This document shows positions 1 to 64,000 of a stretch of 64,000 nucleotides of DNA, one piece after another. The DNA is from Sedimentisphaerales bacterium (GTDB lineage: Bacteria; Planctomycetota; Phycisphaerae; Sedimentisphaerales; SM23-30). Each line of letters opens with the position of its first letter. Positions within the stretch are counted from its first letter, which is position 1. Position numbers and translations under genes: made by a program. A model generated the notes under the pieces. The model saw nothing but the letters and a program-made list of their open reading frames with translations. It was not told the origin of the DNA and made no database searches. Location: assembly GCA_963663965.2 (NCBI GenBank), contig CAXXFK010000031.1, positions 1-64,000 on the forward strand, written 5' to 3'.

Positions 1-1
1 T

Positions 2-301
2 AGATACATTCGCAGGCTTTCAGGGATTACTCATAGATTTACACCTCGAATCGCTTCTGCAATTGAACGCTTTGGACATGGCACTGCAAGACTTATTGCT
101 CCTTCTCGGCATGTCATGGCAGATGGTTTTGCTCGTATGGAGAATTTTAGTTCTCCTTGGTGGTGTCGCGGACCTGTTAGAACATGGATTGGCTTGACTC
201 CAATGCAACGAGTTTGGGGAACGACAGTGGCTGCTGGTGTTGGATACGGATCATATAAGATTGGAACGATTATTAGTAATTCAATATTTGGGGAAGAATA
301 A
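2..301 (+). CDS. C-terminal end of an ORF entering from outside the window; probable RHS toxin C-terminal tip
   Basis: The frame is open from base 2 (RYIRRLSGITHRF...) to TAA at 301. Its Gly/Ala-rich hydrophobic tail resembles the tail of the downstream RHS toxin. The stop overlaps the ATG of the next AT-rich gene, a toxin-immunity arrangement. Confidence 0.5.
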   Translation, partial: RYIRRLSGITHRFTPRIASAIERFGHGTARLIAPSRHVMADGFARMENFSSPWWCRGPVRTWIGLTPMQRVWGTTVAAGVGYGSYKIGTIISNSIFGEE

Positions 302-1188
302 TGAAATTTATTTCAAAATTATTTAAAAAAAGTAGTTGGATTAATAAAAATGCCTTAACTGAATTTGAGAGTGTCATTTTTGCGGCAATCATAAGGCAAT
401 GGTATTCGAATGTGGCTTATATTTCGATGGCACTTCAATTACGCGATTGGTTAGCTGTTGCTGAAGTGTGCAAAGGACATGGTATGCCAGACTGGTTTAA
501 GAGGAATTTTAAAAAAAATAGAATTAATATTACGGTTGGCCGCATTATTGGTGGCGATTTAACTTTACCAAGATCGGCTGGATGTCAGAAATTTGTCATT
601 CCTTTTTGGCGATCAGGAACTTCTAATGATGGAATTATTCAGATATTATTAGAGGGAGGAATTAAATCATTCACAATACTGGGGATTGGTATTGATGAAT
701 ATTTGAAACCATCAGATGTTGAATTTAAAAATATAATCATAGAGGATGATAGAAAAGTCTGGGAAAAACAAAAAGTACCAGCGCAATGGCTTTGCCCAAT
801 ACACGAGGCAATTATTCAAATGTTATCATCTAACAGTTTAAGGGTAATTAAGAATGTGGTGTTACCAGTAAGGCCTGAGGCTTGTAGGGTGACTCTTGAG
901 GGGGTTGAGGTATCAGGTTCTTATGGCTCCTGTATTGCAGTACGCAAATGGTATTCGTATAAATAATACCTCAATTTGGGTATAAATTCTGGAATTAATC
1001 GAGTATTTACACACGATAAACAGAAGTATGTCAATATTGGAGTTACTCATGAGAGACTCCTAGTGTTGAAATGTGAAGATGGTATAACAACAGGCGAGAA
1101 AGTATTTACGATTGTTTCGGGTAGTCGTTATTTGGAGCCAATTGATGGAGGTTTACAGCGGATAATTATGGAAGCAATGTATATGTAG
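301..1188 (+). CDS. Putative immunity protein, possibly with a C-terminal SMI1/KNR4-like region; interrupted at about 930-977
   Basis: ORFs 301-966 and 976-1188 are in the same frame, separated by TAA. An alternative frame across the gap reads LQYANGIRINNTSIW, which resembles SMI1/KNR4 and suggests two compensating indels. AT-rich and coupled to the upstream ORF. Confidence 0.4.
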
Positions 1189-1285
1189 TTATCTAACAAT
1201 AAATTATTGCTATTTCGTAGAGAGTCACCAACAAGAGATTTTGCACTTAATGAGCGAGTGGGTACAAGGTATATTATCGAGAGTG

Positions 1286-2539
1286 CCTTTGGCTGGTGCG
1301 GGATGATGCGCGATCCGTTTACCGGGTTGTACCATACCCACTTCCGGGAGTTCAGCCCGATTCACAACCGCTGGCTGAGCGAAGACCCGGCCGGATACGC
1401 CGACGGTCTGAACCTCTACGCTGCCTATATGGGGGTAAATGGGGTGGATCCGCTGGGATTAGATGATTATTCGGGATATGGTTGGGGCTCAAGTATGGAG
1501 ACGAATATCTATGATATCATTAGAATCCGAAGCGGTGAACTGACGCCGGAGGAATATGGCAAGGAGCTCATGGAACGAAATAAATTGGCGGGGATGCTGG
1601 TTGAAGGGGCTGTTCGTACACCACTGATGGTATCGGATTTGAATTTCAATACACAATTTTACCGATGCTGATGAAGATATGGTGAATAAAATGGCCGGGA
1701 TTATGATTGAAGGCCCCCGAAACGGACATGGGCAGGGATATACAAATTTCATGGCGATATCCAGCGGATTTTCTGATGCCACACCGGTGGGGGAAATCGC
1801 CGTCAGTCTGGCCGGTGAAGAATTGCTGAGTTACGGCCCCGGTCATCTCGGTGTCAGGGATTTAGGTGCCGGTGAACGGTTTTTCCGGGGCGGCATGGGG
1901 TCCTTCGTCTCGCTGGCAATGTATTATGGGCCGAAAGCCACATTGAGAGGCGTTTTTGGCAAAGGAGGCTTGATTCGGAATTGGAGAGCAGGTAGGCTGC
2001 GCACAATCAGAACTGCCAGGATTCATTCTTCACAAAATATTTCAAGGGGAACATTGTTGAGAGAAAAATTAGGTATTCGTTACCAGGAATATTTAAGATT
2101 TCGCGGCCAGGGTTACAATGCTGCAGGTGCCGCTAGATTGGTAAAACCGTATACGGGAGAAGGCCAACACTTTATCTATAAAAACTATATCGATAATCTT
2201 ATCGGTCGCTTTGGAGAGAATTCGATCCGTGGCAGATTTCTTACTTGGTATCGTGATTGTCCCTTGAATGTAAAAAGTGGAAGGAATATGAATACGGGGC
2301 GATTTTATGAATTTCATGCCCGCCTTCATGCTTCGCCAAAATTTGGGTTAGGTTCTTCTGCGTTAGGAATGAGAATGCCGCGTGGAGCAGGGTGGCGAGC
2401 AGCTAATGTAACGCCTCCAATACAACCATACGGACATATAGGGTATTTGTGGCACGGAAGTCCATGGCAATTTAAAGCAGCAGTTGGAGCAGGATTTTTG
2501 GCTGGTGGTGGTGGAACTTATGCGATAGTATCTGATTGA
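1286..2539 (+). pseudogene. Orphan RHS repeat-associated core plus C-terminal toxin domain; +1 frameshift at T4 1657-1660
   Basis: FGWCGMMRDPFTGLYHTHFREFSPIHNRWLSEDPAGYADGLNLYAAYMGVNGVDPLGL is an RHS core ending in the DPxG cleavage motif. GC content rises abruptly at about 1286 with no good start or RBS. Removing one T joins ORF 1207-1671 to ORF 1679-2539. Confidence 0.85.
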
Positions 2540-2566
2540 ATACATTTTTAGATTGGATTGAACGAT

Positions 2567-3014
2567 ATGAATACAATAGCTATTTTCAAAAGTAGTATAA
2601 TAGAAGCAATTGATGAAAAAGCTGAAAGAGTTAACAATGGAGAGCCACTTGGGAAAAAAATGCGCGAATCATATTCTCGCCTTGCTGTATAACAAAGGGA
2701 TAAGCTTGCGTGGTCCAATATCTGGCGAGCTGTCGTGGTTTTTGTATCCAATCATTGACGATATGGAATGCGAGATCATGATAAGCTGGGGGACTCCACT
2801 CGATCATGACGACGATTTATGGGTGCTAAGAATATATCCCAAAATTAAACTTTGGGAGCGATTGTTTAGAAATAAAAGAGTAAAATATTTTGAAGCTGTT
2901 AAAAAGCTTGTTGTGATTATTAGTGATTGTATGGAAAAGGAAAAAGAGAGTCAGGTTGTAACGAATTTAATTTGGTTAACTGAGGATGAATTTGCAGATA
3001 ATTATGCCACATAG
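2567..3014 (+). CDS. Putative immunity protein for the upstream RHS tip; +1 frameshift in A7 at 2654-2660
   Basis: ATG 2567 reads MNTIAIFKSS...NGEPLGKK. Removing one A continues into CANHILALL of ORF 2610-3014. It lies directly after the toxin and is AT-rich. Confidence 0.55.
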
Positions 3015-3206
3015 TCAAGAATGCTTATGCTGTTCGCAGAAAGAAGCTGTGTAAGGTGGTATATTTCCTTGAAATGGCAGGTTCAGTTAACGTTTAACTT
3101 TCTGAACATGGTATAAGGCATCAAGGAAATACACATTTACCGTCATCAGGTAAATTTAAAAGACGTGACAAGATGATGATCAATTGGCTGATGCAGAGAC
3201 GATAAT

Positions 3207-3776
3207 ATGAAAAAGAAAGTAGATGTAAATGTTGGTGACTGGATATATTCTGATTCCCCGGGTATATGGAAAATATATCGGATTATTGAAGGTGTCCAAA
3301 AATTTAGATACGATATGGCGCATCCAAAGAGGCTAGACAGAACACAGACTGTATTTAGCAAGCGTTTGGTTGATGGTTCATGGAGGCCATCGTTCAAAAC
3401 AGAATATTCCGATGGAGGTTTTATTCGAGAGCTTTCTTCAGAGGACCAGATGCGTTTAAATGAATTTATTGCTAACAATCCGCAAGTTATGAAAGAATTT
3501 AACGAATACCAACCTGAACAGATTGGTTTTGCGCTGAACTATAGCCTATATGTACCCCAGGCATTTATAGAGCATATTCATAAATTAGTTGAAGACACAT
3601 TTGCTGATATTGAAATTCTTGGTTTATCAAATGAAGATATCTTGCAAAGGATTGGCAAAACGGAACTGGCTGACTGGGTTTCTAAGGGATTCAGCAACAT
3701 GTGTTTGCAGTTCTATTGCAGGGACCATGAAATTCGTGACAATGAATATATTTTACGAGAGGTGAAGGTGTTTTAA
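3207..3776 (+). CDS. Hypothetical protein, probable orphan immunity protein
   Basis: 189-aa AT-rich ORF inside the RHS locus; no recognisable motif. Confidence 0.6.
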   Translation: MKKKVDVNVGDWIYSDSPGIWKIYRIIEGVQKFRYDMAHPKRLDRTQTVFSKRLVDGSWRPSFKTEYSDGGFIRELSSEDQMRLNEFIANNPQVMKEFNEYQPEQIGFALNYSLYVPQAFIEHIHKLVEDTFADIEILGLSNEDILQRIGKTELADWVSKGFSNMCLQFYCRDHEIRDNEYILREVKVF

Positions 3777-3785
3777 CTTAGTTAG

Positions 3786-4157
3786 TTGGGGCCCGCCTTG
3801 CCCCGCTGGGCGGGTGTGTCGCCGCAGTATCATGTCCTGCTGGGGGAAGACCGGGGTACGGTGGTGGAAGAGGTGGATGGCCGTATCGACATTGATGAGG
3901 GCGGCCCAGAGTTGGGGGCCGATTACGGCCGGGTGATCGAGCGGCTGTATTACAATTCAACCGGCTTGTGCAAGGCGTTTGAGTATAACCCGCTTGATGG
4001 CGACTATTACCCCAAGAACCGGCCGAATACGCCGTATAATATCGGGATGTCGGATTATTCGCCCTTTTCAGATCTACGGAGAGGATGGGTGGAGATGGTC
4101 TGGGGGCGGTTTGCGAACCGCTCCTACTGGTGGCAACCACAGGGGTTGATGGGATGA
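3786..4157 (+). pseudogene. RHS fragment (segment just upstream of the core)
   Basis: GC-rich. LGEDRGTVV...GRVIERLYYNSTG...SDYSPF matches the pattern preceding RHS cores and degenerates after PF. Confidence 0.5.
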
Positions 4158-4187
4158 AAAGGGCAACCACGGGGGGTTGCCCCTACG
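4132..4187. repeat. REP-like palindromes (GGGCAACCACGGGGGGTTGCCCCTAC plus a partial upstream copy)
   Basis: The reverse complement reads GTAG-GGGCAACC-loop-GGTTGCCC, a GTAG-footed REP hairpin. A degenerate copy lies at 8653-8697. Confidence 0.7.
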
Positions 4188-4227
4188 ATTCAATTGGGGG
4201 GCGAGAATGGAATGGCGGGGGGGGTAG

Positions 4228-4800
4228 AATTTGAAATATGACATATGAGATTTGAAAATATAACAGCCGGTTTAACCACAGAGGTCACCGAGGTCACAGA
4301 GAGAGAAGGCGGGAGGGTTTTGGGGGAGATTTATGACTGGTCAGGAATTTGAGTTTTGCGATCTGAAATTTGAGATAAAATATAACCGCCGATTTAACTC
4401 CGCCACGGCGGATCTTCGACACGGAAAAACGCGGAAAGACACAGGGCGGTCAAGCCGCAAGCAAAGAAGAAATCGTTCACACAAAGCCACGAAGCCGCGA
4501 AGATAAACAGCCATTTAGACTGGATCGACAAGACAAAAAGTTCGGGACCATCAAAATATCCTTTAAGATGTTGTCATTAATTCGCGCTTATAAAACATAA
4601 GAAAAAAAGCTTGCTAAGAAAACAAAGAATTGAAGGATTGTAGTACGGAAAAGAAACTGGGGAAAAATATCAGATTATAACAGCCGTACTCACCACAGAG
4701 GACTCAGAGAGCGCAGAGGGGGGCATGAACTGGCATGGGAAGAATTAACAGCCTTTGAGACAGGATCACAGGATCAGCAGGATAAAAAGTTTGAGGGCAT
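4228..4800. repeat. Non-coding array of TAACAGCC-headed units with imperfect 9-mer and 7-mer tandem repeats
   Basis: TAACAGCC-like motif at 4261, 4383, 4505, 4678 and 4746, followed by CACAGAGG(T/A)-, ACGGAAA- or ACAGGAT-type repeats. ATTTGAR heptamers occur at about 4229-4258 and 4347-4376. Confidence 0.6.
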
Positions 4801-5598
4801 GAAGTTGTCGTATAAGAAAACAAAGAGAGGATAGATTGTTGTATGAACAGTTCATTTTCGTACCTGATGAGGTTAGGTAGTCATATGAAGATAAGCGGCA
4901 AGGATTTGTCATGAATCTTTGTCTGTTTTCAGTCGTTGTTTTGGAGGAGCCATTTCAGGTTGAATGCGGCTACGTTTATCTGGTCGTATAGTTTTTTGTC
5001 GCCGGATTCGTACAGGAGGTATATCATGCCGTGTTCATCGGCGGCCAGTGATGAGTAGGCGGCATGGCCCGGGTTGATCAGACGTTTGATGGGCCAGGTG
5101 GCCGTTGAGTTAAACGAGGCCCATACGGTCATCTGGTAACGCCATCCTCCTTTCCAATCGGGGACGCTGAAGAGGAGGACATCATTGGCGCCGTTGATGA
5201 CAGAATCAGGGATTCTTATGAGTCCTGCACGGATGCCGTAGGATGGTTTGGTGCCGTATTTAAAATAGAACGGCTCACCGGTTTCGTAAAGATCGTCAGA
5301 AACATACCAGTCGACGTATCTGGCGCCGCCGTCATAGCTCCAGGCTATTCTGCGTCTGTGGTCGATGGACATGTGGGATCTGGAATTGTAGTAAATACGG
5401 CCGTCTGACAATTCTGCCAGGGCGGCTTCGCCGGTGCCGGTCATGATCCCATCGCTTACCTGCCAGGTCTTGCCCCGGTCGTCGCTGTACAGTGAGGTGT
5501 TATAGTTGTACATCCAGTATTCCTGGCTGTTGTCGCCGGCCGGAGGCTGAACACGGGCGGGGATGAGCAGGCGGCCTTGATGCGGACCGTGTTTTAAT

Positions 5599-6923
5599 GG
5601 TTCTTCCGAAAAATGAGTAGTTAATGTTGCAAAAAGAGAGACATGACTTTACTGTTTGAGGAAAAAAATAAAACCTCATATTAGGAGCTAAAGTCATGTC
5701 CACAAGTATGTTGTATCATACTTTTGGTGTTCGAGGTGTTCAATACCAAAAGACAGAATATTTTTGCGGGCAAGAGCGTGATTCACGGCATCTTGCCGGC
5801 GGATAGTCTGCGTTGCCCTTGTTGTAACTCCCGTAATTTCATTTACTTCGGTCACAAGGCCCGGAGGTTTGCCATGGTACCTGCCGGTCTGCGTCAAATG
5901 GAGTTGCTTGTCACTATTCCCCGATTGAAATGTCAGGCGTGCGGGGCCATTCGTCAGCCTCATCTGCCATTTGCCGACCCCAAGAAGCATTACACCCATG
6001 CGTTGGAACGGTATGTCATCGATTTATGTCAGGCGGCTTCCCTGCAAGAGGTGGCCCGACGGACCGGCTTAAGCTGGGATACCATCAAATCGATTCATAA
6101 GTCCTGGCTAGGTCGACGGTACCGAAAGATTTCCCTGAAAAAGGTTCGTTATCTGGGGATTGACGAATTGTATCTGGGCAGGAAAAGCAAATACATCTCG
6201 CTGGTAACCGACCTGGAAAGCGGTCAAATTTTGCATATCGGCCAGGGCAAAGGCCAAGAGGCCCTGGTGGGATTCTGGGGGCGTGTCCGACGCAGCCGGG
6301 CGGTGATTGCCGCGGTGGCTACCGATATGGCCAGTGGTTTTATGACCAGTGTCCTGAAAGAACTGCCGCAAGCCAAACTGGTGCTGGACCATTTTCATCT
6401 GGTCAAATGGTTTAACGACAAACTGACCCGCTTACGCCGGGATTTATACCGGGAGGCCGATACCATGGGCAAAGCGGTACTCAAAGGCAGCCGCTGGCTG
6501 CTGCTCAAAGCGCCGGAGAACCTTAAATCCCATGCCGATAGCGCCAAAGATGAACGGCGCCGGTTGCAGGAGGCTCTGCAACTCAACCAGCCGCTGGCCA
6601 CCGCCTATTACATGAAAGAACGGCTCCGTCTCCTTTTTGATGCGATCACGGCTCCGCTGGCTGAACAGGAACTCAAACGCTGGATCAGCCAGGCGCAAAC
6701 CAGCGGGATTCGGATCCTGCTGGATGCCGCCAAACAACTGCAACTCTGGAAACCCTTCCTGCTCAATTGGTATGACCATCCCATCAGCACCAGCAAAGTC
6801 GAAGTCAATAACCGTAAAATCGGCCTCCTGCAACGAATGGCTCATGGCTACCGCGATCAGGAATACTTCTATCTCCGGATCCATCATATCCATAACCAAA
6901 ACTACTCATTAACCGGATGAGCC
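5599..6923 (+). mobile_element. ISL3-family insertion sequence, 1325 bp
   Basis: Imperfect terminal IRs GGTTCTTCCGAAAAATGAGTAGTT and GGCTCATCCGGTTAATGAGTAGTT. The 8-bp target duplication GTTTTAAT lies at 5591-5598 and 6924-6931. Confidence 0.95.
5696..6920 (+). CDS. ISL3-family transposase; apparent +1 indel in T5 at 5761-5765
   Basis: Zn finger CPCC...CQAC, catalytic motifs GIDE, DM and DHFH, and GYRD near the C-terminus. An AGGAG RBS precedes ATG 5696 ([14 protein letters not shown]), which joins ORF 5724-6920 after removing one T. Confidence 0.92.
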
Positions 6924-8652
6924 GTTTTAATGTGATGCCTTCGGTCATGGCGCCCATATTCACGGGGATATTGCCGGGTGCGGCGCCGTGGTTCATGGCG
7001 TTAGGTTTGATCGTGATGTCTTGTCTGGTCCAGGTATCGCCGTTGTCGGAACTCCTGAACAGGCATGCCTCGGTTTTCGATGCGGAGATGATGCAGATAT
7101 CGCCGGTGATATCGTCTTTTATAATATTAGCGCCTGCTATACCCTTTTGGGCGAGGTCCTGTTCGGAGGACCATGTCCGGCCCTGATCGGCGCTTTTTCG
7201 CAGCGAGGAACAGCCGCGCGCAAAGGCCAGAACCGTGCCATCGTTGGTGACGATGATGTGGGGAGAACGGACATTCTTTTCGTCCGGTTTCTGCTTGAAC
7301 AGGGTCTGCTCGTTGAAATAAGGCGGGATATTTGCCAGTTTGGAGTTATTGACGAGATAATTGGCGAAGAGGGTATCGGTTTCCTGAATTTTGAAGCGAG
7401 CGCTGACTACGGAATGCTTGTTTTTGTCATCTTTGTACTTGATGTAGGTGGTGGCAACGATCGTGCCATCGGGCAGAATGTTCATACCGGGGTAACCGCA
7501 ATCACGACCGGCATAGCTGTGGAGGAGTTTGATGCGGTACTGGCCCGGTTTGTTGTTTTTGATGTCGTCATAGGTACCCACCCAGGCGACGAAATGGCCA
7601 TAGGTGGGGCTGTTGGGAGCCATATCACGAAATGAGATCACCAGGCGGCCATCGTGGGTGTAGACTCCCTGATGCCGGTCTCCGGTAAGGCCCCATGGCG
7701 TCGCAACGGGGGTAGTCCATGACTTGCCTTCATTGGAGCTGAACATCATCAGGGACAAGCCCTGGTGGGTATTTTCCCGCATGAGGCAGCATAACTGTTT
7801 CTGGTCGGGGGCTCTGAAAACGTAGGGTTCACAGGGCTTTTTGTCTTTGACATTGGCGATGACGCGGGGGGCGGACCAGGTCAGGCCCCCATCTTCGGTT
7901 CTGGTCTGCAACACTTCAAGCGAATCGTTTTGCCGGCGATGGTAGAAACCCAGGTAGCCGGAATCGGAGAGCCTGACGATACTGCTGAAGGTCATTACAC
8001 ATTCGAAATCGAGGGGGCGGTTTTTCGGTCCAGGTTTTGCCGCCGTCTTCGCTCATGATCCTGGGCATCCGGGGCTGAGCTGAAAAGACCCACAACCGAG
8101 CCGTTCCGGATTTGCTGTCGATCATGCGGTAAATGCTGGGGCAGTTGATGTGCTTTTTGAAGTTGGGGGGCAGTTGATCATCCATTCTGGACCAGGTGAT
8201 TCCGCCATTCCGGCTGACTGCCATGGGGCCGGCCGGTCCGCCGTGGCCTACGGACCAGACACAATATATGGTTTTACCGTCCGGCATTAATAAGGTGGTG
8301 GGGTGGCCCTGATAGACAGTTTCGGTACCGGCCGCGATGACAACCTGGCGGTCGGAATCGGCAGAGATGTCAATAAGGGGCAGATTGGGAGTTTGACTGG
8401 TCTGGCAAAAAGCGGTCAGGGAAGCGCTGACGATAAACAGGAAAATCATCACACTCATTCTGGAATTCATATATCATCTCCGAGTTTGTGGTACTGCATT
8501 TCCATACGAATATCTGCCGCGCCTATGCTATCATAATTCTGATCCCATGTCACGGTTAACTTGAAATTTCAACTTGCCTATCGGTCGTTAGCTTGGATTT
8601 TGGGCAGGAGTCGAGCGATGATGGGAATGCTTGCGTGAACAAATTGTGGACA

Positions 8653-8697
8653 GGTTGCCCCTCGTTCAACGGTCAACCACGGGGGTTTGCCCCTGCG
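8653..8697. repeat. Degenerate REP-like copy
   Basis: GGTCAACCACGGGGGTTTGCCCCTGCG resembles 4161-4187. Confidence 0.6.
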
Positions 8698-8817
8698 ATG
8701 TTGTGGGGGAGGTGTTATCGCAGGTTGAAAATTGTTGCAAATGTGGGTGGATTGCGTTATTACTGGGAAACTTAGAGCACCTAATAATTATGTCAATTTA
8801 TTCAGGAGTGATGTGTA

Positions 8818-10221
8818 ATGAAGAAGTCAGAACTTATTTTGATTGTGGTAGCGGTATTGTTTGTACTTGCGCCGGTGTTGCGGGCGGCTGAGGGGGGCAA
8901 GGCGTTTAGTGAGACACCCAAGCAACGGGACGCGCGGATGCAGTGGTGGCGTGAGGCGCGGTTTGGGATGTTTGTGCATTGGGGGTTGTATTCGGGACTG
9001 GCGGGGACGTGGAAGGGCAAGTCTGTGGGTGATCGGGGCGGAATGGAGTGGATTCAGCAGCGGGTGAAGGCGGATACCTGGGAGTACGCGCATGAAGCGG
9101 TGCCGCATTTCCGGCCGGAGCCGGGCTTTGCCAAGGAATGGGCGAAACTGGCGCGGGACGCGGGCTGCCAATATGTGGTTTTTACGACCAAGCATCATGA
9201 CGGTTTTTGCCTGTTCGATTCGGAATATACCACTTATGACGCCCATGACCTGGTCGGGCGCGATTTGTGCCGGGAGATCACGGACGCGGTCCGGGGCGCG
9301 GGGCTGAAGGTGGGTTATTATCATTCGGTGATCGACTGGCATCATCCGCAATACGATTATGACAAGGCGAATCTGCTGCCGCATCCGCTGAAGGGGATGC
9401 CGTCGCCGAACGGGCCGCGCAACCATGAAATCTATCTGGATTATCTGCATGCCCAGGCCAAAGAGCTGATGACCCATTATGGGCCGGTGGATGTGATCTG
9501 GTGGGATTATTCCAAGCAGGGGAACGATGGGCCGTTCTGGCGGGCCGATGAGTTGATGGCCATGGTGCGTGCGGAGCAGCCGAAGATAATCTCCAATAAC
9601 CGGCTGTATCATATTCCGCATATCGAGAAAGATGATTCGGTAGACCGGCTGAAGACCTGGAAGCCGCAGGAAGGCGATTTTACCACACCGGAACAGACGA
9701 TTCCTTCAACGGGGATACCGGGAGTGGACTGGGAAGTGTGTATGACGATGAACACAACCTGGGGGTATTCGGAGCATGATCAGGCCTGGAAGTCGGATGA
9801 GACTTTGATTCGGAATCTGGTGGATATTGTTTCGAAAGGGGGGAATTATCTGCTGAATATCGGGCCGAAAGGGGATGGTTCGATACCCCAAGAGAGTATC
9901 CGTTCGATGCAGGCGATCGGGAAATGGATGGCAATCAACGGCGTGGCGATTCATGGGACGACTGCCAGTCCGTATGAAAAACCGCAGTGGGGGCGCTATA
10001 CGCTCAAGGGAAAGGTGCTTTACGCGCATGTGTTTGAGTGGCCGGAAGATGGCAAGCTGGCGATACCGGTGGAGAAAGCCAAGGCGGTAAAGGCTTATCT
10101 GCTGGCCGGGCTGAAGGGGAATTCGCTGAAAATCGAAAAGGCGGATAATGGGATTACGATTTCGTTGCCGAAAGAGGCACCGGATCCAATTGCTTCGGTG
10201 ATCGCGATTGAGATGAGATAG
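8818..10221 (+). CDS. Alpha-L-fucosidase (GH29)
   Basis: Signal peptide; motifs RFGMFVHWGLYS, TTKHHDGF, VIWWD (nucleophile), GDFTTPEQ and GGNYLLNIGP. Confidence 0.95.
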   Translation: MKKSELILIVVAVLFVLAPVLRAAEGGKAFSETPKQRDARMQWWREARFGMFVHWGLYSGLAGTWKGKSVGDRGGMEWIQQRVKADTWEYAHEAVPHFRPEPGFAKEWAKLARDAGCQYVVFTTKHHDGFCLFDSEYTTYDAHDLVGRDLCREITDAVRGAGLKVGYYHSVIDWHHPQYDYDKANLLPHPLKGMPSPNGPRNHEIYLDYLHAQAKELMTHYGPVDVIWWDYSKQGNDGPFWRADELMAMVRAEQPKIISNNRLYHIPHIEKDDSVDRLKTWKPQEGDFTTPEQTIPSTGIPGVDWEVCMTMNTTWGYSEHDQAWKSDETLIRNLVDIVSKGGNYLLNIGPKGDGSIPQESIRSMQAIGKWMAINGVAIHGTTASPYEKPQWGRYTLKGKVLYAHVFEWPEDGKLAIPVEKAKAVKAYLLAGLKGNSLKIEKADNGITISLPKEAPDPIASVIAIEMR

Positions 10222-10290
10222 GCAGTGATCTTAGCGTGGCCAGATTCACCACGAAATGCACGAATTAAAAATCCGAATCAGCACATATAG

Positions 10291-10328
10291 AACAGGCATC
10301 CCAATTTTTGTTGGGGCGCCTGTTTTTG
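10291..10328 (+). terminator. Rho-independent terminator after the fucosidase
   Basis: AACAGGCATCCCAA / TTGGGGCGCCTGTT hairpin followed by a T-run. Confidence 0.65.
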
Positions 10329-10372
10329 ATTTCTAGTAATATGATGCGGCAATAATGCTGAAAATATTATAC

Positions 10373-10481
10373 TGTCGTCCCCGCCTGAGGCGGATCTTCG
10401 ACCTACGGGACTTATTGATTTTTATTGATGGAGATCCCGCAGTTGAAACTGCGGGCTATTAACTTATGTCCCTTACGGGAC
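10373..10481. repeat. Composite REP-like element carrying a 22-bp nested insert
   Basis: GTCC[CCGCCTGAGGCGGATCTTCGAC]CTACGGGAC, then CCCGCAGTTGAAACTGCGGG, then GTCCCTTACGGGAC hairpins. Confidence 0.65.
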
Positions 10482-10565
10482 AATAAAACAAACGTCAATG
10501 AGTCTTATGGTTAGTCCTATGTTTGTACTATTTGTCGCTCTTGTTAGTAAAGTATAGAATATTTT

Positions 10566-13500
10566 TTATGGGGTTAACCAATTGTGTGACAGGTTGGCCA
10601 GGTCGTTGAGGTTTATTAAACCGGCTGAGTCGTTTTCGTCCAGCCAGGAGTTGGTGAGTTCGGTCAGCTTATACAGATAGCGTTCTGAGCGGGTAGCGAA
10701 TACCTGGATTGAACCGCCGGGGTATTCGGCGCGGGTTTCGGGTTCGTAATAGAGGTAGGCCTTGCTGTCGGGGGTGGTGGCGCGGACCGGGAAACGAGCG
10801 ATGACCTGGAAGGAGAAGGTTCTGGTTTCGCCGGCTGAGAGGTTATCGAGATAGACAATGACTTTGCGGCCGGCGACTTCAATCCGGCTGGCGATTTTCT
10901 GTTCGATCAGGCTGTCGAGCGAATCCTGAACGGGGGCAAAGCCGGTGGGGACGCCGATGTCGACGATCATCATGCCGGAGGAGCCTTGCGGGGCCAGGTA
11001 ACGGACGGTGGCGTTGACATTGACGATGTCGTTGATTTCAACCTGACTGGTGTCATAAACCACTTCCAGGCCCATGTTGTTATTGACACATTCATCACTG
11101 AGCCAGACGTGATAGCGATTGACGAACTGGTAGCGGGTTTCGCCGGAACCGGAGGCCTTTAACTGGATTTCGGAGGCATCGAAGGGCAGTTCAACGGTCT
11201 GGAGGACATCGAAATTGGTTTCGTTGACCAGGATTTGTGTTATGGGGGTTGGTAAGCCATCGGGATCGACAGCCAGCACGTCGATTGACAGGTTCATGTT
11301 TCTGGTCTGGGACCGGGCGGCGGTCATCAGGGCCTTCAGGGCCATGACGGTATCCTGGGTACTGCCGAAGCCGCCTTTGCTGTTCTGCTGGAGGGCGAGC
11401 CATTTGATGGCTTCATTGGCCTGGGGGCGCTCGGTTTCGATCAGGGATAATGCGGCATAGGCGGTGGTTTCGATGGGGTGAGGATCCCAATGGATGCCCT
11501 GTTCATCGGAAATGGCCAGGGTTATCAGGCGGTCGATGATGGTATTGGCGAAGGGATGGCCGGTTCGCGTCAGGGCCAGGGCGGCAATGGCCAGTGAGTA
11601 GGGATCGTCGATGACGGTGGTATATTGACTGGTCAGGTATTGGCAAGCGGAGGTGAGGGCGGGGGCAGAAGGATCGTAAGAAGTCAGGGCGATGGCGACA
11701 AAACCAGTGAGGGCGTAATTGCCGCTCATGCCGCCGATCATCTCTTTATGATGGCTGAAGCCGATGGGTTCCCAGGAGCCATCGGCTTTCTGGTGGCTGG
11801 TGATCCAGGCGGCGGCCTGCTGTAAAACAGTGGCATCCATATCCAGAAAATCCCGGGCGCAGCAGAAGGTATCGAGGACAAAGGCGGTCAGCCAGAGGCT
11901 GCCGGAGTCATCCTGATCACCAAAGGCGGAGAAAGAGCCATCCTGGCGGCGGTAGGTGAGTTCGCGCTGGTAGCCGCAGGTGATGAAATGCTCGGCTTTG
12001 GCGCGGATTTCGGGGATTAGTTGGCCGGTGGCGTTCAGATAGCGGAGAATTTCGATATCGGGGGCCATGAAGATCATGTTCTGTTCGCCGCAGCCATAGG
12101 GCATGCCCAGCAGGTCTTCCACGCCGTTGATACTCTGGGCGACCAGGCTGGGGGTGATGGCTAAGAGCAGCTTTTGAGAGTCTGGAACACTGTAGTCGGG
12201 TATGGCCGGGTTGAGAGAAATGGTCTGGCCGGTTTTGATCACACCGTTGCTGACCAGTTCACGGGGTGTGCCTTCGGGTTCGACGATGATTTCACGTTTA
12301 ACGGCATCGGCACGCAGGATCGATTGCAGGGTGACTTGCAGGGACTGGACGCCGACGGTCTGGGGTTCAATGGTGAATGATGCCGAGCCTACGGAGTTGG
12401 CGGGGATTTTGACCCATTGGGCCGGGGTGTCGAGCAGGGTAAACCAGGGGGCTTCGGCTAACTGGACATAAACATCCTGGTCAGAGTCGAGATAGTTGTA
12501 GATCTGGACACGCACGGGGAAGCGTTCGCCACGGGATACGGCGTAAGGAAGGTCCGGTTCGCCGAAAAATTCCTGAAAAACCAGCAGATCGCTATCGGCG
12601 ATGCCCAGGCCGGATGGTGAGGTTGACACGGCGTGGAGTTTCCAGTTGGTTATACTGTCGGGAGCTTCGAGTTCTATCGTAGCCAGGCCGTTTTCACTGG
12701 TGAGGAGATTGGGGATCCAGTACCAGGTTTCGGGGAAAAACTGGCGAATACGCTGGACTTCGGCCAACTGGTCGGTGGATTTCGCGCCGCCGTTAACCCC
12801 ATCGACGGCCACTTCCCAGAAGTCGCCAAAGCGCCACATGCCGGGAACCTGAAGCAGCCACCAGGGGGTTTGGGGGATGGTCAGTTGGTTGCTGGAGACC
12901 ACCTGCAGTCCGGCATCATCGAAAATTTCCCAGGCAGCGTTAAAGAACTGTGGGTGTTCCTCGGCTTGCGGCTGCATGAAGATTTTTTCCAGTTCGTCGA
13001 ACACTTCCTGCATATTCAAACGGCCACGATTGAGGGCGAATACCGATTCATCGACGATGGCCAGTCCGATCATCGATTGCTGGTCGGTCTGTATCGATAC
13101 GGTGACAGGGTCGCCGGGAAGCGCCTGAGTTTTATCGAAGTTGACTTGCAGGTTGTCTAACTGCTTGAAGTTAACCTCGAAAGTCAGGGAATCGGCGGAG
13201 ATTTCATTATTGGGATTGATACAGTATGCCACCACTTTGGATTTGGGGACCATCTGTTCGGTGGCCTGGAAGGTGATGGTGTCGCCGGTGACCGCACCGG
13301 ACCAGACGGTACGACCGTTGGCGTAGACATCGTAGTACAAAGTGCTTTTGCCGGAATAGATGGCATTGATGGTGATGATCTGGCCCACGTCGACGGACTG
13401 TTTGTTGTCGCGGTTGATAGAGAGAAAACTGTCGGTGGAGGACCAGGATTGAAATACCACCAGTTCGGCGGTTGCGGTATCCATTGAATTGGCGGCCTGG

Positions 13501-14749
13501 CTGGTGATTTCGGACCGGGTGGCGCCTTTGGGGGCATGGAGGATGACCGAATGGGCGCCGGTGAAGTGAATCGAGTTACCATTTTCTGTGGCAAAGGGAG
13601 TGCCGGCGCTATCGTAATAAATGGCTTTCAGGTTGGCGGTTACGGTGATCGGGTCCTGTTCCTGGGTTTCGGCTATGAGCATAATTTCATAGGGCTGGCC
13701 GGGACAAATGAGCGCGACAGCGCGATGATCTGGTGATTGATGGTGGATTCCACGATGCGCAGGACGGTGTTGGATTTTTCTTCGTGGCCGGAAGGATCGG
13801 TGACGGTTAATTCCAGTTGAACGGTACCGCTACCGCCGCCACCGGTTGTACCGGGGATATAGTTGACCGGGGGGATTTCGAAGGCGAGGTTGCCGTTTTG
13901 AAGTGTTCCGGTGAAGGTGGCGTATTCATCCCAGTTATCGACATCGCCGAGATAGCGGAGCGCTGAGATATGGGCGGTTCCTTCGACGATTTTCCGAAGA
14001 AGTAGCGGGCACTGACCGTTCCGGTGATGGGTTCATCAACCAGGACAATAATCACGCGGGAGTTCGAGGAAGGCTTCAAAGCGTGGCAGGACATAGGTTT
14101 CGACTTTAAGGTCGAGCATGCCCTGGGCACTGCCGGAATTGGCGGAGATTTTCCAGGTACCCATATTTAATTCGGTGGCCAGGGGGAGTTCAAAGGGGGC
14201 AATGCCATAGTCGTTGGTTTCCAGATCGCGGTGATAAATTTTGATTCCTTTGCCATCGGTAATGGAGAGATCGACCTGATCCTGACGCGGTTTGAGGTTA
14301 CTTGAGAGGGCCAGGATGCGTCCCTGAATGGTCTGGCCGGGTTTGTAGATGGGTTTATCGGTTTCGATCATAATGATGGGGCGGTCTTTGAGTTGCAGGG
14401 AGAAAGTGACGGGTTCTGAGATGGCGTTACTTGCGATCGCTACGCTGTAATTGCCGGGCGGCAGCGCTGTGAGTGTGAAAGCTGCCGTCAGGCGACCGGC
14501 GGAATCGGTCTGGCCGGAAAAGAGCAAGGGACGGTCTTCGGTCTGGAGATAGCCGCTGATATCTGTTTGAACGGGTGATAGATCGATGGTGTTCTGGGCA
14601 ATAACGGTTAGCGATGTCTCTGAATTCAGGTAGGCGACTTTGGGGGCAATGGCTGTTATTTGTGTTTCGTCGGCGGCCAGGATGAAGGATGAACCTGTTA
14701 TAATCAGGATTAATATGATCAATCCATTGGATTTCATTATTGAATGCAT
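10566..14749 (-). CDS. Thioester-containing alpha-2-macroglobulin/CD109-like protein with C-terminal dockerin-like tail; three apparent indels (about 14047, 13990, 13700)
   Basis: Signal peptide, MG2 motif ETDKPIYKPGQ, FFPETW, thioester PYGCGEQNM (12081-12095), DGSFSAFG, WLTAFV, GGFGSTQDT and a receptor-binding-like C-domain. The three frames can be joined. Confidence 0.9.
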
Positions 14750-14976
14750 GATAGACTCCTTTTTGAAATTATCCCCAGGCGTGGATAAAACGATTGATGG
14801 TATGGGAAACGAATTTATTTCAACGATAGATTAAATGGTTGGTGGAAATGGTTTTTCAAGTAAAATCAGGATTGTGAGTGATACAAATTGTTCAAAATAG
14901 GTCAATTTGCTACAAAAATGTAATACATTGCGCATTAACATCTTATAAATAATGGACTTATAATGGTTTTAGCTGT

Positions 14977-15004
14977 TTGCGATCAGATATTGTGATGCTA
15001 TAAT
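14977..15004 (+). promoter_or_regulatory. Putative sigma70 promoter
   Basis: TTGCGA-16bp-TATAAT with an extended -10 TG, upstream of the glutamine amidotransferase. Confidence 0.45.
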
Positions 15005-15066
15005 GAAATAGATGGCATAGTAGACAAAAGCATAGAGTTAAAACTGATATGGAGAATTGAATTAAA

Positions 15067-15762
15067 ATGAGAATGCAGGTTCTGCAACATGTTCCCTTTG
15101 AAGATGCGGCGAATATTGGCGTATGGGCTGAGCAAAACGGGTATGAAATCAGTGTTACCAAGCTGTATGAGACTACTAATTTTCCCGATATCGGTGGGGT
15201 TGACTGGCTGGTGATTATGGGCGGGCCGATGAATATTTATGAGGATGACCAATATCGGTGGTTGATTGCGGAGAAAACCTATATCAAGCAGGCGATCGAG
15301 GCCGGCAAGCGGGTGTTGGGGATTTGCCTGGGGGCACAATTGATCGCGGATGTGCTGGGGGGGAAAGTGACGGCGAACCGGGAAAAAGAGATAGGCTGGT
15401 TTCCCTGTCAGTTAATAGAAACGGGGCGGGAAGATTCACTGTTGAGTCGATTACCTGATGAGTTCATGGCGTTTCACTGGCATGGGGATACCTTTTCGAT
15501 CCCGCCGGGGGCAGTGCATCTGGCCCGGAGCGAGGTTTGTGAGAACCAGGCATTTCAATATGGAGACCGGGTATTGGGATTGCAGTTTCATCTGGACTAT
15601 TCGGTTGAAAGTATCGCGAAAATGATTAATAATTGCCAAGAGGAACTGGTTGGGTCGCCTTATATTCAGAGTGACCAGGCCATTTTACTTGATGACGCTT
15701 ATGTTTCACGTTTATGGACTTTCCTGGATATTGTCTTAGCGGCACTGGCGAGCGTAGAATAG
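15067..15762 (+). CDS. Type 1 glutamine amidotransferase (GMP-synthase-like GATase1)
   Basis: MGGPMN, GICLGAQL (nucleophile Cys), WHGDTF and LQFHLD. Confidence 0.9.
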   Translation: MRMQVLQHVPFEDAANIGVWAEQNGYEISVTKLYETTNFPDIGGVDWLVIMGGPMNIYEDDQYRWLIAEKTYIKQAIEAGKRVLGICLGAQLIADVLGGKVTANREKEIGWFPCQLIETGREDSLLSRLPDEFMAFHWHGDTFSIPPGAVHLARSEVCENQAFQYGDRVLGLQFHLDYSVESIAKMINNCQEELVGSPYIQSDQAILLDDAYVSRLWTFLDIVLAALASVE

Positions 15763-15841
15763 GATCCATCCATGAAATTAAAAAAAGCCGTCCGCTATCC
15801 TGGATAACGAACGGCCTGGCTTGTTATTAGCTGGTATGGAA

Positions 15842-16660
15842 TTAATAGGGGCAGTTGGCCGGGATGTTACCTTTGGGCCAAGCGTATCTAAAATTGGAGG
15901 TTACTTCGCCCCAACCTACATTGACCATCTGGAATGGAATGCTCAACTCAACATGACCATCACCAAAGACCGCATCACCAGAACCATCATCTTTTTTGGT
16001 TAACGGGGTATTGTGATAGGTGGCTATGCAGTCACCCAGAAAACCTGCGGGATCCCTGGGATGGCGGGGACGGAAGCAGGTGTCATTCAGTACGTGGGAA
16101 GCCTTACCGGGAATCGTCCATAGGGTTTCTTCGACAAAGATAACTACTTCGGTAGGATGTTTCACTTCAGCAGACTTTCTAACACCCAGATAGGTCGTGG
16201 CCGTTTTTTTGCCACCTAAATAGTGGTTCTGACTGTAGGAATATTGCGGAACAACGGGAATGGTTGTTACATGGTTAGGATGGGTTTCTCCATAGCGGCG
16301 GGCAAAACCTTCAAAGGTGGGACATTGATGGATTTCCATGGTTTTGAAATACTTAAACAACGGCCCCTGGATGTTAGTATTGCTTTCATATCGATAGGAA
16401 TCATTGTGCCAGTCGCAATAATGCGTGGAATTATCACCACGAGGATTAAACAGCGCATGCCAGGATTCTGGATAATCATCGTTGTTATCTTCGAGGTACA
16501 TGGCCATGCCGAGGTAATACTGTTTCATATTGGTTTTGCAAACGGTAAATTTGGCCTGTTCGCGCGCCTTGCCTAACGCGGGCATGAGGATGGCGACCAG
16601 CAGGGCAATAATGGAAATGACCACCAATAATTCGATGAGGGTAAAGGCTTTTTTCTTCAT
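15842..16660 (-). CDS. Prepilin-type N-terminal cleavage/methylation protein with H-X-DG C-terminal motif (DUF1559-like)
   Basis: [29 protein letters not shown] after a GGAGA RBS; C-terminal YH...VFGDGHVE. Confidence 0.9.
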
Positions 16661-16733
16661 GTGAATCTCCAAATGCATTTGAGTAGTTTAATACCTTATA
16701 TTAATGACAAAAAGCCCGGATTGCAAGAAAATA

Positions 16734-16758
16734 TGCAATTTTTATAAAATAAATTGCA
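16734..16758. promoter_or_regulatory. Palindromic motif upstream of a pilin-like gene (copy 1)
   Basis: TGCAATTT-N9-AAATTGCA; 24/25 identical to 17965-17989. Confidence 0.55.
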
Positions 16759-16835
16759 TAACAATTCAGGGCGCTGGCAATTTAATTCTGTGTTAGTTAT
16801 TTATTGAAAATATTATCTTATTGGTATCGGGTTAT

Positions 16836-16980
16836 GGAGCCATTCAATCGACCGGACCGATGCTGAATCCAGAGCAATGCGGCACTCCGGCCATCGGGGT
16901 TCGGTGGGTCAGGGGGTGCTGTCAACTTAATTGACAGAGCCGATTCGTATCTCACCGGGACTCAGGGGGAGAGCCCTATG
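16836..16980 (+). ncRNA. Candidate structured ncRNA with a 6S-like rod architecture
   Basis: GC-rich island in an AT-rich intergenic region. Nested stems CCGG/CCGG, GATGC/GTATC and GAATC/GATTC enclose an internal bubble and a long terminal stem with G-U pairs on the + strand. Confidence 0.35.
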
Positions 16981-17072
16981 CGGTTTGAAACGTTTTGAAG
17001 TCTATGAGGCTGAATCTTGACTTTGGTTTCTGACTATTGCTTGATCGGTTATTGCAACGATAGCCATTAAAT

Positions 17073-17891
17073 TTATTTCGCTTTGTATCCTCTGGCCAGG
17101 AAATCCACATCCAGATTATTCGTACTGGCAGCCTCGGAAGAGATATCATCAGCCATCCCCACAAACTTACGGGCATATTGTACGGTGCGCGGATCGCGCC
17201 ATTCCACCGTTTCGGCATGACCATCCGCGAAACTGAACGCGTTCTTTTTGGGGTGCCAATAGGCGATCGGATCGTTGAACCGGTGCGCAGCATAACCAAA
17301 TATCCAGGACCCCATGTTCCAGCCGCGATTGTCAAAATCATCCATAAAAACATATTTAACCGCGGGTGAGGTAATCTGATTGGACCGGGTGACATAAATA
17401 TTCATATTACTGGTATCTTCGCCATTCATGGTACCGGAAATACTATACGAACGATAGCACGGTTGCTTAACATTATTCGTCGCATATTTGGATCGATTGT
17501 CCAAGGGGCATTTATAGACCTCGACGGTATTGAGATATTTATAGAGCAAGCCGTGTCGAATGCCGTTTAATTCATCCTCCAAAACAAGCACGGCATTGTC
17601 ACCGGTATAGACACTGCTGCCGAACGTGCCGGTAACGGGCGGTTCTACCCAGGAACGGTTGTCATCTTCCAATGTGCCATAGCGTAACGTGTGACCGTTA
17701 ACCAGCTTGCCATCATTGTCGGTATTATACAACTCCCAGGCATTGAGCAGGCTTTTATGATTCGACAAACAGACAATATTCTTGGCCTGTTCGCGCGCTT
17801 TGCCCAGCGCCGGCATCAGAATCGCGACCAGCAGGGCGATAATGGAAATGACCACCAATAATTCGATGAGGGTAAACGCTTTTTTCTTCAT
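17073..17891 (-). CDS. Prepilin-type N-terminal cleavage/methylation protein with H-X9-DG motif (DUF1559-like)
   Basis: Same N-terminus as the neighbouring paralog; [15 protein letters not shown] near the C-terminus. Confidence 0.9.
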
Positions 17892-17964
17892 GGGAAGCTC
17901 CAATCATAAATGAATGTGTTGAGACACTATTTTAAAGTCGAAATGCCGGAATTAAAAGCGAAAA

Positions 17965-17989
17965 TGCAATTTTTATAAAATAAATCGCA
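17965..17989. promoter_or_regulatory. Palindromic motif upstream of a pilin-like gene (copy 2)
   Basis: TGCAATTTTTATAAAATAAATCGCA, at the same 74-bp offset from the start codon as copy 1. Confidence 0.55.
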
Positions 17990-18052
17990 GGCCGATTACA
18001 CTAATTGAGATACAAATTTGTAACAGTAATTTATGGCGATACTATCTTGTCA

Positions 18053-21000
18053 TTATTCCGTTCCAGGACTGGGCTCTGAAGCCAGCCAGTTGGCGGGATC
18101 GTTGCCATACGCCTGGGATTGAATCCGGTGCAGCGAAGCGCCGTTGCCATCGGGATCGGTGGGCCAGGGGTCGCTGTCATCATAGTTGATACGGTCGATG
18201 CGCAGCCAGCCGGCGTCTCCGTCGGGCGAAAATTGCGGTTGATACAGATCCACTTTTTCGCCGCCATTAGAGAGGCTGTTGCTGGTCCAGACGATAACCT
18301 GGATATCGGTGGGAATCGGGCCAAATTCAGCGGTATAGGCGTTGATATCTTTGATGATCAACAGAATTTCGCCGGGAGCCAGAGAGACCGTATCGGGGAA
18401 TTCGAGCATAATGCCATCGCTGTCCTGCAAACGCCAGCCAGTGTTCAGGCCGTTGAGGGCATTGGATTCCCAGAGATTGACGGTGTCATTGCTGATATTC
18501 AGCAGTTCGAGGTATTCGGCATCATTATTGAGTGCCGGGTGGTACATGACTTCGTTAAAAACGATGGGGCCGACCCGGGGCAGGGTGTTGGGCTGGCCGG
18601 GAGTGGGCGAGGACAGGATAACGAAATCGGGATTATCGTTGCTCTTGACATGTCTGCCATAGGACAGGCCGGTGATAGAGGGGCCATAATCTTCGATTGT
18701 CTGGTAGCCGGTCAGCTGACCATTCACTCCAGAGGTCAGATAGAGCGTTTGTCCCATCGCGTCCAGCGAGAAGGCTGATCCAAAATAACTGTTCTGATCG
18801 ATCAGTAAATAATGATGCGCCGGGATCGACAATCCAGGTGGCAATGGGTAGAGCGCCAGGTTATCCGGCGTATTACTGAGGAACCAGCCTTCAATGGAAA
18901 CGGGGATATCGAGGGTATTGTGTAATTCGATCCAGGGTGACAAGCCTGCGGCATTAACCGCCAGGATCTCGTTGAATACGACGGCACCCAGAGGCAGCGC
19001 CTGATCGGCGGCTCCGGGCGAGCCCCCGGTCTGAACACTGGTATGCCAGGCCTCTTTATTATTCCAGGAATCAAGGTCCGGTTCCTGTGGATTGTTAATG
19101 GTCAGAGAGAAACCCTGGCCATCGGTGAGAGGATACCAGCCGTCCTTATATTGAAAATCCAGAATCGTACTGCCGGAGGCATCATCCAGTACGATTGTTT
19201 CGTCGCCATTGTCCAGGAAACCTTCATAGGGACCAAAGATCAGAGTTTCGCCTGGGATGGCATAACGCTCTGAGAATGCCAGCGGATTTTTCACCAGCAG
19301 CGCGAATTGGCCAGGATTTAAACTGGCATTTGAGTCGAACGTATATTGAATTCCATCCGTAAAACTAATATTTGCCAGAGACACTGCCATATCTCCGATA
19401 TTGATCAATTCAATAAATTCATAATCTTCATCGACATAAGCAGGATTGGCCGAATCGGCAGGGTGATACATGATTTCACTGATCCGCACATAACGCTGCG
19501 CGTCCGAAGGCTCGCCGGCATAGCTGGTTTCGACAACCAGATTGCCCTGGGGATCCAGCAACTGGATAGACTCGCCCCAATTGGACAGATGCCCTTTATA
19601 GTTACCCAGTACCAGATGGCATTCGCCGCCGGTCGGGGACTGGGAACGGCTGCGGAATGCAACAACATCTGGTGATAAAAACAGACGGTTTTCTGATGGA
19701 ATGACGGCACCCGCAGGGAACCGATATTCCACTCCCCCGGCTATCTGATAATTGGACAGGTCCAAGGCAACCGCATTGGGATTAATCAATTCGATATATT
19801 CATCATCCTGATTGCCGGTCGATGGATTAAATTCGATGGTTCCGAATTGAAGGGCAAACTGCGCGGGCTGGGCATCGGGAATGTTGGCGCAACCGGGCCA
19901 GTCGGAGCCCATGGCATGATGCTGATAAAGATGGACACGACGAGGCGCCAGATAATCGGTCTTGATGGCTTCGAGATTAGCGAGGAAATTATCTGAACCC
20001 AGTTGGGGCCATAACAGGTCACTTAAAGCGTCAATTTGCTGCTCGAAATGCAATTGATCGGCCGGGGTATCCACCGGCTGAAGCCATTCGTCCATCAAGG
20101 TTCGCAACCGCCTGAGATACATTTCGCGGCTGACGGGATTGGTCGTAACGGCATCGATCAGGCGATTCCATTTATAGTCGATTTTCTCATGAAGATAATC
20201 GCCAAAGAAAGGATGGCTGGGACCGCGAATATCGCCAATCTCTTCGATCCAGTCCCTATCGGCGGTCAAATTGGGGATGCCACTGTTGACGCCAAAAGTG
20301 AGATCCTTGTCCCAGGGCATGAACATCCATTCACCGGAACCATTGGTATCGCGGTAAATGAAGTAATTTTTATGAGTCAGATCATTGTCGTGGATAATGA
20401 CCGAGGCGGCCATGTAGTTGATCACGGCCGGGATATTGATGTTATCAAAAAGGTACTGGGCGCGTTGCGGATTGCCAGGATCGATACCGGCGGCCAGCGC
20501 CTGGGCGTCGCTGAGATCTTCGTAACGGCGGGTTACCTTTCGGAGGGAGGGAGTTTGTTCGCCCGTTAAATTGATATTGAGATCGGTATAGGCTTTATAA
20601 AGCGCTCCGTCGTCATCGAGGCCGACCCGGCGGAGGAGGTGGCGGTCCGGCTGCTCGACAAAGAGCCGGAATTCGCCGGCATTATTATTGGTAATTAATA
20701 ACAGGGGATAGCACAGGCTGGCAGGCAGTCCGGCACGGGCATAAGTATCCCAGGAGATGATCTGGCGAATATAAGCCGGGTCGGAGCCGGCCGTATTCAG
20801 GTTAATTTCATCAACCCGTTCGTAATCCGGATCGAATTCGAACAGATAGCCATCGTTGAATTTTATTTTGTTGCCAAACGTGGAAAAACCGCCACGGTGA
20901 CGAATGAAGATATTGTCATAAAACTGGTCGCGATAAAACACCGAACCGCGCGTGCCCGTATCGGTATTAGCGGCGTAGGAGTTTTGGACAAACAGTTGCA

Positions 21001-23530
21001 AGACAGGAATATTTTCGGCCAGCCCCGGGTTTTGGACCACTGTGCCGAAATAACGTGGCGCGTTATCCACTGAGAGATAAACAGGGTCACGGGAATAACG
21101 TCCAGCGGTGTCATCCGCGACGACGGCCCAGCGAACCATGTCGCCGGGGCCATAGGCTGAGGCGGGAATGGACGCGGTGAAAATACCGTCCAGAGCGGTA
21201 CTGTCGGGAGTCATGCCATCATCCCGCATGGTCAGTTGGATTTCAGCGCCAAAGCCCACGACGTAGATCAGTGTCACGCTGTCCACCGGCTGATCGGTTT
21301 CATCCACCTGAGTGGTGATGATAATATTCTGATCGGCAGCCGGAGGTACAATCTGATCGGTCGTTTGAGCTATGGCCGGGCCGGGATTGTTCATACCCGG
21401 CAGATTGGGCATTCCGGGAGAAGCCGGCAACATAAAGGTCGCAATCTGGGAAGTCAGGTCCAGTTTTGATTTTCTCAGGACGGTCAGGCGGGGTGAGATT
21501 AACAGGTCGTTATTACCGGACTGGCGATTGACCCCCTGAATCGTCAGGATATTCTGCCCGATCCGCAAATAATCCAGAACATCCTCATTCAATTCGAACG
21601 TCTGATATTTGACAGCCAGACTGTCATTATGAGTTAAAGTGGCGCTAGAATTGTATTTTAACGGTTGCGCCACATTCGCGGAAGCGATTACGGGAGACTC
21701 ATTCATCCAGGCGGCAAACCCATCATCATATCTCATTTGCAGTTTCAGGTTGCTGAGATTCGACAGGTCAGATACTTCAAACGGGATGCGCAAATAAACT
21801 GAACTATTTTTGCCATACATGGCCTGGCGTACATCCAGTCCGATATAGGGGATATAAGTTGTTTCCAGATCGAAGCCGACTCCCGGCAGGCCGGAAAGCC
21901 AGTTCGTGTCATCAAAAGAGAGCGAACGCCAAATCTGGCCTGATGATTCATCCGTTGGCACCCAGGCCCGGACCGGGCTGGATTCGCCCACCAATTCTAC
22001 TTCTCTGACGGACGTACCGGCAGGACTGGTCAGGCCGAAAGAGAGATAGCCGTATTGGCGGGGGTAGTCATATTGATGGACAATCGTTTTTCCGTCAGGA
22101 CGAACCAGAGCCAGATAACCGGAGTCGCTATTGAGGGCAAAATCGGTATGCAACGGGGCATTCGGATTGGTACGGTCTTTCCCGGACGCATAAATAATAC
22201 GGAATTCTCCCGGTTGGAGAATCAGGCCGGGAATTTGCCAGCCACGCAGTTGCAGGGGGTTATCGGTAAGGAAATACCCGGTGAGATCCACGGCAAGATT
22301 GGCGGGATTATACAATTCGAGCCAGTCGGAAGAATCATAATCTTCATCCAGCAGTTCGCCCGGCAGAGGCGGGTATCTGGCGACGTTCAAGGCGACAAAT
22401 TCGGTGATCAGGGCTTCGGGGCCCGTGGTCAGCCACGATTGGGCCATGCTGGCGTAATCGGTCATGCTGACTTGTCCGGATTGATCAAAATCGGGCAGTT
22501 GCATCACCGGAGAATCGGCATGTAACCAGGTTTGGGCCAGCATCAAAAGGTCCGTTATGCCGACGAGGCAGTCACCATCCAGATCCTGAGGAGGACAAAA
22601 TGATTGCGCCAGAGTAACCGATACGCTGTCCGTCTCATGATAAGGGCCGACAGTGACAGTCAAGGTAAAGGTGTAGGTTCCAGGGATCGCCGGTAAAACG
22701 ACGCGAGGGTCCAGTATCTGATTATCGGGATCATAAAAAATCAGATTGTTATCGACTCCCTCCGGTTGGCCGGTTAATTCCCATTGAACCGCGACCGGAA
22801 CATTCGAGTCGCCCAGGGTCTGATAAGCGCCATTCAGGGTTATCTGGTGTTGAGGCAGAACCATGATCTGGTCGGAGCCGGCATCAATGGTTGGCGGCCA
22901 GACTCCACCGGGTAACGCCAGCAAATCCACCTCCGCAATCTGCATGCTATTGGCGCCGGAAGGATAGCGTACATTAGGAAACATGACCTGGTAACAGGTA
23001 TAGATTTTATCGTTGGGGAAAATGACCGGGGTGTTGTTTGGGGTGTATCGCGGCCAGGGAATATCCTGTTTAAAGTCGACGATTTCTCCAGAAGCAATTA
23101 ATTCATAGGGACCGCTTATTGAGGTGTTGGAGCCATAAAGTTCATAAGAGACCGGATCACGTTCAGGCGCGTCATTGGCGGTAGTAAAAACTAAGGCGGT
23201 AACCGGTACGGTGTGGGCGTTGGGGGCAACCTGGAATCCGGTAGACGAGTTCTGGCCGCCAAAGTGAAGGTATTTGGTATTCGAATTGTTATCAATAACA
23301 TTGGCCGGCGCTTCATTGCCCGGCCATTCATCGTCTTCTGGAACACCAACCACGGTATTGCCGGGACTGGTGATATCGTAAATGGACACATTGGCGGCAG
23401 CGGCCATGGCCGACAGGAAGCAAACCAGCACCCCTAATGACAGGAGTTGACGGCCAGTTAAGGTATTACGAGTTTGTTTCAATAAATACTCTAAATCCGC
23501 TTGACAGCGATTATCCATATCCATTTTCAT
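18053..23530 (-). CDS. Large secreted lamin-tail-domain / CotH-kinase-family protein with N-terminal jelly-roll domain and dockerin-like pair (start uncertain)
   Basis: Repeated I(S/N)E(I/V)MYHP...EFIELxN lamin-tail motifs, CotH-like HKNYFIY...MPWDKDLTFG, and DLDGDCLVGITDL...W / DFDQSGQVSMTDY...W. Confidence 0.85.
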   Translation of the reverse strand: MKMDMDNRCQADLEYLLKQTRNTLTGRQLLSLGVLVCFLSAMAAAANVSIYDITSPGNTVVGVPEDDEWPGNEAPANVIDNNSNTKYLHFGGQNSSTGFQVAPNAHTVPVTALVFTTANDAPERDPVSYELYGSNTSISGPYELIASGEIVDFKQDIPWPRYTPNNTPVIFPNDKIYTCYQVMFPNVRYPSGANSMQIAEVDLLALPGGVWPPTIDAGSDQIMVLPQHQITLNGAYQTLGDSNVPVAVQWELTGQPEGVDNNLIFYDPDNQILDPRVVLPAIPGTYTFTLTVTVGPYHETDSVSVTLAQSFCPPQDLDGDCLVGITDLLMLAQTWLHADSPVMQLPDFDQSGQVSMTDYASMAQSWLTTGPEALITEFVALNVARYPPLPGELLDEDYDSSDWLELYNPANLAVDLTGYFLTDNPLQLRGWQIPGLILQPGEFRIIYASGKDRTNPNAPLHTDFALNSDSGYLALVRPDGKTIVHQYDYPRQYGYLSFGLTSPAGTSVREVELVGESSPVRAWVPTDESSGQIWRSLSFDDTNWLSGLPGVGFDLETTYIPYIGLDVRQAMYGKNSSVYLRIPFEVSDLSNLSNLKLQMRYDDGFAAWMNESPVIASANVAQPLKYNSSATLTHNDSLAVKYQTFELNEDVLDYLRIGQNILTIQGVNRQSGNNDLLISPRLTVLRKSKLDLTSQIATFMLPASPGMPNLPGMNNPGPAIAQTTDQIVPPAADQNIIITTQVDETDQPVDSVTLIYVVGFGAEIQLTMRDDGMTPDSTALDGIFTASIPASAYGPGDMVRWAVVADDTAGRYSRDPVYLSVDNAPRYFGTVVQNPGLAENIPVLQLFVQNSYAANTDTGTRGSVFYRDQFYDNIFIRHRGGFSTFGNKIKFNDGYLFEFDPDYERVDEINLNTAGSDPAYIRQIISWDTYARAGLPASLCYPLLLITNNNAGEFRLFVEQPDRHLLRRVGLDDDGALYKAYTDLNINLTGEQTPSLRKVTRRYEDLSDAQALAAGIDPGNPQRAQYLFDNINIPAVINYMAASVIIHDNDLTHKNYFIYRDTNGSGEWMFMPWDKDLTFGVNSGIPNLTADRDWIEEIGDIRGPSHPFFGDYLHEKIDYKWNRLIDAVTTNPVSREMYLRRLRTLMDEWLQPVDTPADQLHFEQQIDALSDLLWPQLGSDNFLANLEAIKTDYLAPRRVHLYQHHAMGSDWPGCANIPDAQPAQFALQFGTIEFNPSTGNQDDEYIELINPNAVALDLSNYQIAGGVEYRFPAGAVIPSENRLFLSPDVVAFRSRSQSPTGGECHLVLGNYKGHLSNWGESIQLLDPQGNLVVETSYAGEPSDAQRYVRISEIMYHPADSANPAYVDEDYEFIELINIGDMAVSLANISFTDGIQYTFDSNASLNPGQFALLVKNPLAFSERYAIPGETLIFGPYEGFLDNGDETIVLDDASGSTILDFQYKDGWYPLTDGQGFSLTINNPQEPDLDSWNNKEAWHTSVQTGGSPGAADQALPLGAVVFNEILAVNAAGLSPWIELHNTLDIPVSIEGWFLSNTPDNLALYPLPPGLSIPAHHYLLIDQNSYFGSAFSLDAMGQTLYLTSGVNGQLTGYQTIEDYGPSITGLSYGRHVKSNDNPDFVILSSPTPGQPNTLPRVGPIVFNEVMYHPALNNDAEYLELLNISNDTVNLWESNALNGLNTGWRLQDSDGIMLEFPDTVSLAPGEILLIIKDINAYTAEFGPIPTDIQVIVWTSNSLSNGGEKVDLYQPQFSPDGDAGWLRIDRINYDDSDPWPTDPDGNGASLHRIQSQAYGNDPANWLASEPSPGTE

Positions 23531-23746
23531 GATAAAACTCTTTTTCCTCATGAAGCAATAGCATGATTCGATTGATGCGTCCAAGACGATGAAGTGACTA
23601 TGTCATCAGCGCCGAACAAAACCAAAGGCAGACCGCGCTAAGTGATACAATATTCGTTTGAGGCAGCGTTTTTTTCCCGGGTTGTAATAATGATCGCATC
23701 ATTCAGTCCGGTTAAAGAAACCGGAAATAGATGAGCAAGAAGAAGG

Positions 23747-23782
23747 AGACAGGTTGTCCCCGATACTGGAAACAACCTGTCT
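23747..23782 (-). terminator. Probable terminator or stem-loop
   Basis: AGACAGGTTGT / ACAACCTGTCT inverted repeat just downstream of the LamG gene. Confidence 0.55.
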
Positions 23783-23819
23783 TGTGAGTTTAAAAGCATA
23801 GCAGAAAAAACTTCAATTC

Positions 23820-25811
23820 TTAATCAACCAGATAAGGATTTTCACATTCTGCCTTTTGTGGATCATTACATTTGATCCAGTTGGCTGCCATCATGGCAAA
23901 GTCTAAAAGGTCAACTTTGCAGTCTTCGTTCAAGTCGCCGGCCATCAGCAGGCCGTCTTCCTTAACGCGGGTACAATCGGCATTGCTAACCAGAATCGTC
24001 ACATCCATCGTGGTGTCGAATTCGCCATCACTGACGGTTAAACGGAAGGTATAGCTGGCCGCATCGGCAATCGTCACAGTTGGATCTTCAACCGAGGTTG
24101 AAGAGAACGCAGCAACAGGACCATCCAGAGGATCGGGCGAAACCTGTTCCCACTGATAAGTAAGTTCATCGCCATGGGCGTCAAACACTTCGGCTTCGAG
24201 TAATACATCCTGGGTACCGGCGAGAACGAGTTCTTCCGGAGCCGTGATAGAGACAATAACCGGAGCGGAGTTCTGGCCCATTAAGGTCAATGCCTGAACT
24301 TCTTCCAGACTTAACGGATAGGTGTAAATGCGGATGTCATCCATCATACCTTTCATATAGTCACCAATGTAGGTTTCGCTAATAGTACTGTCTTTGGCGC
24401 CGATATAAAGAACCTGGCTGAGGTAGTTGAAAATCGGAATGTACCGAGTATTGGTTTTGGAGGCGACTTCAATACCATCGAAATAGACCTTCAGGGTCTG
24501 GCCATCATAGGTACCAACGGCGTGATGCCATTCATTGGGATCGAAAATGGGGGTAGTGATTTGATTGTTACGACCCGGTCCAATGGAGAAGACAAAGTTG
24601 CCACCTTCACAGAGGAAGCGGAAAATGTTTTCATCATCACTGACGGCCGAGTTACCATACTGCATGATGCGGCGGTTGCCATCCCAGTCCGTGGCGTTGA
24701 CCCAGGCGGATACCGAAATACAAGCATCCAGATTAGTCAGGTTGGGATCGCCGGCTTCCGGATTGGGAGTAATCGTAATAAAACTCATATCGGTGAAATT
24801 CAGAGCCCAGTTATTTTCGCCATCGCCAGGAATCCAGCCCGGTACCCAGTTGGGATCGGTATGGAGGTCCATGTAGTTGCCCAGTTCACCGGAGTCATTG
24901 TCTTCGGTGACGTCATTGACAGTTTTAACATCGAAGCCTTCGTTCAAGGGCCAGTAGGCAATCATGGCTGCTTCGGTGGCGGCATCCCAGACACGGATGG
25001 TGATCTGGTCAGCGGGGCCCACATTGCCAGTGTCATCAGTCACGTCCAGTTGCAGAACATAAGTTCCGGGTACGGAGGGCATATCGATGGTGGGTTCGAG
25101 TTGATTGGCCTGACCGGCAAAATCGACAGTCGCCGGACCAGAAACCTGACTCCACTGGATAGTCCAGGAGGTGGAGTCGATATCATCGATAATGGCGGTT
25201 AAGGCCAAAGTGACATCAGGGGTGCGCAGAATGGAATCGGGGGTCTGGATCAGACCGGCAGGGGGCCACCCGGCGGCCGGTTTTTCCAGCAGTTCGATTT
25301 CGGCAATCTGCATCAAGTTTGCGCCTCTATTCTTGGGGAACATGAGTTTGTAATGATCGTAAGCTTTTGTGTTGTTAAAAATCATCGGGGTAGTGGTTTT
25401 AACTTTACGACCTACACCGGCAATAAAGTCAGGAATATCGCCGGCATGGATCAATGTCCAGTTTCCAGTTTCGGAAGCGGATTCATCATTCGATCCGAAT
25501 AATTCATAACTGATCGGGTCGCGTTCCTGGGCATCATTGGCTGAGGTAAAGGTGACACCCTGGACAACGGTGTCCTTGGGGGTCGGGGAGATGATGATAC
25601 CCCACGGACCGGCATTAAAATGCAGGTATTTGGTATCGACGCTGTTGTCAATACCATACTGGGGCGCTTCGGCTGCGGGCCAGCCGCCAGTCACGTTGGG
25701 CAGGCCGATGACCGGATTGCCGGGTGCGGTGATGTCACCATCTGCAAAAACCATGCCCAACGAGCTGCACAGCACCAATGCTGCCAGTAACAATAGTCGC
25801 TCTTTTTTCAT
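23820..25811 (-). CDS. Secreted LamG/concanavalin-like protein with PKD-like repeats and C-terminal dockerin-like motif
   Basis: GGAGG RBS, then signal peptide MKKERLLLLAALVL. LamG motif WHHAVGTYDG...MDDIRIY, WxQVSG PKD-like repeats, and GDLNEDCKVDLLDFAMMAANW. Confidence 0.85.
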   Translation of the reverse strand: MKKERLLLLAALVLCSSLGMVFADGDITAPGNPVIGLPNVTGGWPAAEAPQYGIDNSVDTKYLHFNAGPWGIIISPTPKDTVVQGVTFTSANDAQERDPISYELFGSNDESASETGNWTLIHAGDIPDFIAGVGRKVKTTTPMIFNNTKAYDHYKLMFPKNRGANLMQIAEIELLEKPAAGWPPAGLIQTPDSILRTPDVTLALTAIIDDIDSTSWTIQWSQVSGPATVDFAGQANQLEPTIDMPSVPGTYVLQLDVTDDTGNVGPADQITIRVWDAATEAAMIAYWPLNEGFDVKTVNDVTEDNDSGELGNYMDLHTDPNWVPGWIPGDGENNWALNFTDMSFITITPNPEAGDPNLTNLDACISVSAWVNATDWDGNRRIMQYGNSAVSDDENIFRFLCEGGNFVFSIGPGRNNQITTPIFDPNEWHHAVGTYDGQTLKVYFDGIEVASKTNTRYIPIFNYLSQVLYIGAKDSTISETYIGDYMKGMMDDIRIYTYPLSLEEVQALTLMGQNSAPVIVSITAPEELVLAGTQDVLLEAEVFDAHGDELTYQWEQVSPDPLDGPVAAFSSTSVEDPTVTIADAASYTFRLTVSDGEFDTTMDVTILVSNADCTRVKEDGLLMAGDLNEDCKVDLLDFAMMAANWIKCNDPQKAECENPYLVD

Positions 25812-25866
25812 AATAGATCCTCCAAAGTATAGAGAATTAAATTGACATGTCCCAACTGCGGGACAT

Positions 25867-27540
25867 TTATTGATTCGATAAATAAGGGATTTCAGAGATC
25901 CATAAATAAGGATTTTCGAAGACTCCCCAGTCGGCATATTGATGGCCGCCATCCAGGCTGGCCAGAGTCAGAAAACGGTCCGTGTCGCTGATAACCACAT
26001 CAATATCAACACAGCCATCTTTTGTCACATTGCGATAGATCGCCATAGGTTTCGCGTCAACCAGGAGGTAAAAATCACTTGAGCCATCATCCGACTCATA
26101 AGCGATTCCACAACGCGAGGTAAACCGTTCAATCCGGAAGAGCGGGTAAGCGCGCCGGATCGCGTCGAGATCAAAAGTGACCCCAACATTGGCGTGCATA
26201 CAAATAACCTCAGGATCAATGATAGTTTGAGGATCGTCTAAAGACAACCGGGCGTTGACATGCCCGCGAGCCTGGGTTACCATAATCACCCGATCATTGT
26301 TACAGATCGGGAAATAATAATCATTTCCGGTATTATTAAACCCTTCATAGTATAAGAAATTTGAAGCAATCTGGACCGGACCATATTCACCATCGGGCAC
26401 AAAGACCCCGTCGACAAACGGGAGTTGCACCGGGTTGAACTCATAGGATCCGGTATTGGCGGATTCCTGAATCACATTGACCAATTTACCCGTAGCAGGA
26501 TCCAGACCGCTATCGGGTCTGCCAGTGCCAAAACCATTGCCCCCCGCGATGATATCAGACAAATCCAGGCGTGGCTGACCACGCCATACCTGGCCAGAAA
26601 AGGAATCAATTCGCCGAACAAAGTTATCTTTGCCAATATCGATATCCGTAACGGCGGAATTTTCATTATTAATCCGTTTGGCTTTGCCGGCCGGCACCAA
26701 CTGGGTGTCTCCCAAATGCCGGGCAACCAGCTGGGTTTTGCCTTGAATGACGTGCAAATCGGTATTGCCGGACTTGTCTGCGACGATACCAAACTCGGTA
26801 CCCAAATCGATAATTTTGGTATTATCGGTATTGACAGTGAATCCAATTGCCTGGCGGGGGACCGAGGCGTAAAGTTTTCCGCTATCCAGATACATGCTGT
26901 CCTGAGAAATCAGTTTAAAGTCGATCGGCGCTTCAAGAACGACGTGGGTGCCGTTCATAAAGCTCAATTCGGCAAAGCCCGATTCCAGGCGATAATTGCC
27001 CGACCACATCCATTCTCCGGTTTCGAATTGCAGGCCGTTGTAATCCCAACACGCATTCACTTCATTAGTAATGCGGGCGATTTTAACATGCAGATCGGTC
27101 TGATGCATGTTGATAATGGCGCGATCGAACCAGAGAATACCGAGCGCGATGAATAAAACGGCGGCCATTTTGATCAGAAACCGGACCAGGTCATTCTGAT
27201 TAAACCGTTTGATCGGTTTTCCCGAATTGGGATCAGTTAGAGTTTTTTTTTCAAAAGCGCCAAGCGCATCGATAGCATGGGCTGTTTTTTCATTTTCGGC
27301 CAGGATTTCCAATATGGCGCCGGTTGGATTTTCTTTTAAAGAAGAGGAGGGGAGTTTGATGGTGGCAGAGCGGTTTTTCAGAAAGGACCACATCGTCAAA
27401 AATTCGATATAATACCTCAAGCATGCCGGGTCGTTATGGATTTTATCTTGCAGTTGATTGAAATCCGCTTGAGAAATGGTCTCGTCCAGCAGGTCAGAAA
27501 TCCACTGGCTGAGTTGTTCATATTTGCTGTTAGAGGTCAT
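25867..27540 (-). CDS. FecR-domain anti-sigma factor with C-terminal NPCBM-like domain
   Basis: N-terminal anti-sigma helices, one TM helix, FecR motif IIDLGTEFGI, and MHANVGVTFDL...LTL...DWGVF. The start overlaps the stop of the sigma gene. Confidence 0.85.
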   Translation of the reverse strand: MTSNSKYEQLSQWISDLLDETISQADFNQLQDKIHNDPACLRYYIEFLTMWSFLKNRSATIKLPSSSLKENPTGAILEILAENEKTAHAIDALGAFEKKTLTDPNSGKPIKRFNQNDLVRFLIKMAAVLFIALGILWFDRAIINMHQTDLHVKIARITNEVNACWDYNGLQFETGEWMWSGNYRLESGFAELSFMNGTHVVLEAPIDFKLISQDSMYLDSGKLYASVPRQAIGFTVNTDNTKIIDLGTEFGIVADKSGNTDLHVIQGKTQLVARHLGDTQLVPAGKAKRINNENSAVTDIDIGKDNFVRRIDSFSGQVWRGQPRLDLSDIIAGGNGFGTGRPDSGLDPATGKLVNVIQESANTGSYEFNPVQLPFVDGVFVPDGEYGPVQIASNFLYYEGFNNTGNDYYFPICNNDRVIMVTQARGHVNARLSLDDPQTIIDPEVICMHANVGVTFDLDAIRRAYPLFRIERFTSRCGIAYESDDGSSDFYLLVDAKPMAIYRNVTKDGCVDIDVVISDTDRFLTLASLDGGHQYADWGVFENPYLWISEIPYLSNQ

Positions 27541-28094
27541 CAGAGCACCCCCTGTTCACGCAGAGAACGCATGACACAGCGTACCAACATATCATGAATC
27601 CGCGGCACTGCTTTATAAACGCTATCCGCCGTCATATTTAACGATTGGGCAATCGATTTGGTGGAAACGTGCGTGTCATGTTTCAGCAATATCAGTTTCC
27701 TATCCTGCTCGTCAAGTTTTTTAAGACAAGCTTGTAATGCTTCAAATCTTTCTTCCAGATTTTCATTAACCGATATCGCACCGCCCAGAATCTCGTCAAA
27801 GGTTTCGTCCGTAAACGAGACTTTGTTACGATATTGTTTTTTTCGAAACTCCAATATTTTGTAATGCGCGATTCGTATCCCCCAAGCGGCAAAATCCCTG
27901 ATATTGGTTTGTTCGTTATATTTTACCCACATTAACGCGGCGGTTTCCTGAAGCAGATCTTCCGCGTCACTGGGGTGAGGCACCAGAGTAAGGATAAAAG
28001 CGTAGATCCTTTTTTCCGCAACAAGCATCTGACGCACAAACGTTTGTCCGCGGGAAATAGAATGATCGAGTTGTTTATTTTCCTCTACCATCAA
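27540..28094 (-). CDS. ECF sigma-70 factor (Planctomycete/Verrucomicrobia type)
   Basis: Region 2 motif IYAFILTLV...DAEDLLQET...FAAW and a region 4 HTH; coupled to the FecR gene. Confidence 0.92.
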   Translation of the reverse strand: MMVEENKQLDHSISRGQTFVRQMLVAEKRIYAFILTLVPHPSDAEDLLQETAALMWVKYNEQTNIRDFAAWGIRIAHYKILEFRKKQYRNKVSFTDETFDEILGGAISVNENLEERFEALQACLKKLDEQDRKLILLKHDTHVSTKSIAQSLNMTADSVYKAVPRIHDMLVRCVMRSLREQGVL

Positions 28095-28476
28095 ATATCA
28101 ACAATAAGTCAAATCCCTGAATTAACTAAAAGTGTATTCTCTTATATTAAGAAAGTGGACGGTCACGGTCGAATTTGGAAAACTTTTTGTAAAAAATTTG
28201 TATTTTATTCGCAGCAATAAGGAGCCATTAAGAATGGATTTCATAACTATTGTCAGGTCAATGAATTAGGAAACGCGTCGTCCAGTGATGTTAAAAGGAC
28301 GTTTTGAATAATTCTATCAACTCAAAAAGAACAAATAAAAGTGAAATGCCTTTTTTTCATTATATCCACTATATCAAAAAGGGATTTTCAAAAGAAGAAA
28401 GATAATCCTGTAACCGGAATTATTGTTTGAAAAAGAAATGATTGCATGTCAGATTATATGAATTATATTAACTGTT

Positions 28477-28563
28477 ATACCCAATCGGGTAAGGAAACGT
28501 CCGAGCGCTCGCAATCAAAGTATTTACTTGTAAAAGACTTATTTTGCGGCCCCAGCGGGCATT
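28477..28563 (+). repeat. About 85-bp dispersed repeat, copy 1
   Basis: Shares CCGAGCGCTCGCAA and ACTTGTAAAAGACTTATTTT...CCCAGCGGGCATT with 30911-30995. Confidence 0.8.
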
Positions 28564-28756
28564 ATCCATCGTTCATGGCATATTATGGCATCAATTGCGC
28601 TTAGATTGATTTTCCTGCAAGAGATCGAACCCAGGCCATCCTCGCCGGGTGCGTTTATCGGACTTGCGTCAAGTTGGCGCCGCTTACTATATATTTCAAA
28701 AAACATAATAACTTCATTCAGGCAAGGAAGCGTCCGGTCCGTACATTGATAACCAA

Positions 28757-28785
28757 TTGCCAATAAGAAGCTTATAGATTATAAT
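28757..28785 (+). promoter_or_regulatory. Putative sigma70 promoter of the sulfatase
   Basis: TTGCCA-17bp-TATAAT. Confidence 0.55.
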
Positions 28786-28837
28786 ATGGAATCATTGCGT
28801 TCATAAACAAACGTTAAAATTTAAGCAGGGTCATCCA

Positions 28838-30406
28838 ATGAAGGTAAACAGGCGCCAATTTTTAGCAGGATTGGGAGGGAGTAGCATTGGGCTATTCGCA
28901 AGCATGCATTTGGGTTGCGCCTCTAAGCGATTTCCTCAAAAGCACAATCATATCCGTTTGCCAAATATCGTCGTGATGCTGGCGGATGATATGGGATATG
29001 GTGATGTGCAGGCCATGTGGAACGACTCACAACTTCCCACACCGAATATGAATAAACTGGCGAATGAAGGTCTCGTTTTTACTGATGCGCATTCACCCTC
29101 GGCGGTATGTACGCCAACTCGCTATGGTCTACTTACGGGAAGGTATTGCTGGCGAACGAGACTGAAAAGTTATGTACTGGGCGGATATTCGCCACCGCTC
29201 ATCGAAAAAGAACGTCCCACGATCGCGTCCGTTTTGAAAAAGGCCGGGTATACCACCGGATGTATCGGGAAGTGGCACCTGGGATTGGAATGGCCCTGGC
29301 TGAAAGCCGCTGAGGGCCGCGATCGGAATGACTATGGGTATATTCCTCAGTCAGATGAAATTGATTATCGAAAGCCCTTTACGCATACCCCGGTGGATAC
29401 CGGATTCGATTTCAGTTATATTTTGCCCGGATCACTGGATATGACCCCCTGTCTATTTGTTGAAAATCGCCAGGTTGATGAACCCCATATGGTGGAAATG
29501 GCCGGAGAAGGGGGTATTCGGTTTCATCGGAAGGGGCCGGCGTCACAGGGTATCAGACTGGAAGATATTCTGGACAGGCTGACCGATAAAGCGCTGGGAT
29601 TTATTCAGGACTCATCACAAACCAGGCAACCGTTTTTTCTGTACTTTCCATTAACCGCGCCCCATCATCCGGTGGCGCCTCATGAACGTTATTCCGGGAA
29701 GAGCGGGCAAGGCGTTTATGGCGATTTTATCATTCAAGTTGACGATACCATCGGCAGGGTCATGGCAAAATTGCAGGATTGTGGGATCGATGACAATACC
29801 CTGGTCATCGTGACCAGTGACAATGGTCCGTTTATGCGCGTGTTCGACCGTGTTCAGGCCAAAGATCATCTGGATGATCCCAATATTCAAAAGTACAACA
29901 AGATCAATCACCAGCCCAGCGGAGGATGGCGCGGCGCCAAAGCGGACATCTGGGAAGGGGGGCACCGGGTGCCGTTTATCGCACGCTGGCCGAATATTGC
30001 ACCCCGGGGACAACGTGTGGATGCGACCATTTCACTCGTGGATTTACTGGCGACGTTTGCGGAATTAGCCGGGCAGCCCATTGACCGAAAGCAGACACCT
30101 GACAGTTACAGTTTTCTAAAGTTACTTCAGGGAGAAAAAGTACATCAACGTCCTCCGGTCGTGCATCATGCCATTAATGGCACTTTTTCCATCCGTAAAG
30201 GCCAATATAAATTAGTATTTTCGAATGGATCCGGCGGATGGGACGAACCTGCCGGCACGCCCTTTGAAAAACCCTGGCGATTGTTCGATATTGACAGCGA
30301 TCCCTATGAAGAATACGATCTGGCAGATCAATTCCCCCTGATTGTTGAGCATTTAACCGTTGCCATGCGACGGATTGCCAAAGGCGATGTGAAAGAACTA
30401 CTATAA
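28838..30406 (+). CDS. Tat-exported arylsulfatase (formylglycine-dependent, S1 family)
   Basis: RRQFL Tat signal; LADDMGYGD, CTPTRYGLLTG, GKWHLG, TSDNG and EGGHRVP. Confidence 0.95.
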   Translation: MKVNRRQFLAGLGGSSIGLFASMHLGCASKRFPQKHNHIRLPNIVVMLADDMGYGDVQAMWNDSQLPTPNMNKLANEGLVFTDAHSPSAVCTPTRYGLLTGRYCWRTRLKSYVLGGYSPPLIEKERPTIASVLKKAGYTTGCIGKWHLGLEWPWLKAAEGRDRNDYGYIPQSDEIDYRKPFTHTPVDTGFDFSYILPGSLDMTPCLFVENRQVDEPHMVEMAGEGGIRFHRKGPASQGIRLEDILDRLTDKALGFIQDSSQTRQPFFLYFPLTAPHHPVAPHERYSGKSGQGVYGDFIIQVDDTIGRVMAKLQDCGIDDNTLVIVTSDNGPFMRVFDRVQAKDHLDDPNIQKYNKINHQPSGGWRGAKADIWEGGHRVPFIARWPNIAPRGQRVDATISLVDLLATFAELAGQPIDRKQTPDSYSFLKLLQGEKVHQRPPVVHHAINGTFSIRKGQYKLVFSNGSGGWDEPAGTPFEKPWRLFDIDSDPYEEYDLADQFPLIVEHLTVAMRRIAKGDVKELL

Positions 30407-30417
30407 TACCGTATTGA

Positions 30418-30804
30418 CTACAAGATATCACCAATCAGCGGACGAACGCGATCGATAGCGAAATAGACCAGATATTGATGGATTTCATTTTCTGCCGGGC
30501 AATTATTGTTTTCGCGGCGGCGGATCTGTTTGATAATCTCGGGATTGGTTTCTTCTTTGGTTTTAGTCAGGTAGAGCCGTTTGCCCTGGTACCCTTCCTG
30601 TTTTTCAATAAAAAGGTACGCGGCATGGGGATTGGTTTGCAGGTTCTGATGACTCAGACGTTCTCGCATAATAAAAGCAATCTGGTCATTTTCCATAAAG
30701 TGCGGCCGGGCATAGATGGCGACGTCCACTTCACCCTCGCTGTTGGAGGTGGCAAGGATGCCGGTTCCAGAGGTGGTTTCAAAATAGGAATGCAAGTCCT
30801 GCAT
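30418..30804 (-). CDS. Pyridoxamine 5'-phosphate oxidase-like (split-barrel FMN-binding) protein
   Basis: GILATSNSEGEVDVAIYARPH...NLQTNPHAAYLF pattern. Confidence 0.75.
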   Translation of the reverse strand: MQDLHSYFETTSGTGILATSNSEGEVDVAIYARPHFMENDQIAFIMRERLSHQNLQTNPHAAYLFIEKQEGYQGKRLYLTKTKEETNPEIIKQIRRRENNNCPAENEIHQYLVYFAIDRVRPLIGDIL

Positions 30805-30910
30805 AGGGGTATCCTTCGCTAAAGAAATTCGGTTAATCGAATAATGGTTGTTGCTGTCTGGGCATTTTCATTATGTGATTATTGGCATTAAAAAGTGAAA
30901 TGTCAAATCT

Positions 30911-30995
30911 ATCCCCAATGGGTATGAAAATTCCCGAGCGCTCGCAACATAAGCAATGACTTGTAAAAGACTTATTTTACGGCCCAGCGGGCATT
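30911..30995 (+). repeat. About 85-bp dispersed repeat, copy 2
   Basis: Direct repeat of 28477-28563. Confidence 0.8.
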
Positions 30996-31045
30996 TTCAA
31001 TTGTAACCGGCATCATGATAATCATGATCGAAAACGGCATAAAAT

Positions 31046-31600
31046 CTAGCGAGCCGCCGGGAGACGCAATTCATTGGTCGCCACAAAGATGTTTTCCTGC
31101 CGCATCTGTATCCCCACTGCGATTTCCCGGCCGAGGGCGTCGAGGTCGGCCTGAATCATGACAATATCTGTTTCATCGGGCACGGTAACCTGACAAATCA
31201 CCACAAACTCGCCACCATTGTCAACATAACAATACAGATCCGTGATATTGATTTTTTTGGAACCCAGGTAGCTGGACAGAGCGCTTAGAATTCCCGGGCG
31301 GTCCGGGCCAAGGGCTGTCACGATGAAATGTTGGCCGGTTGCTTCTTGACGTTCAGGTTGTGACACGTAGGGAGTGATGTAAATATGCAGACCCGGCTCG
31401 GTATTGTCATTGACGTGCTGTTTTAACTCAGAGATGTCGATATTGGATTCAAATTGACATTTTATGATCATGGCGAAATATCCCTGAAGGACGGTCTGGG
31501 ATGCAGCAATCATATTCCCACCCATGTTGAATATTGCCTGGCTGACACCTGCAACAATGCCGGCGCGGTCGCAGGCAATGATAGATATAATGTATTCCAT
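31046..31600 (-). CDS. Tandem ACT-domain protein (GcvR-like)
   Basis: DRAGIVAGVS and GPDRPGILSALS ACT motifs. A GAGG RBS precedes ATG 31600; the longer ORF start lies inside the MITE. Confidence 0.85.
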   Translation of the reverse strand: MEYIISIIACDRAGIVAGVSQAIFNMGGNMIAASQTVLQGYFAMIIKCQFESNIDISELKQHVNDNTEPGLHIYITPYVSQPERQEATGQHFIVTALGPDRPGILSALSSYLGSKKINITDLYCYVDNGGEFVVICQVTVPDETDIVMIQADLDALGREIAVGIQMRQENIFVATNELRLPAAR

Positions 31601-31644
31601 AAGTAACCTCAATGGTATAATCGTGTTGTGTTTATGAGCATTTA

Positions 31645-31822
31645 GGAACCGCGCAAAAATAACACCTCCATTTTTCATCCCATCTTGCCGCCATCTTCAG
31701 CCGCTTCTCACTCGCGAAATCCTCGACATAGAATAGCACTGCCTGCGGTTTCGCTCAATCGGCGCGACTGAATCTGACAACAAGCTGTGTGATAAATGTA
31801 GCAGTTACTTATGCGCGGCTCC
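31645..31822. mobile_element. MITE, 178 bp
   Basis: TIRs GGAACCGCGCAAAAATAAC and GTTACTTATGCGCGGCTCC, with TTA on both sides (31642-31644, 31823-31825). Internal imperfect palindrome; no transposase ORF. Confidence 0.75.
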
Positions 31823-31827
31823 TTAAT

Positions 31828-32892
31828 TCAATGGATCAGATATTTATCAAAGCCACTGCTTTGGACAATCTGCATATTATCGCGATTGGTTCCAGCAATT
31901 AAGAACGCTTCAACGCCATTCATTTTTTCAATCAGTTGAATCCCTGCATCCGTGCCCATGACGGAAATCGCCGTTGCCAGCGCATCGGCCGTCATGGTAT
32001 CAGGGGCTATCACTGTCACGCTGGGCAACAGGGTGGCCGGATATCCTGTTCTCGGATCGATAATATGACTATAATGTTTGTCTTGAATCGTGAAATAATG
32101 GCGATAATTACCACTGGTTGCGACGGAGCAGTTATTGACCCGAATTATCCAGCCTGCAGTTTCGCTCACGTCGTTTTCGCCGCTTACAGCAAAAGGATCT
32201 TGAATGCCTAATGTCCAGTAAAAATCATTTCGTCGGGGGCCATAACAGGCAATTTCGCCTCCGATATTGACAAGGGCGCCTTCAATCCCAGTCGTTTTAA
32301 TGGCTTGAATGGCTTTATCGACGGCATAGCCCTTGACATAAGCATCCAGATTAAGCTGAATACCGGGTTTTCTGAATGAAACGTGATTCCTCTTCGACAA
32401 ATCGATCCATTCCCAGCCAATCGGTAACGCTTCGATTTCTTCTTTTATGGGGAGTTGATTGTTTTTCGCAGATTCTTTCCATAATGAAATTAAAGGTGTG
32501 ATCGTAATGTCAAAGGCCCCATTGGTTATTTTGCTGTATTCGATACCCTGATTAAGGATTGTCCAGGTTTCTGGACTTACAGGCATTGATTCGTGGGCGG
32601 CCCTCAGGTTAACCTGTCCCATTTCAGTATCATTTCGCCAGGTACTCAACTTTTTGTCCACCTGATCAATTGCGGACAAAGCCAAACTTTCTGCCTGGTG
32701 AAGTAATTCCCGGTTGTCCCCATAGATTTTTACTGAAACAAAGGTTCCAAGTTTCTCCCAGCTCTGGCCACCGATGCGGCCGGTGTATGGCCTGGATAGC
32801 CTGATAGAGTATAAACTGATGCCAGAGATGGCCGCAACCACGATAAAAACCATAATTCGTTTATAGATAAGAAGTTTTGTCAATGATTTCAT
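31828..32892 (-). CDS. apbE: FAD:protein FMN transferase
   Basis: GAFDIT, KGYAVD, NIGGEI, ATSGNY, HIIDPRTG and ADALATA motifs, with an N-terminal membrane anchor. Confidence 0.93.
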   Translation of the reverse strand: MKSLTKLLIYKRIMVFIVVAAISGISLYSIRLSRPYTGRIGGQSWEKLGTFVSVKIYGDNRELLHQAESLALSAIDQVDKKLSTWRNDTEMGQVNLRAAHESMPVSPETWTILNQGIEYSKITNGAFDITITPLISLWKESAKNNQLPIKEEIEALPIGWEWIDLSKRNHVSFRKPGIQLNLDAYVKGYAVDKAIQAIKTTGIEGALVNIGGEIACYGPRRNDFYWTLGIQDPFAVSGENDVSETAGWIIRVNNCSVATSGNYRHYFTIQDKHYSHIIDPRTGYPATLLPSVTVIAPDTMTADALATAISVMGTDAGIQLIEKMNGVEAFLIAGTNRDNMQIVQSSGFDKYLIH

Positions 32893-33069
32893 CCGGAAAT
32901 ATGAAACTGCTCTAAGTATTTATTCATTTGAATCGGTATATGTTTATATTTCACAAGTACTTATATACCAAATCCTGATTTAAAGTCAATTAACTAATCA
33001 GGAAATTCGCCATGTTTAAATGATACAGGAGATCAGGATAGAGTGAAATCCCGACAGGCGAAAAATAGC

Positions 33070-33098
33070 TTGCCGGGTGAAAATGCTTACGCTATACT
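33070..33098 (+). promoter_or_regulatory. Putative sigma70 promoter of the EF-G paralog
   Basis: TTGCCG-17bp-TATACT. Confidence 0.5.
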
Positions 33099-33176
33099 TA
33101 TTATTTTCTTGTTTTAAACAGGTTACAAAAGTGTTTTGTGTTAAGTATTAAACCTTGGTTCTGTATGGAGGCCCAA

Positions 33177-35219
33177 ATGGGATATACCTCAAATGACATC
33201 CGTAATATTGTGTTGATCGGTCACGCTCATGCCGGGAAGACAACATTGGCAGAAGCGATTCTTTATAAAATGGGTAAAACCACTCGATTGGGAAGTGTTA
33301 CAGATAAAACCAGTATTCTCGATTGTGATGACGAAGAACGCCAACGCGGTCATTCTGTCGATTCGGGTCTGGCTCATGTCAGTTATAAAAACAAGGAAAT
33401 TAATATTATAGATACTCCCGGTTATCCGGATTTCATAGGCGCGGCCCTGCCGGCGTTAACCGCGGCCGAAACTGCCATCCTGGTCATCAGCGCGGCTGAA
33501 GGCATTCAGATGAATACCCGTAAAATGATGCAATCGGCGCGTGAGCGTGGGATGGCTTGTATGATCGTAATTAACAAAATCGATAGCGGCACCGAGAATG
33601 TCGAGTCGTTAATCAGCGCCATTCAAGAATCTTTCGGTATGGAGTGTCGATGCGCCAATATGGTGAACGCCGATGGGAGCGCAGTCATAGACTGCGTGGA
33701 AAACGAGGCCGGTGAAGGTTTGATGGATATTGGCGAAATCCATATGAATCTGGTGGAAACGATTGTTGAAGCGGATGAAGAACTGATGGAAGCCTATCTG
33801 GGTGGTGAAGAAATATCAAAAGACAAGCTGAATGAGACATTCAAGAAGGCCGTTGTTCAAGGCTCATTGATTCCAATTGTGTTCACCAGCGCCCGGGATG
33901 GCATCGGTGTCACCGAAATGCTCGATATCATTGTGAAGGATTGCCCAAGTCCGAATGAAGGCGTTCCGCAGAAAATTGTACTTGGCGAAGGCGAAGACAA
34001 AGCCGTAAACGATCTGGTCTGCAATGAAAGCGGCCAGATTTTGGGGTTGGTATTCCGGATCAGTTCCGACCCAAAGACCAATATTAAAAATGTCGGCATA
34101 CGTCTGCAATCGGGCAAGATTGGCAGTGATTCGACTATTCAGGTTGTGGGCGGGAAGAAAGGCATGCGTTGCGGTCATATTAACAAGCTGCAAGGCGACA
34201 AGATGGAGCCGATTGACCAGGGAATTGCCGGCGATATTGTGGTACTGGCCAAACTGGACGATGTGGCAGTGCTGGATACCATTTACGCGGGCAATGAACC
34301 CGGCCGCATCGAAACGCCCAAATTACCGACCCCCATGTATTCACTGGCATTGGAACCGAAGAGCCGTGGAGACGAGACCAAGATCTCGGGCGTGTTGAGT
34401 GAAATTGCTGACGCCGATCCAACATTCCGGATTGACCGTGACCGGCAGACCAATGAACTGATCGTATCCGGAGTGGGCGAGTTGCATACCCGGGTAATTC
34501 TCAGCCGCATGCAGCATCGTCGCGGGCTGGAAGTGAATACCCAGCCACCTCGTATCCCTTATCGTGAAACCATCACGGGATCTATCAAATCCGTTGAATA
34601 TACCCATAAGAAACAATCCGGCGGCGCGGGCCAGTTTGCCCGTGTTGTTATCGACGTTGAGCCGAACGAATCCGGGGCCGGTTATGAGTTTCTGGATAAA
34701 ATTTTCGGTGGCGCGATCGATCAGCCTTTCCGTCCCAGTGTGGATAAAGGCGTGCAGGCGGCCATGGCACATGGCGTGTTGGCAGGTTTTCCGGTTGTTG
34801 ATGTGAAAGTTTCTCTGGTGGATGGCAAAACCCACCCGGTAGACAGTAAGGATATTGCTTTCCAGACCGCCGGACGTGAAGCGTTCCGCGAAGCTTTTAT
34901 GAAGTGTAAACCCACCTTGCTGGAACCGATTGTCAACCTAGAAGTGACTGTGCCGGTTGAGAAAGTTGGCGATATTACGGGTGACCTGTCCGGTCGCCGT
35001 GGCAGGGTACAGGGGCAGGACATCATTCCCGGCGGGATGATTACGATCAAAGCCCAGGTGCCGCTGGCTGAGATTCAGCAATACAGTTCACAGCTGAAAT
35101 CGGTAACCGGGGGACAGGGAAGCTTTACGATGGAATTGAGCCATTATGAAGCTGCGCCGCCAAATGTGGTTCAGCAAGTAGTGGAAAAGATGAAAGCCCT
35201 GAAGGCGGAAGAACATTAA
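33177..35219 (+). CDS. fusA: Elongation factor G paralog (EF-G-like, outside the str operon)
   Basis: GHAHAGKT, DTPG, NKID, HKKQSGGAGQF and HPVDS motifs. The G2 motif is RGHS instead of RGITI. GGAGG RBS. Confidence 0.9.
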   Translation: MGYTSNDIRNIVLIGHAHAGKTTLAEAILYKMGKTTRLGSVTDKTSILDCDDEERQRGHSVDSGLAHVSYKNKEINIIDTPGYPDFIGAALPALTAAETAILVISAAEGIQMNTRKMMQSARERGMACMIVINKIDSGTENVESLISAIQESFGMECRCANMVNADGSAVIDCVENEAGEGLMDIGEIHMNLVETIVEADEELMEAYLGGEEISKDKLNETFKKAVVQGSLIPIVFTSARDGIGVTEMLDIIVKDCPSPNEGVPQKIVLGEGEDKAVNDLVCNESGQILGLVFRISSDPKTNIKNVGIRLQSGKIGSDSTIQVVGGKKGMRCGHINKLQGDKMEPIDQGIAGDIVVLAKLDDVAVLDTIYAGNEPGRIETPKLPTPMYSLALEPKSRGDETKISGVLSEIADADPTFRIDRDRQTNELIVSGVGELHTRVILSRMQHRRGLEVNTQPPRIPYRETITGSIKSVEYTHKKQSGGAGQFARVVIDVEPNESGAGYEFLDKIFGGAIDQPFRPSVDKGVQAAMAHGVLAGFPVVDVKVSLVDGKTHPVDSKDIAFQTAGREAFREAFMKCKPTLLEPIVNLEVTVPVEKVGDITGDLSGRRGRVQGQDIIPGGMITIKAQVPLAEIQQYSSQLKSVTGGQGSFTMELSHYEAAPPNVVQQVVEKMKALKAEEH

Positions 35220-35241
35220 TGTTGATTATGAGTTAGTAATT

Positions 35242-35274
35242 AAAAAGCCGATCCCATTATGGTCGGCTTTTTTT
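35242..35274 (+). terminator. Rho-independent terminator
   Basis: AAAAAGCCGA...TCGGCTTTTTTT. Confidence 0.85.
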
Positions 35275-35313
35275 GTGTCAATATCCAATTGCAAGCTATA
35301 GGAAATCATCAAA

Positions 35314-36792
35314 ATGAAACATGCGTTAACTGCTGTCAATCTGCTGGTCATGTCCATGTTGAGTGTTTGTTTGGGCGCTGGTCCGAGTCGCATTTTGTCA
35401 GTTGAGGATAGGGCGGCTGAGAGTCAGTATGCAAATTGGATTTCTCTTTTTGATGGAAAGACACTGGCCGGCTGGAAAGCCAGTGAAAGTCTGAATACCT
35501 TCACCGTGGTGAAAGGGAGTATTGTCGCGAAGGGGGCGCGGTCGCATTTATTCTACGTGGGTGATGGCATCAGTGAAGTGGATTATAAAAATTTTGAGTT
35601 GGAAATTGAGGTGATGACGAAACCGGGTGCGAATTCGGGCGTTTATTTTCATACCGCCTTTCAACCAGAGGGCTGGCCCGGCCAGGGGTTTGAAGTGCAA
35701 GTCAATAATTCGCAAAAGGAACATGATGGCTATCTGGAGATGAAGAAAACCGGCAGTCTATACGGAATTCGCAATGTTTATAAGGCCATGGCGCGGGATA
35801 ATCAATGGTTTCAAATGCGGATCAGGGTGGATGGCCGGCGGGTTCAGATCTGGCTGGATCGAACTTTGCTGGTGGATTATATCGAGCCGGATTACCCGGC
35901 GAACAGCCGGTATCGGCGGTTGGGCCATGGGACTTTTGCCCTGCAGGGGCATGATCCGGGCAGTGAAGTCCATTTTCGCAATATTCGGGTAAGGAGATTG
36001 CCGGATAAAGCGCCCAAACCCGTTATCGAGCCTGAGCCTTTTGATGAGGTGGCCAGGCAGTTGCTGGAATTATCGGGAAACAATTTTCCTCTGGTCGACT
36101 TACACTGTCATCTGAAGGGGGGGCTGACCCTGGATGAGGTCCTGGCACATATGCGCCGTACGGGGATCAATTATGGGATTGCGATCAATGGCGGGATTGG
36201 ATTTCCCATTACGGACGATGAAGGGATTGAACAATTTCGCAAGTCGATGGAAGGAAAGCCCTGTTTCATCGCTTTACAGGCGGAAGGGCGTGAGTGGCCG
36301 ACGTTGTTTTCTAAAGAGGCCATTGCCAAATTCGATTATGTATTTACCGATGGAATGACCATTCCATGGAAAGGCAAGCGGACCCGGTTGTGGATTAAAG
36401 AAGAAGTTGAAATTGACGATCCACAGGCATTCATGGAACATCTGGTCGATACTATTGTGAAAATTCTGGATAATGAGCCCATCGATATTTATGTCAATCC
36501 CACGTTTATACCGAGTGTAATCGCCGCTGATTATGACAAACTCTGGACGCCGGAACGGATGGACCGGGTGATAGCGGCGGCAGCGAAACGAAAGATCGCG
36601 ATCGAGATTAACAACCGCTATGAGATTCCCAGTATTGAATTTATAAAACGGGCGAAGGCGGCCGGGATTAAATTTACGTTGGGTACGAATAATGTTGATC
36701 CGAATCTTGGTCGCATGGAATACGGATTGCGAGTGATTAAGGAATGCGGATTGAGTTGGAAGGATATGTGGATGCCTGAGCAGAAACACTGA
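35314..36792 (+). CDS. Secreted DUF1080 (3-keto-disaccharide hydrolase-like) protein fused to a PHP-like domain
   Basis: WISLFDGKTLAGW, NSGVYF, FEVQ, ALQGH and FRNIRV motifs; then DLHCH...AIEIN...FTLGTN. Confidence 0.85.
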   Translation: MKHALTAVNLLVMSMLSVCLGAGPSRILSVEDRAAESQYANWISLFDGKTLAGWKASESLNTFTVVKGSIVAKGARSHLFYVGDGISEVDYKNFELEIEVMTKPGANSGVYFHTAFQPEGWPGQGFEVQVNNSQKEHDGYLEMKKTGSLYGIRNVYKAMARDNQWFQMRIRVDGRRVQIWLDRTLLVDYIEPDYPANSRYRRLGHGTFALQGHDPGSEVHFRNIRVRRLPDKAPKPVIEPEPFDEVARQLLELSGNNFPLVDLHCHLKGGLTLDEVLAHMRRTGINYGIAINGGIGFPITDDEGIEQFRKSMEGKPCFIALQAEGREWPTLFSKEAIAKFDYVFTDGMTIPWKGKRTRLWIKEEVEIDDPQAFMEHLVDTIVKILDNEPIDIYVNPTFIPSVIAADYDKLWTPERMDRVIAAAAKRKIAIEINNRYEIPSIEFIKRAKAAGIKFTLGTNNVDPNLGRMEYGLRVIKECGLSWKDMWMPEQKH

Positions 36793-37019
36793 ATGGTGAA
36801 AAGACGATAACTCAATAAAATAAAGTGTGTTAGATTGAATACGGTTCTATTTATTGGCTGGGCGATTCAACAGGACAGAAATGTCTGAAAACACTGGAAA
36901 AGGGGATAATATGAGGAATTTGACAGTAAGAGTGAGAAAATGAATCTGGTAAATGAAAGAATCTCGTACATTGTATGGTTTGATATGAAAGTTTTGTAAC
37001 TATTAAGGAGTGAAACGTT

Positions 37020-37805
37020 ATGGGCACATGGGGTACGAATCCGTTATCGAACGATATGACGCAGGATGTGATCGATGGTTTTGATGATTATCTGAAGAAG
37101 GAGCCGGATATTGATAAGGCGTTGGAGACGATGAGGGCGGAGTTTGAAGAGGAGTTGGAGGATGAGGATACGCGCGGGGATGCGTTGATCGGGTTGGCGG
37201 AGCGGTTGTGGCAGTATGGGAAACATGATGAGGCGATTTTTGCTGAGGTGCGGGAGATCTGCCTCGAGATGAAAGGGCAGGAACTGTGGCAGGAGGAGGG
37301 CGCGGCGATGTATCGGAAACGGAAAGCGGCATTGGAGAAATTCTGGGAGAAGATTTCAAAACCCAAGGCCAAGCCCAAGAAGTTGCCGAAGATTGTGGTG
37401 CGAAAGCCGGTGTATGAGCCGGGGGATTGCCTGGCGGAGGATCTACAGAATGGGTATTATGCGGCATTGCTGGTACTGGATGCGAATGATTCGGATGAGG
37501 AATATGGCAGTAATCTGATTGTCACACTGGCGTATTACGATAAGAAAATGCCGACACTGGAGGATTTCAAGACGCGTGATTATCTGCGATTGACCCATCA
37601 TAACTGGAAGGGAAAAATCGATATGAGGCATGTGGTTAATTATAACAGCCGAAATGCTACGGCGAATCTGACTCTGATCGGTAATGTTGATATTTCCGGC
37701 CGGGAGATCCCTGAATGCAATACTTATGGTGGATTTATGGGGCCCAAGCACTTGATAGGAAGTCAGGCGAAATATCAGATTGGTGGTGAGCCGCTAGAAG
37801 AATAG
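37020..37805 (+). CDS. Hypothetical protein with DUF4259-like MGTWG N-terminus
   Basis: AAGGAG RBS; MGTWGTNPLSND start and an acidic helical N-domain. Confidence 0.7.
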   Translation: MGTWGTNPLSNDMTQDVIDGFDDYLKKEPDIDKALETMRAEFEEELEDEDTRGDALIGLAERLWQYGKHDEAIFAEVREICLEMKGQELWQEEGAAMYRKRKAALEKFWEKISKPKAKPKKLPKIVVRKPVYEPGDCLAEDLQNGYYAALLVLDANDSDEEYGSNLIVTLAYYDKKMPTLEDFKTRDYLRLTHHNWKGKIDMRHVVNYNSRNATANLTLIGNVDISGREIPECNTYGGFMGPKHLIGSQAKYQIGGEPLEE

Positions 37806-37810
37806 CGGGG

Positions 37811-39742
37811 TCAGGTTTCTACGGAGATGGTAATTTTGAGAGATTGGCTGGGATTATCGGGTAGGGCGCAGGACAGGGGGATGGTCTGGAATCCGGGGAT
37901 GAGGTTGAAACGGCGTGAGGTGAGAGGGGAATCGATCTGGATGGGCGCGCTGGATTGGATTTTCAGGGTGGCACTGGGTTTACGGATGGATATGATGTTT
38001 GATGAGAGGCGCTGAATGGGTTCGGAAATGGCGCTGATAACAGGGAGGATGAGACGGATTTCTGCTAGTGAAGTTGGAAGACTTATAGCGGTCGCTTCGA
38101 ATTTTACAGAATCTATGTTTATACTATAGCGTAAGTTGCAGCGGGCGTTGTCAGCGTTGGCTTTGGCATCCTTAAGTTGGGTCTGGATGTTAAATTGTAT
38201 CTGGCCGGACTGATCGGTGGAGGTAATCTGGGCGTTAAGGTCGTATATGTTACTGAAACGGTTATTATCGATTGTGGCTTCGAGGCGTGGAGTCAGGGTG
38301 AAGTTGCCTGCTTCTGGCGGGGGTTGCATGTTGTGAGCTTCGACGGGGATATAATCGGCAAGACTGGCGGTAAAGATAGGACCGGTGAGAGGGTGCCACA
38401 GGAGCGAGAGCGCTCCTCCGGTGGCATGGAAGACGTTGGATTTATAGAGCCAGTCATAGGAGGTAATGGTGGCACGCCAAGGGCCGCGAGCGGCCAGCCA
38501 GGTAGCGTTTTCGGGGAAATGGATAATACCATCGGCCTGTTCGCGCGGGAGTGGCGGCAGGGTCGCGGGAGGTTGGGGGATGCCGGAATCGAGAATTTCG
38601 GCGAGGACTTTAGCATGGCAAAAGGTGTGATGGGCGCAGGCAGGCAGGTTGTGCAGGGCGAGATGGGGACCACCCATGAGGAGTCCTTTGTGAGTGCACT
38701 GTCGTAGAAGGGACAGATGGCGCTGGGCGGCGGTATAGAATGCTGGATTATCGGTGGATTCGGACAATAGAGCGGCCAGACAGCCATCTGAGGTGCGGCT
38801 GCCCCACCAGGTCCATTTAAAATTACGCGTGCCCCAGCTATTGTCCCAGGCACCGTCGGGTAGCATGAACTGGAGATGGGAGGCGATGGATTGGATGACG
38901 GTATGGCGTACGGTATCATCGTTTTCGAGATGGGCATAATGAAGAAGAGTGGGCAGGGATTCTTCGATATTGTAGCCGAGATCGATGGGCAGGCATTGCT
39001 GGGGGGAACGTTTGTTGGCGGGACGTCCTTCGCCAAAGATCAGATGGCTGGGTTGAGAAAAGTAATCCAGGGCTTGATGGGCCAGTTCGCGGGCACGGGC
39101 TTGCCATTGGGGACGGTTGAGCATGCGGCCGAGCAGGGCCAGGCAGTAGGGGGCGGTCATGCCGTAATTAATATTGGCGTAATCAACGGTAAAGTTGTCG
39201 AAAACGAACTGGCCGGATCGAGAGAGCCGGTCGAGCCATTTCTGTTGGAGATCGTTTGGGATGATTGAGCGATTGTATTTGAGGGCGTGAGCCAGGGCGA
39301 TCGAACCAAAGACCGTAATGCCTTTCCAGGATTTGGGATCGAGTTCGTTGGTCCAGCTACCGTCGGGCTGGTCGATGTTCTTCATCCAGTCGATAAGTCG
39401 AAATGCGGCCTGACGATAAGACTCGCGGCCAGTCAGGCGGGCCAGGGTGAGCAGCGGATAGGCGGCGTCGGCACAGCGACCGTGAGCTGTTTCGCCACAG
39501 GCTGGACAACGTAGCATGCCATGGTGGACAGGATCGTCAGGCGCATCGATCTGCAAGGGGAGTAGTGCGTCACACCATTGCAGGAGTAGTGCGAAGATAT
39601 CATCCTGTAACTGGGAGTCCTGAATCGTGGCCAGGGAGGGAAATTGCATCAGGAATGGAATGGAGCCTGCGGTGGCCATCTTGAGGAAATGGCGGCGATT
39701 CAGATCCATACGATTGTGATTAAAATTACGGGTCATCGGCAT
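37811..39742 (-). CDS. Tat-exported hypothetical protein, probable (alpha/alpha)-toroid plus beta-sandwich carbohydrate-active (lyase-like) enzyme
   Basis: RRHFLK Tat motif, helical repeats with PDG.W motifs, and a beta-rich C-terminal half. Confidence 0.6.
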   Translation of the reverse strand: MPMTRNFNHNRMDLNRRHFLKMATAGSIPFLMQFPSLATIQDSQLQDDIFALLLQWCDALLPLQIDAPDDPVHHGMLRCPACGETAHGRCADAAYPLLTLARLTGRESYRQAAFRLIDWMKNIDQPDGSWTNELDPKSWKGITVFGSIALAHALKYNRSIIPNDLQQKWLDRLSRSGQFVFDNFTVDYANINYGMTAPYCLALLGRMLNRPQWQARARELAHQALDYFSQPSHLIFGEGRPANKRSPQQCLPIDLGYNIEESLPTLLHYAHLENDDTVRHTVIQSIASHLQFMLPDGAWDNSWGTRNFKWTWWGSRTSDGCLAALLSESTDNPAFYTAAQRHLSLLRQCTHKGLLMGGPHLALHNLPACAHHTFCHAKVLAEILDSGIPQPPATLPPLPREQADGIIHFPENATWLAARGPWRATITSYDWLYKSNVFHATGGALSLLWHPLTGPIFTASLADYIPVEAHNMQPPPEAGNFTLTPRLEATIDNNRFSNIYDLNAQITSTDQSGQIQFNIQTQLKDAKANADNARCNLRYSINIDSVKFEATAISLPTSLAEIRLILPVISAISEPIQRLSSNIISIRKPSATLKIQSSAPIQIDSPLTSRRFNLIPGFQTIPLSCALPDNPSQSLKITISVET

Positions 39743-39905
39743 ATTTGAAATAAAAAGGATTGTAATGAGTAATTGTCAGATTAACGTGGAAAGCGGAGAT
39801 GTATTGGCAGAAAACAATAAAATATATTGGTGAGACCGGCGTGATACCGGTAGAATTGCGGGAAGTTTGAAAAGAATGTGTTTAGATGCCCCATAAGGAA
39901 ACTCT

Positions 39906-41948
39906 ATGAAAAAGAAATATAACTTATTGATATTTATTGGCATTATGGCGGTCATGGCCATATCGATAGGCGGTTGCGAATCGAAAAATGAAGGTGGTAA
40001 GCAGGGCCCTGAAGCTTCTGTGAGGAGGGACGTCGAACCGCTGATTCTGGGGGTGATGGATCCGCTGGCATCGGATCTGGCGTGTGATTGTATCGCGGGA
40101 TATGCCCAACGGGATTACCGCTGGCTGGCGGGGAAATTGCAAGCGGCGTTGAAACGTGACGTGAAGCTGTATTTTTCGGAGAGCCTGGTGGATTTATATC
40201 GGATGACCGGGGATAAAGTGGATATCGTCATCGGGAAGGATTCGGTGATTCAGTATGATGCCGCAACGACAGCGACGGAACTGACACCGATTTTAAGTTT
40301 GCAAAATAAGGAGGGAGTTGGTACGTTCCGGGGATTGCTGGTTGTCAAAGGGGATAATCCGGCGAATTCACTGGCTGACCTGAATGGCAAGCGAATTGTA
40401 TTTGGGTTGGAAAAAAACATTGAAAAACATCGGGCGGCCATTGAAGCCTTAAATCGGGCCGGAGTGGCAGTAGCCAAGCCGGTGATGATGAGTCCCAGTT
40501 GTACCAACGCCGCCCTGGAAGTACTGGAGGACCGGGCGGACGCGGCGGCAATATCGGATTATGCCAAAGCCCTGATGCAGGGATGCCGTGTCGTGTCTGA
40601 GGGTGAATTGAAGGTGATCGGTCAGACAGAACCGGTGCCTTTTGTGGCAGTTTATGTGAATAGCGCATTGGATGAGACTGATCAAAAGGCGATTAAAACA
40701 GCTTTGAAAGGTCTGGAGAGAGGCGAGGAGCTTCTAGAAAAAATGGAAAGTGAGGGTGGGTTTGTCGATTACCCTTTTGAGTTGGCCGGCCTCGCGCAGG
40801 GTTGGAGACAATGGCGCGGGCCGGGCAGAGATGGACGAGTAGCGCGAATACCAAAACAACTAGAGGCAACCCCCAAGGTACGCTGGCGTATTGGAATGAC
40901 AGGGCCGGGAGTGGGCGGTCTGGCAGTGGTGGGGGATAAAGCAATTGTACCGGATAAAAGTGAGGCAGAGGATGAAGATGTGTTTCGGTGTCTGGCAATG
41001 ACCGATGGCAAGGAACTTTGGAGCGTGCGTTATGCGGCGAGTGGAGAAATGGATTATACCAATTCGCCCCGGGCAACGCCGCTGGTAGTACAGAACCGGG
41101 TATATCTGCTAGGCGCATTTGGGGATCTGGTGTGCGCAGGATTGCAGGATGGAGCGATTGACTGGCAAATCAATCTGGTCGATACATTTGGTGCAGAACT
41201 GGTGACGTGGGGGTACAGCTCGAGTTTAATGGTGGTTGGTGATCGATTGATTGTGAATCCAGGGGCACCGGATGCTTCAATTGTTGCATTGGATCGATGG
41301 AACGGGGAGTTGATATGGCGATGTGGCGGTGCGGCGGCCGCGTATGGCAGTTTTATGGCTAAGAAGCTGGGCGGCAATTTGCAAGTGGTTGGATATGATG
41401 CGGTTACGGCGGGCGGCTGGGATGTGGTGACGGGGAAACGGTTATGGACAATGAGACCGGATCAAGAAAATGATTTTAATGTGCCCACGCCGTTATTTCT
41501 GGATGATCTGATGGTGTTGGTGACTGAGAATAATGGGTGCCGGATTTATGCGTTTGATGAGAATGGGGTTTTGAAGGAGGATCCGGTTGCTGTCAATATG
41601 GATTACAAGCATGATACGGTAACGCCGGTCTGGACTGGGGGACGGATATTTGGGTGTAATGGTTATAATACTTTAATCTGTCTGGAAGACAGGCATTTAA
41701 AACCGATCTGGGAAAAAGAGGATGAGGTATTCGGGGATTATGCCAGCCTGATAGCCGATGATAAGCGGGTGCTGGTGGTGACGGTATCGGGTTACGCCAT
41801 ATTGATCGATGCCGGGGCGGATGAATACCGGGAAGAGGGACGAATGCAATTATATAATGAGCGTTCTGATTTGTATTCACACCCAGCGCTTGCGGGAGGA
41901 GCGCTGGTCATAAGAAATCACCAAGAAACAATTTGTATTGATTTATGA
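39906..41948 (+). CDS. Lipoprotein: PhnD/SsuA-like substrate-binding domain fused to a PQQ-like beta-propeller
   Basis: Lipobox ending IGGC; PBP2 pattern FRGLLVV...SLADLNGKRIVFG...ADAAAIS; WRQWRG followed by propeller repeats. Confidence 0.8.
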   Translation: MKKKYNLLIFIGIMAVMAISIGGCESKNEGGKQGPEASVRRDVEPLILGVMDPLASDLACDCIAGYAQRDYRWLAGKLQAALKRDVKLYFSESLVDLYRMTGDKVDIVIGKDSVIQYDAATTATELTPILSLQNKEGVGTFRGLLVVKGDNPANSLADLNGKRIVFGLEKNIEKHRAAIEALNRAGVAVAKPVMMSPSCTNAALEVLEDRADAAAISDYAKALMQGCRVVSEGELKVIGQTEPVPFVAVYVNSALDETDQKAIKTALKGLERGEELLEKMESEGGFVDYPFELAGLAQGWRQWRGPGRDGRVARIPKQLEATPKVRWRIGMTGPGVGGLAVVGDKAIVPDKSEAEDEDVFRCLAMTDGKELWSVRYAASGEMDYTNSPRATPLVVQNRVYLLGAFGDLVCAGLQDGAIDWQINLVDTFGAELVTWGYSSSLMVVGDRLIVNPGAPDASIVALDRWNGELIWRCGGAAAAYGSFMAKKLGGNLQVVGYDAVTAGGWDVVTGKRLWTMRPDQENDFNVPTPLFLDDLMVLVTENNGCRIYAFDENGVLKEDPVAVNMDYKHDTVTPVWTGGRIFGCNGYNTLICLEDRHLKPIWEKEDEVFGDYASLIADDKRVLVVTVSGYAILIDAGADEYREEGRMQLYNERSDLYSHPALAGGALVIRNHQETICIDL

Positions 41949-42083
41949 CCATGAACTATTAAATTCAAACTGGCAACTTAACGGACTCTGATCATGCGGA
42001 AATTGGGTTTAAGGGAGCCTCTAATGATTCATTAAGGTCTGCAAACGGTCTGATCTTCCTCGTTTTCGCCTTTAGAGTTACCC

Positions 42084-42613
42084 TTAAGGTTTGTGCATAT
42101 ATTGTTCGATCAGGAGTGACATCTGTTCAGGGGTGACGCAGGGTGGACATCCTCATTGATCATAACAACAGGCGCCAGTCCACAGGTGCCGAGGCAACGG
42201 GTCTGTTCCAGGGTAAACATGCCATCCCGTGTGGTTTCGCCAAAGGTGATGCCGAGTTCTTCTACGACCTTGTTAGCAACCTTGTCAGCACCTTTAACGT
42301 AACAGGCGGTTCCCATACAGATATTAATGGTGTATTTACCACGAGGTTTGAGGCGGAAGAAATGATAGAAAGTGGCGACCCCTGATACTTCGGCAGTGGG
42401 GATTTGCATCAATTGAGCCACGGCGTCGATCTGTTGGCGGCTGATATAGCCGGAGTGTTCCTGAACTTTGTGCAGGACGGAAATGAGCTGACTTTTAGGA
42501 TGAGGCAGTTTTGCGGTTTTTTCGATAAACGCAACCACTTCCGGCGGCAGCAGGGCCTTTTGGGTTTCAAGATGATCTTTCAAGCTGGTACAGCAACAGG
42601 ATTTCGTTTCCAT
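42084..42613 (-). CDS. hydC: [FeFe]-hydrogenase gamma subunit (HydC/NuoE-like); probable 1-bp deletion near 42143
   Basis: VATFYHFF, CMGTAC and CLGTC...APVVMIN. The shifted frame gives a plausible ending VTPEQMSLLIEQY. Confidence 0.9.
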
Positions 42614-44382
42614 TATTTAATCCCTCTGGGTAATTTGGGTTGGTAATGCGTATGGAGCAGTTCGTGAGCCTTGTGACTGCCGGGTTTTTCCAGGAATTTT
42701 TCGTAGATTTTGAGAATGGCGGGATTCTCATGAGATTTACGCAGTTTCTTGGAGGAGTCGATGGCATAAAGAGCGGATGCCCGCAGGATGGTCAGTTCCC
42801 GATCAAGGACATGCATATGCCGGGGCGGATAGGGCTGCCCGCCGCCGCCGATACAACCGCCAGGGCAGGCCATGATTTCGATCAGGTGATATTCTTTTTC
42901 GCCGGACATGACTTTATCGAGAATGGTTTTGGCGTTATTCAGGCCATTGGCGACCGCCAGATTGATGGTTTTGCCTTTGATATCAATGGAGGTTTCGCGG
43001 AGACCTTCAACCGCGCGGACATTTTTGAATTCAACATTTTCGCAAGGTTCACCGGTAATTTTTTCGTAGGCGGTTCGCAGGGCGGCTTCCATGACGCCGC
43101 CGGTGGTTCCAAAAATATCACCGGCGCCGGAGGCCATTCTCATGGGGGCATCGAAATCACCATCGGGCAGATTGATGAAATCAATGCCGTAGCATTTAAT
43201 CATCCAGATCAGTTCGCGGGTCGTCAGCACGGCATCGGTATGGGGGGTGCCATCGGGTTCCATATGTTCCGGGCGAGTCATTTCATATTTTTTGGCAACA
43301 CAGGGCATAATCGCCACCATATAGATTTTGGCCGGATCGATCCCATTCTGTTCAGCATACCAAGTTTTGGCCAGAGTGGAGAGCATGCTCATAGGCGATT
43401 TGCAGGATGAGGCATGGGGGATCAACTCCGGGTAGAATTTTTCCATGAAATTGACCCAGCCGGGCGAGCAGCTGGTAATCATCGGCAGAGGGCCTTTGCC
43501 GTTGAGCCGTTCGATGAATTCATTGGATTCTTCGACGATAGTCAGATCCGCGCTGAAATCGGAATCAAATACAGCATCAAACCCCAGGCGCCGCAGGGCG
43601 GTAACGGTCTTTTTGACCTCCGGCACTCCCGGAGGCAGGCCAAAGCCTTCGCCGATCGCGGCCCGAATCGAGGGCGCCACCTGGGCAACCACGTGGATAT
43701 TGGGATCTGCCAGGGCTTTCCAGACATCATCCGTATGGTTTTTCTCAAGGAAAGCAGCTGTAGGACATACATTAATGCATTGACCGCACTGGATACAGAC
43801 CGATTCATCCATATTGGCGCCATGGGCAGGACAGACCTCGGTGGTGAAGCCGCGACCCTGCTGCTGTAGGTTGCTGACACCCTGGACTTCGGCGCATACC
43901 CGGAAGCAACGCCCGCATAAGATGCACTTATTGGGATTGCGAACCACGCTTTTGCCGGTATCATCAATAGGGAACTCTTTACGTTTGCCTTCAAACAATC
44001 GTTCCCGCACACCGTAAGAGTAGGCCAGATTCTGCAATTCGCAGTTACCGTCCCGGTCACAGGTCTGACAATCTTTGGGATGGTTGTCGAGCAGGAGTTC
44101 GATAATGTCGCGGCGAGCCTGACGGATTTCGGGAGAATTGGTTCTGACTTCCATGCCGTCCCAGACTTTAACGGAGCAGGAGGCCATATAGAAATTGACA
44201 TTTTTCACATCGACAATACAAACCCGGCAGGATCCTTCCAGATGCAGGTCGGGGTGGTAGCATAAGCGGGGAATGCGAATGCCGATTTTTTCAGCCGCCT
44301 GCATAATAGTAGTGCCTTCAGGCACTGACAGGGGCATGTCGTTAATGGTTAATTTGATCATTTTTTTAGGATTGTGGGCCAT
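42613..44382 (-). CDS. hydA: [FeFe]-hydrogenase catalytic subunit, group A3 (HydA)
   Basis: H-cluster motifs TSCSPGW, MPCVAKKYE and EIMACPGGCIGGGGQP. N-terminal 2Fe-2S, His-ligated 4Fe-4S and 2x4Fe-4S domains. GAGG RBS before ATG 44382. Confidence 0.97.
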   Translation of the reverse strand: MAHNPKKMIKLTINDMPLSVPEGTTIMQAAEKIGIRIPRLCYHPDLHLEGSCRVCIVDVKNVNFYMASCSVKVWDGMEVRTNSPEIRQARRDIIELLLDNHPKDCQTCDRDGNCELQNLAYSYGVRERLFEGKRKEFPIDDTGKSVVRNPNKCILCGRCFRVCAEVQGVSNLQQQGRGFTTEVCPAHGANMDESVCIQCGQCINVCPTAAFLEKNHTDDVWKALADPNIHVVAQVAPSIRAAIGEGFGLPPGVPEVKKTVTALRRLGFDAVFDSDFSADLTIVEESNEFIERLNGKGPLPMITSCSPGWVNFMEKFYPELIPHASSCKSPMSMLSTLAKTWYAEQNGIDPAKIYMVAIMPCVAKKYEMTRPEHMEPDGTPHTDAVLTTRELIWMIKCYGIDFINLPDGDFDAPMRMASGAGDIFGTTGGVMEAALRTAYEKITGEPCENVEFKNVRAVEGLRETSIDIKGKTINLAVANGLNNAKTILDKVMSGEKEYHLIEIMACPGGCIGGGGQPYPPRHMHVLDRELTILRASALYAIDSSKKLRKSHENPAILKIYEKFLEKPGSHKAHELLHTHYQPKLPRGIK

Positions 44383-44393
44383 AGTAACCTCGG

Positions 44394-46310
44394 TTATTTT
44401 TTCAAGACAGCATGGAAGCGACAGACCTGATGGCAGCGTCCACATTTGATGCATTTTTCCTGGTCAATGATATGCGTTTCTTTGGGTCTGCCTGCGATAC
44501 AATTGACCGGGCAGTTCCGGGCGCAGAGGGTGCAACCCACGCAGGTTTCCGGATCAATCTGGTAACGGACCAGTGCGGTACATTTACACGCCGGGCAGTG
44601 TTTGTCATGGACGTGCGCCTCGTATTCCTGGCGGAAATATTTGATGGTGCTGAGGACGGGATTGGGAGCCGCCCGGCCCAGGCCGCACAACGACGTTTTC
44701 TGCACCAGTCGAGCCAGTCGTTCGAGCGTATCGATATCATCACTTTTGGCATTGCCGGAGGCGATCCGTTCAAGGATTTCCAGCATTCGGGTGGTCCCTT
44801 CGCGACAGGGCGTGCATTTGCCACAGGACTCAGACTGGGTAAACTGGAGGAAGAACTTGGCGATATCGACCATGCAATCCTCTTCATCCATAACAATCAT
44901 ACCGCCTGAGCCCATAATCGAGCCAACCGCCTGAAGGGAGTCAAAATCGACTTTGGTGTCGATAAACTCGGCAGGAATACAGCCGCCGGCCGGTCCGCCG
45001 GTCTGGATGGCTTTGAGTTTTTTGCCGCCGGGTATCCCACCGCCAACGTCAAAAACGATTTCGCGGAGAGTGGTTCCCATGGGGACCTCGATCAGGCCGG
45101 TATGGTTGATTTTTCCGGCGAGAGCAAAGACCTTGGTGCCACCGCTGTTATCGGTGCCGATTCCGGCAAACCATTCGGGACCATATTGACCGATGACCGG
45201 GATATTGGCCCAGGTTTCAACGTTGTTGATTACCGTGGGACAACCCCAGAGGCCCTTTTGGGTGGGGAAAGGCGGGCGGATACGGGGCTGGCCACGTTTG
45301 CCTTCAATCGAGTGGATGAGGGCTGTTTCTTCGCCACAGACAAACGCACCGGCGCCGAGACGGATTTCGAGATCGAAACTGAAATCGGAGCCCAAAATAT
45401 TATTACCGAGTAATTGGTGTTTTCGAGCCAGATCAATGGCGTTCTGGATGCGATTGATCGCCATGGGGTATTCTGCCCGGATGTATAAATATCCTTGTGA
45501 AGCTCCAATGGCAAAGGCGCCGATCGTCATGCCTTCGACAATGTTGAACGGATCGCCTTCCAGCATACTGCGATCCATAAATGCTCCAGGATCGCCTTCG
45601 TCCGCATTACAAATTACATATTTTTGTTCGGCTTCAACTTGTGCAGCGTTCTGCCACTTCAAGCCGGTGGGGTATCCACCACCGCCACGCCCCCGGAGTT
45701 TTGAGGCTATAATAGTATCGATAACGTCACGGGGATTATTCTTATCCAGAATTGACGCAAGGGCTTCGTAGCCGCCGGCACAGGTGTAGCCGAAAATACA
45801 TTCCGGATTAACGATCCCACTATTCCTGAGCGCGATACGTGTCTGGCGCCGGAAAAAGGCGACATCACCATATTTTTCGTAAAATCGTTGCCCAAATGGA
45901 AATGCCTGAGTTTCCTTCAGTGGAATGGTGGTAACATCCTCATCCGGAGGCTGCAACAGGTTTTCATTCAGGGGGTTTCGCTTCATGATGTGGCGAGTGA
46001 AGATTTTGTGCACCAGTTCGCGGTCAACCTTTTGATATTTGACGGGCGGTTCATCGGGAAACTGAATGCTGACAATGGGTTCACAACTGCAGCGTCCGGT
46101 GCATCCTACCTGTCGTAACAAGATATCCTGCCGGTCCGATGATTCGATATGTTTTTCCAGTTCATCAAAAACCGCACGAGCCCCAGCGGCATTTTCACAA
46201 GTAGCAGAACCTACCTGGATTTGAATCTGGTCGGGGGATTGTCGCGCGGTGCAATGCTGGCTGGCTTTTTGAAGGAACTCGCGATAACGGGTCATGATTG
46301 GTGAAGACAT
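44394..46310 (-). CDS. hydB: [FeFe]-hydrogenase beta subunit (HydB/NuoF-like, FMN/NADH)
   Basis: RGRGGGG, NADEGDPGAFMDR, GAFVCGEETAL, CGKCTPCREG, C-terminal 2x4Fe-4S and an N-terminal thioredoxin-like 2Fe-2S domain. Confidence 0.95.
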   Translation of the reverse strand: MSSPIMTRYREFLQKASQHCTARQSPDQIQIQVGSATCENAAGARAVFDELEKHIESSDRQDILLRQVGCTGRCSCEPIVSIQFPDEPPVKYQKVDRELVHKIFTRHIMKRNPLNENLLQPPDEDVTTIPLKETQAFPFGQRFYEKYGDVAFFRRQTRIALRNSGIVNPECIFGYTCAGGYEALASILDKNNPRDVIDTIIASKLRGRGGGGYPTGLKWQNAAQVEAEQKYVICNADEGDPGAFMDRSMLEGDPFNIVEGMTIGAFAIGASQGYLYIRAEYPMAINRIQNAIDLARKHQLLGNNILGSDFSFDLEIRLGAGAFVCGEETALIHSIEGKRGQPRIRPPFPTQKGLWGCPTVINNVETWANIPVIGQYGPEWFAGIGTDNSGGTKVFALAGKINHTGLIEVPMGTTLREIVFDVGGGIPGGKKLKAIQTGGPAGGCIPAEFIDTKVDFDSLQAVGSIMGSGGMIVMDEEDCMVDIAKFFLQFTQSESCGKCTPCREGTTRMLEILERIASGNAKSDDIDTLERLARLVQKTSLCGLGRAAPNPVLSTIKYFRQEYEAHVHDKHCPACKCTALVRYQIDPETCVGCTLCARNCPVNCIAGRPKETHIIDQEKCIKCGRCHQVCRFHAVLKK

Positions 46311-46742
46311 AGTAATATCCTACTTGCACAATACAATTTAGTCGTCCCATGGGGAATCTGGGAACCGTAATGGTAAAATCTCTCCGTTAAGAGGTATCCG
46401 CCAAACTTCGGCGAATCTTTAGTCGTAATGATTAAGATTTAAACAAATATCAGTGATTCATTTTGCCCCGAAATACAGGTGTTCTTAGCAGGGCAACAGA
46501 AACGAAGCAAGCATATAAACAATCGGCTCTGACTGATAAACTATAAGAATTTAGGCATACATAATGTAAAAATCAAATAGTAAATTGAATTTAACTTAAA
46601 TAATTAGCTGTACTTAACGTTTAACTGATATAATTAAATGTGTTTATTTTCACTATTATCGTATCCAACAGGCAAATTAAACCATAACATATTACAGTAT
46701 AATTCATTATGTAAATGTCAGGTTATAACAAGTTAGTAGTTC

Positions 46743-47423
46743 ATGCTTAAAATTAATAAATTAAATAAATCGTATGGCGATACCTCTTCCACCGATTATC
46801 AACAGGTTTTGTGTGGAGTCAATTTTGAGTTGATGACACGAGGAACTGTTGCGATCATGGGGCCATCCGGCTGTGGAAAGAGTACTTTACTAAATATTAT
46901 CGGCTGCCTGGACCGACCAGATAGCGGGTCGGTAATGCTAAACGATGTGGAACTGACCCGATTGAACGAACAAGAAATGGCCAGGATTCGTAATGAATCG
47001 ATCGGTTTCGTTTTTCAAATGCACCATCTGCTACCGCAATGCAGTGTATTGGAGAATATTTTGCTACCCGTGCTGGCCGGCAGGGTAAAACAGGTGTCTG
47101 GTGCAAGAGTTGACAGGGCATTACATCTGCTGGAACGTGTTGGTATGACGGACTATCAGAATAAGCGGCCAGGTGAGCTTTCGGGCGGACAGTGCCAGAG
47201 AACGGCTTTAGTCAGAGCCTTGATCAATCAGCCCAGATTACTGCTGGCGGATGAACCCACCGGTTCACTAGATCAGGCCAATGCTGAAACCTTAATGGAA
47301 TTATTATTGGAATTGAATCGTGAAGAAGGGACGAGTTTATTGGTGGTTACCCACGCAGAATCATTGGCCAGACACATGAATGATATCTTTCTACTCGAGA
47401 ATGGACAATTAAAATCGGCATGA
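46743..47423 (+). CDS. ABC transporter ATP-binding protein (LolD/MacB family)
   Basis: GPSGCGKST, LSGGQ and LLADEPTGSLD. Confidence 0.95.
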   Translation: MLKINKLNKSYGDTSSTDYQQVLCGVNFELMTRGTVAIMGPSGCGKSTLLNIIGCLDRPDSGSVMLNDVELTRLNEQEMARIRNESIGFVFQMHHLLPQCSVLENILLPVLAGRVKQVSGARVDRALHLLERVGMTDYQNKRPGELSGGQCQRTALVRALINQPRLLLADEPTGSLDQANAETLMELLLELNREEGTSLLVVTHAESLARHMNDIFLLENGQLKSA

Positions 47424-50400
47424 CCCTCTGGAAACTGATAAGGCAATCACTTTTCCATTACTGGCGTCCCAATCTGGGTGTCATGCTGGGAGTGGCTTTT
47501 TGTTCCGCAGTACTGGTCGGGGCATTGATGGTGGGTGATACTGTCCGAAGTACACTGAAACGGATGGTGCTGGAGCGCCTTGGTGATACCCAACTGGCTT
47601 TGGCAGGACAAGGCCGTTATGTTCGCAGTGAGTTAGCCCAGGATCTGGCGGAGTCCTTAAATGTAAAGGTTGCAGGAATCCTACAAACAGGCGGCATCGC
47701 TATTGAACCCACGCGTCAACTGCGCCTGAACCGCGTGAATGTTTATGGTGTTGACAAGGCGTTCTGGGCGATGGGATTAGAAAAGCAGGCAGTGGAGTTA
47801 GACAGTGACGAAGCTGCTATCAATGCTGTGTTTGCGCAACAACTGGGTGTCAATCCTGGTGATGACATTATTTTGAGAGTGGACAAATCTGGATTGCTAC
47901 CCCGGGAGATCCCATTCGCGGGAAAAGAAGACCAGACCGCAGCCATGCGATTACGGATAAAATGTATTCTGACAAACTCGCAGATGGGGCGATTTGGATT
48001 AAAAAATAATCAGGATGCTGTTTACAACCTGTTTGTTTCCCTTGATAGATTACAAGAAAAATCAGAGCTTCAGGGCAAAGCCAATATTATTCTAGCGGGA
48101 GAACCTGAAAAGCCGGTTGACCTGAACAGCGCCAATGAGAAATTAAGGAGATGCCTGCGCCCGGATGATCTGGAACTGAAGTTTAAAGTCCTTACAAAGG
48201 ATACGGTTCAGATACAGAGCGGGCGAGTATTTCTGGATCATATTGTTGTCGAAAACATCAAAAAGACTATACCCGAATCGTCAGGTATTCTGGCTTATTT
48301 TGTCAATTCCATTATCAGCGCCAATCATTCCACACCCTATTCGATGATTGCCGGAATTGATCATGACATGTGCCAGGATCTGGGTATCACCCTTGAACCT
48401 GATGATATAGTGGTAAGTCGCTGGCTGGCAGATGACTTGAAGGTTGAGACAGGAGATCCCATTCGCCTGAGTTACTGGGTATTGTCAGAGGATGGCAGTG
48501 GTCTGGTGGAGCAAAGTCACGAATTCAAGGTGGCCGGTATTATTACTCAGGCCGGCGACCGGGATATGATGCCGGATATGCCGGGTTTATCCGATGCCGG
48601 GAATTGCCGGGAATGGAAAGCTGGAATTCCAATCGATTTTGGCCGTATCCGTGCTGAAGATGAGGCTTATTGGGAAACCTATCGAGGCACCCCCAAGGCC
48701 CTTATCAGCCTGGAAACCGCTCAGAAGATATGGGGAAACCGATGGGGGCGGCTCACTGAAATACGTATTAAGGGGAATGATATCAACAAATTCTCGAAAA
48801 AGGTTCTTGGCGAAATCAATCCAGGAGAGCTTGGACTGCAATTCAGAGATGTCAGGGGGCCGGCGTTAGCCGGAGCATCCGGACAAACCGATTTTGGACA
48901 GCTGTTTCTGGGTATGAGTATGTTTTTAATCGGATCGGCCCTGATATTACCAGCAATGCTATTTGCCTTAACGGTTCGCGGACGGAACAAACAGATCGCC
49001 CTGCTCAGGATTATCGGCTTTGAAACCGGAACTGTCCGACAGATCATCCTGGTTGAAGCCCTGATTCTGGTTCTAGCCGGGACAGGTCTTGGACTATTAT
49101 TGGCGGGGGGGTATGCCGGAATCATTACTGCTACCCTGAATTCAAATTGGCTGGCAGTAACCGGTACGAGCGAATTGCGTCTATTTATTTCGCCACAATC
49201 AATGATCGGTGGTAGTCTGGCCAGCGTTTTAATGGGGATGGGCAGTGTATGGCTGGCATTAAGACGTGATTTTAAACGGCGCGATCTGGATATGTTACAC
49301 GGCAGAGTGGCTTATCAAGTTAAATCTTCCCGATGGAAGAAGTGGACTGGATTAATTCTAACTGGACTGGCAATTACCACGATGTTATATTCCGTTATTT
49401 CGGCAAAGGATGCTACGGAAATATTTTTCATGAGCGGCAGTCTGCTGCTGGCAGGCGGCATATTTGTGTTTTCGTGGCAGTTATCTAAAACGAATACCAC
49501 AAAACCGAACTCAATATTCAGTATGGGGCAGTTAATCTCGCGCGGCTTGCAGCGGACACCCGGACGGATTCAGGCTGTCGCTGTAATTGTTGCCTGCGGA
49601 GTTTTTATGGTGGTTGCCGTTGGATCCAGCCAAAAAAATCCATTGAAAAACTCAGAAGCGCGCAGTTCAGGAACAGGGGGTTATGCCTTACTGGCTCAGA
49701 CTACGATTCCGATATCCGTGGATCTTGACAGTCAAGAGGCCATTACCCGTTTCGCACTTGATCCAGAATTAATGCGGGATGTATCGATTCTATCCGTGCG
49801 GGTACATGAAGGTGATAATGCCGGATGCCTGAATCTGAATAAGCCGGTGAATCCGGCAATCCTGGGTATTTCGGTGGTTGAATTGGTCAAAAATAAACCA
49901 TTTACCATTGTAAAAACTGAGAAAGGGCTGAAAGCCGACTGGCAAATTCTGGAAGGGGAAGGAGCGGTTACCCCGGTAATAACTGATCAGAGCGCGATTC
50001 TCTGGTCACTGGGAAAAAAACTGGGCGACCGGATACCGTATCCTGATCAGCGTGGGGGGCAGTGTGAGCTTGAATTGGCGGGTGGATTGAATAATTCGAT
50101 TTTGCAAGGATATCTTATTATTTCGGAAGAACGTTTCAAGGAACTGTTCCCGGAAGACAGCGGATATCGGTTCTTTTTAATCGACTGTCAGCCAGATAAG
50201 ATACAGGCTTTAGAAACCATGCTGCAACGTTCACTGGCGGATGTTGGTATTGACATAGAAAGAAGTGCCGATCGATTAGGACGTCTTTATGCTTTAGAAA
50301 ACACCTATATGACAATATTTATGCAATTGGGTGGATTGGGCATGATCCTGGGAACTGTCGGAATGGCTGTGGTTGTTTTCCGTAATGTGATGGAGCGCCG

Positions 50401-50683
50401 CAGCGAACTGGCATTATTGAAGGCGGTTGGATTCACTTCGAAGAAGATTACGGCCATGCTGATTCACGAGCACAGGCTGGCATTTGGTTATGGAGTGGGA
50501 CTGGGAGCCGTATCGGCTTTGATCGCCGTATTACCGGGGATGATCGAATGGGGAAGTGGATTTCCGTGGCGGTCGATTATAACAATTCTTGTTATTATTT
50601 TAGTTTGTGGTATAATCTGGATCATGGTGGCGACCCATCTGGCATTACGCGGCCGATTGGTGGGTGCATTACGAGATGAATGA
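47420..50683 (+). CDS. FtsX/MacB-type ABC permease, duplicated domain, 1087 aa
   Basis: Two TM clusters with large periplasmic loops; IALLRIIG and ERRSELALLKAVG motifs; ATGA overlap with the ATPase. Confidence 0.9.
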   Translation: MTLWKLIRQSLFHYWRPNLGVMLGVAFCSAVLVGALMVGDTVRSTLKRMVLERLGDTQLALAGQGRYVRSELAQDLAESLNVKVAGILQTGGIAIEPTRQLRLNRVNVYGVDKAFWAMGLEKQAVELDSDEAAINAVFAQQLGVNPGDDIILRVDKSGLLPREIPFAGKEDQTAAMRLRIKCILTNSQMGRFGLKNNQDAVYNLFVSLDRLQEKSELQGKANIILAGEPEKPVDLNSANEKLRRCLRPDDLELKFKVLTKDTVQIQSGRVFLDHIVVENIKKTIPESSGILAYFVNSIISANHSTPYSMIAGIDHDMCQDLGITLEPDDIVVSRWLADDLKVETGDPIRLSYWVLSEDGSGLVEQSHEFKVAGIITQAGDRDMMPDMPGLSDAGNCREWKAGIPIDFGRIRAEDEAYWETYRGTPKALISLETAQKIWGNRWGRLTEIRIKGNDINKFSKKVLGEINPGELGLQFRDVRGPALAGASGQTDFGQLFLGMSMFLIGSALILPAMLFALTVRGRNKQIALLRIIGFETGTVRQIILVEALILVLAGTGLGLLLAGGYAGIITATLNSNWLAVTGTSELRLFISPQSMIGGSLASVLMGMGSVWLALRRDFKRRDLDMLHGRVAYQVKSSRWKKWTGLILTGLAITTMLYSVISAKDATEIFFMSGSLLLAGGIFVFSWQLSKTNTTKPNSIFSMGQLISRGLQRTPGRIQAVAVIVACGVFMVVAVGSSQKNPLKNSEARSSGTGGYALLAQTTIPISVDLDSQEAITRFALDPELMRDVSILSVRVHEGDNAGCLNLNKPVNPAILGISVVELVKNKPFTIVKTEKGLKADWQILEGEGAVTPVITDQSAILWSLGKKLGDRIPYPDQRGGQCELELAGGLNNSILQGYLIISEERFKELFPEDSGYRFFLIDCQPDKIQALETMLQRSLADVGIDIERSADRLGRLYALENTYMTIFMQLGGLGMILGTVGMAVVVFRNVMERRSELALLKAVGFTSKKITAMLIHEHRLAFGYGVGLGAVSALIAVLPGMIEWGSGFPWRSIITILVIILVCGIIWIMVATHLALRGRLVGALRDE

Positions 50684-50787
50684 GGAGAAACCATTGACGA
50701 AATGCAATGGTTTTTTATATAGTAATCTGTATTCATATCCGCTTGAGGCGGATGATTTTTTATGATATCTATGACTTCTGATCTCCT

Positions 50788-52200
50788 ATGAATCGACAAA
50801 ACATCGCTATTCTAATTGCCTTTGGGCTACTAACGGCGGGCTATATAACGCTGGATAGATGGGTTCTGTCTGTACCAGTTAAGTTGGAGATCAGAGAGCC
50901 AGGCGCCGATGGAATACCGGAAGGCGCTTTTGTCGAATCCGGAGAAGAGGCCTGGGAATTTAAGGGGGAATTAACCAAGGGCGATGGGAAGGCGTCCGAT
51001 ATACTAGAAAGTTGGAGTATGTTTCGGGGCGACGATTGTCAGATGTATTACGATAATTCAGCAATTGACCTGGCCCGGGAGTGGCCTGAAAACGGTCCAC
51101 CGGTTATCTGGGATATTCCGGTTGGCGATGGTTATGCTGGGGCGGCAATACGTCAAGGCAGGGTGTATTTACTGGATTATGATGAGAAAAATCAGGGGGA
51201 TGTAATCCGGTGTTTATCGCTTGATGATGGTCAAGAAATCTGGCGCTATTTTTATTCGGTCAAGGTCAAGCGGGATCATGGCATGAGCCGGACCGTACCG
51301 GCAGTAACAGATGAGTATGTTGTGACGCTTGGACCCCGAGCCCAGGTGGTCTGTTTGAAGGCGGAAACCGGCGAGTATGTCTGGCATATCGATCTGGTGA
51401 GCGCTTACGGCACCGAAGTCCCTTTATGGCACGCGGCCCAGTGTCCGGTAATCGAAGATGGCCGGGCAATTATAGCGCCGGCTGGACCCAAAGGCTTGAT
51501 GATTGCGGTGGAGTGTTCTTCAGGAGACATTGTGTGGACGGCGGCCAATCCGGATAACTGGGAGATGACCCATACCTCCATATTGCCGGTTAAGATCAAC
51601 GATCAGGCGATGTATGTCTATTGCGGCGGCGGGGGTGTGGCAGGGGTGGCCAAAGAGGATGGACATCTTTTATGGAAAAATACCGATTGGAAAATGCGTA
51701 CTAATGTACCCTCACCGCTCTACTTGGGGGAAAGCCGGTTTTATTTATGTGCCGGATATAACAAGGGAAGCATGACCATGGATGTAAAGTGGGAAGGTGA
51801 CCGCTGGCAAGCAGAAACGGTTAACCAGTTCCCGGTAAAGGTATTCGGAACCGTGCAACACAGTCCGGTGTATTACCAGGGCCATCTTTATGGAATCCGT
51901 GAAAAAGGCAAGCAATTGATATGCCTGGATCGAAATGGTGCGATCGTCTGGGAAAGCGGCAGCGCTCATACCTTTGGGGATGGACCGGTTCTGCTGGCAA
52001 ATGGATTAATTTATATTCTGGATGATGATGGCACCCTGTTTATGATAGAGGCCTCGCAGGAAGGCTATCGAGAACTGGGCCAGGCGCAGGTATTTAACGG
52101 TCATGATGCCTGGGGACCGATGGCCATGGTGGCCGGCAGATTGATATTGCGGGATTTCGATGAGATGAAGTGTCTGGATATGAGGCAAAATACGAATTGA
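50788..52200 (+). CDS. Membrane-anchored PQQ-like (BamB-like) beta-propeller protein
   Basis: N-terminal TM helix, WSMFRG, and repeated ..G...W propeller blades. Confidence 0.85.
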   Translation: MNRQNIAILIAFGLLTAGYITLDRWVLSVPVKLEIREPGADGIPEGAFVESGEEAWEFKGELTKGDGKASDILESWSMFRGDDCQMYYDNSAIDLAREWPENGPPVIWDIPVGDGYAGAAIRQGRVYLLDYDEKNQGDVIRCLSLDDGQEIWRYFYSVKVKRDHGMSRTVPAVTDEYVVTLGPRAQVVCLKAETGEYVWHIDLVSAYGTEVPLWHAAQCPVIEDGRAIIAPAGPKGLMIAVECSSGDIVWTAANPDNWEMTHTSILPVKINDQAMYVYCGGGGVAGVAKEDGHLLWKNTDWKMRTNVPSPLYLGESRFYLCAGYNKGSMTMDVKWEGDRWQAETVNQFPVKVFGTVQHSPVYYQGHLYGIREKGKQLICLDRNGAIVWESGSAHTFGDGPVLLANGLIYILDDDGTLFMIEASQEGYRELGQAQVFNGHDAWGPMAMVAGRLILRDFDEMKCLDMRQNTN

Positions 52201-52233
52201 CAAGCTGCTGACAGCCATTTTAATATTAACAAC

Positions 52234-53253
52234 ATGCAAAACACAAAAACACAACCCGTTATTATTACCATCCTGTTGGTGGCTGTGGGAGTGGGTGTTT
52301 ACTCTGCTATCACATTGGATCCCTCGGGAAGTAAAGGGAATCGTCTGGGAAACTCGTTTGAATATGATTTATCGGAAGACCGGAAAATCGCTGCGGAACT
52401 TTATGGTTTTCATCAGATAAATGCGCTAAAGGATGAACGATTTAAATGGGCGGGTGGACTGGCAATCGATCATAACAACCTTATATATATCGCTGGCAAG
52501 GAATCGATTCTGATACTGGACCGAGAATTGAAAATTTCTCGTTCACTGAAAGTTGAGAGCGGGATTCAGGCATTGACTACTGCTGAGGATGGTTCCATCT
52601 TTACCGCCGATCAAAACAGGATTCGGATTTATGGCAGGGATGGGGCATTGATACGACAGTGGCCAATAGAAGGGGATAACACCTACCTGACTTCGATCAC
52701 GGTCGGTGAGAATGATGTATTCGTTGCCGATAAAGGGCAACGAGTGGTTTGGCGATATCAGAAATCGGGTGAATTCGTCAACGAGATCGGGCGCCGGGAT
52801 GATGCGCGTAACATACCCGGCTTCAGCATTCCCAGTCCATATTTTGAAGTCGCGATTGCCGGAGATGGATTATTGAGGGTTACCAATCCGGGATCACACT
52901 GGATTGTGGCGTATACATTTGATGGCGACCGGGAATTCGCCTGGGGGGAGAGCGGCCGGTCGATAGAGGGATTCTGCGGATGTTGTAATCCATCCCATTT
53001 CGCGATTTTTCCGGATGGGCGTTTTGTGACCAGCGAGAAAGGGATTACCCGGATCAAGGTGTATAACGCGGAGGGGAAATTTGAATCGGTGGTGGCGGGT
53101 CCTGCTGAATTTATGGATCATGACGGGTTGGTCAGTGAGTTGAAAGGCGAAGCGGACCGGGTGGCGCTCGAGGTGGGGGTTACCAATGATGGAGAAGTGG
53201 TTGTGCTGGATCCATTGGTGGGTGAAGTGAGGATTTTTGCCGAGAAAAAATAG
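52234..53253 (+). CDS. Membrane-anchored NHL-repeat beta-propeller protein with FCGCCNP motif
   Basis: N-terminal TM helix, NHL-like blades and GFCGCCNPSHF. Confidence 0.8.
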   Translation: MQNTKTQPVIITILLVAVGVGVYSAITLDPSGSKGNRLGNSFEYDLSEDRKIAAELYGFHQINALKDERFKWAGGLAIDHNNLIYIAGKESILILDRELKISRSLKVESGIQALTTAEDGSIFTADQNRIRIYGRDGALIRQWPIEGDNTYLTSITVGENDVFVADKGQRVVWRYQKSGEFVNEIGRRDDARNIPGFSIPSPYFEVAIAGDGLLRVTNPGSHWIVAYTFDGDREFAWGESGRSIEGFCGCCNPSHFAIFPDGRFVTSEKGITRIKVYNAEGKFESVVAGPAEFMDHDGLVSELKGEADRVALEVGVTNDGEVVVLDPLVGEVRIFAEKK

Positions 53254-53303
53254 TATGCTAAAATAGGGTTTCGCAATAAGCGAAATTTTTAGAGAGAATT
53301 GCC

Positions 53304-53879
53304 ATGAATCTAAAAGAGACAAAACCAATTATTGATCGCCGAGCCTGGTTAAAGACCATGGTTCGGAGCGGCTGTTTTGTGGGGCTGGCCGGATTAGGCT
53401 GGCGCGCGACCAGTATGGCAGGTTCCGATCAACTGGTCTGGCAGATCGATCCATTGAAATGCATTTCCTGTGGCAATTGCGCAACCTACTGCGTATTGAA
53501 AGAGTCAGCAGTAAAATGTGTGCACAATCATGAAATGTGCGGCTATTGCAATCTTTGTACCGGTTATTATAAATCAGAACCGCAGGAACTGGATACGGCG
53601 GCAGAGAATCAGATGTGCCCGACCGGCGCGATCATCCGCAGATTTGTAGAAAAACCGTATTTTGAATATAACATTGATGAGGCTCTCTGCATTGGTTGCG
53701 GCAAATGTGTCAAGGGCTGCAATGCATTTGGAAATGGTTCATTATTTTTACAAGTGAGACATGATCGTTGTCTGAACTGTAACCAATGCGCGATCGCGGA
53801 GTCTTGTCCGGCGGATGCTTTTCGGCGGGTACCGGCTCACAATCCTTATATCAAGAAAGGATTCGACAAGACGGAATGA
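53304..53879 (+). CDS. Tat-exported polyferredoxin (NapG/MauM-like)
   Basis: DRRAWLK Tat motif; four CxxCxxC-type motifs plus CP motifs. Confidence 0.85.
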   Translation: MNLKETKPIIDRRAWLKTMVRSGCFVGLAGLGWRATSMAGSDQLVWQIDPLKCISCGNCATYCVLKESAVKCVHNHEMCGYCNLCTGYYKSEPQELDTAAENQMCPTGAIIRRFVEKPYFEYNIDEALCIGCGKCVKGCNAFGNGSLFLQVRHDRCLNCNQCAIAESCPADAFRRVPAHNPYIKKGFDKTE

Positions 53880-55174
53880 AAAAGCGATTGGTCCTGTTAT
53901 TGAGCCTGATATTGCTGAGCATCCTTTTCAGCGGGCTGTTCGCCGTGCAGAATTTTCCACCACCGGAATTTGAATCGGATTATCAAATGCCGATTCTGAC
54001 ATTGATGGAGCAGGGTCGGGCCAGTGTCAGCTGGGCGGATGTCGTGATTATGGCCGTGGCGTTGGCAATCACCAGCTGGCTGGTATTGAAAAAACGTTCT
54101 CGACAGGGAATCTGGCTGGTGATGATATTTTCGCTGGTTTACTTTGGATTCTGGAAAAAAGGATGTATCTGTCCCATCGGAGCCATTCAGAATATGGCGT
54201 TGGGCCTGTTTAGTGACGGATACGCGGTCCCCCTTACGGTGATTATTATTTTTTTGTTGCCGCTGGTATTTGCCCTGTTTTCGGGACGGGTGTTTTGCGC
54301 CGGAGTCTGTCCGTTGGGCGCGATCCAGGATGTGGTTGCGTTTTTCCCGATCCAGATTCCGATGTGGCTGGAAAAGGTCTTGCAGGCCATCGCGTGGTTG
54401 TATCTAACCCTGGCCATTCTGTTGGCGGCGATGGGCAGTGGATTTATAATTTGCCGTTATGATCCATTTGTTCCCTTCTTTCGCATGTCTGGCAGTTTTC
54501 AGATCTTATTGCTGGGGGGGGCATTGCTGGTTGTCGGTTTATTTGTGGCCAGGCCCTATTGCCGGTTTTTGTGCCCCTATGGTGTATTACTTGGCTGGCT
54601 GTCGAAAGTATCCAGACGCCATTTAACCATCACTCCCAGAGATTGTATTCAGTGCCGCCTGTGTGAGGACAGTTGTCCATTTAACGCTATCGAAAAACCG
54701 CTTAATTATTCATCGTCCCAGGTATCGGCCAGAGCGCGGATACGATTGATTCTGGCAGTCCTGTCAGTGCCTGTTCTGGCGTTGCTGCTGGGGTGGGCGG
54801 GACGCGGCCTTTCGGGCAAGCTGTCACAGAGTCATTACTGGGTCAGGCTGGCTCAAGAGTATCGTTTGGAAGAAATGGGGGTGGTCACTGAGCCATCCGA
54901 TATGACGGACGCATTTCGAACCACTGGATGGACGCGCGATCAGCTTTATGAGAAGGCAGAAACCATCCGTCAGGGATTTGACCGGGGGTGCCGTTGGGCT
55001 GGAATATTGCTTGGAATCGCCCTGGGGATACGACTGGTACGGATGCAGGTTTACGACCGGCATGATGATTACCGGGCGGAAGCGGGGCGTTGTTTATCGT
55101 GTGGACGATGTCTGGAGTATTGTCCGGTGGGCCGGGCTGATGAAACTGTGGTGTTTCGAACTTGTAATCCATGA
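53876..55174 (+). CDS. Membrane 4Fe-4S protein (NapH/MauN/YccM-like)
   Basis: Multiple TM helices, CICP, CAGVCP, CRFLCP and two CxxCxxCxxxCP motifs; ATGA overlap with the upstream ferredoxin. Confidence 0.88.
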   Translation: MKKRLVLLLSLILLSILFSGLFAVQNFPPPEFESDYQMPILTLMEQGRASVSWADVVIMAVALAITSWLVLKKRSRQGIWLVMIFSLVYFGFWKKGCICPIGAIQNMALGLFSDGYAVPLTVIIIFLLPLVFALFSGRVFCAGVCPLGAIQDVVAFFPIQIPMWLEKVLQAIAWLYLTLAILLAAMGSGFIICRYDPFVPFFRMSGSFQILLLGGALLVVGLFVARPYCRFLCPYGVLLGWLSKVSRRHLTITPRDCIQCRLCEDSCPFNAIEKPLNYSSSQVSARARIRLILAVLSVPVLALLLGWAGRGLSGKLSQSHYWVRLAQEYRLEEMGVVTEPSDMTDAFRTTGWTRDQLYEKAETIRQGFDRGCRWAGILLGIALGIRLVRMQVYDRHDDYRAEAGRCLSCGRCLEYCPVGRADETVVFRTCNP

Positions 55175-55202
55175 ATACCCATAGAGAGAGACGGATATTG
55201 CT

Positions 55203-56975
55203 ATGACTGATAATCAAGAGGAAAATAAACAGGACCGTGGTCTCTGGTATCAGGTCTGTTTGAACCTGGCGATTGTTGCCGGGGTTCTGATGATTGGGGC
55301 CCTTTTTGTGCTGGCGCGCGACTGGAGTCCAACGATGACCGCCAGTACTATCGATTCGGAGGTAATTGAGTCGCTGCGCAAGGAACTGGCTGATCATCCT
55401 GATAATATGGCGTTGCGGGAGAGGGTGCGGTCTTATGACCGGGAGTTGCGGGAGGTGTTTTTTACGCAACAACAACGGGCCAAGCGGGCTGGCATATTTC
55501 TGGTATTTTGCGGGGGCATACTGGCTTTGACAATGAAATATGTGATCGATCAGAATACCGCCCTGCCGATGCCGCAGGGCAAGCATGATTCCACCCGTTA
55601 TGGGTTTAAAAACGCCATGGCCGGACACGCCTTTGTGCTGGTGGCAGTGAGTGTGGTGGTATTTATGGCGGTGCGCCCGAATCCCGCGCCGACTCTGCCC
55701 GGGGCCGAATCTACTGTTAGCAGTGCCCCGGGAGATGATACCATTAGTCAAGAAGAACAGCCTGTTGCCAAGCTGACCCAGGTGGTCTGGCCGGATAAGG
55801 AGCAGTTCAAGAAAAACTGGTATCGATTCAGAGGGCCGGGAGGTTCGGGGATATCGCCGTGGGATAATGTTCCACTCACGTGGAATATCGAAAGTGGTGA
55901 GAATATTTTATGGAAACTCCCCATTGAAATGCCGGGGAATAACTCGCCAGTGATCTGGGAAAATCTGCTTTTTTTCAGTTGCGCCGATGAAACGCAGCGA
56001 ATTGTTTATGCGGTCGATTGTGTCAAGGGTGACTATCTCTGGCAAACGGCTATTGTCGTTCCCGGAGGGCCGGAGGAAGCGCCGGAGGTTATGGAAGAGA
56101 CCGGCTTTGCCGCGCCTACGTGTGCGACGGATGATCAACGAGTCTATGCCATGTTTGCCAACGGTGATGTGGCGGCAGTGGGACATGACGGAGCCATCGT
56201 CTGGGCGAAGAACCTGGGAATCCCTGAGAGTACCTATGGTCATTCGGCTTCGCTGGAATTATATCAGGGATTACTGCTGATTCAATTCGATCAGGGATAT
56301 GAAGATGAGGAGAAATCAAAGGTATTTGCCCTGGATGTGTTAACGGGCAAAGTGATCTGGTCACATACCAGGCCGGTAGCCAATCAGTGGTCCAGTCCGA
56401 TTGTGGCCCATACCGGGGGGCGGGATCAGTTTATTACAATATCCAATCCGTGGGCGATTGCCTACGAGCCTTTGAAGGGCGAGGTGCTCTGGCAATCCAA
56501 ATGTCTGGCGGGTGATGTGGCGCCCTCGCCAGTCTGCGCGAATGACCTGGTATATCTGATTACTCCTTATGAGGCTGTCAGGGCTTATAAAACCGATGGT
56601 CAGGGTGATGTCACCGAGACAAAGCTGGCCTGGGAAGGGATGGATAATATCGGTGATACCTGTTCACCTCTGACAAATGGCGTCTATCTCTATCTATTGT
56701 ATGGTATGGATCTGGTGTGTTATAAAGCGGATAACGGTGAAGTGCTGTGGACACATTCTTTTGATAATGAATATACTTCATCCCCATCTTTAGTGGGCGA
56801 CAAACTACTGTTAATGGATATAGAAGGTGAGGTGGCCATGGTTAAGGTGGGGGATGAATTTGCCCTGGATCATACTGGTCATCTGGGTGAACCGGTATTT
56901 ACCTGTCCAGCATTTGCGGATGGGAAAATTTTTGTGCGTTGCGATAAACAAATCATAGCCATAGGAGTGAAATGA
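55203..56975 (+). CDS. PQQ-like beta-propeller protein with three N-terminal TM helices
   Basis: TM segments, then WYRFRGPGGSG and propeller blades with SSP motifs. Confidence 0.85.
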   Translation: MTDNQEENKQDRGLWYQVCLNLAIVAGVLMIGALFVLARDWSPTMTASTIDSEVIESLRKELADHPDNMALRERVRSYDRELREVFFTQQQRAKRAGIFLVFCGGILALTMKYVIDQNTALPMPQGKHDSTRYGFKNAMAGHAFVLVAVSVVVFMAVRPNPAPTLPGAESTVSSAPGDDTISQEEQPVAKLTQVVWPDKEQFKKNWYRFRGPGGSGISPWDNVPLTWNIESGENILWKLPIEMPGNNSPVIWENLLFFSCADETQRIVYAVDCVKGDYLWQTAIVVPGGPEEAPEVMEETGFAAPTCATDDQRVYAMFANGDVAAVGHDGAIVWAKNLGIPESTYGHSASLELYQGLLLIQFDQGYEDEEKSKVFALDVLTGKVIWSHTRPVANQWSSPIVAHTGGRDQFITISNPWAIAYEPLKGEVLWQSKCLAGDVAPSPVCANDLVYLITPYEAVRAYKTDGQGDVTETKLAWEGMDNIGDTCSPLTNGVYLYLLYGMDLVCYKADNGEVLWTHSFDNEYTSSPSLVGDKLLLMDIEGEVAMVKVGDEFALDHTGHLGEPVFTCPAFADGKIFVRCDKQIIAIGVK

Positions 56976-59323
56976 GCGTAATCGATTTAAAGCCGGTAGA
57001 TCAGATACTTGACCAGATTGGCCGGGAACCCCATAAATTAATTCCGATATTGCAGGCGGTACAGACACAATATGGATACCTGCCTCAAGAGGCACTGGAA
57101 TCGATATGTGGGCGGACCACCATAACGCCGAGCCAAATAATGGGGGTCAGTACTTTTTACAGTCAATTTCGCTTTAAACCAGTCGGTCAGCACATTGTAC
57201 GCTTATGTAACGGTACGGCATGTCATGTTAAAGGCGCCGAAAAGGTATATCAGTCATTGCGACGCGTACTGGCGATTCCGGAGGGGGATGACACTGATCC
57301 GCAAGGTGTGTTTACAGTTGAGAAGGTGGCATGCCTGGGATGTTGTACTTTGGCTCCAGCTGTACAGATCGATGAAATTACTTATGGCCATCAGACCCCG
57401 GAATCAGTGGAGCGGATGCTAAGCGATTTTATGAATGCCAGCAAAAAAACCGGACGTGGAAGAAAGGGAATCGGTCTGACTCAGTTTGCAGGTCAGGATG
57501 GCGAGATTCGCATCGGCTTGGGTTCCTGTTGTCAGGCGCGCGGCAGTGGCCTATTACATCAATCCTTGTTACAATCCGTTGAGGATTTAAAGATTCGGGC
57601 GACCATCAAATCCGTGGGTTGCGTGGGTATGTGCCACCAAACTCCTCTGGTAGAAATTGTCAAACCGGATGGACGCAGTTTTCTTTACGCCCAAGTTGAA
57701 CCCAAGGATGCCAGGGGGATACTGGAACGGCATTTCGAACAGGATGATCTGATTATACGCTGGGGGCACAAGGCAGCCAACTGGCTGGACAGCCTGATCG
57801 AGGCCCGGCCCCATGAGCCCGTGACGCGCTATTCGATTGATGTCCGTGATAAGCCCGTTAAAGCATTTCTGGATAAGCAGATCAATATCGCCACGGAACA
57901 TTGCGGCAATATCAGTCCGGTTGATTTGTCTGAATATTTGCATAAGGGTGGCTTTAACGCGTTGAAAAAGTGTTTAACAGGCATGGATCCAGATCAGGTG
58001 ATTGAGTTTATCCGGGAAAGCGGATTACGGGGCCGGGGCGGGGCCGGCTTTTTGACGGGTCAAAAATGGCGACTGGTACAGCTGACGAAAGATGATCTGA
58101 AATACATTGTCTGCAACGGCGATGAAGGGGATCCGGGCGCATTTATGGACCGGATGCTACTGGAATCGTATCCCTTGCGGGTATTGGAGGGTATGATCAT
58201 TGCGGCGTGGGCAGTGGGGGCACATCAAGGATATCTCTATATCCGCGCGGAATATCCATTGGCAGTCAAGCGGGTGCGTGAAGCGCTGGCTGTTTGTTAT
58301 GAACATGGGTATCTAGGCAAAGATATTCTGGGCAGTGGATTTGATCTGGATCTACAGATCATGGAGGGGGCCGGCGCATTTGTCTGTGGTGAAGAGACGG
58401 CCCTGCTGGCATCAATTGAAGGTCAGCGCGGGATGCCCCGATTCCGGCCTCCCTATCCGGCAGAAAAGGGATTGTTTGGCAAGCCTACGCTGGTGAATAA
58501 TGTTGAAACCTTTTGTACGGTTTCCTGGATTATCCGTCAGGGTGCGGAAGCGTTTGGCCGGTTGGGAACATCGAGCAGTGCCGGCGCCAAAGTATTTGCG
58601 CTGGCAGGCAAAGTGGCCCGTGGCGGTTTAATCGAAGTACCAATGGGAATAACAATCAAAGAGATTGTTGAAGAAATTGGAGGCGGCGTGGCCGATGGAC
58701 GTACATTTAAAGCAGTACAGATCGGGGGGCCTTCTGGAGGATGTATTCCCGCTTCAATGTCACATCTGGGAGTCGATTATGAAGAGTTGGCACACGCGGG
58801 AGCGATTATGGGATCGGGAGGTCTGGTGGTTCTGGATGATACGGATTGTATGGTGGATATTGCCCGGTATTTTCTGGAATTTACTCAGGATCAATCCTGC
58901 GGTAAATGCACGCCCTGCCGGATCGGAACCCGACGCATGCTAGAGATTCTGGAACGGTTATGTCAGGGGACAGCCAGCCGCTCTGATCTGGATGAGCTAA
59001 AAGAGTTGGCAATATCAATTAAGCGATCCAGTTTATGCGGACTGGGACAAACGGCCCCCAATCCGGTGTTATCAACCCTGGAATTTTTCGGTGATGAATA
59101 TGAAGCGCATCTTGAGGGGCGTTGTCCGGCAGGGAAATGCACAGCCCTGATTACCTATTCAATCAATGACCGCTGTATCGGCTGTACCTTATGCGCTCAG
59201 CATTGCCCTGTAAACGCAATTAAAATGAAACCTTATGAGCGCCATATCATCGATATCCGGACCTGTATCCGCTGTGGCGGATGTAAAACGATATGTCCGG
59301 TTGATGCCGTGGAGGTGAAATAG
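56972..59323 (+). CDS. NuoE-[2Fe-2S]-NuoF fusion (HydC-HydB-like diaphorase module)
   Basis: CNGTAC/CLGCC (NuoE), GSCC...GCVGMC, RGRGGAG, GDEGDPGAFMDR, CGKCTPC and C-terminal 2x4Fe-4S. Confidence 0.93.
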   Translation: MSVIDLKPVDQILDQIGREPHKLIPILQAVQTQYGYLPQEALESICGRTTITPSQIMGVSTFYSQFRFKPVGQHIVRLCNGTACHVKGAEKVYQSLRRVLAIPEGDDTDPQGVFTVEKVACLGCCTLAPAVQIDEITYGHQTPESVERMLSDFMNASKKTGRGRKGIGLTQFAGQDGEIRIGLGSCCQARGSGLLHQSLLQSVEDLKIRATIKSVGCVGMCHQTPLVEIVKPDGRSFLYAQVEPKDARGILERHFEQDDLIIRWGHKAANWLDSLIEARPHEPVTRYSIDVRDKPVKAFLDKQINIATEHCGNISPVDLSEYLHKGGFNALKKCLTGMDPDQVIEFIRESGLRGRGGAGFLTGQKWRLVQLTKDDLKYIVCNGDEGDPGAFMDRMLLESYPLRVLEGMIIAAWAVGAHQGYLYIRAEYPLAVKRVREALAVCYEHGYLGKDILGSGFDLDLQIMEGAGAFVCGEETALLASIEGQRGMPRFRPPYPAEKGLFGKPTLVNNVETFCTVSWIIRQGAEAFGRLGTSSSAGAKVFALAGKVARGGLIEVPMGITIKEIVEEIGGGVADGRTFKAVQIGGPSGGCIPASMSHLGVDYEELAHAGAIMGSGGLVVLDDTDCMVDIARYFLEFTQDQSCGKCTPCRIGTRRMLEILERLCQGTASRSDLDELKELAISIKRSSLCGLGQTAPNPVLSTLEFFGDEYEAHLEGRCPAGKCTALITYSINDRCIGCTLCAQHCPVNAIKMKPYERHIIDIRTCIRCGGCKTICPVDAVEVK

Positions 59324-60883
59324 ATGGTGCAGATAACCCTAGATGATCGAACAGTCACTATCGAAGCCGGGGCGACCATTCTGGATGCGGCCAGGAAGGC
59401 TGGAGTCCATATTCCAACACTCTGTTATCTGGAAGACTGTCAACCTCAAACCTCCTGTATGGTCTGTGTCGTTCGTTTGGAACCGGGCGGTAAACTAGTC
59501 CCGGCGTGCGCCTATCCGGTGAGCGATGGACTCCGGGTGAGCAGTGAAGTCGATGAGGTTTTAACCATCCGCAAACGCAATCTGGAACTCCTGTTGAGTG
59601 AACACCTGGGCGATTGTGAAGGGCCCTGTACCTCGGCCTGCCCCGCCGGTATGCAGATTCCGTTGATGATTCGACAGATTGCTACTGGTGATCTGGAAGG
59701 GGCAATTAAAACGATTAAACGAGATATTCCTTTACCGGCGATTTTAGGTCGAATCTGTCCGGCGCCTTGTGAGGGTATCTGCCGGCGGAAATATCACGAT
59801 GAGGCATTGGCTATCTGCCAACTGAAACGATTTGTCGCCGATTGGGATTTGGCTAATGAGCAGCCATATTTGCCAGAAATCCATGGCGATTCCGGTAAAA
59901 AGGTTGCAATAGTGGGTACCGGACCGGCCGGATTATCCGGAGCCTGGTTTTTACGGACCATGGGACATTCCTGTCAGGTTTTTGAAGAACAGGATCGTCC
60001 TGGCGGACGGCTTTATGAATCCGGAACTGACAGATTATCAGAAGAGACCGTACTGGCTGAAATCCGGGTCATTGAATCACTAGGTTGTTCCATACAGTTG
60101 AATACAAAAATTGGCAGAGACATCACATTAGAAAATTTACGAAGGCAGTATGATGCGGTTTTAATCGCCACAGGAGATGGACACCTGGATGGGCTGGTAT
60201 ACCATGATACAGGATTGAAGGTTGACATGAAAACCATGCAAACCAGCCTGGAAGGTGTATTCGCAGCAGGCAATGTGATACGCAAGGGACGAATCGCCAT
60301 TCGATCCATAGGCCAGGCTAAAAACGCAACCAGATCCATTGACAATTATCTGAGGGGTGATAAACAAGATGGCTTGAGAGAAGCGTTTACATGTCATATT
60401 GGGAAAATTCGAGATGAAGAAATCAGGACGTTTGCAGATGCAGCATCCCAAAGAGGAAGGGTATTGACAAAAGAACAAAAATACGAGGCATTGACCAAAG
60501 AACAAAGCGCCTGGGAGGCCCAGCGGTGTCTGAGATGCGATTGTCGAAAAGCGAGTGATTGCCGGTTACGCCAGGTATGCCAGGATTATGAGATTATGGC
60601 CCCTAAACTTAAAGATAACAGGCCAGCATTCGAACAAGCTATTCAAATAAACAGTAAAAATGCCCGTAAAGTGGTTTATGAAAAGGGTAAATGTATACGA
60701 TGCGGGCTATGTGTTCAGATTACAACTCGAGAGGAAGAGCGCTATGGCTTGTCCTTTACGGGTAGAGGATTTGAAGCGTTTATCGCCGTGCCGCTTGATC
60801 ATAGCTTGGATGAGGCGTTAACCCGTTCGGCCGAAGCTTGTGTAAGAGCCTGCCCGACTGCCGCGTTGGCATTTCTTGAATAG
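59324..60883 (+). CDS. NuoG-N-terminal [2Fe-2S] / GltD-NfnB-like FAD-Fe-S / ferredoxin fusion
   Basis: IPTLCY..SCMVC..C, PCTSACPAG..GRICPAPCE, VAIVGTGPAG, GVFAAGN, CLRCDC and CIRCGLC..CVRACP. Confidence 0.88.
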   Translation: MVQITLDDRTVTIEAGATILDAARKAGVHIPTLCYLEDCQPQTSCMVCVVRLEPGGKLVPACAYPVSDGLRVSSEVDEVLTIRKRNLELLLSEHLGDCEGPCTSACPAGMQIPLMIRQIATGDLEGAIKTIKRDIPLPAILGRICPAPCEGICRRKYHDEALAICQLKRFVADWDLANEQPYLPEIHGDSGKKVAIVGTGPAGLSGAWFLRTMGHSCQVFEEQDRPGGRLYESGTDRLSEETVLAEIRVIESLGCSIQLNTKIGRDITLENLRRQYDAVLIATGDGHLDGLVYHDTGLKVDMKTMQTSLEGVFAAGNVIRKGRIAIRSIGQAKNATRSIDNYLRGDKQDGLREAFTCHIGKIRDEEIRTFADAASQRGRVLTKEQKYEALTKEQSAWEAQRCLRCDCRKASDCRLRQVCQDYEIMAPKLKDNRPAFEQAIQINSKNARKVVYEKGKCIRCGLCVQITTREEERYGLSFTGRGFEAFIAVPLDHSLDEALTRSAEACVRACPTAALAFLE

Positions 60884-60926
60884 AAAAACCTGGTATACCC
60901 GATTCGATGGCAGATGTTTAAATTCC

Positions 60927-60955
60927 TTGACAGGGAGTTAGTTTATTATTAGAAT
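60927..60955 (+). promoter_or_regulatory. Putative sigma70 promoter of accBC-pfk
   Basis: TTGACA-17bp-TAGAAT. Confidence 0.6.
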
Positions 60956-61151
60956 TTCGCTCAATTTGGCATTTACTGCAAAAAGCCAATCGCGCCCTAA
61001 CTGCTTTATTTTACAGTAGATAATTTACGCAACGCTGTAAAAAGATGAAAAGCAGTCAGTTGGGCTTGTGTAAAATCAGAAATTATTGACAGCTATTGAA
61101 ATGACTTGATATTGATTTTCAATGCACATATCAATGCAGGAGACTGAGCTG

Positions 61152-61622
61152 ATGGATATTGATAAAATCAAGGATTTGATGGAAATGATGAAGGCCAACG
61201 ACCTGAGCGAACTGGAAGTCGTTGATGGTCAGACTCGTATTGTGTTGAAGCGTAGCCGGGAAGCGAATGGCGTGCCAGTGGTCGTCCATTCATCTGTTAG
61301 TCCAGTAGCGGTTCCTTCTGCTCAAGTTTCATCTGCGGCCATGCCGGCAACACCAGAAACTCCCAAACAGCCGGCGGCAAATTTATTAGAAATCAAATCG
61401 CCGATCGTCGGTACCTTTTATACCTCGCCCAGCCCCAATGCGGATCCATTTGTCAAAGTTGGCCAGCATGTGGATGACGAAACAGTCGTCTGTATTGTAG
61501 AAGCGATGAAAGTCATGAACGAGGTGAAAGCAGAAGTAAGAGGAACCATCAAAAAAGTATTAACCTCGAACGGACAAGCCGTTGAATTTGGACAACCTCT
61601 ATTTCTGGTTGAACCGGATTAA
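61152..61622 (+). CDS. accB: Acetyl-CoA carboxylase biotin carboxyl carrier protein
   Basis: SPIVGTFY and the EAMKVMNE biotinylation motif; AGGAG RBS. Confidence 0.97.
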
Positions 61623-61680
61623 TTTAAACCCGTATCGTGAAATAAAGAAAACATTCAACTGGGTAGTAATTAAGGGCACT

Positions 61681-63018
61681 ATGTTTTCAAGAATATTAGT
61701 AGCAAATCGTGGTGAAATTGCCTTGCGGATAATACGCGCCTGTCGTGAGTTGGGTGTTCAGACCGTGGTGGTCTATTCGGAGGCAGACCGAGGCGCCTCA
61801 TATCTGGACCTGGCAGACGAAAAGGTCTGTATTGGTCCGGCGCCGGCAACAGACAGTTACCTGAACATTCCGAGAATTATCAGCGCCGCAGAAATCACCA
61901 ATGTTGAGGCAATCCACCCGGGTTATGGTTTTCTTGCTGAAAACGCCCATTTTGCGGAAGTCTGCCGTGATTGCAAGATTACCTTTATAGGTCCAACCCC
62001 GGAAACCATTAAGGCGCTGGGTGACAAGGTAGAAGCGCGCAACCTGGCCAAACAAGCCAATGTACCCATTGTGCCAGGCTCTGAAGGGCCGGTTCGAAAT
62101 GAAGAGGAGGCAGTCAGGCTGGCCGCAGAGATCGGCTATCCGGTGATTGTCAAGGCTTCGGCCGGTGGCGGCGGGCGCGGGATGCGAATCGCACATAACG
62201 AAATGAATCTACGAACCGGATTTCACAGCGCACAGGCAGAAGCCGGTAGTGCGTTTAATAATCCGGAAGTATTTATTGAAAAATATCTGGAGCATGCCAG
62301 GCATGTTGAAGTTCAGATACTGGCAGATCAGCATGGTAATGTGATTCATTTATGGGAACGCGACTGCAGTTTGCAACGGCGTCATCAGAAAGTGGTTGAG
62401 GAGAGCCCCAGTCCGGCACTGGACCAGAAAACCCGTGAAGCGTTGTGTGAAAGCGCCGTTCGACTGGCAAAAGAGGTAGGCTATGTCAATGCCGGAACCG
62501 TTGAATTTTTGATGGATAAAAATAAGAATTTCTTTTTTGGTGAGGTCAATACCCGCATTCAGGTGGAACATCCCGTTACGGAGATGGTAACCGGGGTTGA
62601 CCTGTTAAAATGGCAGTTGCGGATCGCGACAGGTGAGAAATTAACGTTAAAACAGAAAGACATTAAACAGCGTGGCGCTGCGATTGAATGTCGAATCAAC
62701 GCAGAGGATCCATATAACAAGTTCAGACCCAGTCCGGGCCCCATAGAACGATTTATTGCTCCGGGTGGGTATGGTGTGCGACTGGATAGTCACGCACACA
62801 GCGGTTATACAATTACGCCTCGTTATGATTCGATGATTGGCAAATTGATTGTGCATCAACCCAGCCGGGCCGAAGCTATTGCCTGTATGAAACGATGTCT
62901 GGAGGAGTTTGAGATCGGACCGATTAAAACGACCATTCCAATCTGCCGGGAAATCATGTCGCATCCGACATACATCAAAGGCGAGGTGGACACCGGGTTT
63001 ATTGAACGCACCTGGTAA
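61681..63018 (+). CDS. accC: Acetyl-CoA carboxylase biotin carboxylase subunit
   Basis: [39 protein letters not shown] and [12 protein letters not shown]. Confidence 0.97.
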
Positions 63019-63141
63019 ATCGAATTTAATGAGCATGGTACGCGATAATCAGCCGACAAGCTGTTGTCGCTCAAAAATAATTACTTTACAATATGTTCCC
63101 GCGTTCTCAGGAAGCGGGCCGAAAATGACAGGAGTGAATTA

Positions 63142-64000
63142 ATGAGTCAGTTAAAAGGTAATGCCATTGTAGGCCAGTCAGGTGGACCAACCTGCGTAAT
63201 TAACCAGTCGTTGGTGGGAGTGATCGAAGAAAGTTTTGATCATGATTGTATTGAAACGTTGTATGGTTCCCGCCATGGTTCCCGAGGAATATTAAATGAA
63301 GATTTCATCGATTTAAAAGCATTGGCATCACAAAATGCCCCAGCCGGCCAGAAATATAATAAGGATTTTCTGGAACGGGTTGCTTTTACCCCATCGGCAG
63401 CGTTGGGTTCAACCCGCGATAAACCCGATGAAGCCTACTGTAAAAAGGTATTTGATGTTTTTCAGAACCATAACATTCGATATTTCTTTTACGCGGGTGG
63501 TAATGATTCGTCCGATACCGCGCGAATTATCCGGGATATGGGTGTTAAAGCCGGTTATGAATTGAAAGTCTTTCATATACCCAAGACCATTGACAATGAT
63601 TTGTGTGGTATTGATCATTGCCCGGGATTTGGCTCCGCCGCTAAATTTGTTATCCAGGCGGTCATGGGCGATAATCAGGACAGTCGGTCGCTGCCCGGTA
63701 TCAAGGTGGATATTATCATGGGTCGCCATGCCGGTTTTCTGACCGCGGCGTCAATGATGGCACGGCAAAGGCCGGAAGATGGTCCGCATTTGATCTATGT
63801 GCCTGAAAGCAAAATTTCGATGGAACAAATTATCGGTGATGTCAAAGCCGCCAAGGCTAAGTATGGCCGTTGTCTGGTTGTCGTCAGTGAGGGGATTAAT
63901 GATGAGAATGGCACCCCATGGGCGAAACGAATGAGTGAAAATGTGGAAAAAGACGCTCACGGGAATATCCAGCTTTCCGGAAGCGGCGCCCTGGGTGATT
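63142..64000 (+). CDS. 6-phosphofructokinase family protein, probably PPi-dependent; truncated by the window end
   Basis: MSQLKGNAIVGQSGGPT, LGSTR, GGNDS, PKTIDND, MGRHAG and VSEG; no stop seen before the window end; AGGAG RBS. Confidence 0.93.
   Translation, partial: MSQLKGNAIVGQSGGPTCVINQSLVGVIEESFDHDCIETLYGSRHGSRGILNEDFIDLKALASQNAPAGQKYNKDFLERVAFTPSAALGSTRDKPDEAYCKKVFDVFQNHNIRYFFYAGGNDSSDTARIIRDMGVKAGYELKVFHIPKTIDNDLCGIDHCPGFGSAAKFVIQAVMGDNQDSRSLPGIKVDIIMGRHAGFLTAASMMARQRPEDGPHLIYVPESKISMEQIIGDVKAAKAKYGRCLVVVSEGINDENGTPWAKRMSENVEKDAHGNIQLSGSGALGD

Follow-up and report, generated by a model that had tools for sequence, protein, structure and literature searches.

A conserved seven-gene redox arm combining a Bfu-type module with periplasmic propellers, a candidate electron wire in a Sedimentisphaerales genome

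Nine open reading frames fill positions 46743..60883 of the window (the whole 64,000-nucleotide stretch of Sedimentisphaerales DNA that was analyzed), all on the + strand, and they constitute two modules: an ABC transporter pair and a seven-gene redox arm (50788-60883) that runs from propeller A through an NHL propeller, a Tat ferredoxin, a NapH-like protein, propeller B and a BfuC-BfuB fusion to BfuA. We propose, with confidence and doubt evenly matched, that the seven genes encode an all-Fe-S, quinone-independent wire from NADH/ferredoxin to the periplasm, serving the anaerobic version of a core pathway. The shared core consists of a cytoplasmic GT4 glycosyltransferase, the propeller Prop11 and the MacB/LolCDE-type ABC pair. 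No published description of the arm was found in the literature; its parts are all of known kinds, and its terminal chemistry may be categorically new. The features are as follows.

46743..47423, +: LolD/MacB-type ABC ATPase, 226 aa (ABC_tran); shared core, not redox-arm-specific
47420..50683, +: duplicated FtsX/MacB-type permease, 1087 aa (FtsX x2 and MacB_PCD); shared core
50684..50787, +: intergenic gap with two hairpin and U-run elements and a promoter-like site (50694-50723), all consensus matches
50788..52200, +: propeller A, N-anchored, PQQ-like (PQQ_2); candidate ligand- or metal-binding subunit
52234..53253, +: N-anchored NHL propeller with G-C-C-N-P (C250, C251); candidate redox-active terminal site
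53304..53879, +: twin-arginine polyferredoxin, 191 aa (Fer4); 16 invariant Cys, four predicted clusters
53876..55174, +: NapH-like polytopic membrane Fe-S protein (Fer4_5, PF12801)
55203..56975, +: propeller B, three predicted TM helices and a PQQ-like propeller (PQQ_2); likely scaffold
56972..59323, +: BfuC-BfuB fusion (NuoE, NuoF and Fer4); closest to NfnB/StnB
59324..60883, +: BfuA of the NfnA/StnC type, NADP(H)-binding domain deleted (Fer2_4, Fer4_20 and Pyr_redox_2)

The limits of the nine tightly coupled, co-oriented genes agree with an earlier note on this DNA, as do its domain labels when compared with domain calls on the nine proteins. The ATGA overlaps it described are also present, three of 4 nt each (ATPase/FtsX, ferredoxin/NapH-like and propeller B/NuoEF); the NuoEF/GltD-like junction is 0 nt and the other gaps are 104, 33, 50 and 28 nt. 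Its assignment of all nine to one operon stands as far as the adjacency of nine + strand genes, but terminator-like elements divide the ABC pair from the arm: because the 104-nt gap 3' of FtsX contains two hairpins, each followed by a U-run, and a promoter-like site, it is not certain that all nine genes share one transcript. The gap hairpin has a stability z of -2.95 (one of 200 shuffles was as stable), and the gap is a possible boundary between the modules, judging from its sequence.

In the pathway that we propose, the BfuC-BfuB fusion, together with a BfuA that lacks its NADP domain, would take electrons from NADH in the cytoplasm, probably along with reduced ferredoxin, and the NapH-like protein would receive them at its cytoplasmic clusters. 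From there they would cross the membrane through the CxxxCP site and a C97/C99/C193 site of this protein, pass through the Tat-exported ferredoxin and arrive at the NHL propeller's Cys-Cys (Sec-Cys) pair, which with propeller A would carry out a reduction in the periplasm. The substrate would most likely come from the shared core, often accompanied by an SHC-like prenyl/radical-SAM cluster. The product that this core would make and send out of the cell's interior would be a lipid or cofactor, glycosylated and often derived from a prenyl chain. Aerobes with the same core carry a soluble arm (arm B) in place of the wire. A physical complex and wire is highly probable, and a functional tie of the arm to the GT4/ABC core nearly as probable; outward electron flow, a direction that sequence does not fix, is slightly favored, and the nature of the substrate is suggested with low confidence. 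It is a doubtful extension that the GT4 and ABC core with the SHC-like cluster exports a glycosylated cofactor or redox-active lipid for the 'empty' PQQ-like propellers of PVC bacteria and Bacteroidota; the operon would then be the anaerobic drive or recycling machine, needing neither quinones nor hemes to wire a bifurcating Bfu module across the membrane to a Sec/Cys-Cys propeller, and aerobes would finish with a soluble CoA-ligase/ALDH/ADH/flavin-monooxygenase/radical-SAM arm. If the proposal is correct, the Bfu electron-bifurcating family gains a form that crosses the membrane and supplies the periplasm with no need of quinones or cytochromes, and the core/arm pattern would join the product of SHC-like cyclases (partial text of PMC12414744), the role of PQQ-like propellers in Planctomycetota and periplasmic redox in fermentative sediment bacteria. 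It also defines a gene set for experiments, the arm in Gaoshiqia sediminis A06 and the core with arm B in aerobic Planctomycetota.

In a set of 100 loci (two duplicates included), 53 of the 63 with enough flank have all seven arm genes in one fixed order, across several phyla, and the arm is therefore more than a chance assembly; the gene-neighborhood check of co-conservation thus came out in favor of the earlier note. That strong co-conservation, together with the loss of an NADP domain described below, supports its idea of a conduit that joins periplasmic propellers to an NADH/ferredoxin module in the cytoplasm. Propeller B is present in 73/75 loci, the NHL propeller and ferredoxin co-occur in 40 of 42-43 genomes, and the ferredoxin (5059 homologue clusters) is single copy in 44 of 301 genomes. 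The recurring neighbor families across the 100 loci are propellers, GT4, ferredoxin and prenyl genes, with no recognizable terminal enzyme among them, as had been claimed; domain searches of the window found no NapA, NosZ or MADH-type periplasmic reductase, and CxxCH, the cytochrome motif also said to be absent, occurs in 0/9 proteins. One named species carries the arm, Gaoshiqia sediminis A06 (L078).

The Cys-Cys pair of the NHL propeller (C250, C251) is invariant across homologues, with F-x-G-C-C-N-P matched in 96 loci; of the 'CGCC' described previously, the pair holds but the first Cys is variable (C in 64, S in 29, other in 3). Two loci, L026 and L028, read LCGCC. An alignment-based AF2 model gave an NHL fold with a pLDDT of 92.5. 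A metagenome operon (L160), the one locus of 33 pattern matches with Sec-type evidence, has an in-frame TGA at the C250 position, consistent with a Sec-Cys reading, and its sequence is fully conserved beyond the TGA; the 8-bp hairpin downstream is not exceptional (z -1.61). The gene in the window encodes Cys, not Sec. Selenocysteine is generally a sign of a redox-catalytic residue, vicinal Sec-Cys/Cys-Cys pairs are commoner in reductases, and the pair is a candidate new redox site. Thioredoxin-reductase, DsbD and ferredoxin:thioredoxin reductase relays reduce a Cys/Sec pair with electrons drawn from NAD(P)H or ferredoxin, across the membrane in DsbD; the arm differs from them in its Fe-S carrier chain and in bearing the pair on an NHL propeller, and domain searches gave the NHL subunit no family match to any of the three.

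Propeller A conserves R168, Q218-C219-P220, H262 and S264, with H164 near-invariant, and these residues are predicted to line a cavity; in the PDB it matches only BamB/designed propellers and, weakly, one quinoprotein. Propeller B has no conserved Cys/His and is likely a scaffold. Both share PQQ_2-type repeats with PQQ quinoprotein dehydrogenases and BamB, but they are inner-membrane-anchored, conserve other residues and score far under cut-off: the best label, BamB, is not reached, and scores of at most 26-27 bits against cut-offs of 480-650 (TIGR03075/TIGR04528) reject a PQQ quinoprotein dehydrogenase identity. A search for pqqC gave no match, but it gave none in any control genome either and so carries no weight. 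The propeller scores, and the reductase-like character of the vicinal pair, argue against a reading in which the same wire runs in reverse, with the propellers as periplasmic dehydrogenases (of sugars, alcohols or aldehydes) that use a non-PQQ cofactor from the GT4/ABC core and let anaerobes without quinones or oxidases reduce NAD+ and ferredoxin. We regard it as possible but not likely. It draws on the conserved His/Cys/Arg/Gln of propeller A, on the ADH- and ALDH-like enzymes and symporter of arm B, on 172 genomes in which NapH-like proteins are paired with ExaA, a PQQ alcohol dehydrogenase (PMC8238504, partial text), and on the characterized Bfu enzymes, whose electrons flow from a third substrate towards NAD+ and ferredoxin (PMC9304861, partial text). 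A W-P-x-[FW]-R-G-P propeller motif also occurs more often in genomes with the core (medians 5 and 8 vs 1; reversed-pattern controls 2, 1 and 1), but the count is crude, admitting other codons and out-of-frame matches, and one genome that has no core marker (G030) contains 24.

On the outward wire that we prefer, the ferredoxin and the NapH-like protein would form the membrane passage. The ferredoxin has 16 invariant Cys and a near-invariant C72, and no PDB homologue at 1e-8. Its Tat export, proposed before, is in keeping with an RR invariant in 36/36 and present in at least 90% of 71 members, and with TatA in this assembly; TatC, however, was not found in this assembly (94.6% complete), although it is present in 44/47 other ferredoxin-bearing genomes. 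No small Tat-Cys protein was found in the assembly either. The membrane protein, with a PF12801 domain and two CxxxCP motifs, is NapH-like in the broad sense; its two [4Fe-4S] motifs are separated by a membrane hairpin, 15 Cys are invariant in 87-89 of 87-89 rows, and C97, C99 and C193 are extra invariant residues whose sidedness is predicted. The pair thus has the layout of the earlier 'NapGH-like pair' but not its families: NapG/MauM is rejected for the ferredoxin (19.5 bits vs a NapG cut-off of 269; best NapG E among 71 members 1.7e-6, with generic ferredoxin models scoring higher) and the NapH/MauN equivalog for the membrane protein (53.8 vs 213). Nor was a menaquinone marker detected, with no MqnA/D match and no MenD over cut-off in 5/5 genomes of this order, the five that were searched; UbiA-family genes exist. 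The available text of PMC8238504 presents NapH-like proteins as modular conduits, and its NapGH/MauMN/NosGH systems likewise place a PF12801 Fe-S protein beside a twin-arginine four-cluster ferredoxin. Compared with these, both arm proteins fall far under the family cut-offs, the membrane protein has extra helices besides its three extra Cys, no recognized reductase is nearby, no FMN-binding domain was found by Pfam scan, the five genomes have no menaquinone pathway marker and a cytoplasmic NADH module lies in the same block.

The core and the arms were counted in 300 phylum genomes, 95 of them with a core marker, and the counts run over related genomes, in which kin are not independent. All but one of the 95 (94/95) carry the redox arm (43) or an arm B marker (56); both occur in only five, vs 25 expected, and neither in one. 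An arm of either type is present in all FtsX-bearing genomes (86/86) and in all GT4-bearing ones (86/86), and 43/45 arm-bearing genomes have a core marker, the two exceptions being fragmentary matches. Heme-copper oxidase (COX1) is found in 1/12 redox-arm-only vs 12/12 arm-B-only genomes. Five families (f1, f4, f17, f38 and f62) contain both arm types, and on a GT4 tree of a quick kind the arm labels switch four times or more. The exclusion could be a plain aerobe/anaerobe split between arms without obvious shared chemistry; the redox arm apparently forms the oxygen-free half of a wider lipid-/cofactor-handling system in which aerobic relatives use other enzymes.

The ABC pair belongs to this wider core with GT4, often together with the SHC-like prenyl/radical-SAM cluster. 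It has the LolD-type ATPase, FtsX and MacB periplasmic domains, yet falls under the LolD and LolCE equivalog cut-offs (best NCBIfam match of the ATPase LolD, 244 bits vs 308), and on these scores would be a separate LolCDE/MacB subfamily. The permease is present in 86/300 genomes, 81 shared with GT4 and 49 with arm B only, and the pair lies directly upstream of the arm in only 30 of 73 loci, with the ATPase upstream in 31 of 71, so the transporter is not specific to the redox arm as had been supposed.

GT4 stands beside the arm in 33/98 loci and Prop11 in 28/98, distant phyla included; in this genome GT4, Prop11 and the prenyl cluster sit on contigs other than the arm's. The cluster here (G000:C11:52352-59012) encodes the cluster ferredoxin, a B12-type radical SAM protein, a DUF116-polyprenyl synthase, a prenyltransferase toroid and a cyclase with a DADD motif, and is of the 'SHC-like' or unknown-function class II terpenoid cyclase kind described in PMC7306690 and PMC12414744. 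The portions available of these accounts note the polyprenyl synthase neighbor, state the product as unknown and make no mention of either arm or of the GT4/ABC core. Its ferredoxin occurs in 33/43 arm genomes (10.8 expected), in 9 of those 33 on the same contig and within 25 kb of the arm. The cluster is frequent with the arm yet dispensable: in G284 (single-contig) and G206 the arm, ABC pair and GT4 are present, while the cluster ferredoxin was not found, nor was the DUF116 synthase in a search run without a positive control, and the cyclase was not found in 3/5 genomes outside the phylum sample. Near-complete arm genomes without the prenyl cluster, the separate contigs here, the terminator-like element and an ABC pair adjoining only 30/73 loci would all suit a stand-alone arm, one that disposes of electrons anaerobically onto sulfur species, metals or humics as a terminal reductase or sink, or that supplies reductant in the manner of DsbD, with the ABC/GT4/prenyl link reflecting shared regulation or gene clustering. 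This is unlikely, given the near-universal core marker in arm genomes, the single core genome with neither arm and the recurrence of GT4 and Prop11 near the arm in distant phyla.

The proposed wire would begin in a module whose closest known kin, in the available text of PMC9304861 and PMC11829005, are the Nfn-type BfuABC enzymes (Caldicellulosiruptor NfnABC, 9bov; Sporomusa StnABC, 8oh5 and 9n5u). BfuA shares their GltD-like insertion and cluster motifs: its N-terminal [2Fe-2S] domain and H-x-x-D-C ... C-x-x-C-x-C align with NfnA/StnC, as expected of the A1/A2 clusters. Residues 1-285 align to 3-287 of 9bov_A and 292-514 to 448-670, leaving NfnA residues 288-447 without a counterpart, so that the arm protein lacks the NADP(H) domain (about 155-160 residues) as well as the C-terminal extension (~500 residues). 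The short spacing is kept wherever both motifs were found in homologues. Because this domain is deleted, the module is not an NfnABC/StnABC transhydrogenase, and the membrane arm becomes BfuA's most plausible third partner. It is accordingly very improbable that the locus is merely such a transhydrogenase beside an unrelated NapGH pair and BamB-like scaffolds, even with NfnA/NfnB and StnC/StnB as best solved homologues and BamB as best propeller label, since the NapG, NapH and BamB models all score far under cut-off and unrelated genes would not be expected to keep a fixed order across phyla.

The fusion joins a NuoE domain over its cut-off to a B5 domain, FMN, B1, the B2 site and B3/B4, with Cys motifs conserved in 64 rows; residues 178-782, N- and C-terminal domains included, match 9bov_B (NfnB) at 694 bits. 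The BfuB FMN domain, the B1-B5 sites and the BfuC C1 [2Fe-2S] domain, as recognized by alignment, place it in the Bfu family, in common with the Nfn type. Fusion of BfuC to BfuB and encoding with a membrane conduit and periplasmic propellers set the arm apart from that type, and it differs from both membrane-bound Bfu types, Mbh and Nuo, named in the available text of PMC9304861 and PMC11829005. Whether the module would couple NAD(H) and ferredoxin by bifurcation or confurcation is an evenly balanced call; movement of the C1 domain is needed for bifurcation (PMC11829005, partial text), and the BfuC-BfuB fusion may restrict it.

The nine-gene feature at 46743–60883 (+) is real, strongly conserved and undescribed. 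All nine open reading frames were borne out as the earlier note had described them, with their domains confirmed by Pfam and NCBIfam. Of their junctions, three are ATGA overlaps and one abuts, while the other four leave gaps of 104, 33, 50 and 28 nt; no whole protein among the nine reaches a named-equivalog cut-off in either database, which only the NuoE domain of the NuoE–NuoF fusion does. The FtsX permease is separated from the first propeller (propeller A) by a stretch with a hairpin-U element and a promoter-like site, an arrangement that fits two modules. Promoter (33 versus 22.2 in shuffles) and terminator (21 versus 13.1) counts are in modest excess; Rfam gave no match within 39000–64000 of the window, and no clear operator was found in 46300–46760. 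No published description of the operon, of its wider core or of the alternative gene set described below (arm B) was found in the literature searched.

Homologues are found in Sedimentisphaerales and other Planctomycetota, which hints at where the window belongs; those of the twin-arginine ferredoxin form 5059 clusters, and 44 of the 301 phylum genomes carry it once. We studied 100 loci, 20 from the phylum genomes and the best 80 of at least 581 in the genome collection, which two duplicates reduced to 98; the set is skewed to close homologues. The groups given in their record titles are Planctomycetota, Verrucomicrobiota, Bacteroidota, KSB1 and Marinimicrobiota. Given enough flank, the ferredoxin is accompanied by the NHL propeller (94/95), NapH-like protein (84/85), propeller B (73/75), NuoE–F fusion (67/71), GltD-like protein (61/68) and propeller A (76/85). 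The seven-gene redox arm is complete in 53 of 63 loci, every time in the window's order; 5′ of it FtsX occurs in just 30/73 loci and the ATPase in just 31/71. Many loci carry between NHL and ferredoxin a tiny protein of ~80 aa with a twin arginine and four Cys (for example L056:9745–9993 and L070:9781–10020), of which this genome has no convincing copy. Unrelated genes are inserted within the operon in four loci (L078:16171–19778, L070:3868–6031, L071 and L088), those in L078 resembling, by eye, a McrBC-type pair.

Two neighbors in the window were considered as parts of the system:
42110–46310, minus strand: trimeric [FeFe]-hydrogenase in HydB-HydA-HydC order, with HydA above the group A6 cut-off.
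39906–41948, plus strand: PQQ-like propeller joined to a PhnD-like solute-binding domain that holds a CxC and two more Cys.
Both were rejected. The divergent hydrogenase operon was below threshold in all 98 loci (HydA in 0/98), and the binding protein–propeller gene passed threshold in 0/98 and is not kept beside the operon. A 432-nt AT-rich intergenic region is common to the operon and the hydrogenase operon.

At the cytoplasmic end, the fusion (BfuCB) matches NfnB of NfnABC over residues 178–782 with 694 bits, ranking above hydrogenase HydB proteins and far above NuoF. This match indicates that the BfuBC core is present, which PMC9304861 and PMC11829005 give as the defining trait of the Bfu family. 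The GltD-like subunit (BfuA) aligns with NfnA (9bov) at 1–285 (NfnA 3–287) and 292–514 (NfnA 448–670); BfuA is without ~160 internal residues and the C-terminal ~500 residues of NfnA. From the GltD architecture, we take the internal stretch to be the NADP(H)-binding domain. In architecture the enzyme is thus a Bfu and not an Nfn transhydrogenase, and some other protein has to serve as its third partner. The FAD-motif spacing in BfuA homologues is 106–110 residues wherever both motifs were found. Two homologues (L019 and L020) are only ~342 aa long and wholly lack the FAD motif, which suggests a further reduction to a pure wire.

The membrane protein has 15 invariant Cys, comprising two CxxxCP motifs, two ferredoxin motifs split by a membrane hairpin, and C97, C99 and C193; on our reading of the topology the last three would lie on the periplasmic face and complete a trans-membrane path. 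Besides a twin arginine, the ferredoxin carries 16 invariant Cys and one more, C72, that is nearly so. The PDB yielded a meaningful homologue of neither protein, and both score below the NapG/NapH cut-offs. TatC was not found anywhere in this assembly (94.6% complete), which would leave the ferredoxin cytoplasmic, a proposal weakened by tatA at G000:C28:645484 in this genome and by TatC in 44 of 47 relatives. Across five genomes of this order, MqnA/D were absent and MenD was never over the cut-off, despite the presence of UbiA-family and CcsA genes.

The NHL protein is predicted to be an N-anchored propeller (alignment-based AF2 model, pLDDT 92.5; the single-sequence model, at pLDDT 42, was unusable), and a fold search with it returned generic NHL propellers only. 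Its G-C-C-N-P motif is invariant, and the Cys upstream of that is often Ser. A metagenome scan for TGA in place of the pair's first Cys gave 33 pattern hits, one of which (L160) is a propeller A–NHL–ferredoxin operon with an in-frame TGA at L160:2513–2515, full downstream conservation and a hairpin ~20 nt after the TGA; the other 32 had no NHL match. A term search of the main text of PMC2398784 did not confirm the listing of an NHL protein among marine selenoproteins. A search for longer or fused NHL forms (607–2000 aa) found none, which is weak evidence. Propeller A keeps R168, Q218-C219, H262 and S264, and in the ESM Atlas it carries no labels other than PQQ_2/BamB; propeller B has zero conserved Cys or His.

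Clustering of all neighbor genes of the loci uncovered a wider core. A YCENC-motif GT4 glycosyltransferase recurs in 33 loci and the propeller Prop11 in 31, together with additional propellers and parts of a prenyl cluster. In this genome they lie outside the window:
C3:39363: GT4 glycosyltransferase.
C26:6475: Prop11.
G000:C11:52352–59012 (L101:6353–13013), minus strand: five-gene prenyl cluster of dicluster ferredoxin, B12-type radical SAM, DUF116-polyprenyl synthase, prenyltransferase toroid and SHC-like cyclase.
In relatives, a SPASM-type radical SAM replaces the B12-type one. The SHC-like clade appears in PMC7306690 and PMC12414744 as one without demonstrated function. The prenyl-cluster ferredoxin is missing from 10 of 43 arm genomes, including the single-contig G284; searches for a prenyl synthase or cyclase came up empty in G206, G284 and G303–G305 and succeeded in G301 and G302 (G301–G305 lie outside the phylum sample). 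Because prenyl genes are missing from some arm genomes, the tight core is FtsX and GT4 (with Prop11), with the prenyl cluster a frequent companion, and the idea that the ABC pair must export the SHC-like product was discarded.

Relatives without the redox arm have GT4, Prop11 and the ABC pair beside arm B genes in 9 of 18 GT4 loci, GT4 standing apart in the other 9. Arm B encodes a sodium:solute symporter, two PaaK-like ligases, ALDH-like and Fe-ADH proteins, a HemN-like radical SAM, a CmlS/QhpG-like flavoprotein and a thioesterase, and its clusters are found in oxidase-bearing Planctomycetota (L133, L135, L136, L137, L138, L140–L142, L144, L145); they also hold DUF3311, small proteins, GT4, propellers and the ABC pair. 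The prenyl cluster of arm-B genomes is adjoined by GcvH-like, CobW-like GTPase and IscS (cysteine desulfurase) genes (L107–L117), a set that suggests carrier-bound sulfur chemistry; the GcvH-like protein keeps Lys at the lipoyl position.

Six markers were profiled on the same 300 genomes with one query per family at a chosen threshold. Ferredoxin was detected in 43 genomes and NHL in 42 (40 common to both), FtsX and GT4 in 86 each (81 common), the prenyl-cluster ferredoxin in 75 and HemN-like in 56. Among 95 core-marker genomes, 94 have one arm or the other, with the redox arm in 43 and the arm B marker in 56; the two occur together in 5 versus 25 expected. Of the FtsX genomes, 34 have the redox arm alone, 49 arm B alone and 3 both, and none lacks both. 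Five families contain both arm types. A quick GT4 tree (51 rows), with 'A' labels set by locus rather than whole genome, needs at least four label changes. In 24 genomes picked by arm type, a heme-copper oxidase is present in 1 of the 12 with the redox arm only and in all 12 with arm B only. The five genomes of the 300 that carry both arm markers (G091, G123, G136, G178 and G228) are candidates for oxygen-dependent switching. A crude propeller-motif count is higher in core-bearing genomes.

Read from sequence, this is a variant of the Bfu family that has a NapH-like conduit and a putative periplasmic catalyst, and it belongs to a larger system whose arms divide according to oxygen. The reading we favor, with confidence evenly balanced, is an outward wire. 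Electrons from NADH (and ferredoxin) would enter BfuCB/BfuA, pass through the NapH-like clusters to the periplasmic ferredoxin and reach the NHL Cys/Sec-Cys pair, which would act with propeller A, in anaerobes, on a product supplied by the GT4/ABC core. The same wire could run inward from cofactor-bearing propeller dehydrogenases, a direction with precedent in the NapH-like/ExaA pairing described in PMC8238504; we regard this main rival as unlikely. That the wire is a stand-alone sink seems more improbable still.

Elsewhere, the window encodes:
37811–39742, minus strand: twin-arginine protein of 643 aa with zero Pfam matches.
31828–32892, minus strand: ApbE flavin transferase.
25867–28094, minus strand: FecR-like protein with, by eye, an ECF-sigma-like neighbor.
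18053–23584, minus strand: CotH/lamin-tail protein.
10566–13682, minus strand: alpha-2-macroglobulin-like protein.
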